NCBI GenBank assembly: GCA_043228905.1
Contig: JBHGNT010000006.1
Span: 16,120,001-16,184,000, forward strand
Length of the DNA: 64,000 nt
DNA from: Azolla caroliniana
Lineage: Eukaryota > Plantae > Polypodiophyta
Direction of reading: 5' to 3'
Shown: one piece after another, positions 1-64,000 of the stretch
Layout of the letters: each line of letters starts with the position of its first letter
Position numbering within the stretch: position 1 is the first letter of the stretch
The notes under the pieces: model-generated
Database searches by the model: none
What the model was told of the DNA's origin: nothing
Seen by the model: only the letters and a program-made list of their open reading frames with translations
Position numbers and translations under genes: made by a program

Positions 1-684
1 GATGATTTAGTCATCGCCGGTGCTGACCTAGACGAAATCGACTGCGTCAAATCCCAACTTGGGGCATTGTTTGACATGAAGGATCTTGGGGATCTTCATT
101 ACTTCCTCGGGATCGAAGTGATCCACACCTCGGAAGGCATACTGATCAGTCAACGCCACTATGTGTTGAGTATGCTCTTCAAGTTCAGTATGATGGAATG
201 CAAATCCGTCTCGACTCCTTTGGACCAGAATGTGAAGCTTTGCCCCGACTCCGGAATGACATGCGACCCGACAAGGTTCCGACAGATAGTCAGAAGCTTT
301 ATTTATTTGACCATCACCCGACCAGACCTCAGTTATCCGGTCGGATTGATCAGTCAATTTATGGCGCATCCGACCGTGGAGCATCTTTAGCGCGCACACC
401 GAATATTAAGGTATGTCAACGGCACTAAGGACAAGGGGTTGTTGTATCGGGCTGGTGTAGTCGAACAACTTGTCGGCTATACGGATGCCAATTGGGCCGG
501 AAATGTCGGCGACCGCAGGTCTACATCCGGATATGCATTTTCACTTGGAAACGCCGTGGTTGCTTGGAGTAGCAAAAACCAGTCAATAGTAGCAATGTCG
601 AGCATTGTGGCCGAGTACCGAGGCGAGGCTATCACAACGTGCGAAGCCATATGTCTAAAAATGCTCCTGAAGGATCTGCGAGTG
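1..684 (+). mobile_element. Ty1/copia element A, RT/RNase H segment (5' part lies outside the window), degenerate
   Basis: ORFs 67-390 (MKDLGDLHYFLGIEV...TRPDLSYPVG) and 439-732 (GYTDANWAG...RRSTSGY...WSSK) are copia RT/RNase H. Interrupted at 685 by element B; the RNase H frame resumes at 30145. Confidence 0.9.
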
Positions 685-1247
685 TGTGCGGAAATGACGC
701 TCGACCACAACCGAGTCTTCAACAAGGAATAGAAGAGAACAAACTAAAACAGAGATGACACAGGATGTTTACGTGGAAAACCCTAAATGGGAAAAACCAC
801 GGGAGCCCACGGACTCCAACTATCACTATAAGGGGAAGATTACAATGTGAGACTCAGAGGCAATGACCTCAAGGTCTATGTCTTCACCAACCGGCTGTTA
901 CAACAGAAAACTCGTTTTGTATCTCTCCCTCTCTCTCTCACGCTCTGTGTACAACGATGATACAACAACAACTCACCTCACATCATCAGTAAAGTGATTG
1001 CCCTAAGTCATATTTATACTTATATGACTTTTGGGCTATTTACAAATATAGCTTCATTGGGCTTATCCTAACATATTTACAAATATGTCCTTGGATTCAG
1101 TTCGCACCGGATCCATCCAGATTCACTGGTTTCGGTTTCCGGATGTTATCCTGAACCCTTCTGAATATGGCATCTTCATCCGACTCGTTCGATTTGGCTC
1201 CTTTGGTTCTCATTCGGATCCCATCCGGAGGGACCAAATTCCCAACA
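685..1247 (-). repeat. 3' LTR of copia B
   Basis: TG...CA termini; matches 21778-22033 joined to 29836-30144. Confidence 0.9.
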
Positions 1248-3109
1248 AACTCCCCCTTCACTCTGGCATGAGATTTCTCGTTAATCCGATCCGTCTTCAG
1301 CACGCGTCCAACTTGTCGGGTTGAAAGCACCTTGGTCAGCATATCCGATGCATTCTCCTTTGTGTGGATCTTCATCAGCACGAAGTCTTGATCTTCTACC
1401 TTCTCCCGGAGCCAGTGATATCTCCTCTGGATGTGCTTGGTCCAGGAATGGTAGGCCGCATTCTTCGCATGGTGGATGGCACTTTGACTGTCGCATTAGA
1501 GTCGGAATTCCTCCTACTGGATCCCTACCTCTCCGATGATGTCCTTCATCCAGATTATCTCCTTGCCGGCTTCCACAACTGCCATGTACTCCACTTCCGT
1601 TGTCGACAGTGCAACGGACTTCTGCAACCTCGACTGCCATGATACAACTCCCCTTGCATAAGTCATGACATATCCGGATGTAGACTGGCTAGTATCTGCA
1701 TCAGCCAACATATCCGAATCCGTGAATCTGTCAAGTTGGGGTTTACTAGAGCCGAACCGGAGGCACATACTCGAGGTGCCTTTCAAGTACTAGAGTATCC
1801 ACTTGACCGCGTTCCAGTGCTCTTTTCCGGGATTGCTCATGAATTGGCTGACTACTCTGACAACATATGCAATATCCGGCCTAGTGCACACCATTGCATA
1901 CATTAGGCTTCCGACGGCAGAGGCATATGGTATCTTTGTCATATCCGACTTGTCTGCCTTTGTCTTTGGGCTCTGCTTTCCGGACAACTTGCAATTTGCC
2001 GGAAGTGTCAATCCGACTGGATTTGCATTCGACATGTTGAACTGCTGAAGCACCTTTGTCACGTACTTTTCTTGTGACAACCACAATAGCTTCTTCTTCC
2101 AGTCCCGGATGATGTGCATCCCCAAAATCTATCTTGCTAGACCCAAGTCTTTCATTGAGAAGGTCTGGTTTAGGGCCTTCTTCAACATTCGTATCTTGAC
2201 TTGGTCTCATCCGACGATCAACATGTCATCCACATACAGGAGCAATATCAAGAAATCTCCTCCATCAAATTTCTTCACAAAGGCGCAGTGATCGGCTTGC
2301 GTCTTGTGGTACCCTTGATCCGTCATGAAGGAGTCAAACTTTTGGTACCATTGCCGGGGGCCTTGCTTCAATCCATATAAGCTCTTCTTCAGTTGGCACA
2401 CTAGGTGCTCCTTCTCTTTCTTCTCAAATCCTTCCGGTTGATGCATGTAGATCTCTTCTTCGAGGTCGCCATGTAGGAATGCCGTCTTGACGTCCGGTTG
2501 CTCTACCTCGAGGTCCATGCTTGCCACTATGCTCAATACTGTTTGGATGGATGTCATCTTTACTACTGGGGCGAAGATCTCGTCGAAATTCACTCCTTTC
2601 TTTTGCTGGAAGCCCTTCACCACGATCTGGGCCTTATACCTTGGTGGATTTCCGCCGTCTCCCGGTTTCAGCTTGTACACCCACTTGTTCCGGAGTGCCC
2701 TCTTTCCTTTCGTCAACTCCGTCAGTTCTTATGTGTGGTTCTCATGCAGGGAATCCATCTCGTCGTGCATGGCACTCAACCACTTGCGGCTGTGGGTGTC
2801 TTTCTTTGCTTTTCTCTCCCTTAGCGGATATCTCCGACTTTGGTCTTTGGGAACCGGTTCCTCTCTCTGTTCCAAATCTGAATCCGATTCAGGATCTTGT
2901 CCGGTTCCGGTGTCTTCTTCCTCTTCTTCTTCGATCAGTTCGGTTTCTTGTCCGAATCCGGCTATCTTTCGGTTTTCAACCGAGTAGGTCCTTGTGTCCT
3001 CAAACCGGTTTTCATTTGATGATCCGGAGTTCGTCACCTTCTTCTCCAACTCCCAGTCGGCAATGGTCTTGTCTTCCATGAGGACTATATCCCGACTCCG
3101 GAACACCTT

Positions 3110-6100
3110 TGTGAACGTAAGTGTTTGCGGAAGCGTAAAACAGAGAACAACACAGAGAGAGAGAGAGAGAGAGAGAGCAGAACGCAATTTCAAAATTATA
3201 TCAAGACTACACACCTACACACTGTGCTAAGTAGCACTATTTATACAAGTCCTCTTGGGACTGACAGAAGTACCATGTACTTCAATGCTCACACGAGCAT
3301 CTGACACTTACTACGAGACTATAGATACCTAGTAGTCTATCCTATTCTAGGCTTCCGATTGGACTGCCGGTTACGGATTGCACCCGGCCTCCACTGCTTG
3401 CCGGTTCGGTTGCTCACCGTCATACCGATCCGTTTCGCCCGATCCGTCTCGCTTACCGGCTCCGGCTTATTCAGCCGATCCGGCTCCGGTTGAGCTTGCC
3501 GCTCAACACTCCCCCTCAAGCTCAACCTGAGGTGGGGTCGTAGTGTTGACCTCTGTGGCAGTCGGTTCTTTCAACCGACTTCTCCTAGCGTCACTCCGCC
3601 TTGCTCACGCTCCTCATCTGGTCCGGTCCCGTTTTCCGTGACCCCTTTGGTTCTGCACGCCTCGACCCTCTCGGTCGGCATGTCTGCTCAATAGGCCCAT
3701 CTCAGCAGTCACGTTGTTGTGACTCCGGCGCTTGCCAATCCGTCGGTTCTCCCACGATGGCATCGACTTCCGTTGTGTCCGTGTCCCCATGGCCTTCAGT
3801 AGATCCGACTCATCCGGATCCATCTGTTGATCCGAGTCAGTTGTCTCTGACTCGTTCCAGCTCTTGTCCGAATCGGTACACTCTGATTCGACTTCCGGCT
3901 TTAGGCCTCTCACCACATCGGACCACTTCCGAGTCTTGGCCTTCTCCATGCTTCCCTCAGCTTCTTCAGCCGGTGAACTGAAATCGAATTCTTCACAACC
4001 GCTTGCTTCGACCTGTTCGGATGTGTCGACTTCCTTCGTCAACTCGGCTTCCTTCATCTTCTTGTCTCCTCTTCTTCCGGCTCTCCTCTTATCGACGGGT
4101 TCAACAGGTTTTTTGTCTTTGCCAGTTTCGGTAGAGACTTTTCCCTTGCTTCTCCCCCTCAAGTGCGGCACGTCGAGATGCTGAATACCAAGCATGTCGG
4201 TAAAGTGCTGCAACTTGTCCGATCCGAGCGGCTTGGTGAAGATGTCGGCAACTTGCCGATCCGTATGAACATACCGTAGGTCAACTTCACCGCTCAGGAC
4301 CCGCTCATGCACGAAGTGGTAGTGCACCTAGATGTGCTTTGTGCGAGCATGGAACACAGGGTTCCTGGCGAGCTGCATGCTGCTCATGTTATCGCAGTAA
4401 ATCGGGATCGGGGTCGGCACCTCGATCCGCAAGTCTCGCATCAGTCGCCGAAGCCAGATGGCTTCACAAGTGGCAACGGTAGCGGCCCGGTACTCAGCCT
4501 CAGTGCTTGACAAAGCCACTGTGGGCTACTTCTTGCTGCTCCACACAACGGCCGCGCTACCTATGGAGAACATGTATCCGGAAGTGGAGCGGCGATCAAA
4601 TGCATCGCCGGCCCAGTCAGCATCTGTGTAACCGACAAGCTCTTCGGGTATACCTCGCCGGTATAGTAGACCCTGGTCCTTAGTGCCGCTGACATACCGT
4701 AATATTCGTTACGCGCACTGAAGGTGCTCCACGGTCGGCTTCTGCATGAATTGACTTACCATGCCGACCGGATAGCTGATGTCGGGTCGGGTGATGGTTA
4801 AGTAGAGCAGGCTTCCCACAACCTTTCGGAACCGTTTCTCATTGCAGGCCGGTCCGGAGTTGGGACGGAGCTTCTGGTTCCGGTCCAGGGGTGTGGAGAC
4901 AGGTCGGCAATCCGTCATGCCGAACTTATACAGCATATTCAACATGTAATGTCGTTGTGAGAGCAATATGCCGTCGGGGGTCCGAATCACTTCGATCCCA
5001 AGAAAATAATGAAGGTCTCCCAGGTCCTTCATTTCGAATGCGTTCGACAACTGGGACTTGATGCGGTTGATTTTGGGGAGGATCAACTAGGTCCCAAGTT
5101 TCGTTGGCATCGAGTGCCCGCATTTCTTCGTCCATAGCGGTACGCCAATTTGCGTCCTTTGCCGCTTCTGCGTAGCTCTCCCGCTCACGCACTTCTGTTA
5201 CCTTAGTCATGTACGCATAATGTTGCGCCATGTATTCATTGTACCCGTACCGCATGACGGGATCCTTCTGGCGGGTTGATCGACGCAACGCACCGTCACC
5301 TGATTTGAGGCCTTTCTTGGACAGTTCGGTCTTTGTTGCCGAAGATCCGCCTTTCTCCTTTCCGGAGTCGGATACGCACCGATCCAACTCATCGTTGCCG
5401 GTTTCGAATTCCGGCATTTTCCTCTTCCCTTTCTCTTTGCGCGTGAACCGCTTCCTCAGTGCCTTGCGGGGGGAGAGCACGACAGAGTCTCCACCACTTG
5501 CCGTCTCTTCATCCGACTGGTCCAACCGACTCAGTCGCTCGTTCGGTCCACTCAACCGTAACAATTCCGGACTCTCATCTTGAGTCCCGGCTTCATCATC
5601 CTCTGCCAGGGCTAATTCAGGCTCACTGGCCTGATCTTCCGGCATTGGGTCGGGATCGGAAGTCGGAGTCGGTACGGAGTACCAAGATGCCGATTCATCG
5701 AACTCGACATCCCGGCTAACTCGGACTTCCTTCGTCCGGGGGTTATAACACTTATACCCCTTTTGCTCTTGAGCATAGTTGACTAGGATGCATTTTTCCG
5801 ATTTTGCATCCAGCTTTCTCCGCTTCTGATCCGGCACATGCACGTACACTATGCTACCGAATATCCGAAGGTGTCTTAAGTTCGGCTTGCACCCGAAATA
5901 CAGCTCATGAGCTGACACCTTGTCACCAATGCGGTTTTGTATGTAGACGGCCGTCTGGACCGCCTCCGCCCAGTAGAACCGGGGCATGCTCTTCTCCTCC
6001 AGCATTGTCCTTGCCGCTTCGACGAGTGTCCGGTTCTTCCTTTCGGCCACACCGTTTTGCTCCGGTGTGTATCTGCAGCTGAACTCTCGCCGAATTCCCT

Positions 6101-8086
6101 TCTGCTGCAGATAACTAGTGAATTGGCCGGAAAAATATTCCTTTCCGCCATCCGACCGAAGGCATTTGATCTTCCTCTCCGATTCCCGTTCCACCATCTT
6201 CTGGAGGCTCCGGAAACAGTCGAAGACTTCGCTCTTCCGTTCAATGAGGTAGATCCAAGTATGTCGAGTATGGTCGTCGATGAAGGAGACGAAGTATCGG
6301 CTCCCGCCAAGGCTTACACTTTGTGTCGGTCCCCACACATCCGAATGGATGAGATCGAGCTTGTTACAGCTCCGGTTCCGTTCGGTGGGGAATGGAAGCC
6401 GGTGTTGCTTCCCAAGTTGGTAGGCTTCACAAATTTCGGCTCTCCGGCCGCTGAACTTCGGCAAACCGAAAACGACTTGTTTTGTTTGCAGGTCTTGAGG
6501 CCTTCGGTAGTTGACGTGGCCTATCCGCTTGTGCCACAAGTCGATGTCCGACTCGACCTTCTGTCATTCCGCGAACAGAGCGGTGCCTAAGTCATTGGTG
6601 TTGAGGATAAACATCCTCCCGTCTCTGCGCCCTTGCGCAATGACTTCGCCCTCATCCTCAATGAAGCACCCGAGGTGCGTAAACCGCACCTGCATCCCCT
6701 AGTCGACAATCTGACTGACGGACACCAGGTTCTTCGTGATTGTCGGAACGTGTAATAGGTTCATCAGCTTCCCTTTCTATCCGACGTGGCTTAGAGGGAC
6801 TTCTCCGACGTGCACGATTGGGTGAGGAGTGTCGTCTCCGGTTTTGACTACTCCTGGTTGATCCAGTTTCTCCAAAAAGGAGAACCACTCTTTGTGGCTC
6901 GTCATGTGGTTCGACGCGCCGGAATCAACATACCACACTTCCTCCGTTTTGGAAGTGGTCTTCTTCATTGAGTTTGCCTTGTGATTCATCACCAAGGCTG
7001 GCCCCTTACCGGCCTTTCCGGTTCCGGATCCTCCTGATCCGTTTGCGTAGTGCGAGTTTTGCCGGCCATCCTTACCGGTCTTGCCGGATCCTGATTTGTC
7101 CGAATCGGCACGCTTTCTCCAGCACTCGCTTTCCCTATGGCCTTTTTGGCCACAATACCAGCATTCCGTAGCAGATTTGTCTTGCTGGCCTCCGGCACCG
7201 CCTTGACTCCCCCTGCTTGTGGAAGTCCCAGAACTGCTGTCGGCACGCTCATAGTGCCTCCGTTCCTGCTCTTGCCGGCCGCCTCCATTGCGTGCCGACC
7301 CACCTCTTCCACCACGCCCACGGAACCGATCCGTTCCCGTGTACAGCATTCGGATGTCCGGGGATGCACTGGTAGATGCACCGGCGTGGTTCTCCTCTAT
7401 AAGGAGCATTGATTGTAAGTCGAAGAATGAGGGGGTATTCTCCCTTGTACACACCGCAGTCTGGAACGCTCCGAACTTAGACGCCAGGCCTCCGAGACAT
7501 ACCTGCACCATCTCGTCTTCCTCTACGGTAACATTGATAGAGGCGAGTGAGTCGCAGATCTCCTTTATCCGGCCTGTGTAGTCTGCCACGGACATGTTCT
7601 TCTGTCAAACATTGCTCAACTCCTGTCTAAGTTGCAACTTCCGGGCAGTGGTGCTTGCGGCGAAAACCTTGTTCAGGTTCCCCCAAGCATCCTTCGGTGT
7701 CTTGGCGTCACGGATGTGGCTGAGCAGCTGATCGCCGACACTGGATGCGAAGCAGTACATCACCCTGCTTGCCGCCTGTTCCCATACCGGGAAGTCCTTG
7801 TGTGCCGAGTCTGGCGCCGCATCATTCGCTCCTTCGACATAACTCCAGTACCCGTGTCCAAGCAGGTACTGGTGCATCTTGTAAGACCAGGATGCGTAGT
7901 TGCTCCTGTCGAGCTTCTCCACCGGGAGCGACGTAGCCATGCCTCTATCCATGTCTTCTACTATGTCTGTTTTCGACCTGTTAGGGTTTTCTTCTCAAGA
8001 GTAAATGTCTGTAGCAGAGGTTCTCAACCCTCGCACTCTGATACCATGTGAACGTAAGTGTTTGCGGAAGCGTAAAACAGAGAACA

Positions 8087-8118
<32 letters not shown>

Positions 8119-8449
8119 CAGAACGCAATTTCAAAATTATATCAAGACTACACACCTACACACTGTGCTAAGTAGCACTATTTATACAAGTCCTCTTGGG
8201 ACTGACAGAAGTACCATGTACTTCAATGCTCACACGAGCATCTGACACTTACTACGAGACTATAGATACCTAGTAGTCTATCCTATTCTAGGCTTCCGAT
8301 TGGACTGTCGGTTACGGATTGCACCCGACCTCCACTGCTTGCCGGTTCGGTTGCTCACCGTCATACCGATCCGTTTCGCCCGATTCGTCTCGCTTACTGG
8401 CTCTGGCTTATTCAGCCGATCCGGCTCCGGTTGAGCTTGCCGCTCAACA
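3110..8449 (-). mobile_element. Ty1/copia element C nested in B; young, with an internal RT deletion
   Basis: Near-identical LTRs 3110-3508 and 8047-8449. TSD ACCTT at 3105-3109 and 8450-8454. tRNA-Met-type PBS just inside the 5' LTR. gag with CWYCGQKGHRESEC knuckle, protease WYVDSGAS, integrase 4926-6539, RNase H 3614-4519. Confidence 0.95.
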
Positions 8450-9672
8450 ACCTTCTTGTCGACCAGATCCCATACTCGATATCCGAACTCATCATCGCCG
8501 TATCCAAGGAATATGTATGGCTAGGTCTTCGGATCCAACTTTGCTCTCTTGTCCTTTGCGACATGCACATATGTTAGACAACCAAACACCTTCAGATGTC
8601 GGTAAGATACATCTTTACCGGTCCATACTTTCTGCGGTGAGTCTCTTTCCAAGGGTGCTGAGGGTGATCTGTTTATCACATAGGTCGCCGTCATCAGCAC
8701 CTCAACCCAAAACGTCTTGGGTAACTTGGTATGTGCTAACATGCTTCAGACTCTCTCCATTATGGTCCGGTTCATCCGTTCAGCCAGCCCGTTCAATTCC
8801 AGCTTCTTCAGCACGGTAAATTCGAGCTAGATTCCCTTCGACCGGTAGTACTCCTCGAACTGCTCCCGGTATTCTCCTTCGTTATCTACTCGAACCGCCT
8901 TCAGCTTCCAGCCGGTTTCTCTTTCCACTCTCGCGTGGAGCTCCTTGAAGACGAATAACACTTGATCCTCCGTCTTCAATAATGAGACCCACAACTTCCG
9001 GCCGTGGTCATCTATGAATGTCATGAAGTACTGCGATCCGACATGTGACTTCGTGTCCACTTGACACACATCGGTATGCACCAACTCTAGTGGTGCATTT
9101 CGTCTCATCGGTGGTCTTGACCGGAAGGAGGTTTGGTTTTGCTTGCCGGCCAAGCAATCAGTGCCCTTCTCAAGTTGCACGTCTTTCACCTCTGGAATGA
9201 GGTTATCTTTGGCAAGTCTTCTCATCCCCTTCTGTCAGGAATAGTACTAAAACAGAGATGGAATTAGTACTAAGAAGAGTAGTACTATTAGTACTAAGAG
9301 GACGGGACTGCGTAAGATTCCCGAGAGAGAGGAAGTGAGAAGAGGAGAGAGAGAGGGAAATAGGATGATGACAGCAGCTCTTATATTATATGAAAGATAA
9401 GTACAAATCGACTAAGAGGCTTAAGACTGGTGTTGAACCAATTTGGTTCAACATAATGCTTAGTGCCTTCTTTTATAGTGTTCTCAGGAATAATTCTGAA
9501 GCTTCTAGAATGTTCCAGAGAAATCTGGAATATACATTACTTTCTTATAATAAAACATAAATGAAAATAATATTCTATGAATTACAACAGATGGTGAGAT
9601 GGTTAAGAGCTCGACCCATATACCATAAGGTCATGGGTTCGAGTCTTGCCATCTCATGACACTATCTCCCCC

Positions 9673-12600
9673 TTAAAGACGACGAGTGGAACGAGTCAGC
9701 GCTACTTGCGGACCGGGTTTGTCCGGATACTTTCGGTGGAAATCAGCAAGAAGATCTTGTGCATTGGCAACATTCTCGACGGGTTCCCAAGTACGTTCGC
9801 TCGGACTATAACCGAGCCAATCGACCAAGTAATAGAGTTTGTTGCGAACAAGTTTGGAATCGAGGATGGCAGCAACTTCATACTCCGGGCCGGCGTCCAA
9901 CTCCAGTGGGGGCGGCGGTGGTGTCACACGATCGGGAATGGTGTTTGCTTTATAAGGTTCAAGAAGAGAACAATGGAAAACCGGATGTATCTGAAGCTGC
10001 GGAGGGAGATCAAGGCGGAAGGTGACATCATTAATCTTCCTCGTAATACGGAAAGGACCGAGTCGTCGATAATCCAACTTGTCGCACGGTCGAGTAGTCT
10101 TGATGTGACGACGTAAGAGCCATACTCGATCTCCGATGGCAAAAGAGGAGGGAATCCGATGACGATCCGCATAAGTCTTCTGTGTGTGTTGAGCATGACG
10201 AAGGTGAGTAGAGAGATCCATCTGGATCTTGCGTAGCCTCTCCAAATGATCCTCGGCACGAGGGTTGGTAGGTAGCTCCGGAGTGTCGATCACCGACCAA
10301 CGAGGATGGAAACCGGTATAAGCGAAAAATGGGGAGACCCGAGTCGAGGAGTGAATAGCATTATTATACGCAAACTCCGCAAAGTGGAGAATCTCGGCCC
10401 AATCGTCCTGTTGATAACTCAGGAAACACCGGAGATATTGCTCCAGCGTTTGGTTTGTTCGTTCCGCCTGTCCGTCGGTCTGAGGATGGTAGCCGGAGGA
10501 GAGGTTGCAGGAGACCTTGAGCATCTTGAAGAGATGCTGCCAAAATTTGGAGACAAATTGCGGGCCTCGGTCACTGATAATACTGTCTGGGAGGCCATGA
10601 TGCCGAAAAACCTCACGCATAACAAGAGCGGCGGTTTCCTCGCTAGTGATGGCTTTAGTACATGGCACAAAATGTGCCATCTTCGTATATCGATCAACGA
10701 CGGTTAGGATAGCATCGAACCCTTTCGAGACCGGCAGATCTGTGATAAAATCAAGACAAATAGACTGCCATGGCTTACTTAGAATTGGTAAAGGTTCCAA
10801 CAAGCCATATGGATGGTGTCGTGGCATCTTTGCTCGGCAGCAAGCATCACAGGTCCGAACGTAGTCGTCGACAAAACGGCGCATGTGGGGCCACCAAAAA
10901 GATCGCTGCACTAGCTCCAACGTCTTAGTACTACCGAAATGTCCCGCCGTATGGGTGTCGTGACAATGTTGGACAATTTGAAGGCGACAGGAGCAATCGG
11001 GGACATATACGCGCTTTTTAAAGAATAACAAACCATCATGACATTCGAATTGTCGGTAGTCAATACCTGGTTGTTGAGACTGAGAACAGGATGCCCGAGA
11101 AGTATCAATGTGCGCCAGGATGTCTTGAGCAAAATTATCCGTCTTCAAGGTTGCACGTATGTCATCGGTAATCCGTGAATCCATCGGGGTGTGAAAAATC
11201 CGCGTCGTGTGCAATCGTGTTGGTCCCAAGATTACTTGCTTTTGATTATCAAATGTTGCTTCACCAGGACGAGGTGCAAGATATGAACGTCGTGATAGTG
11301 CATCTGCTTTTCCTTGCTGCTTCCCCGGTCGATATGTGATTTTGAAGTCGAAAAGCGTGAGGAATTGCGCCCACCGAGCTTGCCGTCGATTTAGTACGCG
11401 AGCATTCTGAAAATAAGCAAGATTTTTATGATCGCTGAAGACAATGACCTGATGTGGAGAGCCCTCTAAGAAATGCCGCCATTGTACAAATGAATCCACG
11501 ATGGCTAATAACTCCTTGTCATGTATTTCGTAGTTGATTTCTGCGACATCGAATTTGCGCGAATGGAAAGCCACCAGATGCAACTCTTCTTTATCACCTT
11601 GTTGAGAAAGGATGCTACCGAGGGCGAAATCTGATGCGTCGGCCTCCATGATGAATGGTTTGCTTGTATCCACATGAGCTAGAATCGGTGCTGATGTAAA
11701 GGCTTTCTTAAGATGCCGAAAAGCCATATCTGCTTCAATGGACCAAAGAAATGCTTGGCCCTTCTTCGTAAGTTGTGTGAGAGGTAAAATAATCTTCGAG
11801 TAATCCTGTATAAACTTACGGTAGAAGTTAGCAAAACCTAGAAAACATTGTACATCTCGTACCGACCGTGGAATTTGCCACTCTAGTACAGTTTGGATCT
11901 TAGCTGGATCCATGGCGATGCCCTTTGAGGAGATGACGTAGCCTAGAAATTCCACTTGCTTGCAGTCAAAGCTACATTTTTCTAGCTTGGCATAAAGACC
12001 ATTCTCGCGGAGTTGCTTTAGTACTAATAGTACATGAGAGTCGTGCTCTTCCTGGGTCTTCGAATAAATCAACAGATCATCCAGATAAATGATCAAACAG
12101 ATATCCAAGAGGTCTCTGAATATATCATTTGCCATGTGTTGGAAGACTGCGGGTGCATTGGTTAGGCCAAACGGCATAACAGTATACTCAAAATGCCCAT
12201 ACCGCGTGCGAAAAGCGGTCTTCCACTCATCTCCCGGTCGGATCCGCACGAGATTATACGCTCCGCGTAGGTCGATTTTAGTAAAAAACTTGGCACCATT
12301 AACTCGCTCTAAAAGACTTGATATAAGAGGAAGTGCATACCTATTCCGGATGGTGACTTTATTTAATCCGCGGTAATCAACGACAAGACGAAGTGAGCCA
12401 TCTTTCTTCTTGACAAAGAAGATGGGTGCACCGGCCGGAGATTTCGAATGACGGATGAACCCGCTTGCCAAGTTCTCCTCTATGTAGGCTCGAAGGACTT
12501 CTAACTCGGTGGGTGACAGGTTGTAAATTGGTCCCCATGGTGGCTCGGTTCCTGGTTGTAAATCGATGGGACAGTCATAGGGACGGTGATGAGGAAGGGT

Positions 12601-13245
12601 ACCGGCTTTTACCTTGTCAAATACATCGGCATAAGGATGATATTTTGCCGGAAGTTGTACTGAGGAGTCCTTCTTAATAGTGCTGGAAGGATGTACTGAT
12701 ATGGAAAATAGGAACATTGCCTCCTTGGGTCCTTCTTCGCGTAGTTGATGGAGTGAAATGGTCGAAACTCGACGAGTTGATTCTTGGGGTGGTCGATATC
12801 GGACTTCTCTTGTTCTCCAATCTATGGCTGGATTATGTAACTCAAGCCAAGGTAATCCTAGGACAATGGGATGCTCTGGACTACTAATTATATTAAATGA
12901 TATTATACACACAAAACTACCTAGGACAACTTGAATGGGTTCTGATTCTTCTACAATATTCCCGGAAGCAATGGGACGACCATCAATGACCACTACAGGT
13001 GCGGGACAAGGAAGTTTTCTTAAGGATATCTGAGAAGCTTGGGTAAAATTTCGATCCATGAAACAGGAATTAGCTCCGGAATCTAAAAGTGCTAGGACGG
13101 GTACTGGGGGAGTACTTTTAGTACTAACAATGACTTGGGCTAGGAACACATTGCTAACTTGCTTGGAAGGAATGGAACCACTAATGGGCTGTACAAACCT
13201 AGGGCTGCTGTCCAACCAAATGGCTCCTATTTTGGCTGGACTCAA
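9673..13245 (-). CDS. pol: Pol polyprotein PR-RT-RNase H-IN-chromodomain, in the -1 frame relative to gag
   Basis: 1190-aa ORF: LLDSGA protease, YLDD RT, EADASDFA RNase H, HHCC plus DDE integrase, GPF motif, C-terminal chromodomain EYEVAAILD...YYLVDWLGY...TWEP. Confidence 0.96.
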   Translation of the reverse strand: MSPAKIGAIWLDSSPRFVQPISGSIPSKQVSNVFLAQVIVSTKSTPPVPVLALLDSGANSCFMDRNFTQASQISLRKLPCPAPVVVIDGRPIASGNIVEESEPIQVVLGSFVCIISFNIISSPEHPIVLGLPWLELHNPAIDWRTREVRYRPPQESTRRVSTISLHQLREEGPKEAMFLFSISVHPSSTIKKDSSVQLPAKYHPYADVFDKVKAGTLPHHRPYDCPIDLQPGTEPPWGPIYNLSPTELEVLRAYIEENLASGFIRHSKSPAGAPIFFVKKKDGSLRLVVDYRGLNKVTIRNRYALPLISSLLERVNGAKFFTKIDLRGAYNLVRIRPGDEWKTAFRTRYGHFEYTVMPFGLTNAPAVFQHMANDIFRDLLDICLIIYLDDLLIYSKTQEEHDSHVLLVLKQLRENGLYAKLEKCSFDCKQVEFLGYVISSKGIAMDPAKIQTVLEWQIPRSVRDVQCFLGFANFYRKFIQDYSKIILPLTQLTKKGQAFLWSIEADMAFRHLKKAFTSAPILAHVDTSKPFIMEADASDFALGSILSQQGDKEELHLVAFHSRKFDVAEINYEIHDKELLAIVDSFVQWRHFLEGSPHQVIVFSDHKNLAYFQNARVLNRRQARWAQFLTLFDFKITYRPGKQQGKADALSRRSYLAPRPGEATFDNQKQVILGPTRLHTTRIFHTPMDSRITDDIRATLKTDNFAQDILAHIDTSRASCSQSQQPGIDYRQFECHDGLLFFKKRVYVPDCSCRLQIVQHCHDTHTAGHFGSTKTLELVQRSFWWPHMRRFVDDYVRTCDACCRAKMPRHHPYGLLEPLPILSKPWQSICLDFITDLPVSKGFDAILTVVDRYTKMAHFVPCTKAITSEETAALVMREVFRHHGLPDSIISDRGPQFVSKFWQHLFKMLKVSCNLSSGYHPQTDGQAERTNQTLEQYLRCFLSYQQDDWAEILHFAEFAYNNAIHSSTRVSPFFAYTGFHPRWSVIDTPELPTNPRAEDHLERLRKIQMDLSTHLRHAQHTQKTYADRHRIPSSFAIGDRVWLLRRHIKTTRPCDKLDYRRLGPFRITRKINDVTFRLDLPPQLQIHPVFHCSLLEPYKANTIPDRVTPPPPPLELDAGPEYEVAAILDSKLVRNKLYYLVDWLGYSPSERTWEPVENVANAQDLLADFHRKYPDKPGPQVALTRSTRRL

Positions 13246-14399
13246 TCGTTTAACTCTTCATCTAATTGACTAAGGATTTCAAATTTATTTGAGATACTTG
13301 GGCTATTAGTACTATGAATACTATCTGACACTCTATTAGTACTATTACTACTATCAGACACTCCGAAGGGAAGAATTGACTCAGGTTTAGTACAGGCGAC
13401 AATTTGATTTACCTGTCTTCTTGGCCTATGGGGACAATTGATGGCGATATGTCCTGGTCCACCGCAATAAAGGCATAATCGATTGGCACGTCGTCGTTGC
13501 TTTTCTTCTTCCGATAACGGGCCGCGTCGACGCATGGTATCGATCTCCATCGGTGTCGAAGTATTTGCTTGAGGTATGTCTCGTGCAAACGGTTTAGCCG
13601 CGACTGCGGTGTAAGTGGGCTCTGGCCTAGAGCGTGGTATCTGTAATTGACGTTCTGAACGCCGTTCAAAAAGGCGGTTGTCACATCGAACTGCTCGACT
13701 GATTGCCTCCGTAAGAGACTTTGGTTCTTCGGGGAAAGTTAGAAGTAGATCTTTGACATCGTTTCGCAAGCCATAGCGAAACTGCTCCATTAGTGCTTGA
13801 TCATCCCAGGGTATATCTGAAGCAAGTAGGCGGAAATCCGCCGCGTAGGCAAAGGCTGGACGATCGCCTTGACGCAATCGCCGGATCTTGTTGATCGCCG
13901 TCCTGATGCTGTCGGTGTCTCCAAAGCAGGCTTTAAACTCACCAATAAAATCTTCAAAGTTATTAAGCAAGGGCGATTGTTTTTCTAGAAGCGGAGCGAA
14001 CCATGCCAAGGCTGAGCCGCTAAGTAGCGTGCCTATTAGGCCGACTCGAGATGCATCAGTGGGATATCGGGAAGGATGCATCTGGATGACTAAGCGTACC
14101 TGATTAAGGAATCCCCGAAATTGCGAACGCGTTCCATCAAATTTCACAGGAAGTCCAATCTTGGGCTCTTTATGAAATCCTTGGGGACTGGATCCTTGTT
14201 GTTGCAACGTTGCTTCGAGTTGTTGTACCCGTAATGCTAACTCCCCATGTTGTTGTTGCGTTTGTTGTTTTTCTAGAGCGATTTGTTGCAGATCCCCTAT
14301 CAGCCGTTGGTTTTCTTGTTCCAAGGCAACAAACTTTTCTTTTAGGCACTGTAGCTCGGAGAAAACGGATTGGTATTCTTGGGCGCTAACAGTAGCCAT
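13242..14399 (-). CDS. gag: Gag of the gypsy chromovirus (coiled coil, capsid, CCHC knuckle)
   Basis: 385-aa ORF with EPKIGLPVKFDGTR, a retrotransposon-gag core, PMEID and CLYCGGPGHIAINC. Confidence 0.93.
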   Translation of the reverse strand: MATVSAQEYQSVFSELQCLKEKFVALEQENQRLIGDLQQIALEKQQTQQQHGELALRVQQLEATLQQQGSSPQGFHKEPKIGLPVKFDGTRSQFRGFLNQVRLVIQMHPSRYPTDASRVGLIGTLLSGSALAWFAPLLEKQSPLLNNFEDFIGEFKACFGDTDSIRTAINKIRRLRQGDRPAFAYAADFRLLASDIPWDDQALMEQFRYGLRNDVKDLLLTFPEEPKSLTEAISRAVRCDNRLFERRSERQLQIPRSRPEPTYTAVAAKPFARDIPQANTSTPMEIDTMRRRGPLSEEEKQRRRANRLCLYCGGPGHIAINCPHRPRRQVNQIVACTKPESILPFGVSDSSNSTNRVSDSIHSTNSPSISNKFEILSQLDEELND

Positions 14400-15467
14400 A
14401 GTATAGGGGAAAGGGTAGGAGGATGAGGGAGAGTGACAAGTAGGCTAGAGGAAAAAATTGGTTCAAACTGTCAGGAATAGTACTAAAACAGAGATGGAAT
14501 TAGTACTAAGAAGAGTAGTACTATTAGTACTAAGAGGACGGGACTGCGTAAGATTCCCGAGAGAGAGGAAGTGAGAAGAGGAGAGAGAGAGGGAAATAGG
14601 ATGATGACAGCAGCTCTTATATTATATGAAAGATAAGTACAAATCGACTAAGAGGCTTAAGACTGGTGTTGAACCAATTTGGTTCAACATAATGCTTAGT
14701 GCCTTCTTTTATAGTGTTCTCAGGAATAATCCTGAAGCTTCTAGAATGTTCCAGAGAAATCTGGAATATACATTACTTTCTTATAATAAAACATAAATGA
14801 AAATAATATTCTATGAATTACAATAGATGGTGAGATGGTTAAGAGCTCGACCCATATACCATAAGGTCATGGGTTCGAGTCTTGCCATCTCATGACACCT
14901 TCTAGCTCCTATGACACGGTCTCTTGTGCCACAACTCACTGGCAATGTCAGATGCTACATTCACTTCTTCCCAGCATATCCAGGCATGCATCAGATACAT
15001 CGTGTTGATCTTTTGGGCTCGAGCCACAATCAGGCTTCCCTTGTTGAACTTCATGACTTTGTTCCAGATGCTACCCGTGTAGCCTTCATTGTCTAGCCGA
15101 CCGGCTGATATTAGGTTCAATCGAACCTCCAGAATGTGTCAAACTTCTTTCATTAGCAATTTGCATCCGGTTGATGTTGTCAACAACACATTGCCTATGC
15201 CGACAATTCGGCATGTACCTTCATTCTCCATCTGGACACAACTGTGATCTCCGGATATGTAGGATGAGAAGCATTTCCGGTCCGGTGTCAAATGGAACGA
15301 CACTCCGGAATTGACAACCCACGTTGTCTCATCGCCGACAAGGTTTAACTCATTCTCCTCGGTAATGAGCATAAGTTCTTCTTCACTTGTCGCGATTGCC
15401 GACGTTCTCGTCCAATCCGAGCCTCTCCGGTCCGAACCGTTTTGGTCCGAACCGTTTTGGTCCGAAC

Positions 15468-18400
15468 TGTTGAGAATCAAGCTCAACTTGGTATAGTGTG
15501 TGAACTCACCTTGAGAGTGAAGAGACACTCCAACGGTCAAGAGTCACCATTATGTCACCACTTTGTATTCTAGCATTTAGTATGAGTCATAGAATCATAT
15601 TCTATGACACATAACTTATGAGCTTTCACATTCCCCATGCTCCATGAGTCTTGTAGTTAATGAAGAGAGAGGGTGACTACATAAAGCACCCTCCTCCCAC
15701 CTTGTATAATGTTGAGTCTTTCTCCTTTGTCAATATACTTTTACCTTGCGTATTCCTTGTCTCTCTCTCTCATACACACACATAACTCATATCTTTTCCG
15801 CTTCACAAGAATCCATTTCTTGATTATTTACATGGTATCAGAGCGATTTGATAGCTCGATCTAGCCCATTCGCCTCATCGTGATCGTATGTTGTGCTCTA
15901 CGCCGACGACCAAGAACCGGCTCATAGCTATTGTAGCTTCGCTACATAGCTCGCATTCGAAGAGAGAAGAAGAAGAAGAAGAAGAATCGACATATGAATA
16001 CTCAAATGGGGAGCGCTCTCCCTACCGAGAAGTTGGATCGAAACAACTTCGCATCTTGGGAGTACAAGATGCACCAATACCTTGTCGGACAAGGCTATTG
16101 GAGCTACATCAAAGGAGCACATGAAGACCGACCCGCCGAAGCGGCTCCCGGATACGCGACATGGGAGCAAGCCGCAAGCCGCGTGATGTATTGTTTGGCG
16201 ACATGTGTTCACGACTACATGCTCAGTTACATTCGAGAAGCCAAGACGTTGAAGGAAGCGTGGGAAAATCTACGAAAGGTTTTCGCCGCCAACACGACCG
16301 CGAGGAAGCTTCAACTCCGCCAAGAGTTGAACAACATTCAACAAAGGGACATGTCCATCACGACGTACACCTTGAAGATCAAGGATCTTTGCGACTCTCT
16401 CGGCTCAATAAGCGTAAGTATAGATGATGATGAGATGGTGCAAATATGCCTCGGCGGCCTTGCACCACGGTTCGGTGCGATGCGAACCGCCGTTCTAGCA
16501 TGGGAGAAATCTCCCTCCTTCTTCGAGCTCCAATCAATGCTATTGGTCGAAGAAAACCACGCGCGTACAAGGAGCAATGAGTCGGAAGGCCACATGATCT
16601 ACACGCACTCTAATGGAGGAAGAGGATGCGGACGAGCGAGAGGCCGATTCGGCCAAGGACAAGGCGGACGAGGTCCGACCTATGACAACAACTCCCAATT
16701 TCGGCCGCAAAACGGAGGCCAACGAGGAACCTTCGCAAGAAGGGGGAGCTTCCACTCCGGCCCGAGCCGTCAAAACGCAACCAAATGCGGATATTGTGGA
16801 AAGCTCGGCCACCATGAAGAAGAGTGCCGAAAGAAGATGCGTGAATCGGCTTCCACAAGCCAACAACTCACGAATGACGCGCACAATTCCGACTACGAAG
16901 AGTATAACGGAATGCACGGGCACAAATCCAACTACGAAGATCATGGCGAAATGTATGCACACAACTCCAACCATGGCGGAATGTATGGGCACAACTCCGA
17001 CTATGAAGATCGTAGCGGATGTATGCACACAACTACGACCGTGGCGGAATGTTCATGATGAAACATAGAGCAAACTCTATGTCGGCCGCTACCTCAACTA
17101 GTGCCTCCGGTCCGGAAGACGTATGGTTCGTCGATTCCGGTGCCTCGAACCATATGACATCGCATCAAGAATGGTTCCGAGAACTTCGAGAGCCGGACCG
17201 ACCCGGCTATGTCGAAACCGGAGACGACACTACGCACCCGATTCGGCACATTGGCAATGTTTCGTTCGGAAAAGAAGGTAAGCAAAATTACATTAAAAAT
17301 GTCTTGCATGTACCGACCATCATGAAGAATTTGGTCTCCGTCGGCCAAATTGTAGAGCAAGGGATGCAAGTTCGATTTAATCAAGGCGGTTGCTTCATCG
17401 AAAAAGAGGGCCGACTCATCGCACGCGGATGAAGAGAGGGCCGGATGTTCATTCTCGATTCACGCGAGATGAAATCCGCCATGTTCGCGAAAAACACAAA
17501 AGTCGACTCCGACATACAGCTATGACACAAGCGAATCGGCCACATCAATCTCAACAAACTCAAAGCAATGAAATCGAAAGGAGTCATCATCGAACTCCCG
17601 ACATTCAAAGAGAAGGAGATTGAAGGTGTATGCGAAGCGTGCCAATTCGGCAAGCAACACCGACACCCATTCCCGAAAGAGTGGAACGTGAGCAAAGGTC
17701 TACTCGACGTAGTCCATTCCGACGTATGGGGACCGCGCAGACGGCTACATTCGGCGGATGCTGATATTACGTGCTCTTCATCGATGACTTCTCTAGGCAC
17801 ACTTGGATCTACTCGATGCGGCAAAAGAGCGAAGTGTTCGGACACTTCCAAAAATTCAAGCATGAAGTCGAGAAAGCCACGGGCCGACATGTATGTTGTC
17901 TTCAATCGGATGGCGGCAAGGAGTACTTCTCGGACGATTTCACGGCGTATCTCCGAAAGGAAGGAATTCGGCGAGAATTCACTTGCCGACACACTCCGCA
18001 ACAAAACGGGGTAGCCGAGCGCAAAAATCGGCACATCCTCGAAGTAGCGTGGGCAATGATGAATGAGAAGCATATGCCCAAGTCTTATTGGGCCGAAGCT
18101 GCAAATACGACCGTCTACCTAATGAACCGGTGCACAACATCCGTCGTGCACGAGGTCACTCCGCACGAAAAATACTTCGGAAAGAAGCCAGACTTATCGC
18201 ACATCCGGATATTCGGCGCGATAGCGTACGTGCACATCCCCAACAAGAAGCGTCAAAAGCTTGACCCGAAGTTGGAGAAATGTATCCTCATAGGATACTC
18301 ATTGGAGCAAAAGGGGTACAAATTCTACAACCCCTCAACTTGAAAATCTCGAGTAAGTCGAGACATCGTTTTTGACGAGTCCGCATCTTGGTACGCACTA

Positions 18401-20956
18401 GAGACAACTTCGCCTTCGCTTGACCCGGAATTTGCCGAACAAGAGATCGAGGATGAAGATCGCCCTACGCGCATGATCGAAGAAAGTCCGATCACGACCT
18501 GCGATCAAAGCACATCACGACCTAGCCCGAAGATGGACAAAGGCAAGGCGAAAATGGCGGAGTATGAAGACGATCGCTTCGACGACGATGAATCGACTCA
18601 CTCACTCGACAGTGAGTTCGGCGGCTTCGATGTACCAATCGGAGCTAAGAAATCCCTCATCTCTGCAAATGAAAAGCTCCGCCGATCCACTCGTGAAAAG
18701 AACCCCGTAAGCCGATTTGGCTACAACGATTATATGGCGTATCATTACGCCTTTATGATGAAGGTAGCGACAATACAGGAGCCGGAAACTTTTTCGGAAG
18801 CCGCGAAGGACCCGGGATGGATCGAAGCAATGAACGAGGAAATGCAGGCACTACGGAAGAACGAGACGTGGGATCTCGTTCCCACCTCACCACACAAAAA
18901 GGCGATCGGATGCAGATGGATCTACAAGGTGAAGTATAATGTAGATGGCTCCATAAATCGCTACAAAGCTCGACTCGTAGCGAAAGGATACACTCAGACG
19001 CATGGCATCGACTACGAACAGACCTTTGCCCCGGTGGCAAAGATGACGACGGTGTGGACTGTAATTGCGATTGCCACGGCGAAAGGGTGGCACCTCCATC
19101 AAATGGACGTCAAGAACACCTTTCTACAAGGCGAATTAGAAGAGGAGGTGTATATGATCCAACTACCCGGCTTCAACTCGAGCACCAATCTGAAAGTAGT
19201 TTGCCAACTCAAGAAGCCACTCTACGGCCTCAAGCAAGCACCGTGTACTTGGCATTCGAAGATAACGCAATATCTTCATCAAATCGGCTTCCGCATGTCA
19301 AAATCGGACAACTCCCTCTACATAAGAAGTGATTCCGCAAGTCCGATCATCATCATCTTATATGTGGATGACCTAGTCATTGGAGGTGAGCATCTCGTAG
19401 AAATCAATAAAGTCAAATCCCTCCTTTCTGACAAGTTCGAGATGACGGACATGAAGGAGCTCCACTACTTCCTCGGCATCGAGGTAATTATGACTCTGGC
19501 CGGAATCATGATCTCTCAACGGCACTACATCCTCAACTTATTGTACAAGTTCGGGATGGCTGAGTGCAAATCCGTGGCAACCCCGCTCGATCATAATCTC
19601 AAACTAGATGCGAACTCCGGCACCAAAGCGTGTGAGCCGACTCAGTATCGGCAACTCATCGAGAGTCTCATCTACCTCATGATCACACGACCCGATCTCA
19701 GTTATCCGGTCGGTCTCCTTAGCCAATTCATGCAAACACCACGTGATACTCACTTGGATTGCGCTAAGCGAGTTCTACGCTACGTGAGCGGCACAATGGA
19801 TTGCGGCATCCTCTACAAGATCGCGATGCTAATACGACTCGAGGGGTACATAGATGCCGATTGGGCCGGCTACAAAGCTGATAGAAGATCAACCTCCGGA
19901 TTTGTTTTTTCCCTCGGCAGCGGAGCAATATCCTAGAGTAGCAAGAAGCAGCCTACTGTCGCTCTTTCGAGTACGGAGGCGGAATACAGGGGCGCAACCG
20001 TAGCTGCGTGTGAAGCCATATGGCTGAAGAGGATTTTGAAGGATCTGGGCGTACCCATCAAGGATCCGACTTCCCTTTACTGTGACAACATGAGCACTAT
20101 CTATCTGGCTCGGAACCCGGTGTTCCACACACGGACAAAGCACATCGAAGTGCACTATCACTTCATCCGAGAGCGCGTTCTGGCTAGCGATGTCGATCTA
20201 CAACACATTAGCACCAATCTTCAAATGGCCGACATCTTCACCGAAGCCTTAGGAGCCGACAAGCTATGGCAATTCATGACCGATCTCGGATTGACGATCC
20301 CTGACTTGCCAAGCTTGAGGGGGAGTATTGAAGACACTATGCAATAACGCGTGGATTCCGCAACCATGCAACGAAGTAGCGAAGAACCGATCTACCGCGC
20401 AAAGCCACGAAGAAAGACGCAAGCCGAAGCACAGACTTCGTAACTACGCACAACGCAAGTTGGGGCACGGACTCCGCAACTCCGCATAAAGCGAATCGAC
20501 GCGGACTTCGGAACGCAAGTTGAAGCGGATTTTGAATACCGTCTGAAACCGACCCGACTTGAGCTTGTGGGGGTGTGTTGAGAATCAAGCTCAACTTGGT
20601 ATAGTGTGTGAACTCACCTTGAGAGTGAAGAGACACTCCAACGGTCAAGAGTCACCATTATGTCACCACTTTGTATTCTAGCATTTAGTATGAGTCATAG
20701 AATCATATTCTATGACACATAACTTATGAGCTTTCACATTCCCCATGCTCCATGAGTCTTGTAGTTAATGAAGAGAGAGGGTGACTACATAAAGCACCCT
20801 CCTCCCACCTTGTATAATGTTGAGTCTTTCTCCTTTGTCAATATACTTTTACCTTGCATATTCCTTGTCTCTCTCACTCTCTCTTTCTCTCTCTCATACA
20901 CACACATAACTCATATCTCTTCCGCTTCACACGAATCCATTTCTTGATTCTTTACA
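15468..20956 (+). mobile_element. Ty1/copia element F nested in B; full-length with stops and frameshifts
   Basis: LTRs 15468-15832 and 20576-20956. TSD CGAAC at 15463-15467 and 20957-20961. PBS TGGTATCAGAGC 15833-15844. gag 15994-17058, protease WFVDSGAS, integrase, RT 18473-19936 (LYVDD), RNase H. Confidence 0.95.
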
Positions 20957-22591
20957 CGAACTCTTCTTCGGATTGGTATTGTCGGTCCCTTTCTCTTTCC
21001 GGAAATGCCGATAGTTCTTCTGAAAGTGCCCCGACTTTCCGCAATAAAATCAAGTAGGCCTCTCCCTTGACTTCGACCTTGTCCCCGATTTGTCTTGGTT
21101 TTGGGGACTTTGATACAGGCCTCTTCCCCGGTTTTGGTCATCTTCTGTGACCAAGGCCTTCGGATTGATTCCGGACTCCTGGTCCTTCTGACGAGCTTCT
21201 TCATCTAGTAAACTTGATTTTACCCTTGCTAGGGACAACTGCTTTCATTCCGGCCCGACGTTGCTCAAAGTGACAACTAACGTCTCCCAACTATTCGGGA
21301 GGGAACCGAGCAGGAGCAATGCAAGTACCTCGTCGGCTAGAGGTACTTCAAGCAAAGTTGTTTGGTTTATGAACCCTTGAAGTGCATTCATGTGCTCTGC
21401 CATGCTGGATACGTCATGGTATTAGAGTCTCACTAACTTCTGGAATACCGAAACCTGATTTACGACGTTTTTACTCTCCAACATAGTGTTGTTTTTCTCC
21501 CAGAGCATATGAGCTTTACTTTCTTCATTGAAGTTGTTGTACACACTCATGTCAATGAAGCACCGTATGTATGCCGTCGTCTTCATGTGCAACACCTCCC
21601 ATGTCACGACATCAATCTTGTCTGGTTTCTTGTCCCCGACCTGTACTGGCAGCCAAAGATCTTTGACCACGAGCATGTCCCTCATCTTCGACTTCCACAC
21701 TAGGTAGTTGGAGCCGATGATGTTGAATATGCCGCCGAATGATTCTTCCATTTCCTTTGTTCACTCTTATACCAGTTTGTGCGGAAATGACACTCGCCCA
21801 CAACCGAGTCTTCAACAAGGAATAAAAGAGAACAAACTAAAACAGAGATGACACTTGATATTTACATGGAAAACCCTAAATGGGAAAAACCATGGGAGCC
21901 CACAGACTCCAACTATCACTATAAGGGGAGGATTACAATGTGAGACTCAGAGGCAACGACCTCGAGCTCTATGTCTTCACCAACCGGCAGTTACAACAGA
22001 AAACTCGTTCTGTACCTCTCTCTCTCTCTCTCACTCTTAGAGAGACAATGCTACCAGGCATACTTTCAAGAGCCACGGACTAAGGGATGGCTCTTTGACT
22101 CATTAGTGACCCCTTCCCTCATGTATGCATAAGTAGTATGGGCTCCAGGTCTACCATCTTTCATGTGGATGCAATTAGAGAGACCTTTGGTGACGATGTT
22201 ATCACGTCAACTCCGAAGCAAATCGACAGTACCACATGACATTATTAGAGCAAAGTGTAGGGTTCCCTCGATGTTAGTAGAAGCATTGTTTCAAGTGGTA
22301 GTTTTTATTCATCGAATACATAGCCAACCACAAGATAGAATATCCCGTCGAGCCTTTGAGGCATCTCTATCCCTACATGCGTCTAGAGACACTAGCTCTT
22401 GGCATAGCACTATGGTGAGTTGGTTACTTGCAAACGGCATAGACATTAATAACCTACCCCCCCTTAAGTACAACCATGGGACTGACCAAAATCTAATATC
22501 TCATGAAGACCGTAATAAAGTGATACGCCAAGAAATATGGTAAATTTACACTCGATATAAATGGATCACCCCACGAGAGCCACTCTCATCT

Positions 22592-22970
22592 TGTTGAGCG
22601 GCAAGCTGAACTAGAGCCGGATCGGCTGAATAAGCCTGAGTTGGTGAGCAAGACGGATCGGTGAGCCGGTGAGCACCTGGTGAGCAAAAGAGCTGGTGAG
22701 CTAGGGAGCCGGTTAGCCGGATCCAACAGTAACTGGAAGCCTAGTAATAGTATAGATTACTAGGTAGTTATTGTCTCGTAGTTAGTGTCAGATGCTCGTG
22801 TGAGCATTGAAGTATGTTGTACTTCTGTCAGTCCCATGAGGACTTGTATAAATAGTGTTTTTGAGCATGTTGTATGTACAGAGTGTTTATATAATTTTTG
22901 AATTTAGATTCTTGTTCTGCTCTCTTTGTCTCTCCCAAGTATTCTATGTATTATGTGTATTACACACACA

Positions 22971-23005
<35 letters not shown>

Positions 23006-25608
23006 GCTACACAACCAAGTTGTTGTCTTACGCTTCTGCACATACGCTTCCACATGGTATCAGAGCATGAGGGTTGAAGACTTTTGTAGCCGACATTTGC
23101 TTTTGCAAGAAAAACCCTACAGGTTGTGAGAACAGAACAGTAGATAGAGAAAAAATATGGACAGAGGTATGGCGAGTTCACTTCCTACAAAGAAGCTCAA
23201 CTGGAGCAACTACGCGTCCTGGTCATACAAAATGCATCGGTACTTACTGGGGCATGGGTATTGGAGTTTCATGGAAGGAACGAATGAGGTAGCACAGAGC
23301 CTGGACACAAGGACTCCCCGGTATGGGAGCAAGGAGCAAGCCGAGTATTATACTGTCTTGCGTCCTGTGTGCACGACCAGATGCTCGGCTACATTAGGGA
23401 TGCAAAGATGCCGAAGGAGGCCTGGGAAAAGTACCACAACCCGTAAGTTGCAGCTCCGGCAAGAGCTGAACAACATCCGACAAAGAGATATGTCGGTTAC
23501 GGACTACACCACCAAAATAAAGGAGATTTGTGACGCGCTCGGGTCCATCAACGTGATGGTGGATGAAGACGAAATGGTACAAATCTGCCTTGGTGGTCTA
23601 GCACAAAGGTACGGGCCAATCCGGATAGCGATCTGCACCTGGGAGAAACCACCAATCTTCTTCGACTTGCAATCAATGCTGATGGTCGAAAAAACCACGT
23701 GAGTGAGTCTAGGACCACTCAATCGGACAACTGGATGCTGTACACGGAGGCGGATAGGCCTCGTGGGTGTGGGGGACGAGGTGGGTCGGCACGCATTGTA
23801 GGCGGCCGACAAGAGCAGGAAAGAAGGCATAGAGAACGTGCCGACAACAGTTCAGGGACTTCCACAAGCAGGGGGAGTCAAGGTGGCGCCGAAGGCTATC
23901 AAGACAAATCCGCCATGGAATGCTAGTACTGTGGCAAAAAGGGCCACAGAGAAAGTGAGTGCTGGACAGATCTGGATCCGGCAAAACCGGCCAGGAGAGC
24001 CGGCAAAGCTCGCACTACGTACAAGGATCGAAAGGATCCGGAATCGGGAAGACCGGTAAGGGGCCAGCCTTGGTAATGAAGCATGAGGCAAATTCGATGA
24101 AGAAGACCACTTCCAAATCGGAGGAAGTATGGTATGTTGATTCCGGTGCGTCGAGTCACATGACGAGCCACAAAGAGTGGTTTTCCTTCTTGGAGAAACC
24201 GGAACAACTGGGAGTTGTCGAAACCGGAGACGACATTCCTCACCCAATTGTGCATATCGGAGAAGTCCCTTTGAGCCACGTCGGACAGAGGGGGAAGGTG
24301 ATGAACGTATTACACGTTCCGACTATCACGAAGAACCTGGTGTCGGTTGGACAGATTGTCGACCAGGGGATGCAGGTGTGGTTTATGCACCTCGGGTGCT
24401 TCATTGAGGAAAGAGGGACAAATCATTGCGCAAGGGCGCACAGACGGGAGGATGTTCATCCTCAACATCAATGACGTCGGCACCGCGTTGTTCACCAAAG
24501 GACAGAAGATTGAATTGGATATTGATCTCTGGCACAAGCGGATCGGCCACGTCAATTATCGGCGGCTTCAAGACTTGCAAACAAAACAAGTTGTTTTCGG
24601 TTTGCCGAAGTTTAGTGCCCGGAAGGCCCATGTATGTGAAGCCTGCCAACTCGGGAAGCAACACCAGCTTCCATTCCCCACCAAACAAAACCGTGGCCGT
24701 AACAAACCATATGGGGACCGGCACAGAATGTGAGTCTTGGCGGGAGTCGATATTTCGTCTCCTTCATCGATGACTATAGCCGGCACACATGGATCTACCT
24801 CATTGAGCGGAAGAGCGAAGTCTTCGAGTGTTTCTGAAACCTGCAAAACTTGGTTGAACGGGAAATGGAAAGGAAGATCAAGTGCTTGCGGTCAGATGGC
24901 GGAAAAAAATATTTTTCCGGCAAATTCAACAGTTATCTGCAGCAAACAGGAATTCGGCGAGAGTTCAGCTGCAAATACACACCGGAACTGAATGGAGTAG
25001 CCGAAAGGAAGAACCGGTCGCTTATCGACGCGGCAAGGGCAATGCTGGAAGAGTAGAGCATGCCCCATTTCTACTGGGCGAAGATGGTCCGGACAACCAT
25101 CTACATCCAAAACTGAATCGGTGACAAGGTGTCCGCGCATGAGCTATATTTCGGGCGCAAGCCGAATTTGCGACACCTTTGGATATTCGGTAGCATTGCA
25201 TATGTGCATGTGCCGGATGAGAAGCGGAGGAAGTTGGATGCAAAGTCGGAGAAATGCATCCTCGTCGGCTACCCACATGAGCAAAAGGGGTATAAATGTT
25301 ATAACCCCCGGACGATGCAGGTCCGAGTTAGCCGTGATGTCGAGTTTGATGAAACGGCATCATGGTGCTCCTTACCAACTTCGACTTCCGACCCTGATCC
25401 GATGCCGAAAGACGAGGCTAGTGAGCCTGAACCGGCCCAGGTAGAAGATGATGAATCCGGGACTCAAGAAGAGAATCCGGAATTGTTTTGGTTGAGTGGG
25501 CCGAACGAGAGACTGGGTCAATTCGACTAGTCAGATGAGGAACCGGCGAGTAGTGAAGACTCTGCCGTGCTCTCCCCATGCAAGGAACCGAGGAGACAGT
25601 TCACGCGC

Positions 25609-25639
<31 letters not shown>

Positions 25640-28600
25640 TATTAACGTCTTCTAAGGCCAAAATTGGCCCATGAGACAAATGGTTTACAACAAAAATGGG
25701 ATATTTACCCATTCATCGAAGTAAAAATAAAAATAAGATGAAAAATAGAGTTTAAGCTAAATAGTTCTAAAAAATAACAAACATGTTTTATATAGAAACA
25801 TGTTCTACTACAATGAAAATGGTGTTATACAATTGTTATTTTCATTTCCATCCAAGTCTCTCGAAGAGAAGCGGAAGGTCAAAGGGTTGCGATGTGGATG
25901 TGGCCCGTGGTCCCCATGTAAAGAGAAAGGGAAGAAGAAGATGCCAGATTATGAAACCGGTAATGATGAGTCGGATCGGAGCGGATTTGACTCCGGAAAG
26001 GAAAATGACGGTTCTTCGGCAACGAAGACCGAACCGGCCAAGCAGGGCCTCAAACTTGGTAATACCAAGTTATGCTGGTCTTCCCGCCAGAGGAACCCCG
26101 TGACGCGGTACGAGTACAATGAGTACATGGCACATCACTATGCGTACATGACCAAGGTGGCGGAAGTGCGTGAGCTGGAGAGCTACGTAGAAGCGGCAAA
26201 GGACACACATTGGCGTGCCGCTATGGAGGAAGAGATGCGAGCACTTGATGCCAACGACTCATGGGACCTAGTTGACCCTCCCCGACACTGTAAACCGATC
26301 GGATATAAGTGGGTGTAGAAGATAAGGTACAATGCCGACAGTTCGGTTAACTGGTACAAGGCCCGGCTAGTGGCGAAAGGATATGCGCAGACCCACGGAA
26401 TCGACTACGACGAGACCTTCGTTCTGGTAGCGAAGATGACGACGGTTCGTGTGGTGCTAGCGGTTGTTGCGGCAAGGGGGTGGCATCTTCACCAAATGGA
26501 CATGAAGAATGCATTTCTTCAAGGCGATCTTGATGAAGAGGTCTTCATGACCCAACCCCCCGGTTTTCAGTCGGAGATGAACAAGTCGGCGGTATGCCGG
26601 CTGAAGAAGTCACTTTATGGCCTAAAGCAAGCCCCCCGAGCTTGGAATGCGAAGATTACGCACCAGTTGTGTAAGATGGGGTTTGCGGCCTCCAAATCCG
26701 ACTCTTCGTTGTTCATCCGGCAAGGTCCGGACGGTCCGGTTTGCATCTTGCTGTATGTTGATGATCTAGTCATCACCGGACCCGGACTCGATGAAATCAG
26801 CCGAGTCAAGTCCCAGTTGTTGGACGCATTTGAGATGAAGGACCTAGGGGACCTTCACTATTTCCTTGGGATCAAGGTGATCCGAATCCCCGACGGCATA
26901 TTGCTCTCACAAAGACACTATGTGTTGAATATGCTGTACAAGTTCGGCATGATAGAATGCCCACCTGTCTCAACACCCCTGGACCGGAACTAGAAGCTCT
27001 GTCCCAACTCCGGACCGGCCTGCGATGAGAAATGGTTTCGACAAATTGTCGGAAGCCTTATATATTTGACCATCACCCGACATGACATCAACTATCTGGT
27101 CGGTGTGATTAGCCAATTCATGCAGAAGCCAACCGTAGAGCATCTTCAGTGCGCGCACCGAATACTGTGGTATGTGAGTGGCACGAAGGACCGGGGACTG
27201 TTATACCGGCAAGGTATAACCGAAGAGCTAGTCGGTTACACGGATGCCAACTGGGCCGACGATGCATCAGATTGCCGATCAACTTCCGGTTGCATCTTTT
27301 CCCTAGGCAGCGCGACTATTGCGTGGAGCAGCAAAAAGCAGCCAACAGTGGCTCTGTCGAGCACTGAGGCTAAGTATCAGGGCGCTACCGTCGCCACCTA
27401 TGAAGCCATTTGGCATCGACGACTACTGCAAAGACCTACGGATCGAGGTACCGACCCCAATCCTGATCTACTGCAACAATATGAGCATCATGCAGCTTGC
27501 CAAGAACCCCGTGTTCCATGCTCGCACAAAGCACATAGAAGTGCATTATCACTTCGTGTGTGAGCGGGTCCTGAGCGGTGAAGTAGAACTTCGGTATGTT
27601 CATACGGATCGGCAAGTTGCCGACATCTTCACCAAACCGCTCAGATCAGACAAGTTGCAGCACTTCACTGAAATGCTTGGTGTTCAACATCTCGATGTGC
27701 CACACTTGAGGGGGAGAACGGGCAAAGGCAAAGAGACTGTCGATTGCACCGGTAAGGGAAGAACCGACAAAGGGGGAGACAAGAAGAAGAAAGGAGTTGA
27801 GTCGACAAAGGAAGTTGACACATCCGAACAAGTCGGAATAAGCGGTAGAGTCAAGAAGGACAGAGCCGACTGGAAGAAGAAGGCCAAGACCCGGACATGG
27901 TCCGATGTGGTGAAGGGCCTGGAACCAGAAGATGAATCGGGAGCGACCGATTTGGACAAGAGTTGGAACGAATCGGAGACAACCGATTCGGTTCAACAAA
28001 CGGATTCGGAAGAACCGGATCAATTCAAGGCCAAGAGGACGGGAAGGTAGCCAAAGTCGAAGCTAACACGAAGGAATCGTTGAATTGGCATGTGTCGAAG
28101 TCACAATAGCGAGGGAGTTGAATTGGGCCTATTGAGCAGAAGAGCTGACCGAGAAGGTCGAGGTGCGCAAAACAAGAGGGGTCGCGACAAATAGAATTGG
28201 ACCGGACGATGTGCGCGAGCGAGGCGGAGTGACGCCAGAAGGACCGGTTGCCACAGACGTTGACACTACGACCAGAACTCAAGTTGAGCTTGAGGGGGAC
28301 TGTTGAGCGGCAAGCTGAACTGGAGCCTGATCGGCTGAATAAGCCTGAGCCGGTGAGCGAGACGGATCGGTGAGCCGGTGAGCACCCGGTGAGCAAAAGA
28401 ACCGGTGAGCTGGGGAGTCGGTTAGCCGGATCCAACAGTAACTGGAAGCCTAGTAATAGCTTAGATTACTAGGTAGTTATTGTCTCGTAGTTAGTGTCAA
28501 ACGCTTGTGTGAGCATTGAAGTACATTATACTTTTGTCAGTCCCATGAGGACTTGTATAAATAGTGCTATTGAGCACGTTGTATGTACAGAGTGTTGATA

Positions 28601-28732
28601 TAATTTTTGAATTTAGATTCTTGTTCTGCTCTTTTTGTCTCTCCCAAGTATTCTCTGTATTCTGTGTATTACTCTCTCTCTCTCTCTCTCTCTCTCTACT
28701 GCTATGCAGCCAAGCTGTTTTACGCTTCCACA
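22592..28732 (+). mobile_element. Ty1/copia element K (same family as C) nested in the LINE, degenerate
   Basis: LTRs 22592-23054 and 28301-28732. TSD CATCT at 22587-22591 and 28733-28737. PBS TGGTATCAGAGC 23055-23066; PPT TTGAGGGGGAC before 28301. gag-pol broken by stops. Confidence 0.95.
25614..25919 (-). mobile_element. About 300-bp 3' fragment of the same LINE family inserted in copia K pol
   Basis: Reverse complement resembles 29370-29835, with a (GAAA)n tail at the left end. It interrupts the K pol motif TRKEKGKKK and is flanked by a short AAAGA duplication. Confidence 0.8.
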
Positions 28733-30144
28733 CATCTAAAATGTTTTACTATAAGGAACACTTCTTGCACTTCTCTCAGTTAGGTTTTATTACACGACCA
28801 AGATATCTAGATACATTCTTATCAAATGCACTAAGGGTTGCCATTGGACAACTTAGGATATCATCTCACCAACTTGAGATTGAGAATGGTCGTGCTAATA
28901 GAGTCCCTAGGGAGGAAAGACTACGTAGGTTGTGCCACATATAGATAGAGGATGAATATCACTTCACATGCAAGTGCCCAACTTATGCCAAGATACAAGT
29001 GGACTACCAAGATATATTAGGACCCTCTCCCACCCTCTCCAAACTATTAGATACCCTGGATGTAAAGAGACTAGGTAGGTATATCTTAAAGCTAAAACAA
29101 CATAGGGAGAATAAATTACAAAGTGTTAACCATAACCCTTTTGCTATTCATCAACTTGTAACTAGTGTATTTTTTCAGGAACAAGGGGAGACGGTGAATG
29201 TGGATACACTTACGCCACTCGGCCTCTCTCTTGAGGAAGCCGAAATGCAAAGAACAACCAAACGCCCTCGGATGTTGGGCTTCAAAACCAGTCGACACGG
29301 AGTAGAAAGGATTAAGAAGATAAGGGAACGTGAGCTACGTCGACTAGAAGCTATGGTTGGGGTACCTTTTACATTGGGGCCACGGGCCACGGGCCACCTC
29401 CACATCGAAACCCTTTGACCTCCCACTTCTCTTCGAGAGACTTGGATGGAAATGAAATTAGGCTTAGTATAACATCATTTTCATTGTAGAACATGTTTGT
29501 TATTTTATTTTTATTTTTTACTTTCGATGAATGGGTAAATATCCCATTTTTTGTTGTAAACCATTTGTCTCATGGGTCAATTTTGGCCTCAGAAGATGTT
29601 AATATATCTTTCTTTCTTTTTCCTCATGTAAATGAAATTAGGCTTAGTATAACATCATTTTCATTGTAGAACGTGTTTGTTATTTTATTTTACAAAAACT
29701 ATTTAGCTTAAAACTCTATTTTTATTTTTATTTTTTACTTTCAATGAATGGGTAAATATCCCATTTTTTGTTGTAAACCATTTGTCTCATGGGTCAATTT
29801 TGGCCTCAGAAGACGTTAATATATCTTTCTTTCTTTCTCATGCTTTATGTACAACGATGATACAACAACTCACCTCACGTCATCACTAAAGTGATTGCCC
29901 TAAGTCATATTTACACTTATATGACTTTTGGGCTATTTACAAATATAGCCCCAATGGGCTTATCCTAACATATTTACAAATATGTCCTTGGATCCGGCTC
30001 ACACCGGATCCATCCGGATTCACTAGTTCCGGTTTTTGGATCTTATCTAGAACCCTTCCGAATCTGGCTTCTTCATCCGGCTCATCCAATCCGGCTCCTT
30101 CGGTTCTCATCCGGATCCCATCCGGAGGGACTGAATTCCCAACA

Positions 30145-31529
30145 GAGTGGAGGTGTATGATCTGACGACGATCTATTGTGACAACCTCAACAACATCCAG
30201 TTGGCAAAGAACCCCTTCTTTCATGCCCGGACTAAGCACATCGAGGTGCACTATCATTTTGTCTGAGAGTGCGTTCTCTCTGGTGAAGTGGAACTGCTGC
30301 ATGTTCTGATGGATCGGTAGGTGGCCGATATCTTCACCAAACCCCTCGGCTTAGAGAAGTTGTGGCAATTTTCCGGTGCATTGGGTGTGCAATACCTTGA
30401 TATGCTGAACTTGAGGGGGAGGAATGAAAGGAGGGATGAGAAAGAAGACCGGAAAGGCGAGTCGGAAACCGATTTCGACTTCGGCCTGACTGAAGAAGTC
30501 AGAGAGTGCACGGGTCAGCTGTGGAAGCCAAAACCGGACGTAGGGGGAGCCACTAGAACGGAAAGCCCATGCTGGAGACAACCAAAGTAGGGGGAGACAA
30601 GAATAAAAAGGAAGCCAAGTTGATTGAAGAAGTTCGCACATCCGATAAAGTCAGAACAAGCGGTATGGCAACGGAGTCAAGAAGGACAGAGCCAATCGGA
30701 AGGCCAAGACCTGGACATGGTCCGATGTGGTAAAGGGCCTAAAGATTGAGGATGAACTGGAGACGACCAATTCGGACAAGAGCTGGAATGAATCGGAGGC
30801 ACCGGATTCGGAAGAGGTGATTTATTCAGAAAAGCCGGATCAACTCAAGGCCAAACGGACGAGGAGGCAGCGGAAGTCGACATAGACACAGAGGAACCAA
30901 CAGGTCGAGAGGTGCCAGAGTTGCAACAACATAGGAGATGAGATGGGCCTTATGAGTAGACAAGCCGAATGAGAAGGTCGAGGTGCGCGGTACCGAACGG
31001 GTTTTGGAAAGCGGAGCCAGATGGGTCGAGGAGCGTGAGCAAGGCGGCAGAACGCCAGGAGGAGCCGGAGAGAAGAACCAGTGACCATAGACAAAGACAC
31101 TGCGATCCAACCTCAAGTTGAGCTTGAGGGGGATTGTTGAGCGGACAAGCTCAACAAAATCTGGATTGGTTGAACAAGCCAGAACCGGATCGGTGTCCGG
31201 AACCAAGAACTGGATCAGATTGTAACTGGTAGGCCGTTAGAGGCCTACGAATCTAGCCTAGTGTGTAGGCATATTTTTAGGAGTTAGTGTCAATCGTTCG
31301 TATGAGCATTGAAGTTCTTGTCAGTACTTCTGTCAATCCTCTTTAGGAGTTGTATAAAAGTTCTCACAGAGCACATTGAATGTACAGAGTGTTGTTATTT
31401 TGAATTGTGATATATTGTTCTGCTCTCTCTGTCTCTCCTGCTCTTAGTCTCTGTGATTCAAGCTTCCATTAAACATTGTCTTTGTTTTCTGTTGCTATCC
31501 GGATAAACCAGTTTGTCAAAGCTTCCACA
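30145..31529 (+). mobile_element. Copia A 3' part: RNase H end, 3' extension, PPT and 3' LTR (31135-31529)
   Basis: IYCDN...AKNP..HARTKHIEVHYHFV resumes after the GAGTG TSD; TTGAGGGGGAT is followed by an LTR running TGTTGAGCGG...CTTCCACA. Confidence 0.88.
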
Positions 31530-32599
31530 CATTAATTTCGACACTTACCTATGCCACTCTATTCTCTATTGAGCCATCACTTGGCTGATTTTATGGGATG
31601 TGGTGATCTTGAGGAGGTGCATGTCGATTATTCGAGGGTTTCTTGCCTTATGCAATGCTTAATGTTTCATACACCTAATTGATTATTATTCTAATTATTT
31701 TCTAATTACACAAGTTTTCGTCTCCCTTTCTTAAGATTTTCATCTACCCACCCACACTTCACTGTTTTTTAACCCTTAATTTTTATGTTCAACTACACTA
31801 TTTACGTGTGTTTCCCTATCGGGTAACGATTTTGTGTAGTCTATTTTTTTCGTATTGAGTGAGCATCATGCCACCTTTTAAATATTTTTTCCAAAGTGTC
31901 CTCTAGGTTTAACTCATGTAATTGAGCCTTAGAACTCGATTAAAAACACATGAGTTCCCCTATTGATGTTTAAATACTGATAAATTTGAGTACTACATCT
32001 TTGCGCACAGCACCACCACCATTTGTATCAACTTTTGGCTTATGTCACAATTGTGCAAATTACATTCGCCATATTGGGATGGATATGTGCATATCTCGCA
32101 ACATCCATTTATTTGTGGTATTTTTGTTTCGTAGACAACGCATGGGTTTTTGAACCTGGTTTTTGTCACTTCTTGACTCTTATAGGTAGTGACTTATTTT
32201 TCTCATTTTTTCATAGCATTTGCTTGCTACTCGCAAGACTAGAATATTACTTGTGAGTGCACTTGTTTTTGCACGTAATACACTTTCTCGACCATATCAA
32301 TACATGCTGAGTTGGCATTTTAATATAAGGCTAACTAGGAAATTACATTGATGCTAGAACCATGGTTGAGCCCCGGAGAGCCGCCATGATTATTCAAGAT
32401 AGAGATCCGAGAAAGACATCTTAGCTATGTTTGCCCCCATGGTTTTTAAAACACCATAGTGTTACCATAGTTATCGGATCTCGAATCACATCTCATATGT
32501 CTAGAGGGGTAAAGACGTGAGATGCTTTCTTGGTAAAGTTCTTCCAATCAAAATTTCAAGCATTCATTTTGCTTGTGTATTTTCTGAACCTCATTTATA

Positions 32600-33357
32600 T
32601 TGCATAACCACAACTTGCATGATGGAACAAATTTTGAAGTTGTTGGAGCAATCTCTCTGACCGAGACCTCTCAACTCCAATCAACATCTCGCACACAAGT
32701 TGAGATCACTATTGAGCAACTGCTCATTACTACCTTGAATCAATTGGCCGAAATGAGGCAAACCAATATGACTTTGGAAAAGAAATTCCAAGAATTGACT
32801 ATTGAGTCCAAGAAAGAAGGCAAACCTTCTTTCGTAGTCATGCCATTCAAGGGAGATAAGAAAGAAAGAACCGTGGAGGCCATTAGCACTTGGCTTGGTC
32901 GTTGAGAGTCTCACTTTGAGCTCCATCCCAAGCCCAATGCTATAAAAATTGCTTATGTCGGTTGTGAGTTAGGTGGCTGAGCTGCTGCTTGGTGGTGCGG
33001 CCTAAAGACTACAAAGAACTTGCCCACAACTTGGGAAGGTTTCGTCGATGTTTTTAAGAAATGGTTCTTGCAACCACCTTCTCAAACCAAACAAGCGCAA
33101 AACTTTCTCACATTGTCAAGCAAGCCATTTACCTCTCTAGAGGATTATGTGCATCATGCTCGGACTTAGATCCAAAAGATCGGGACTTGCGGGTTAGAAA
33201 TGGTTTGTCGCTTGTTTTTTTGAATGGTATTCCCAATGGGGATTACCATTGGATTGTCCATGACAAGGACCCCAAAACTTTTGAGGAAGCCATCAACATT
33301 GTACTTTCGTACCATAGGACTTCCACTTTCGTACCATAGGACCACAATAAACCTGAG
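32600..33357 (+). pseudogene. Degenerate gypsy-type gag remnant
   Basis: Coiled-coil stretch followed by PFKGD...AISTWL...KIAYV..ELGG*AAAWW...LPTTWEGFV and PKTFEEAI, with stops and frameshifts. Cut by an LTR at 33358. Confidence 0.55.
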
Positions 33358-35819
33358 TGTTGAGCAGACAAGCTCAACTTGATCTGGATCGGCTGAGTAA
33401 GCCAGAGCCGGATCGGTATTCGGAACCAAAGCCGGATCGGAGGGCCGGAGTCACATGCGAACCGGTAGGCCATTGGAGGTCTACATTCCTAGACTGCTAG
33501 GTAGTTATCCTAGGAGTTAGTGTTAGTAGCTCAGTACGAGCATTGAAGTACTTGTCAATACTTCTGTCAGTCCTTTATGGACTTGTATAAAAGTGGTCAT
33601 TGAGCACATTATATGTACCTTCTTTGAGTAATTTGAAATTGAGTTTTGTTCTGCTCTCTCTGTCTCTCCCGTGTACTCTCTGTGTGTGATTGAAGGTTAC
33701 ATTAAACCTGCACAATATTTATGTTAATATCCGGTGAAGTCGGTGAAGTCTACAAGCTTCCGCATGCATTTCTTTACATGGTATAAGAGCGCGAGGGTTA
33801 GAACATCCTTTGCTACTGACAAGTGCTTTTGAAACAGAGGAAACCTAACTTCCAGTAAGAACAGACAGAAAAGAAAAGAAATGGACAAGGGGATGGCAAG
33901 TTTGCTTCCGACTGAGAAGCTCGATAGGAACAACTATGCATCTTGATCGTACTAGATGCACCAGTACCTACTGAGACACAGGTACTAGAGTTATGTTGAT
34001 GGAGCAAGCAAGGTAGCACCAGAGCTAGCACACAAGGTCTTCCTAGCATGGGAGCAAGGAGCGAGGAGAGTGTTGTACTGCCTCGTGTCTTGACTGCATG
34101 ATCAGATGCTCGGCTACATTAGAGATGCAAAGTCGTTGAAGGAGGCCTGAGATAATCTCAAAAAGATTTTTGCCACCAACACCACAACCCGTAAGTTGTA
34201 GCTCTAGCAAGAACTCAACAACATCCGCTAGAGGGACATGTCGGTTACGAACTACACCACCAAGATCAAGGATATCTGCGACGCACTAGGGTCCATCAAC
34301 GTGATGGTGGACGAAGACAATATGGTTCAGATTTTCCTCGGCTGTCTAACGCAAAGATACGGGCCTATCCGGACAACGATTTGCACCTGGGAGAAACCAC
34401 CGTCCTTCTTCGACCTACAATTGATGCTAATGGTTGAGGAAAACCACGCGAGTGGGTCGAGGACCACTCGATCGGAAAATTGGATGTCGAACACCGAGGT
34501 GGATCGGCCCCATGGGTGTGGAGGATGAGTTGGGTCGGCATGCAATAGTGGCATCCGACAAGAGTAGAATCGGACGCATAGGAATAGTGCTAACAACAGT
34601 TCCAGACCCTCCGCAAGCAGGGGGAGTCAAGGCGGTGCCGGAAACCGGGAGTTGAAGGCCGATACGGAATGTTAGTATTGTGGCAAGAAAGGCCACTAGG
34701 AGAGCGAGTCCTGGAAGAAACACGCCGATTCGGATAAATAAGGATTTGGTAAGATCGGGCAAGGGAACCGGCAAAGTCGCATTACGTCGAAGGATAAGAA
34801 AGATCCCAAACTGGAAAAGGGCCAGCCTTTGTGATGAAACACGAGGCGAACTCAATGAAGAAGACCACTTTCGAATCAGAGGAATTGTGGTACGTTGACT
34901 CTGGAGCATCGAACCACATGACGAGCCACGAAGAGTGGTTCTCATATCTAGAAAAACCGGAGCAACCAGGAGTTGTCAAAACCAAAGACGACACTCCTCA
35001 CCTGATCAAGCATGTCAGAGAAATCCCTTTGAGTCATGTCGAACAAAAGGGAAAGCTAATGAATGTTTTACATGTTCTGACAATCACGAAGAACCTGGTG
35101 TTGGTCGGACAGATCGTCGACCAGGGGATGCAAGTGCAGTTTACGTACCTCGGGTGCTTTATCGAGGAAGAAGTCTAAGTCATCACGCAAGGGCGCTGGG
35201 ACGGGAGGATGTTTTTCCTCGACACCAATGACATCGGCACCGCTTTGTTCGAAGAAGGTTAGAAAGTCGAGTCAGATATCGACTTGTGGCACAAGCGGAT
35301 CGTCCACGTAAATTATTAGAGGCTTTAGGACTTGTAGTCAAAACAGGTTGTGTTCGGGCTGCCAAAATTTAGTGGCCGGAAGGCCCAAATTTGTGAAGCC
35401 TGCCAACTTGGGAAGCAACACCAGCTTCCATTCCCCACCGACTTTATAAGTTCGTAACAAGCTCGACTTAATACATTCAGATGTATGGGAACCGACACAG
35501 AACGTTAGTCTTGCCAGGAGCCAATATTTCGTCTCCTTTATCGATGACTATAGCCAACACACATGGATCTACCTGATCGAAAAGAAAAGTGAAGTTTTCA
35601 ATTGTTTCTAGAACTTACAAAATTTAATCGAACGGAGAGAAAGATCAAGTGCCTGCGGTTGAATGGCGAAAAAGAATAATTTTTTGACCAATTCAATAGT
35701 TATTTGCACCAGACGATACACACCGGAATAAAACAACATAGATGAGAGGAAGAACCGGTTGAGTGTCAAAGCGGCACGAGCAATGCTGGAGGAGAAGAGC
35801 ATGCCCAAGTTCTACTAGG
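33358..35819 (+). mobile_element. Truncated copia H (5' LTR, gag, protease, partial integrase), C/K family
   Basis: LTR 33358-33778; PBS TGGTATAAGAGC 33779-33790; degenerate gag and WYVDSGASNHMT; ends at the gypsy LTR starting 35820. Confidence 0.85.
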
Positions 35820-38018
35820 TGTCATAATATGGCAAGATTCGAACTCTTGACCTTATGTTACAGGAGTCGAGCTCTTGACCATTAGATTATATATTGTAAT
35901 ACAAAGGATATTATTTTCATTTAAGTTTTACTATAGAAAATTGATGCATATTCCAGATTTCTTTGGAACATTCTAGAAACTTCAGGAGTACTCTTGAGAA
36001 CACTATAAAAGGAGGCACAAGGCATTATTTCGAACCAAATTGGTTCAACGCCAGTCTTAAACCTCTGAGTCATCCTTGTATATTCTTTCACATAATATAT
36101 TGTTGTCATCATCACTCACTCACTCACTCACACTCTCTCTCTCTCTTCTTCTCTCGAGTGTTCTACATCCTCTTTTCCTCTTAGTACTAATATTCATCTC
36201 TTAGTACTAATTTCATTTTTGTCTTAGTACTATTCTTAACAGTTTGAACTGATTTTTTCCTCCTCTCCTCTTCCTTTTATCTTTTTACGTCTCCCTCCCT
36301 TCATACCAATATCTTATTCCTCTTTTCTCTCATCCTATTGGCCATTGTTAGCGCTCAAGAATATCAATCCGTTTTCTCGGAGTTGCAATGTTTGAAAGAG
36401 AAGTTCCTTGCTTTGGAACAAGAAAATCAATGGTTGTGGGGATTCTTCAGCAAATCTCCTTAGAAAAGCAGCAGATGTAACGACAACATGGGGAACTAGC
36501 GTTACGCGTGCAACAACTGAAGCAACCATTGTAGCAATACAACAAGAAGGACCCAATATGCAAGGGATTCATAAAGAACCCAAGATTGTCCTTCCCATGA
36601 AATTTGATGGAACGCGATCACAGTTTAGAGGATTCCTTAATCTGGTACGATTAGTCATTCAAATGCATCCTTCCCGATATCCCACCGATGCATCACAAGT
36701 GGGTTTAGTAGGCACGTTGTTAAGTGGCTCAACTTTGGCATGGTTCGCTACGTTGTTAGAAAAGGAATCTCCATTACTAAACAATTTTGAAGAGTTTATA
36801 AGTGAGTTTAAAGCCTATTTTGGAGCTACTGACAACATAATGACAACAATCAACAAAATCTGATGATTACGTCAAGGTGATCGTCCAGCCTCCGCATACG
36901 CTGCAGATTTCTGTCTACTCGCCTCCAATATCTCCTGGGATGATCAAGCATTAACAAAGCAATTTTGTTATGGTCTGCGTAACGATGTCAAGGATTTACT
37001 CTTGACCTTCCCTGAAGAACCAACGTCATTAACAGAAGTTATCAGTCGCGCGGTGAGAGGTGACAACCGCCTTTTCGAACGACGTTTGGAACGGCAATTC
37101 CAGATGCCGAGGTTAAGATCAGAGCTCACATACGCCTCAGTGGTAACAAAACCTTTTTCGAGGGAGTCATATAATGCGTCTCCAGTGAATACTCCGACTG
37201 TGATGGAGATTGACACTACACGTCATCGCGGACCATTAGCGGAAGAGGAAAAGCAGCGACGCCTAGCAAACACATTATGTCTTTATTGTGGTGGACCAGG
37301 GCATATTGCAGTGAACTGTCCCCATAGGCCAAGAAGACAGGTAAACCAAATAGTTGCTAGTTCTAATTGTACTAAACCCAAGTCTATTTCAGTAGGAATA
37401 TCTGATAGTCCTAATAGTACTAATAACGCAAATCTATTGAACAAATTTGATGTCCTTAGTCAGTTAGAAGAAGAGTTCAACGACTAAGTCCAGCCAAAAT
37501 AGGAGCAGTTTGGTTGGACAACCCTAGATCTGTGCAGCCCTTTAGTGGTTCCATTCCCTCTAAGCAAGTTAGAAATGTGTTCTTAGCTCAAGTAACCATT
37601 AGTACTAAAAGTATCCCTCCAGTACATGTCTTAACACTCCTAGATTCTGGAGCTAATTCTTGCTTCATGGATAGGAATTTTGCCCAAGCTCATTAGATAT
37701 CTGTAAGAAAACTCCTGTGTCCAGCCTCTGTAGTAGTCATTGATGGTCGTCCCATTGCTTCCGGAAATATCATAGAAGAGTCAGAGCTAGTTAATATTTC
37801 CCTAGATAACTTAGCATGTGTAGTGTCATTTAATATAATTAGTATCCCAAAACATGGTTCGAATTACATAACCCAGACATAGATTGGAGAACAAGAGAAA
37901 TCCGGTATCGACAAACCCGAGGATCTACTCATAAGATTGCAACCATTTCACTACGTTAGTTGCATGAGGAAGGACGCAAGGAAGAAATGTTTCTCTTCGT
38001 TGTATCAGTAAAACCCTC
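35820..38018 (+). mobile_element. Truncated, degenerate relative of the 9233-14897 chromovirus (5' LTR, gag, protease)
   Basis: LTR 35820-36241 resembles the reverse complement of 14469-14897; gag pieces 36408-37487 (CLYCGGPGHIAVNC); LLDSGANSCF at 37514-37696. Confidence 0.88.
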
Positions 38019-38531
38019 TGTGAAAGTTAGCGTTGTCGTGAAAATCTGTCACTATGTGCGGATCGTGAGACGGAACCGCCGGGGTTTTGGACTAGAAGGA
38101 TTTAGTGCAACACGTACAACACAAGCAAGTTTTAAGCATAAGACAAGTGGGAGAGACAAATCATTCATTTATTGCAAAAGAAGATCGATTCTTTATAATT
38201 TCATAATCGTGTTACAATGGGTTGGGTATGGAAATGAGAGATTAATTTTTCAAAGAAAGGAGCCAACAACCATGCAAGGAGTGGTCCGATATGAATATGA
38301 GAGATAATTTTTGATAAGAAAGATCAAGTCCCCAAAGCTAGGAGTTTGATATCAATATGTGAGATAATTTGTTTCTCGAAAACCCAGCGAGAAGAAGAAG
38401 GAAGAAGGGGGGAAAAAAAACTAGGAGAGAAAAAATGGGACATATATCGAGCTCGTCGTTGATCCTCCTCCCCAATGTTACTTTGCATGCCCACTTTTAG
38501 TTGGATGGCCTCTATTTTTAGTTGCAAGCTT

Positions 38532-39147
38532 CCATTTTTAGATGCATGCCTTTTACTTTTAGTTGCATGGCCTTGGCTTTTGGTTGCATGCGATTGTCCG
38601 TATAATTCGGCCAAATGACACAATCATCCATAAAGTTTAGCCCGTTCGCAATCCGTACGTGCATCGCAACCAAACCGTAGACGCGTCCGCGCGCAAAAGT
38701 CCCGACCGCGTAGTAGTGTACGCATCCACGCGCGCGCGTCCATTTTTAGATGCATGCCTTTTACTTTTAGTTGCATGGCCTTGGCTTTTGGTTGCATGCG
38801 ATTGTCCGTATAATTCGGCCAAATGACACAATCATCCATAAAGTTTAGCCCGTTCGCAATCCGTACGTGCATCGCAACCAAACCGTAGACGCGTCCGCGC
38901 GCAAAAGTCCCGACCGCGTAGTAGTGTACGCATCCACGCGCGCGCGTCCATTTTTAGATGCATGCCTTTTACTTTTAGTTGCATGGCCTTGGCTTTTGGT
39001 TGCATGCGATTGTCCGTATAATTCGGCCAAATGACACAATCATCCATAAAGTTTAGCCCGTTCGCAATCCGTACGTGCATCGCAACCAAACCGTAGACGC
39101 GTCCACGCGCAAAAGTCCCGACCGCGTAGTAGTGTACGCATCCACGC
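38532..39147. repeat. 208-bp tandem repeat, about 3 near-identical copies
   Basis: Identical ORFs at 38637 and 38845 (offset 208); the unit CCATTTTTAGATGCATGCC... recurs near 38532, 38740 and 38948. Confidence 0.9.
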
Positions 39148-39189
39148 ATGTGCGCGTCCCGACCGCGCCGTAGTGTACGCATCCACGTG

Positions 39190-39640
39190 CACGCACGTCC
39201 AACCCGCACCGTGTACGCATCTGCGCGCAAAAGTCTCAACCGCGCCGTAGTGTACACATCCACGCATGCGCGCGTGCGCACACACGTGTCCGCGCGCTCG
39301 TCCATACATATGCGTCCATCCGAAACGTCCACGCGTACGCCCGAAACTTGCACACGCGTGTACATCCGAAGATGTCCATGCGCGCGTATGTCCGAAAACA
39401 TCCACACGACCATGCACACGCGCGTACAACCCGCACCGTGTACGCATCTGCGCGCAAAAGTCTCGACCCCGCCGTAGTGTACACATCCACGCATGCGCGC
39501 GTGCACACACACACGTCCGTGCGCTCGTCCGCACATATGCGTCCATCCGAAACGTCCACGCGTACGCCCGAAACTTGCACACGCGTGTACATCCGAAGAT
39601 GTCCATGCGCGCGTACGTCCGAAAACATCGTGCACACCAC
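39190..39640. repeat. 227-bp tandem duplication rich in alternating purine-pyrimidine
   Basis: AACCCGCACCGTGTACGCATCTGCGCGCAAAAG occurs at 39201 and 39428. Confidence 0.85.
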
Positions 39641-42600
39641 ATAGTGTAGCCCAAGTCACCTTGAACATTCTATGCTCCACACATTGATAGAATGAATATG
39701 TTTTGGTTTCCCTGATATATTTTGGGTTCCAATGTTGTCCTATCTATGTGGGATATCTCACAGTTTTGTCTTTTCGTTTCTTTTCTTCAAACTTCACACT
39801 CACATAACTTGATACTTGTTTATCCGTTTTATGCGTAGTAAAATATGCTATGAAGCTCTTGAACACATCTATCTTTCCATATCCATATATTAAGCTAATC
39901 GTAAATAATTATTTTACTAGTTTTCATATAGTGTGTGAAAAACCACATGACATTCACCCCCACCAAACCTGCACATCCACCGGTATGTGCCAATTGTGGT
40001 GAGGTTCCTCTTTTTTAATTACTCTTCTTCAACCTCGATGTTCGAGGATACATCATCTAGATCTTTGATCTCAAGATTTGGGGCTTCTCTTCTCTTAAAG
40101 ATCTTGATCCTCTTCCATGCTATTGGCAAAGCAAGTCGAGTTCCATCTAACTCCGCTAAAAAATAGGTTGCATTGCTTTCTATTTTCTTGACCATATACG
40201 GGCCAAACCATCGTTTTGTGAACTTTCAAGTAGTGCTATATTGATTATCGAGACTACTATCATAGACAAGAACCCAATCTCCTTCTTCAATTTTTCTTTG
40301 TCGAAGACGATGCTTTCTATCAAAATTCTCCTTGTTCTTCAATCAAGCTTGGCGCAACCGTTCTACTGCCAACTCGACATCTTCGGGCCTTCGTTCTAAT
40401 TGTTGAATCCTCGTGGCTAGCAAGTCTTCCCGACTCATTTCCTCTTGCCATGGCAAAGATGTCCACGAAGCAACACTTTGCTCAATAGGCATTATTGGTT
40501 TTTGTCCTAATATGAGTTCGGCGGGCATATATCCCGTAGTCGTGCTATGTGTAGTTCTATCTGCCCACAATGCATAAGGTAGTAATCGTGGCCAATTTCC
40601 CATTTTTCCGTCGCAAGCCTTCACTAGAGCTTTTACAATTGGACTATGTCCTCGTTCTACCTTCCCATTTGCGTCCGGGTTGTATGCCATGGTGAGCGAT
40701 AATTTGATGCCTATTCTTGAAAAGAACTCTTTAGCTTCATTTGCATCTAATTCTCCTCTATCGGCCACTATTTTGCCGACACATCCGTATCGACAAATAA
40801 CATCTTCAAGGAGAAACCTACAAACCGCCGAAGTTGTTTTATTCCTTAGCGCCCGTCCGTCTACTTGGTTGGTGAGATCCTCTCTTGCTAGCACGAGGTA
40901 TTTCATTTGCCCCAATCCCATTGGCATAACCACTATGTCTACCAACCACTTATAGTGCATTGATAACGGATATGTCAGATGAAGTTCATCCCTATGTTGA
41001 ATATTCGAGTATAATTGGCATTGCTCACATGTTTCAACATAGCTTGCTACATCTTTGTAAACACCCGACCACCAATACTTCTCCATGAGCTTTGCAAATG
41101 TTGCCCATATACCATGATGACCTGCCCACACACTATCATGAAATTCAGCAATTAGTGTTTGTTGATCCTGTTTCTTGCACACCACTCGAAGTGGAGTTCC
41201 ATTCTTCTTCTTCAGAAACTTCCATAGATGTCCTTCTTTGAGGAAGAACTTGTAGGCCTTCTTCCTAATTCGGTAGAAGTCTTCCTTTGACCATGATTCA
41301 TCTTTTGTAAGAGAGCTTAAGTATTTGCCAATTTCGATGAATTCACCCTCATAATCTTCTACTTTGAACACTACTAGCACCCGAGCACAAGAAACTGTAA
41401 AGAAGTTTAGGCCAACATCCTCCTCGTCGGAGTGCAAATCTTCTTCACCGTGATACCTCACCCTTGACAACATATCGGCCACCACATTATGCTTCCCATT
41501 TATATGCCGAATCTCGGGGTTGAGGGACTTGATATAGGCAATCCATCACAGCATAGCAATATCCGCTGTAGCACAACCGGATATCATTCCGAGAATAGGT
41601 AGACAGTTGGTTTCGATTATGACCTCTGTTCCTATAAGGTAGTCACGATCGGTTTTAACCGCGGATACTATTCCCCATAGCTCTCTCTTTACTTGAGCAT
41701 ACTTCCTTTGTCTTTCGGTTAACACCTTCGCACCGAATCGGATTGCATACCGATTCTTTTCTTTGTCTTCTTGGTTTATCACCCATCCAATTCCGGTTGG
41801 GCTCATATCCACAGGAACATTGTAAGGCAAAGATGTGGGAACATCGCAAAGTATGTGTATTGGAGAAGAGGGTTGAATCTTCACGCTTTTTTTTAGTGGG
41901 TGAACATGAAGTCGTGAATATGTAAGGAACCTAGGTGTGGAAAGAGATTTACACTTCTTCATCATCATCATCAAGGGGCTACTATGATAAACAAATTAGG
42001 CAAATCTAAAATACTATTTACTTATTACAATATAACTAGACGAATCAACAAATTTGCGATGAGAATCAACATGTATTTCAAACATATGTAGTGGAGGATA
42101 GGTTGAAAATCAAGAGGGAATTATGCACAACAAATTATCTTAGCACAAAAAAAGCACAAAAATATTATGAGAATAGACAAGAATAAATCACAAGGAGACA
42201 TGTATATTTCATTATTACCTTGCATTTGTATTGTCATCTTGTTTTAATATATACGTCACTTTTGTAAAATGAAGTTGAGGGCTGATTTTGGTACCCAGTA
42301 GAGAATGCTCCAACTTTGAAAAGGATCGTTGAAAGTCTAGTCATTTAACACTATTATTTATCTTTCATGGATCATTTAAATGGTGAAAATGTTTTATACT
42401 TGTAAATTTACCCCAAGATTCCTTTCCTAACTTGCACACGTCTCTTAACTCCAAAACATGTTGTTTTTTATCATTTGTTTCTTGGTAAACATATTATATT
42501 CAATCAATTTTATGTTCTATTACATCGTATGAGTTCAAACTCAAATATTTATGGGTTCATGAAAACTCGACGATTATTACCTTACATTTTTATTGTCCTC

Positions 42601-42903
42601 TTGTTTTAATAATACACTACTTTTTTTCTCTTGATCTTTTCCTTCAATATTGTTTGTAATATATTTGTTCCCTCAATTTCTTTCACATTTACATACATGG
42701 ACTTGCATGTGTGCGTAAGCTAATGTGAGTAATCCTCTTTCATATTTATTTTTTGATAGATCCGAAGATCTATAGTGGAAACTTGATCCTTGATTGCCTC
42801 GTAATCTTCCATATATCCCAGATATTTTAATTTGCTTATTCTTTTTAGAAAACATGGATTGTGTATGTATATTTCCCCTTCTTTTAAATGGAATCCATAG
42901 ATT

Positions 42904-45150
42904 ATGCTAGTCCAATGTACTCTACATTATTGTTACAGTATGTCCCACAACAAAAATACGAAAGGCAAAGGAAAGCAAATACGTCTCTTTACAATGCCTA
43001 GTTTTAGGAAAAACTTGTCATCTTCCAATGAAGATGTGCCTTTAGAAGAGCCTATAAAGGACCATCAACCCTCTCACGAGTTATTTCATGAGATGAATAG
43101 AATTAGTAAGGCCAAACTAAAATTTCAAGAAGATTGGCCAACTAAATTTAAGTGGCTTCAAGAGGATTTGGAAATTGGTCTTTTATGGTGTAGTTATTGT
43201 AGGAGTGATCCTCATTGTAAGTCTTCATTTGGCAAAACGGGTGCTAGAAACTTTAAGACTTCTGCATTAGAAGAACATGCAAAAAGTGTGGCCCATCGAG
43301 ATGCCCTTTTATTCCAAGAAAGAGACAAGAATGGTCTTGAAAAATGTGCATCAAAGAAAAAAGCTAGTGTGGATGTAGCAATTGAAAAATTGTTAAAATG
43401 TGCATATTTTATAGCTAAAGAGGGTTTGGCATTTAGAAAACTGGAAAGCCTCTTACGATTGTTAAGAGAATGTGGTGTGGAAGGCCTTCCACGAATGTAT
43501 AACGATAATAAGGCTTGTGCAAGCTTTATCTTGCACATTAGCAAGGCTCTTGAAGCCGAGATATATGATAGGGTGAGGACAAGTCCTTGGTTTGGGCTTA
43601 TGGTAGATGAAGCTACCGATGTAAACGTAACCAAGAACTTGATCCTTTACGCTACATTTGTGGAAGGAAGGCAAGTAAAAACCTCTTATTTGGGGGTACT
43701 TGAAGTAGAGGATGGTACAACAAACACAATAACAGAAAGCATTTTAGCATTGTTAAAAAAGTGGAACCTAGATGTTAGAAAAATGATGGGATTTGGAAGT
43801 GATGGAGCATCTGTTATGGTAGGTATGTCTACAGGTGTTGCTACAAGATTGAAGTCATATAATCCATTTATGACTTCCTTACATTGTTGTGCACATCGAA
43901 CAAACTTGTGTGTACAAGAGGCTTCAAAGAACATTGAAGTCAAAGAAACATGCAAGCAGTTAGATGCCCTTGTGAATTGGGTGGCTGCACATTTCTCGAG
44001 GAGCTCAATGCGCCAAGGTGAATTAACTAAGATGCAAGATGCATTAGAATACACACATTTGCATATTCTTGGGATTGTGAAGACACGATGGCTTAGTCGG
44101 CATGGTGCTATCATGAGGGTATGCGATGTGTATGAACCCTTGATGAAGACTTTGCAATCGCAAAGTGATGCATACAATGTATTCTTAAGTTTAAGAAACT
44201 TCAAAGTAGTGTATATGCTTCACTTCCTTGCAGATGTACTTAAGATCATGTCTACGTTAAGTATGGAATTCCAAAAGGAATATGTGGATGTGACATGCAT
44301 TGGAGGTTTGGCTATGATAGCCATTGGGGAGATAGAAGAACAATTTCTACATCATGTTATGATGGATCTCAATGGTTTTGAGAAGGATAGCTATAATTAT
44401 CCAATTATTCCAGAATATGGTAGAGAAAAAGGAATGCTTTCAGTTTTACGAGATACTATAAAAGGTAATATGTATAAAAGCATCTTCATGGATAGATGTA
44501 TTGATGGTGAGGACTTAATTGAAGCCATACGATTCCAAACTTTGTTTTCTAAGGCATTAATAGAGACAATAAAAAAAAGGCTGTTGAAAATGTTATCACC
44601 AATGAACATGTCTACCGGATCTACAAGCATTTTAGCACGAAAAACTATGGGTCTTAATGAGTTAAAAACACTTGGAAATTTTTATGGCATTCAAAAAATG
44701 ATAGATGGGAAAGAGTTTTCTCCCATAATTGATAATGATAAACTATATGATGAATATGCAATTTTCAAAAGGCAAGCCACTACGGAATGGCTTGGAAGAG
44801 ATTTCTTAGATGTTTGGGGTATGATAAATTGTAATGATGTGTGGAAAGAAAAGCTACCCGAACTTCTAAGGCTTTCATTGATAGGATTAATTCAATGTTC
44901 TTCTACGACAACATGTGAGAGAAGCTTTAGTCGCCTAAATCTAATAAAAAATAAGTTTAGAAATAGGTTAAAAAGCAATGCGGTTGATGCATTGATACGA
45001 ATCTCTATTGAAGGACTTGAACTAGAAGAACATGACTTTAGTGACAGCATTTTGTTCTGGCGAGAAAGCAAGGCATATCGTCATATTTTTACAGGAACTT
45101 CTCATGAGCATGATGATGACATCGAGGACTTCATAGAAGATATAGATTGA
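42904..45150 (+). CDS. hAT-superfamily transposase (ZNF862-like)
   Basis: 748-aa ORF: N-terminal zinc finger (WCSYC...EEHAKSVAH), GLMVDEATD, FGSDGASVM, HCCAH, KTRWLS and the hAT dimerisation region with CERSFSRLNLIKNKFRNRL. True start may be a downstream ATG. Confidence 0.9.
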   Translation: MLVQCTLHYCYSMSHNKNTKGKGKQIRLFTMPSFRKNLSSSNEDVPLEEPIKDHQPSHELFHEMNRISKAKLKFQEDWPTKFKWLQEDLEIGLLWCSYCRSDPHCKSSFGKTGARNFKTSALEEHAKSVAHRDALLFQERDKNGLEKCASKKKASVDVAIEKLLKCAYFIAKEGLAFRKLESLLRLLRECGVEGLPRMYNDNKACASFILHISKALEAEIYDRVRTSPWFGLMVDEATDVNVTKNLILYATFVEGRQVKTSYLGVLEVEDGTTNTITESILALLKKWNLDVRKMMGFGSDGASVMVGMSTGVATRLKSYNPFMTSLHCCAHRTNLCVQEASKNIEVKETCKQLDALVNWVAAHFSRSSMRQGELTKMQDALEYTHLHILGIVKTRWLSRHGAIMRVCDVYEPLMKTLQSQSDAYNVFLSLRNFKVVYMLHFLADVLKIMSTLSMEFQKEYVDVTCIGGLAMIAIGEIEEQFLHHVMMDLNGFEKDSYNYPIIPEYGREKGMLSVLRDTIKGNMYKSIFMDRCIDGEDLIEAIRFQTLFSKALIETIKKRLLKMLSPMNMSTGSTSILARKTMGLNELKTLGNFYGIQKMIDGKEFSPIIDNDKLYDEYAIFKRQATTEWLGRDFLDVWGMINCNDVWKEKLPELLRLSLIGLIQCSSTTTCERSFSRLNLIKNKFRNRLKSNAVDALIRISIEGLELEEHDFSDSILFWRESKAYRHIFTGTSHEHDDDIEDFIEDID

Positions 45151-45499
45151 AACATTATAAATTTGATCGATTTTGTTTTGGAACTTTCTATATACTAGAT
45201 CTAATTTGATCTAATACGTTGTTAATGCTACTTTACAAAGTTTTGAAAAGTGAAATTTGTTTAAAAAGTTAGATTTTTTTTTGGTAAATATATATCTTTA
45301 GTTTTTGGGATCCAAAATTTTGTGATTGATTTGTTTTGGTATTGCGATAGATTTTTTTTTTGATTTGGTATATGGCCAATTTATTTATTTTTAACATGTT
45401 CCGGTTGACATTGTCGCTAGTAGGAACGTGGACGGCTGAAATTTTAAAATTCCAATTAGGTTTATGAGAAGCAGGAAAATTTCCGGTATGGGCTGGAGA

Positions 45500-45514
45500 C
45501 TTTGCCCAACACTG
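45500..45514 (-). repeat. Candidate right TIR of the hAT element
   Basis: Minus strand reads CAGTGTTGGGCAAAG, a hAT-like CAGTG start, about 350 bp after the transposase stop. No matching left TIR found. Confidence 0.5.
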
Positions 45515-45840
45515 GGTGCAAATAGACACTAGCACATACATCTATCCATCTAGTAGTAGAGTACATCCATTACATACATATATAAATACTTAGTTACTCT
45601 CCTCTACTCTACTCTACTACTAGAGTCTACATACATACATACATGCATACATTACATTACATTTAGTGTTCCTGATTCGTGAGGAGGCTTTGCCCAACTC
45701 TCACTCACTCACTCGTCCGCCTCCGTCTCTCCCAACAACACTACACACACACACACACACACACCTTCTGAATCGCCGAAGGAGAGACGAGTCACGACGA
45801 AGACGAAAAAGCCGCCCGCAGCGTTCATTTAGGGTTTTCT

Positions 45841-48045
45841 ATGCGACAGATTTCCGTCTTCTGCTTACGCAGAATTCCCAGCTTCCATGGAACCTTACCA
45901 TCATCATCATCATCATCATCATCGTGTTCGTCTTCTTTTTCCGGCTTCCTCATTCCTATATCCGTTTCTCTCGTCACTGGCAACTGTTCGCCCTCAGTAT
46001 ATCTTCACCAATTCTCGCAGTTTTGCCGATCTCATTCTGCATCTTCACCAATCACATCTAATAAGCCACTGTCGAGGCGTCCCATGTCTCCCTTCCTTAA
46101 AAGAACTGAAGGTGTGAAGATGATACTCGACCTGTTCTCTTCCTTCTCAGTATGGAACGATGAAGAAATACCTCGTTCCTTAACCAAACTCTCTGTTCCT
46201 TTCCATTCCTACACGGTCTCAGAAGTAATAAGAAAATCTGAAAGTCTTGACATAGCTCTGTGTTTCTTTAATTGGTTAATCACCTCAAAGAGCGAGTTTA
46301 AACCAGATAGTTATGTCTATAACTCTCTGATATATCGTCTTGGAAAATCTGGAAGATTAGAAGAGATGCAAAGCGTTTCAAATCTCTCTGTAATAAAAGG
46401 TAAAGCTTCTGTTGTTACGTTTACGTCCGTTATCTCTGGTTTCAAGAGGGCTATGGAAATTCGAAAAGCACAGGAAGCCTGGAATCACATTAAAGAATTA
46501 GGATTCAAACCTTGTCATAAAACATATACTGTTATGATTGATTTATATGCAAGTATGAAGATGTATGAAGAGGCAGGAGAATATTATCTTCAGATCTTGA
46601 AGGACAATCTTCGGCCGAGTATAAAAACATGCACAGTATTAATGAACCATTTAGTTCAAGAAGGAAAGCTCAATGCAGCCATTGATATGTTTCAAGGATT
46701 ATTGAAGCTCAATTTGAGACCTAATCCTGTAACTTGTGTGTACATTATGCTTGGATATGCAAAACTCGGTGATATGTACAGTGTTCTTAAACTCGTAAGA
46801 GATTTTAAGGACTATGGACACAACCCTGGCGCATTAGGCAACTCGTTTATTACTGTATTGAAGTATCTGGTGTGTGAAGGGAGAAGCGAAGATGCAGAGA
46901 AAATCATGAAAGAAGGGTGGCCGGAATCATCTGATGAGGACAGGAAGAAGAAGATTCTAGAGTTTCAAATGAAAATTTACAATGCATCCTGCCATGTTGA
47001 CATCATGAAGGAGGGTATAGAAGAACCCCTGGATTCTTCTCTTAGTGATTTTGAGGAGGATGAAGAAGGATGTGATGAACATGTAATACCATATTCATCA
47101 ACTGATGCTTCAACGCTATTGAATGTTGTGGCATTTGTAAAATGCCTTTTCCCTTGGACAAATGCAACAGTCCGAACCCTCGAGAAATCAAATCTGAGGT
47201 TCGATTGTGATTTAGTCTCGAAAATCCTAAATCGTCTAAGCAGAGCCGATTCTGGATGGAAGTTTTACCGCTGGGTTGCGAAACAACCAGGTTTTGCTCA
47301 TGACAAATATACTTGCCATCAAATGATTAAGCTATTTCTAAGAGACAAAGGATTTCCTAAAGCAAAACGTCTTCTTGTCGAGGCGCACAAGGAGCATGTA
47401 ACTCTACCATTGCATACTTATGGAAGTGTTCTCAAGCACTGTGGTTTGCAAAAAGATTCTGAATTTGCACTTCAAGTGTTTGAGCTTCTCAAAGAGTCTG
47501 GATTGTCACCCAATGAATCTTGTTACAAGTACTTGATTCAAGCTCTCTTCAAGTGTAATCGATATTGGAGAGTGGCAACTATATGTTCTGAGATGAAGAA
47601 AGCTGGGTTTCCCTTGGATGAAACTATGTATTCTCTTCTGATCGCTGGATTTGCAGGGGCAAGTAAAATAAGGATTGTGAGGAAACTTCTCAAGCAAATG
47701 CGTGCATCTAATTTTGAGCCAGATGCATACGTGTACAAAGCCTTAATAAGAACTTATGATAGGAAAGGGAAGCTAGACAAAGCGAAGAGAATATATAATG
47801 CGATGAGGAGGGATGGAATTAAGCCATCACCACAGATAAATGAGCTAATGGTTGACATTTTTACTAGGTTAGGTGACCATAAGAAAGCATGCACAATTAA
47901 AGATGAGATGCAGAGTTTGGCATTGGTGAGTGGAATAGCAAAGCAAGCACGTATTGATCAATATCTGCATTTCCATTCAATCTTTATGAAAAACCTTGCT
48001 GAAAACATAAGATTGAAACCTATAACAGTTGGAGTATGCATGTAA
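45841..48045 (+). CDS. P-class pentatricopeptide repeat (PPR) protein, probably organelle-targeted
   Basis: 734-aa intronless ORF with a Ser/Arg-rich N-terminus and two tracts of about 35-aa repeats (PDSYVYNSLIYRLGKSG, VVTFTSVISG, KTYTVMIDLY, PNESCYKYLIQAL, PDAYVYKALIRTY) separated by an acidic linker. Confidence 0.92.
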   Translation: MRQISVFCLRRIPSFHGTLPSSSSSSSSCSSSFSGFLIPISVSLVTGNCSPSVYLHQFSQFCRSHSASSPITSNKPLSRRPMSPFLKRTEGVKMILDLFSSFSVWNDEEIPRSLTKLSVPFHSYTVSEVIRKSESLDIALCFFNWLITSKSEFKPDSYVYNSLIYRLGKSGRLEEMQSVSNLSVIKGKASVVTFTSVISGFKRAMEIRKAQEAWNHIKELGFKPCHKTYTVMIDLYASMKMYEEAGEYYLQILKDNLRPSIKTCTVLMNHLVQEGKLNAAIDMFQGLLKLNLRPNPVTCVYIMLGYAKLGDMYSVLKLVRDFKDYGHNPGALGNSFITVLKYLVCEGRSEDAEKIMKEGWPESSDEDRKKKILEFQMKIYNASCHVDIMKEGIEEPLDSSLSDFEEDEEGCDEHVIPYSSTDASTLLNVVAFVKCLFPWTNATVRTLEKSNLRFDCDLVSKILNRLSRADSGWKFYRWVAKQPGFAHDKYTCHQMIKLFLRDKGFPKAKRLLVEAHKEHVTLPLHTYGSVLKHCGLQKDSEFALQVFELLKESGLSPNESCYKYLIQALFKCNRYWRVATICSEMKKAGFPLDETMYSLLIAGFAGASKIRIVRKLLKQMRASNFEPDAYVYKALIRTYDRKGKLDKAKRIYNAMRRDGIKPSPQINELMVDIFTRLGDHKKACTIKDEMQSLALVSGIAKQARIDQYLHFHSIFMKNLAENIRLKPITVGVCM

Positions 48046-49703
48046 AACCTTGAACCACGTGAAATGAGAGAATTCAGAATCTACATCAAATTTCCATAGC
48101 TAAGCTGGGACCATAAATTCTTGAACCAAGAGTATTTGCACAAGCTTAGTAGTCTTTTGGAAGTTCTTTTGAGATTGTTGCTTTCTTGAAACTATAGGGA
48201 ACATTGTGATACGATCATGGAAGTTCAATAATCTTTTGCACAATTTGTAGGACCTGAGCAGGCAATGAAGCTTTGTACCATTTTTTGGTTTAGGATGAGA
48301 ATCTTTATCCGCTCACTAAATGTGTTTCAGTTGTCATTCACGATGAATAATTGGCTTCATGAGAATAAATGATCTTTCTCAAAACAGTCTTTTGCTGAAA
48401 TTAAACTTTAAACTTTAGAGAGAGAGAGATTGCGATACGTTTTGCAACGATTTTTCGCGTCTTTAACACCCCTTTCTGTTTTAGTGATTACTGATTAGAA
48501 TAAGCATATTAGAGCAAGGCATCACTTTTTTTGTTTAAGAATTGGTAGAATCAAAAGAAATGCTTTTCTATTACACCTCTACAACAATGTGGGTGGACTT
48601 CATAGTCAAACTAGTGTCACATCAGAAACATTGGAGGTGTTGAAATAAAATAGGTTTTAGACTCCAAAACCCTAAGAACTAAAATGGTTCACATTTAGGG
48701 GGGATATTAAAACTCTATTTTAATATAAACCAAAATTTATTCCAGTATTAACCTATTTTAATATATTATTAACAAAAATAATATAACCCTTCATATGAAG
48801 GTGTGCACATTTTGTAATTGTTGAAGAAACCTCATTTACCTTCTATTTTTCTATGCTCTTGATTCTCTCTTGTTTAATACTCATTCCTTATTGGGCCATT
48901 GTATGGATATGCATCAATGAAGGGAAATATTTAATATGAGAGAGAAGGAATGTGACATGACCGCTATGGCAATTTCGTTAGCTAAAGCATTTTCCCCCAT
49001 CTCTGACACATGTTGATTTTATGCATTAAAGGCTCGGATTAACTCGGCAATGCAATACCTCTATCTCACCCGCTACTATACTAATGCAATTAATTTAATG
49101 CATTGGTTTGCTAATGGCATCTCTAGCACATGTTATTTTGTTTTATGTCAATCTCATATGTACATATCATGTCCATAGATTGACATATGTATTAGCATTC
49201 GTGGAGGTTACCAAACGAAGCATACAAAATATTCAGTTTAAATAAATAAAAAAGAAGAAGAAGAGAGTTCATGAAGTTGTTACTTTTTAGTAACTTGGGA
49301 TGGGGTGGGCAAATTAATTAGTTAGTTAAGTTAAGTTAATTCACATCTCTGCAGCTGCCGCAGTAGTTGAGGGTGGTGGCCTCGCAGTTGTGGAAGGCAT
49401 GGCTCCCGCAGCGGCCACACGGCTGCTTGGTTGGTTGGTTGGTTGGTGTAGACGTGGAAGAAGAGAGGTTGCTTGAGGGTCGGAGCCCGTCTTGGAGACA
49501 CGTAGCTTAGCTGGCATCACATACCATATACATCGGACGGAAGATGGCACTGCAGTGTGTGTGGCCATGTGTACTGCGACTACACATCGTCATCATAGCG
49601 ATTGATTGAGCGAGTGAGTGCCACACTCACTCATCCTGAGTGAGAGTGAGTGCCACACAATGGCGGAGCCCCAGCAGCAGCAGCAGTTGTCGGACTGTAG
49701 TTG

Positions 49704-49744
<41 letters not shown>

Positions 49745-49749
49745 TTACT
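49704..49749. repeat. (ACT)n microsatellite with nearby (CAG)n
   Basis: Direct reading of the sequence. Confidence 0.9.
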
Positions 49750-49879
49750 GCTCCACAACCATCGCCATCGCCATCGTCACCGGCAACACATATATATATT
49801 GTCCGCATGCATGCAGAGGAGCATGGCCACATCAGATCTACCACCCTCCATTATTCTTTATGTAGTTACAGGCTACAGC

Positions 49880-50032
49880 TACATACTATTGATTTCTTCT
49901 TCAGATCTACCCTAAGTATATTTATACTTATACACTTAAATGACTATATTTTGGGCCTCAGCCGAGTTACCTATTGACACCATTCGATTCGACTCGTGCT
50001 CTTCCCATCCGGAGGGACCAACTTTCCCAACA
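49880..50032 (-). mobile_element. Fragment of a copia LTR related to the B/E LTRs
   Basis: Ends CCATCCGGAGGGACCAACTTTCCCAACA like 1221-1247, and shares CCCTAAGT...TTTATACTTATA. Left limit uncertain. Confidence 0.55.
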
Positions 50033-51827
50033 AATAAGTTAACCAATATCTTTGTCTATAAGCAAGTTTTCAAGTAAGACAATAAACTCTTCCATGCACA
50101 TTTCATCGCCATTTTCACCAAACTAATAATTTTTTGATACACCATGTACCAATATAAAATGTAAATAGTAATGCTTGGTTGCAAACCCATATGTAGATTT
50201 TTAGGTCACACAATTCATGGAGGTAAACTAGGTCGTGCTTTGATACCACCCCCCACCTCATGTTGAACAACTTATAATGCAACCCTATATTATGTAACAC
50301 TTGGTGGATTAGTACTATTCACTAGTAGAGTGAATAACTATGTGTTGAAACTATAATTAGTATAAATTTGATGTGAGAATGACATGCTAACTCATCAAAA
50401 TGTCCTAACTGTTGGGAAACAAGTCCCTCCAAATGAGACGCGTCAGACAGTCGGATCCAGACGAGGAACTGTTTCGGCCGGAAGACATTCGACAAGCATC
50501 CGGAATCCAGATCCGGAAAGCATCGGCCGTAGCCGATTATAGGCCATATTTGTAAATAACCCCTATAGTGTATAAGTATAAATACCCTTAGGGCTAACAT
50601 GTGTGTGTGTGTATCATTAGAGAGCCAAAGATAATTGTATAGAGTGAAAATCAAAGCAAGGAAAGAGAGTGTGTGCGTAATTGTTGGTTAGACGAAGACG
50701 AGCTCGAGGTTGTTGCCTGCGAGTGTCCTTGTACCCTCTCCTCATATAGTGGAATGGTTCGGAGCTTGTGGGTAGCCGTGGTTTTTCCCATTATAGGGTT
50801 TTCCACATTAACATCTTGTGTCTTTGTGTCAGCATATTTATTTCAAATCTCTATTTCTGCTTCCCTTACTTTTGTGCTCAAAGAATCGATTGTGGCTGAT
50901 CCCATATTTGCAAACTGGTATTAGAGTGAAGGTTCATAACCTTCAAGCAAAGGAATATGGATGACTCATTTGGTGGAATGTTCAAGCTGTCCGACTCCAA
51001 CTACTCTGTCTGGAAGTTGAAGATGAGGGATATGCTTGTATGTAAAGACTTATGGTTGCTGGTGCAATACGGCAAGACCAAGCTTGACAAGATCGATGCA
51101 TCGACCTGGGAAGTCATGCATCTGAAGGTAGCGGCATACATAAGGTGTTTTATAGAAATGAGTCTATACAACAACTTCAATGAGGAAACATATGTTGACG
51201 TCCTGTGGAAGAAGATCGGGTTCATGTTCGAGAACAAGAATGTCGTAAATAGAGTCACAATCTTCAGAAAGATAGTGAGACTGAGGCATCAAGATGGCTC
51301 AAAATCATTGGCTAATTAATGGCACCCATATTTGATATAGAACCTCTCACTCATTGGTTCTTTAATGCTCACCATTTTAAATATTAGACTTATCAATCAT
51401 TGGTTAATTCATGCCCACATCTTTAATACACAACATTTGAGAGTCATAAAAATTGTTGCTTTTAGTAATCAATCATTGGTACATTCATGAACCTCTATCA
51501 TTGTCTCCTTCATGACCTTTGAAGTCATTGCAGGTTGTTATCACTATAAAAGATTGATCAATATGTTAGTTTGACTTTGTAATCATTAATGCAATCATAA
51601 GTTACTCTAGTTAATGTCACTGTGGTTACCAACTAACTATCCTCAAACTTACCAACCTTGGTTAAGATGACTATGGTTAGTTTAACCAATGTGGTCAATC
51701 CCAATAAATAGGAAGACCTCGTCATATTTCACTCACAAGAGCACACAAGAGCGTACAGAGCACACAAAGCACACAGAGCACGAAGCACAAAAGCGCGATT
51801 TCCGCCTCCACTGCCACACGATCAACC

Positions 51828-54800
51828 ATGTCTTCAAAGAGAATCGAGCGCGAGGACTCCAGGTAGGCCTCTGACACTGTGGACATTTTTGTAAATATGT
51901 TTTGTCGCTCAAGAACTCGATACGCCGTATCGAGTTCCTGTATACAATACAAACTTTATACAAGAACTCGATACAGCGTATCGAGTTCATATTTTTATTT
52001 TTTCTTTTTAAACATGAACTCGATATGCCGTATCGAGTTCGTGTTTAAAACCTAAACATTAAACGGGAACTCGTTACGGCATATCGAGTTCCTGTGATTT
52101 CTTTGCTTTTTAAACAGGAACTCGATACGCCGTATCGAGTTCATGTTTAAAAAGAAAAAAAATTAATATGAACTCGATACGCCGAAATCACAGGAACTCG
52201 ATATGCCGTATCGAGTTCCCGTTTAAAGTCTAGGTTTTAAACAGGAACTCGATAAACCTAGACTTTAAACGGGAACTCGATACGGTATATCGAGTTCGTG
52301 TTTAAAACCTAGACTTTAAACTGGAACTCGATACGCCGTATCGAGTTCCTGTATAAAAGAAGGCAACAATTAATTATTTTGTGGAAAAGATATCAAATTG
52401 TCTGTCAAAATCAATCTTTTTTATGTTGACTTGCCTTACTTTTAAAAAAAACATGCCCTAATTAAAGGTGTTTTATGACCTACTATTTGCTTAAAAGAGT
52501 AGAAAATAACCCACAAATTACCTTTATGATAGCAAATTCTCCTCAATATAGGTCTGGAATCTATATAAGTCATACCTCCTCTTTAAAAGAATATATACCC
52601 CTGTTTACTTATTACGATATATACTTTCTAGTTTGAATAGCCCTGCCTAGAATGGATTTTTGAATATAGGACTACCATGTACTCTGAATGCATGATTGAT
52701 ATTTTCACTTCACCACTAATCGCCTGCTAGTGAGAACTGTTCTTCATCTTCTTATTTATATTTTAATATACAACCTTAATCTACGTGACCACCTAACTTA
52801 TGTTTTTGCATGTACTTTCTTAAATAGGTCGTTTGAGAACCTGTCGGACCGACCCGTGAAGAAAATAAAGCTTCGCATACAGGGTTCTCCAATCAAAGCC
52901 CAGACCAAGGTAGCTCCTGAGACCATGAAGAGAGGAAAAAAGCTTCTCTTCAACGAGGAGACAAAATCTCAGCCACACATTGACGTTAGCCAAAAGAAAC
53001 TTGTCGCCGCTACTGGAGGTGAAGACCTTCCTGACCGTGATCTAACGGACAAGGAATGGTGTATGCAATATGTCGACTCAAAGAAAAAAGTCGTATTGTA
53101 TACAACAAAGAAGAAGGGGGAGGGGCAGCTTGGAAAGGAAACACCATTTATGTATGGCTGTATTCTACGATTTGACTACGAAGATGCAGATTCGGCCAAC
53201 ATACTAGTAATGATAGAGTGCTCCAAGGGGGTACGTAAAGTGTTCCTTTCAGAAGATCTTTTAGTAAAGGAATCTTGTGGGCCAAAAGCGTTCAAAAAAG
53301 ATCTTGAAAGCTCACAAAACCTTATTGTTACCTTGAGGCCTTATATACAAGGCCATGTAACTCTAAGAGATGAAGTGCCCTCCCCATTGAAGGCCACCAA
53401 AAGGGTATCCAAAGTCCAGTCAAGACCACCAAAGAAGAAGACATCCAAAATGTCCGACACCGATTCAACAAGTGAAAACGAAGAGGACAATAAGGGGACG
53501 CTAGGAGCTGAGCTGGCATCGGGTGTTTTGTCATCTGAGCAGAATAAGATAAGGAGAGAGTTAATGCAGCGTAAACTGGTCAGGAAAGGGCAAGTGTTTA
53601 ATTTGCCTATAACACACATCCATCGGCCCCCTATTGATGAAAAAACAGGTCGACGACCACTTGAGATTAGAGAGCCACATCGCATGCACGTTCAAAATCT
53701 CAAGAAAAAAATGAAAATTAATCCTCATGCCACTGTGGTGCCTTTTATTGTTATGGTAGATCCTAAAGAATGTGAAACCATTGAAGATTTTGATATTAGA
53801 AAGCATGATCAATATAATTACTTTGTCATTGGTGGATCACATTCAGCGGAGGCACGCCGACAACTTGTGAGAGAACATCCAACAACTTTCTTCTTCAAGT
53901 ATGCCGAGTGCAAAATTTATGTTGGGCTCACAACCGAAGAGGCTAAGCTGTTGGCATGGGACCATAATAATGATAATGACTATAGGCAGAAAATGTCGTC
54001 CATTGAGCGTATACGGTTCTTCCACCACGAGTATTTGGACGTGAAACAAAAGTTTGGTGTGAAGTTACATCCAGGCCTACGACGTCAATGTCTGCATGAA
54101 GTCGGCATTGTTGTAGATGATAATGTTAAGTCCGATGGTCTTCGAAAATACGAGTCTTGGTTTCAATTGGCATTTAGAGATGGAGAAGTATGGGACCTAC
54201 AAGATCAAATCTTCTCAATGTGGGAGAATAAGGAGGTAAAGGGTCAACGACAAAAGAAATGTAAGGTTGACCCTCAACTAGACTTAAAGTCACAAGTCGC
54301 CAAGAAAATTGACTTGACAATTGAAGAAGCCGCAGACGACATGAAGCTGTATCTGTGGAGAGCGATGCAAGGTATTAAGGACGAGCAACTTCTTGTGTCT
54401 GTTTTGTCAAGGGTTGTGGCAAAAGATTTAAGCCTTGAAGAAATGGTCACTGAGTTCAATAAGTAAGTCTTTCAAATACTGAAAATTGTAGTCTATATGG
54501 TGTAATTCAAAGTTCTAATCTTGATTTCTAATTTTACATTCATAAGGTGTACATGAAGATCCAAGAAGTTATGATGAAACAACTTGGATGTATAACTTGG
54601 GAACAAGTGACCGAGGATTATCCTCTAACATCTTCATATAAGGCGTTATCAGAGTATTTTATTGCATTCAAGGATTTGGTTAGTATTGATGGTTTTTCAT
54701 TACCCTTTCATTATATGTAGAGCTTGTATAATAATACCTGATGTCCTATTGCTTCTATTAGAAACCGTGTCGAGGCAAGAAACAAGGAGAAGTTAAGGAT

Positions 54801-56060
54801 TTACACGATTTCCCTACATCCTTCCTTGCACATCTCGGGCGAGCTAGAAAAGAAAAGGATCGTCGCTTAGTCAAGGCGTATGAAATGGAGGAAGATGGCT
54901 CCTTTAAAAAATTTAGCCACAAAAAAGATATTGTAACGAGAGATCTTTACTACAATGTGGTTTGCGGTGATGTCCTCGACTTGATCCAAAAGGTGCCAAA
55001 GAAGGAATATACGCTAATGATTGCAGATATTCCTTACGGATTTCGAATGGCTGGGTCATCATACGACGATGAACCGTTTAGGTTTAAACAATTGGAGAAG
55101 ATGGTCAAGGATTTCGCTGAGCTAACGATTGCATCCTTGTGGCGAATAGTTGTCTTTCATAGTATGGACCAAGGATACTCGGTAGCTCAAGCTTTGAGAT
55201 CTCGTTGCCATGGCATCGAGAACCTTGCATGGTAAGGATTATTTATAGACCTGTGTCTTTCACTATATTGCATTTTTTAAGGTTGTTCAATCTATTCTTA
55301 ACTCGATGTATTATTTTTTATAGGATCAAGACCAATGTAAATAGAGGGCCAACTTTTCGGTTCGTTAATGCCATTGAATACATCACGGTTGGCTACTTCG
55401 ATGAAATTAAGAAACAGAGAATCAAGGAGCATTCTAATGAAGTGGGAGGTTCAAATCTATTGGTATATCCAGCAGTGACACGGAAATTGCGACATGTCAC
55501 CACGACAGAACAGGGACTTGTCAACCCATATCAAAAACCTCAACGACTTATGATGCGCTTGATTAAGATGTTTTCTATCGAAGGAGTCTGGATATTAGAT
55601 CTCTTTTTTGGCACAGGTATTCCTCGAACTAGGGTAACGATCTTGAGATAACCAATCCCGAATCTTTTTTGTTTGACAACTAAATCTTCTTGTTACTTAC
55701 ATCACAGGAAAGATGTCTGCATGTGCATTGAAGTTCTTTAGAAATACAGTTGCATTGGAGAAGGACGAGGACCAGGTTATATTTATTAATATGTGGATTA
55801 AGGCTTTGTGGGAGTGCCCAGACCAGGATGAGGAGGTCGGTGCAAAGAACCTCGCTAATACATAAAGGTTTCAACCTGCTTTGCGAGAGTCTATTCCTCC
55901 GTTAGCCGGCGAACTGTGGGAGCTAATAGAGCTTGATGATGAGCTTATAGAAGATATTTCGTTGGCTCGGCTAACAGGGGAAGCCAATGCACGTATAGCC
56001 GAAGAGAGTTCTACACAAGATGATGAAGAAAATGACGTTGATGAATTGATTGCTATGTAA
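51828..56060 (+). pseudogene. Spliced gene (6 exons, about 974 aa) for a ParB/Srx-like domain fused to a beta-class N6A/N4C DNA methyltransferase; this copy probably damaged
   Basis: Exons 51828-51862, 52828-54462, ~54540-54678, 54762-55231, 55324-55616 and 55708-56060 total 2925 nt, in frame. Four introns are clean GT-AG; the intron 2 acceptor reads AT at 54538-54539 and there is an in-frame TAA at 55863. Motifs: VVCGDVLDLI, MIADIPYG, W/IK, NPYQKPQRLMMRLIKMFS, ILDLFFGTG, ALEKD; ParB-like PFIVMV...YFVIGGSHSAEA...EEAKLLAWDHN. Confidence 0.8.
51913..52348. repeat. Array of 25-bp palindromes GAACTCGATACG-C-CGTATCGAGTTC with 26-27-bp AT-rich spacers
   Basis: Full copies at 51913, 51964, 52016, 52067, 52118, 52194, 52273 and 52324; half copies at 52170 and 52245; period about 51 bp. 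Confidence 0.93.
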
Positions 56061-59000
56061 TAGACTCTATGAAGAAAATGACATTGACGATTTGTTAGGA
56101 TTTCACATTATTAATACAAATTTTGGGTTTTACCTAGTGGATTCTATTCTTTATAATCTTCTATATGTTTCAATTTTATTTTTATATACTTGGTTAGTAG
56201 ATTTATGACATTGGTTTCATCGCGTGCATAGTTGACTACCAAATTTATGGAGAAACATGAATTAGTTTAAATTGAGGCTGATTTTGGTCCAAGCTAACCA
56301 TAACAGAACATGGCCCTACAATTGTTTCCATGACTATCCATGTTGTTATTATGGATCTTTGTTTTCTATTGTTAAAACTATTATGTTTCTATTCCATTGC
56401 TGCTTAGATTGTGTAGTGTGTTGATAATGGTTCCAGATGCGTTATCGTTCGGAGTTTGATCCTGTGTGAATCACCTAAGCAATAGAGTAAATCAATTTTA
56501 AATATAGGTATGAAAGCCTAATAGGTTTGTTATTTCCACGACATTATCCTAAAGTTCACTGCCTTACATTGTCCACAATTATATACATATGGTTTGATCC
56601 CATATGAACAAACTGAGGAATAGATTAGATCAACTTTAAATACAAGTATTGAATACTTTAATAAGTTAGTTATTCCAATCACTTATTCTAATGTGCACTA
56701 TCCTACATTTTCCACAATTACATACATGCACGTATGGGTCAAAGTATAAATTATAACTCATTTTATTAGTATGGATACAAGTACACCTGATATTTTTGTA
56801 AAACTTACCTAATTAATATAAGTCTTTAAGTTAGTGTTTCCCTTGTCGCACAGTAGTGACATATTGAGCCATTGTTGAACTTTATTATGCCTACATTAAC
56901 TTATCAACGTGTCTAAACTTGCATGATTTCTAATGATCTCCACTCGTAGACCTATCATGTATTTTTATATTTGCAAATTCTCATCAAGTTGAGGAACATG
57001 TGATACTAGTGCATCCAATTTTTGTAGAGAGGGTGTATCTGCTTCATTTTAAGAAGATTCTACAAGTGGAATGCGCAATCCTTCCACTTGTGAATGCGAA
57101 TGTGTTTCAAGTATGGCTGAGCACCTGAACGCTTTCCAAGGACTGATAAATCAGACCACCTCTTTAGAAGTACCTCTTGCCGACGAGATATTGTCATTGC
57201 TATTGTTGGGATCCCTTTCAGACAGTTGGGAGACGCTCGTGGTTACCCTTGGCAATGCGGAACCACAAGGGAAGAAACTATCCCTAGAGATGGTGAAGTC
57301 GAGCTTGCTGAATGAAGAAGCTTTCCAGAAAGATAGACAGTTTATCTCTTATCACAAGGCCCTAGTCAAGAAGGTGACTCCAATAGAGGAAGGGGTAGGC
57401 AAAGAAGTCCTCAAAATGGAGACAAGTCTAGAACGAGGTCAAAGTCGAAGGTAAGGTTCACATGCTTCTATTGTGGGAAGTCAGGACACTTCCAGACACT
57501 ACCGAAGGGCAAAGGGGGAGCTGATGGTGTTGAGATGAATAAGATTCCCGATAGAAAGAACGCCTCAGCAATCGTCGCAAGCAAGGAGGAGCTATTGTTC
57601 ATCAATGAACAAAGTGAGGCAAACCTTGCCGGCAAAGAATCAACATGGGTGGTCGATTCCGGTGTGTCGTTTCACTTGACTCCAAATAGAGAATGCTTCT
57701 CATCATATACTGTTGTGACTACGGCTACGTGAAGATGGGGAATGACAGTGCATGCCAGATTGTTAGCATCAGAGAGGTATGTTTGCTGACATAAACAGGT
57801 TGTAGAATGACACTGAAAGATGTGCGCCATGTTCTGGATATTGGATTGAATCGGATATCAGTCGGACAGCTCGATGACAAAGGTTACAATGGTAACTTCC
57901 AAAACGGCACATGGAAATTCTACAATGGGAACCTGATTGTGTCCCATTCTCGGAAGCAAAACACTTTATATGTGATACATGCACGGTTGAACTGGAATGA
58001 GGCGAATGTGGTAGGAGACACAACTGGTGAGTTGTGGCATAAGAGTCTATGCCACATGAGTCAAAAGGGCATGCAGATGCTAGCCAAAAGAGAACTTCTG
58101 CCGAAGGTTAAGAAAATGCATCTAGAGAAATGCCCTGACTGCTTGGCCAGAAAACAGAACAGGGATGCCTTTCGCCCTAGGCCTCCTGTGAGGAGGAGGA
58201 ACACTCTAGAACTCATGCATATGGATGTATGCCAAGTTGATGCAAAGTCACATGCCGATGCACAATATTTTGTGACCTTCATAGATGACTATAGACGAAA
58301 CTTGTGGGTTTTCACATTGAAGACAAAGGACCAAGTGTTGTCCGTCTTCATAGAATTCTAGGAAAGAGAAGAGAGATAATCCAGACAAAAGTTGAAGGCT
58401 ATATAAACGGATAATAGAGGGTAGTATAGACGGCCGTTCAAGGAATACCGCCAGTCATAACGAACCTGGTTGGAATACATAGTGCCGAAGACCCCCGAAT
58501 TAAATGGCATGGCGGAAAGAATGAACTGAACCTTAATGGATAGAGTCTGATGTATGTTGGCACATGCTAAGTTGCCAAAAGCCTATTGGGTGGAAGCGTT
58601 GAAGACGATAATCTATGTCATAAACAGGTCTCTCTCAGTTCCCTTAGATAGTGATATCCCACAGTGGGTGTGGACAGGCAAAGATATGCCATATTGGCAT
58701 CTGAAAGTGCTTGATTGCATATCATATCTACATATAACTAAGGACTTCAGGGGGAAACTTGATCGCAAGAGCTGACCGTGCATATTTCTCGGTTATGGTG
58801 AAGACGAATTTGGCTATCGGTTGTGGGACCTGATTTACAACAAGGTCATCAGGAGCCAGGACATAGTCTTTATGGAAGAAGAGACTATTGTTGAATGGGA
58901 AATGGAAATGAATGTGTCAAGCCCTTAGACGAGTAGAAGAGAGCAGCGCACCCAACCGGCCAAAAGCCGAATGCTAGCCAAAGAGCTAAGTGGGCCGGTC

Positions 59001-59417
59001 GGATTCAGATAAGAAGTCAGATTGGCTGAAAGAGAACTGGAAGCTGGATCCGAACATGAATTCTAATCTGACACGGATGAGGAGCTAGCAAAAGAGAATG
59101 AGATAGAGTCGATTAATGAGAACGAAGACAGGAGATATCCACTGAGCAACAGGAAGGCCCCCCGAAGATTTCCGGATTATGAATTTGTACTGTTAACCGA
59201 TGAAAGGGACCTGGAAAGCTTCAAGGAAGCAAGGAGAGATACCCATAGCCCAGAGTGGTTACATGCCATGCAAGATGAGGTGGACTCTTTGCATGAGAAC
59301 CACATGTACGAGTTGACCGAGTTGCCAAAAGGAAAATGGGCGATTCAGAATGTCAAGTGGGTATACAAGCTGAAACCGGGAGAAGGCGGAAATCCACCCA
59401 GTCCACATTGTGGTGAA

Positions 59418-60236
59418 CAAGGTTGTTAGGTACAGTACGGATACCATACGTATATAACGTATTAATACCCGTATAGTACCTCCCAATTTAAAAATACGTT
59501 AAATAAGTTTTCTTAATATGTTAAATACGTTAAATACGTATTTTACGTATAATACGTTAAATACTTCTAGAATTTGAAAATTATTTACCTTTCTAAAAAA
59601 TATCTATAATATTGTAAAAAACATCTATTTGAACACAATTTTGTGATGTACAATATAGTTCTACATCCTAAAATGCATATAAGACATTTGAACATTTCAC
59701 ATCCTAAAATACTTGTAGTAATATGGATGTCAACATTCCCTTATTCTATAAATCAGTGTAAGTGTGTATCACGATGTTCTACTTCAAATTGTAATTATTT
59801 ACAATTATGTCTTCATAGATTGAGGAATCGTCTACGATTATCACACTCATGATAGGTTTCTCTTTTCTACGCTTTCTTCTTCTTCTATCTTCTGCGATTA
59901 TCACACTCAGAGTCAGGACAAGTTTATGTCTTCTTTTCTCTCTTCTTCTTCTTCTTCATCTTCTTCTTCATCATCGTCTCTTCTATTCTTCTTCCTTCCT
60001 TCCATTGGCTTCTCTTTCACTAAAATATTTTTTTTCTTTTGCTTTTTGTTGGGGTTTTACTTACATTTTCTTTATAAATACGTATTATACCTGTTTTTTT
60101 ATAAATACATTAAATACCGTATTGGACAAATGTACATGATATTTGACTGAACAACATTGAGGTATAGTACGTACTATACAAATGATGAGGTATTATACGT
60201 ATTTAAACGTTAAATACGGGCACATAAACAACCATG
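59418..60236. mobile_element. Non-autonomous TIR element (819 bp) with a 5-bp TSD
   Basis: TIRs CAAGGTTGTT / AACAACCATG; TSD GTGAA at 59413-59417 and 60237-60241; subterminal AAATACGTT/TACGTA repeats; interrupts the copia IVVK-GFQQ motif. Confidence 0.85.
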
Positions 60237-60484
60237 GTGAAGGGTTTCCAACAAAAAAAGGGTGTAGATTTTGACGAAATATTTGCTCCGGTAGTGAAGA
60301 GGACAACCACCCAAACGATGTTGAGCATTGCAGCTAGCATGGACTTGGAAGTTGAACAACTGGATGACAAGACAACTTTCCTGCATGGAGGTTTAGAGGA
60401 AGAAATATACATGCACCAATCGGAAGGATTTGTGAAGAAAGGTAAAGAAGACCTCGTATGCTGATTGAAGAAGAGCTTGTACGT

Positions 60485-61148
60485 TGTCGTGATGTGGCAT
60501 GTCTAGTGCGAGAAAAAATCAAAAATTGAGGATCCACACACATTTCACGAATACTTGTAAAAATGAAAATAAATAAACCTAGGTCACAATGGCATTGAGT
60601 GCATGTAGAGGGTTGCAAGTAGGATTTGAACCTTGCACCTCTAAGATAAGAGGCAATTACCTTACCACTAAAGCTACTACTAAGTGCTTTAGATGTTCTA
60701 TATTTCTTTCTCATATTTAGTATTCCGTAGGAAACAAACGAACAAAACCGTGTACACAAAACCACGGTTTTAAGCCCATGGTTTCCTGCATGTCTCAAAG
60801 CAAAACTGTGTGCATAGAAACCATGGCTCCAAGCCCATGGTTTTGTGCATGGACAAACCTATAAAACCCCTAGTACGGCTTGTGTAAGGGGGGGGCTCAA
60901 TGTGATATGACCATCATCATCACCATCAATAATATAAGCTTCTATTTCTTCTTCTTCGCATCTATCTTGTAATTATTTATCTACTTCTGAAAGTGTACAA
61001 TCTTCAATCTTCTCAAGTGTAATAGGTCTTCCTCCAATCTTACATTCACATCGTCCTCTTCTCAATACCTTGACGGACATCCTCCTTGGTCCAAGACACC
61101 GGTGGTCCCGCTCAAGCGAAGCACGCTCGCACGCGCATCTTCGCGACA
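60485..61148. mobile_element. Probable solo LTR (664 bp) with a 4-bp TSD
   Basis: Termini TGTCGTGA...TCGCGACA; ACGT at 60481-60484 and 61149-61152; removing it restores the copia frame KKSLY..QAPRQWY. Confidence 0.8.
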
Positions 61149-61844
61149 ACGTATTTATGCAAGCTCCTCGGCAATGGTACCAGAAATTCAAATCCTTCAT
61201 GGTGGACCATGGGTTCCACAAGACGCAAATTGACCACTGTGTCTTTGTGAGAGAGATTAGACAAAGGAGACTTCCTTATTCTCGTATTGTACATTGACGA
61301 CATGCTGATCATCAAACAAGACCGGAAGAAAATCGGAAGCTTGAAGAAGGCCATGAGCAAGTCGTTTGAAATGAAGGATATTGTCCAACAAAGCAATTCT
61401 GGGAATGCACATTGTCTGGGATAGGACAAAGAAGTTGTTGTGGTTGTCACAAAAAAAAATGTGGCAAAGGTGCTCTAGAGGTTCAACATGTAGAATGCAA
61501 ACCCGATCAGTTTGACATTACCGACAAACAACAAATTGTCTGTAAGTCAAAGTCCAAAGTCAAAAGTGAAGAAGGCCGAGATGAACAAGATCACATATGC
61601 CTCAACAGTCGGAAGCATGATGTGTGCAATGGTGTGCACCAGGTCAGACATCTCTTATGTTGTTGGAGTGGTCAGTCGGTTCATTACCAACCTTGGCAAG
61701 GAACATTGGGTTGCGGTGATGTGGATTCTCTGATACTTGAGAGGCACCTCAAGTGTATGCTTACGATACAACTCAGGTAACCCCTTGTTGAAAGGGTTCA
61801 CGGACTCCAACATGTCGGCTGATGTTGATACCAGTTGGTCTATG

Positions 61845-62688
61845 TCAGGATACGTGATGACTTATGTAGGGGGAGCCGTCTCGTGGCAATCAAGGTTGTA
61901 GAAGGATGTGGTTCTATCAACCACATAAGTAGAGTATATGGTTGCCATAAAGGAAATCATATGGATGAGAGATTTCAATAGTGAGTTGGGAATGACGCAA
62001 GATCAATTCCAACCTCACTGTGACAACCAAAGTGTCATCCACCTTGCAAAGAATGCCGCGTACTAGTCGATAACTAAGAATATCCAACGGAGATATCAAC
62101 GGCTTAGAGAGAGGGTAGAAGAACGGGATTTCGACCTAGTGAAGATCCACACAGATGGCAATGGATTGGACATGTTGACCAAGGTGCTGCCGATGGACAA
62201 GCTAAAAGCATGCCAGAAATAAGCAGGTCTGATGGATCATCCCATACCGGAGTGAAGGGGGAGTAGTCTGGATATGTGATGACTTATGTAGGGGGAGTCG
62301 TCTCGTGGCAATCAAGGTTGCAGAAGGTTGTGGCTCTATCGACCACAGAAGTAGAGTATATGGTTGTCGTTGAAGCCGGCAAGGAAATCATATGGATGAG
62401 AGATTTCAACAGTGAGTTGGGAATGAAGCACGATCAATTCCAACTTCACTACGACAACCAAAGTACCATCTACCTTGCAAAGAATGCCGCCTACTAGTCG
62501 AGAACTAAGCATATCCAATGGAGATATCACTAGCTTCGAGAGAGGGTAGAAGAAAGGGATTTTGACCTAGTGACGATCCACATGGATGACAATGGATTGG
62601 ACATGCTGACCAATGTGCTACTAATGGACTAGCATGTGGGCAATGAGCAGGTATGATGGAACATCCATACCAGAGTGAAGGGGGAGTT
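61845..62688 (+). repeat. Diverged tandem duplication (about 420 bp) of the RNase H-PPT end of copia E
   Basis: GGATA(C/T)GTGATGACTTATGTAGGGGGAG...GAGTGAAGGGGGAGT occurs twice (about 61845-62264 and 62266-62688). Confidence 0.85.
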
Positions 62689-63934
62689 TTTTGGGAAACA
62701 AGTCCCTCCAGATGGGATGCTTTGCACAGCCGGATCCGGATGACGAACCGTTTCGGCCGAAAGACATTCAACACGAATCCCGAATCCCAATCCATAACCC
62801 CTATAGTGCATAAGTATAAATACACTTAGGGCTAACATGTGTGTGTATCATTAGAGAGCTAAAGATCGTTGTATAGAGTGGAATATCAGAGCGAGAAAAG
62901 AGATAGTGTCTGAGTAATTGTCGGTTAGATGAAGAAGAGCTCGAGGTTATTGCCTTCGAGTGTCCTTGTACACTCTCCTCATTTAGTGGAACGGTTCCGA
63001 GCATGTGGGCTCCCGTGGTTATTCCCATTACAGGGTTTTCTACATTAACAACTCGTGTCTTTGTGTCAATGTATTGATTTATATTCTCTATTTCTGCTTC
63101 CTTTACTTTTGTGCTCAGAGAATTGGTTGTGGTTGATCCCATATTTGACACTAACTCTAAAAAGTTAGAATGTGAACGGATACAAGTTAAAAGCTAAATG
63201 AATTTGCATCTTCCAAGTGTCCTTGGATCTCTTTTTTTCCTCTCCCTTACCTATTTCTACATGGTACAAACATGCCAAGAAATAATACCTCGGTATTATT
63301 TCACACTTACCATATCAATAAACTAAATGATAACAGCCATTACATATGGTGTATGACCACGGAAACCTACTTTAACAATATAATTTGTTAACAATCATTA
63401 ATGGTAGAGGGTGAAAGCATGGGAATGGAAACACTATTATAGCTAACATGTAGCAGACATCCTCAAGTCTAATTAGGTATTATTTTCGCTAATATTTAGT
63501 GGGCAAATCTTAAAGATAGATATAATTTATTATGGGACGAAAATATGGGAACGAACAGAGGGTTTTATGCACTCATGTTTTTGCCTTTAATGTCAATATA
63601 TTGCCATACTAATGCCAACGCACAACCAATTCCCTCTTCATCTACATATGAATCAATTAAAACGAAGAAGCTACGATGGCGAATCAAGGGGGCATGTAAG
63701 ACTAACATTGACATGGACATGGTCGTCGATCGTTGGGAGGTTACACCCTATTGAGAATCAAACTCAACTTCTCATGGAGAAAGTGTTCACACTAGTCAGT
63801 GGACATCATACTAGGCTAGTTTTGTAATTAGTAGAAAGGGCACTTGCCCTAGATCATTTGGTATTTAAACCAACCTTTTGTAACATAGTTACTATTGGAT
63901 GTAATCTATCTGTTTACGAATACAACTTCTTGTT

Positions 63935-63938
<4 letters not shown>

Positions 63939-63986
<48 letters not shown>

Positions 63987-63996
63987 CTCTCTCTCT
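63939..63996. repeat. (CT)n microsatellite
   Basis: Direct reading of the sequence. Confidence 0.95.
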
Positions 63997-64000
63997 TTCA

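Follow-up and report, generated by a model that had tools for sequence, protein, structure and literature searches.

The window, a 64,000-nucleotide stretch of the Azolla caroliniana genome (contig JBHGNT010000006.1), contains a copia LTR retroelement that has been split by a DNA transposon, and this transposon in turn carries a gene for a ParB-like methyltransferase (ParB-MTase) with an array of regularly spaced palindromes in its predicted first intron (Table 1). The empty site of the insertion is seen in all three of the DNA runs, whose contigs join position 51298 to 57107, the four ambiguous letters at the junction being TCAA. The preliminary description of this locus had recognized the ParB-MTase gene and placed the array in its intron 1, which stands, but it overlooked that both belong to a deletion derivative of a Sola-type transposon. 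Judged from its sequence, the window copy of gene and element is dead, as its TATA box is mutated, the acceptor of intron 2 is broken, methyltransferase motif I is changed, exon 6 holds a premature stop, and both the left terminal inverted repeat (TIR) and the transposase are missing, with no transposase match anywhere in the window. Given a dead gene, the array in the window would depend on protein supplied in trans for any activity.

Table 1. Coordinates of the features at the locus (positions are those of the window)
Feature	Position	Strand	Remarks
Host copia LTR element	50412..63130	+	gag split by insertion; LTRs start at 50412 and 62691; outer boundary approximate
Left target duplication	51299..51302	+	TCAA, 4 bp
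Non-autonomous Sola-type DNA transposon derivative	51303..57106	.	5,804 bp; lacks left terminal repeat and transposase gene (probably lost by deletion)
TATA box of ParB-MTase gene	51703..51710	+	mutated: first base differs from essentially all contigs; TATA-like boxes in relatives
Exon 1 (predicted)	51828..51862	+	MSSKRIEREDS...
Intron 1 (predicted)	51863..52827	+	GT-AG; houses the array
Decayed copy of CTGTACGGAC motif	51877..51884	+	motif conserved directly 3' of intron-1 donor in relatives
Palindrome array	51913..52348	.	8 full 25-bp units and 2 half units; 51-52-bp period; A/T-rich spacers
Exon 2	52828..54462	+	PH-like N-terminal domain, linker, ParB/Srx-fold (about 53567-53992), helical ParB-DBD-like region (about 53933-54462)
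Exon 3	54540..54678	+	splice acceptor 54538-54539 broken in window copy
Exon 4	54762..55231	+	methyltransferase motif IV DIPY at 55026-55037
Exon 5	55324..55616	+	PF01555 N6_N4_Mtase; motif I DLFFGTG here, DLFSGT in relatives
Exon 6	55708..56060	+	premature stop 55863-55865 in window copy
Right terminal inverted repeat	57072..57106	-	about 35 bp; begins AACAC on minus strand; matches relatives' left and right ends
Right target duplication	57107..57110	+	TCAA, 4 bp

Relatives of the element were drawn from metagenome stretches encoding a relative of the ParB-MTase protein, of which the best 80 of 170 were taken; the loci were chosen by the protein and come from a single series of metagenome assemblies, whose collapsed, consensus-like contigs are not independent. 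Full-length relatives measure 7.6-8.6 kb, end in TIRs of about 33-35 bp that start with AACAC (33 bp and perfect in L041, 34 bp in L052, at least 26 bp in L011), and contain between these ends only two ORFs longer than 110 aa, those of the transposase and the ParB-MTase. A 4-bp duplication (TGTT/TGTT) flanks one of the four loci compared, L033, while the flanks of L035, L041 and L052 mismatch, as expected of collapsed contigs. Eleven long relative loci contain a single-exon ORF of roughly 900 aa, complete or in part, on the opposite strand and head to head with the methyltransferase gene. In four of four cases tested this ORF matches DUF7869, which we take to be the Sola transposase, at E values of 1e-51 to 1e-53, and it has conserved acidic motifs; its structural model is poor (pLDDT 43) and yields weak integrase-core matches without a significant fold match. 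By these sequence features the element is provisionally classed as a Sola-type DNA transposon. Helitron, Replitron, Crypton and TTAA-specific elements were dropped as candidates given the TIRs and the variable 4-bp duplication.

Homologues of the ParB-MTase protein are 71% identical in Ceratopteris and 46% identical in Ginkgo, with more distant ones at 30-40%, and across relatives the protein and the transposase have been inherited together. Relatives of the ParB-MTase (P0025) or of the transposase were not found in viral contigs. Summed contig depth in two runs reached 52 and 19 over the neighboring PPR gene, compared with 25,000-29,000 and 7,000-11,000 over element bins outside the array, which points to hundreds of copies of the element, the depth ratio itself being no copy number.

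Full units of the array start at 51913, 51964, 52016, 52067, 52118, 52194, 52273 and 52324, and the half units, each a left arm only, at 52170 and 52245. The 25-mer consists of 12-bp arms flanking one base and is a perfect palindrome in three of the eight units (51913, 52118 and 52324). Successive full units are separated by 51, 52, 51, 51, 76, 79 and 51 bp, such that the 51-52-bp period fits five of seven gaps, and the half units fall in the 76- and 79-bp gaps. With up to two mismatches allowed, a 17-bp core occurs nine times in the window, eight of them inside the array, against an expectation of 0.82, and none of 100 shuffles reached nine. The unit coordinates and the shuffle test bear out the number of units, the period and the three perfect copies given in the preliminary description. 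Its account of the unit itself holds for the two TCGA sites, which are intact in 8 of 8 window units, but was overstated for the GATAC/GTATC pair, which is intact in only four. Most variants are indeed CG>TG/CA changes, as it had noted, accounting for six of seven substitutions, all six at the inner CG; however, units 3, 4, 6 and 7 have one variant arm in common, which leaves about four independent events. The ratio of observed to expected CpG is 2.3 within the array versus 0.3-0.7 in its surroundings. Among relatives, CpG-type transitions make up 53 of 91 core mismatches (192 units), a bias suggesting that array DNA in the genomic copies probably carries 5mC for much of the time.

The array had also been called CRISPR-like, a likeness that is visual and not functional. 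Spacers of the window array resemble one another above shuffle (0.59 versus 0.48) and are partly palindromic, and spacer lengths fall into three classes across relatives; a CRISPR array was rejected on these grounds. No CRISPR family appears among the 48 Rfam matches over the array (E up to 0.1), which are mostly to miRNA-precursor models and all lie below gathering score. The seven ORFs scanned near the array encode transposon, PPR and gag proteins.

To what extent the array belongs to the gene can be read from the relatives. A core with the consensus AAnTCGATRC-nnn-GYATCGAnTT lies upstream of the ParB domain, and of the 42 relatives for which the sequence upstream of this domain exceeds 1 kb (within the best 80 of 170), 37 have at least one unit and 32 at least two. 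In the five without a unit, that upstream DNA is missing or replaced. Units concentrate in the -1750 to -700 zone, with 199 in 36,320 bases compared with 48 in 293,329 bases elsewhere, and visual inspection of 16 relatives showed, in 15 of them, a short coding exon with a GT donor at its 3' end ahead of the array. Each of the three deep clades in the protein tree includes loci with the array, which extends across 70-95% protein identity, so within these loci the link between array and gene claimed earlier is upheld, and far from being absent from other copies of the element, the array is found in most of them. Within eight arrays, 23-bp cores are 79-100% alike compared with 54-71% for the middles of the spacers; the central triplet of the unit is family-specific, and units are found in both orientations. 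The array is a conserved, sequence-specific feature that has been kept in place across distant relatives.

This constancy weighs against the view that the array is a satellite under no selection, or was left behind by inverted duplication, and perhaps spreads on its own without the gene, a view we regard as highly improbable. Unit number does vary, at contig joints and loose ends, and contigs stack 2-5 times deeper over the array than over adjacent element bins (X1: 57,000-125,000 versus 25,000-29,000), an excess that fits longer arrays together with cross-family mapping but also fits free-standing arrays; moreover, loci picked by their protein could not reveal arrays that lack the gene. Against neutrality, position and core are the same between families with proteins no more than 70-75% alike and spacers that have turned over, and the only extra array found, in L013, borders a second, inverted remnant of the ParB-MTase gene. 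Co-variation of motif and protein does not bear on the question: over 31 rows, from which loci with a ParB stretch broken before 250 aa were dropped, a single ATGC-to-ATAC switch follows the protein tree and is hence uninformative, and the 'mixed' label of L002 depends on one doubtful unit. A two-unit core pattern matches at least 3 viral and at least 121 prokaryotic stretches; among the matches listed none matches the element's ParB region or transposase, a weak methylase match in L148 is the sole such case among the 124 pattern loci listed, and a prokaryotic source of the site was not found among them.

The spacing between units follows the DNA helix. In 110 of 112 gaps of up to 60 bp (counted after six redundant loci were dropped), spacing falls into classes of 30-33, 39-43 and 49-54 bp, corresponding to three, four and five helical turns, and none of the 112 lies at 34-38 or 44-48 bp. 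A free scan from 6 to 20 bp gives a best period of 10.45 bp, which is unchanged without the 49-54-bp class; in that reduced set 40 of 47 gaps are within 2 bp of a multiple of 10.4 and 0 of 2000 jitters are as strong, in statistics that treat related loci as independent and may include longer gaps that are sums over missed units. Other tandem repeats at the same loci lean more weakly toward 10-bp multiples (R 0.41, p 0.007; 13 of 29 within 2 bp). Fixed arms, a fixed 3-nt center, free spacers, either orientation and whole-turn spacing together fit a dimeric protein on double-stranded DNA. The clustered inverted-repeat cores, free spacers and whole-turn spacing are also those of parS and sopC, the background bias in spacing being weaker.

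The same features bear on whether the array instead serves a host factor, positions nucleosomes, or yields an intron hairpin RNA as a source of small RNA. The array can fold as hairpins, as the weak Rfam matches illustrate, its CpG content is high, and background repeats share the lean to 10-bp multiples; yet none of the Rfam matches attains its gathering score, and selection for hairpins would fix neither the arm sequence nor the 3-nt center nor helical-turn spacing, while mixed orientation suits double-stranded DNA. We consider this group of explanations very unlikely.

A candidate for the dimeric protein is encoded downstream, in exon 2. Its AlphaFold2 model (mean pLDDT 83) matches Noc/ParB in Foldseek at E 1e-5 over about 290 columns, and structure matches include PadC, pNOB8 ParB and KorB at Z 8-9, with pNOB8 ParB at Z 8.1 (rmsd 4.6, 211 aligned) and KorB at Z 8.1 (rmsd 10.5, 134 aligned). 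Alignments to pNOB8 ParB, KorB and Spo0J continue into the helical region, which taken alone as the DNA-binding region gives weak matches (KorB DBD, Z 4.8; SopB DBD, Z 3.7). PH-like matches of the N-terminal domain, up to Z 6.2 (SANTA), lie below the trusted level. Exon 2 gave nothing in Pfam, NCBIfam or a profile search of PDB sequences, the ParB likeness being seen by structure comparison only; in its model, exon 2 folds like ParB, Noc and KorB. In the ESM Atlas, exon 2 is matched by DUF3723 and unnamed clusters (0.95-0.96).

Modeled as a homodimer, the ParB region scores 0.54 compared with 0.02 for the best of three controls, with at least 69% of contacts agreeing between runs, pLDDT of at least 74 and an interface formed via the ParB fold. 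Of the reference cases, 21 of 30 microbial pairs attain the dimer mark and none of 23 single chains does; among eukaryotic pairs 17 of 29 attain it, but just one of the seven that lack an older solved relative. The ParB region is predicted to dimerize, a pass that may reflect likeness to ParB dimers. ParB proteins bind CTP through a GxxRxxA motif. In the fern loci this position reads GGSHSAEAR, the arginine being absent, and H-S/T replaces the arginines in distant relatives too; given this loss, CTP use by the protein appears doubtful and CTP clamping cannot be assumed.

The methyltransferase half is tightly conserved. Motif IV reads DIPY in all 43 of the motifs found in relatives and motif I reads DLFSGT in 39 of 40 true motif-I matches, and their order, with motif IV (the DIPY variant) preceding motif I DLFSGTG, together with the PF01555 match, is that of the beta class. 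For a Ginkgo-type homologue (P0018) the closest solved relatives are RsrI, MboIIA and CcrM, and the D-x-P-Y motif in combination with N6-adenine enzymes as closest solved relatives suggests 6mA as the product. The protein therefore remains what it had been taken for, a ParB-like methyltransferase, now with a predicted ParB fold whose helical region aligns to ParB/KorB DNA-binding domains and with a putative beta-class N6/N4 enzyme.

The simplest binder of the array is the element's own ParB-like dimer, which we think probable. To the fuller proposal, that the array is likely a binding platform for the element's own ParB-MTase and that the protein likely methylates or shields the divergent promoter there, we give about an even chance. 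Each ParB-like dimer would read the two TCGATRC half-sites of one unit, and spacing by three to five turns would align all the dimers along a single face of the helix, much as SopB is arranged on sopC. The tethered beta-class enzyme, with its DIPY motif, could then deposit a mark other than 5mC close to the start sites of the two genes, and this mark may help the element remain expressible in a plant that silences by 5mC, much as VANC proteins do with intronic motif arrays. Local methylation or shielding is favored because the array lies just downstream of the shared promoter region.

The same placement is compatible with a KorB-like repressor, in which the protein would act as an operator-bound autoregulator of the two divergent genes with its methylation incidental or directed elsewhere. 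The array starts about 210 bp 3' of the TATA box of the gene, KorB ranks with the best structural matches (Z 8.1), and the PDB title names KorB a ParB-family repressor. We judge such a repressor unlikely, since the methyltransferase motifs are strictly kept and an enzyme tethered at a multi-site array most simply acts there.

A third possibility assigns the array to transposition, as a central enhancer at which the DUF7869 transposase, or a bridging ParB protein, draws the ends together. In four full-length loci the array is near the middle of the element, 3.4-3.7 kb from the left end and 4.1-4.6 kb from the right, and a palindrome related to the unit, TGATAC-CA-GTATCA, lies 103-113 bp inside five of six left ends, with partial copies near some right ends. 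However, this subterminal palindrome differs from the unit in its spacer and is absent from 10 of 17 right ends, the full unit is missing from subterminal regions, and L052 possesses both ends and no array, although it is a deletion derivative. Similar arrays also occur beside ParB genes in another superfamily, Plavaka of Bostrychia, which points toward the ParB gene rather than the transposase as the partner. An enhancer role is thus quite improbable. The mobilization origin suggested in the preliminary description is likewise unlikely, as the element is a transposon with TIRs and a 4-bp target duplication whose full-length copies have a separate transposase gene, and the array is kilobases from the nearer end.

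Extending the preferred reading of a binding and methylation platform, the element may have rebuilt a bacterial ParB-parS module, in which dimers would load on the phased array, spread or bridge, write a private anti-silencing 6mA or 4mC mark, and possibly join the ends. We offer this extension tentatively and hold it to be less likely than not. If it were true, the element would be a second, mechanistically distinct self-targeting epigenetic transposon system after VANC, the first with a writer enzyme, and it would place a private mark in a lineage presumed to have no 6mA system of its own. More generally, methylation at the array would constitute a source of localized 6mA/4mC in plants and a new route for transposons past 5mC silencing, and would offer a compact site-specific methylase tool.

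Bacterial-type N6/N4 methyltransferases, some of them element-borne and linked to active chromatin, are known from other eukaryotes, namely the DAM retrotransposons, a group of retroelements with NPP motifs that reportedly does not occur in streptophytes (10.64898/2026.05.21.726589), the Marchantia host gene DN4MT1 with TSPPY (10.1101/2021.02.12.428880) and the ParB-HTH Dam of chlorophytes (PMC4738411). The enzyme described here differs in its DIPY motif, beta order and full ParB fold, and in being carried by a DNA transposon. Among bacterial systems the closest parallel is sopC/SopB, with tandem units, an inverted-repeat core bound by a ParB dimer, dispensable spacer bases and variable unit number, where 43-bp spacing (four turns) sets SopB dimers on one face (PMC3177203). 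That system is a bacterial partition apparatus with a ParA ATPase and direct tandem units (PMC3177203), whereas the Azolla-type elements have no ParA gene that we could see, mixed orientation, three-, four- and five-turn spacing, and a lost ParB arginine motif. As in our element, VANC of the VANDAL transposons is an accessory protein of a plant DNA transposon that binds tandem short motifs in non-coding parts, including an intron of its own gene (PMC5735166). The VANC motifs, however, are non-palindromic 8-9-mers in the same orientation and cause 5mC loss (PMC5735166), in contrast to the palindrome, ParB fold and writer enzyme of the Azolla-type element.

The nearest counterparts come from two 2025 genome papers on algae, in which this design has already been proposed. 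In Ectocarpus, the authors propose that the accessory protein of Sola1-1_Ec32 binds and modifies its own element (PMC12477816). Compared by description, that element shares with ours the Sola type, the 4-bp target duplication, termini starting with AAC (AACCG there, AACAC here), and an accessory gene, read from the other strand than the transposase, whose product combines a ParB-like region with an N4/N6 methyltransferase (1104 aa in Ectocarpus, about 974 aa in our family) (PMC12477816). It resides in a brown alga, measures 21.5 kb, has a 282-bp TIR and exists in two intact copies (PMC12477816), as opposed to a land-plant family of 7.6-8.6 kb with TIRs of about 33-35 bp and very high copy number, and neither the main text nor the family row for Sola1-1_Ec32 mentions a palindrome array (PMC12477816). 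In Bostrychia, tandem inverted-repeat arrays adjoin the Plavaka accessory gene PAG3, which like ours encodes a ParB-like N-terminus, and are proposed as a binding site (10.1101/2025.02.11.637652). Plavaka belongs to the EnSpm/Plavaka superfamily, its ParB region is fused to a 2OG oxygenase, and its N6 methylase is separate (PAG2); the section on PAG3 gives neither a consensus nor a phasing for the arrays (10.1101/2025.02.11.637652). In land plants, Sola elements appear, with no further particulars, in a repeat table for Ceratopteris (PMC6890710), and neither a land-plant case nor a phased site was found in print by a search that was thin on subscription journals and had Repbase outside its scope. 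What is new here is a land-plant family that joins ParB-methylase and array, together with a consensus site and a helical phase. By supplying a defined site, a geometric rule of three to five helical turns, intact relatives and hundreds of copies, this family makes the hypothesis raised in algae experimentally accessible.

The GATAC half-site of the intron-1 palindrome array is also found in a subterminal palindrome, TGATAC-CA-GTATCA, which lies 103-113 bp inside the left ends in five of six cases (L006, L030, L033, L035 and L052, metagenome loci encoding relatives of the ParB-methyltransferase) and recurs in partial form close to some of the right ends. Approximately 20 nt past the intron-1 donor, a further motif, CTGTACGGAC, is kept across distant families (11 loci, near -870 to -1870 relative to the ParB start), and possibly represents a second protein site or a splicing element; in the window it survives as a decayed copy. 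Among the matches listed for the two-unit core pattern, three prokaryotic loci (L151, L141 and L106) each contain 7-9 loose core matches, which are probably unrelated repeats; a search of their neighbourhood for ParB or transposase homologs found none.

The left junction of the window copy can, we infer, be explained by a deletion running from the start of the left terminal inverted repeat (TIR) to an internal A run, with 4 bp of microhomology. In other copies of the element, different, A/T-rich DNA precedes the position of 51301 (loose contig ends).

Elsewhere in the window lie an open hAT-type transposase ORF and a single-copy pentatricopeptide repeat (PPR) gene, the latter serving as our control for contig depth. 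Inspection of the sequence by eye placed two more insertions in the copia pol region, comprising a non-autonomous element with a short TIR and a TG...CA solo-LTR-like piece flanked on both sides by ACGT.

Repeats, motifs and other features in window coordinates
Feature	Position	Strand	Details
Tandem arrays	38531-39629		208 and 227 bp
hAT-type transposase ORF	42901-45150	-	749 aa; zf-C17orf113, DUF4371, hAT dimerisation
PPR gene ORF	45772-48045	+	single-copy
Left junction	51299-51311		
Tandem repeat, element 5' part	51303-51490		46 bp
CTGTACGGAC motif	51877-51884		
Accessory protein N-terminal domain	53030-53390		
Repeat pair, element 3' part	56454-56727		138 bp
Subterminal palindrome	about 56998-57015		
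Insertions in copia pol	about 59426-60235; 60486-61149		

P0013 (1825 aa), a distant homolog of the accessory protein, contains two tandem ParB-methylase modules; its gene model may be a fusion. In the accessory protein itself, the N-terminal domain matches a PH-like fold, with a top score (Z 6.2) that falls under the trust level and belongs to the SANTA domain of M18BP1.
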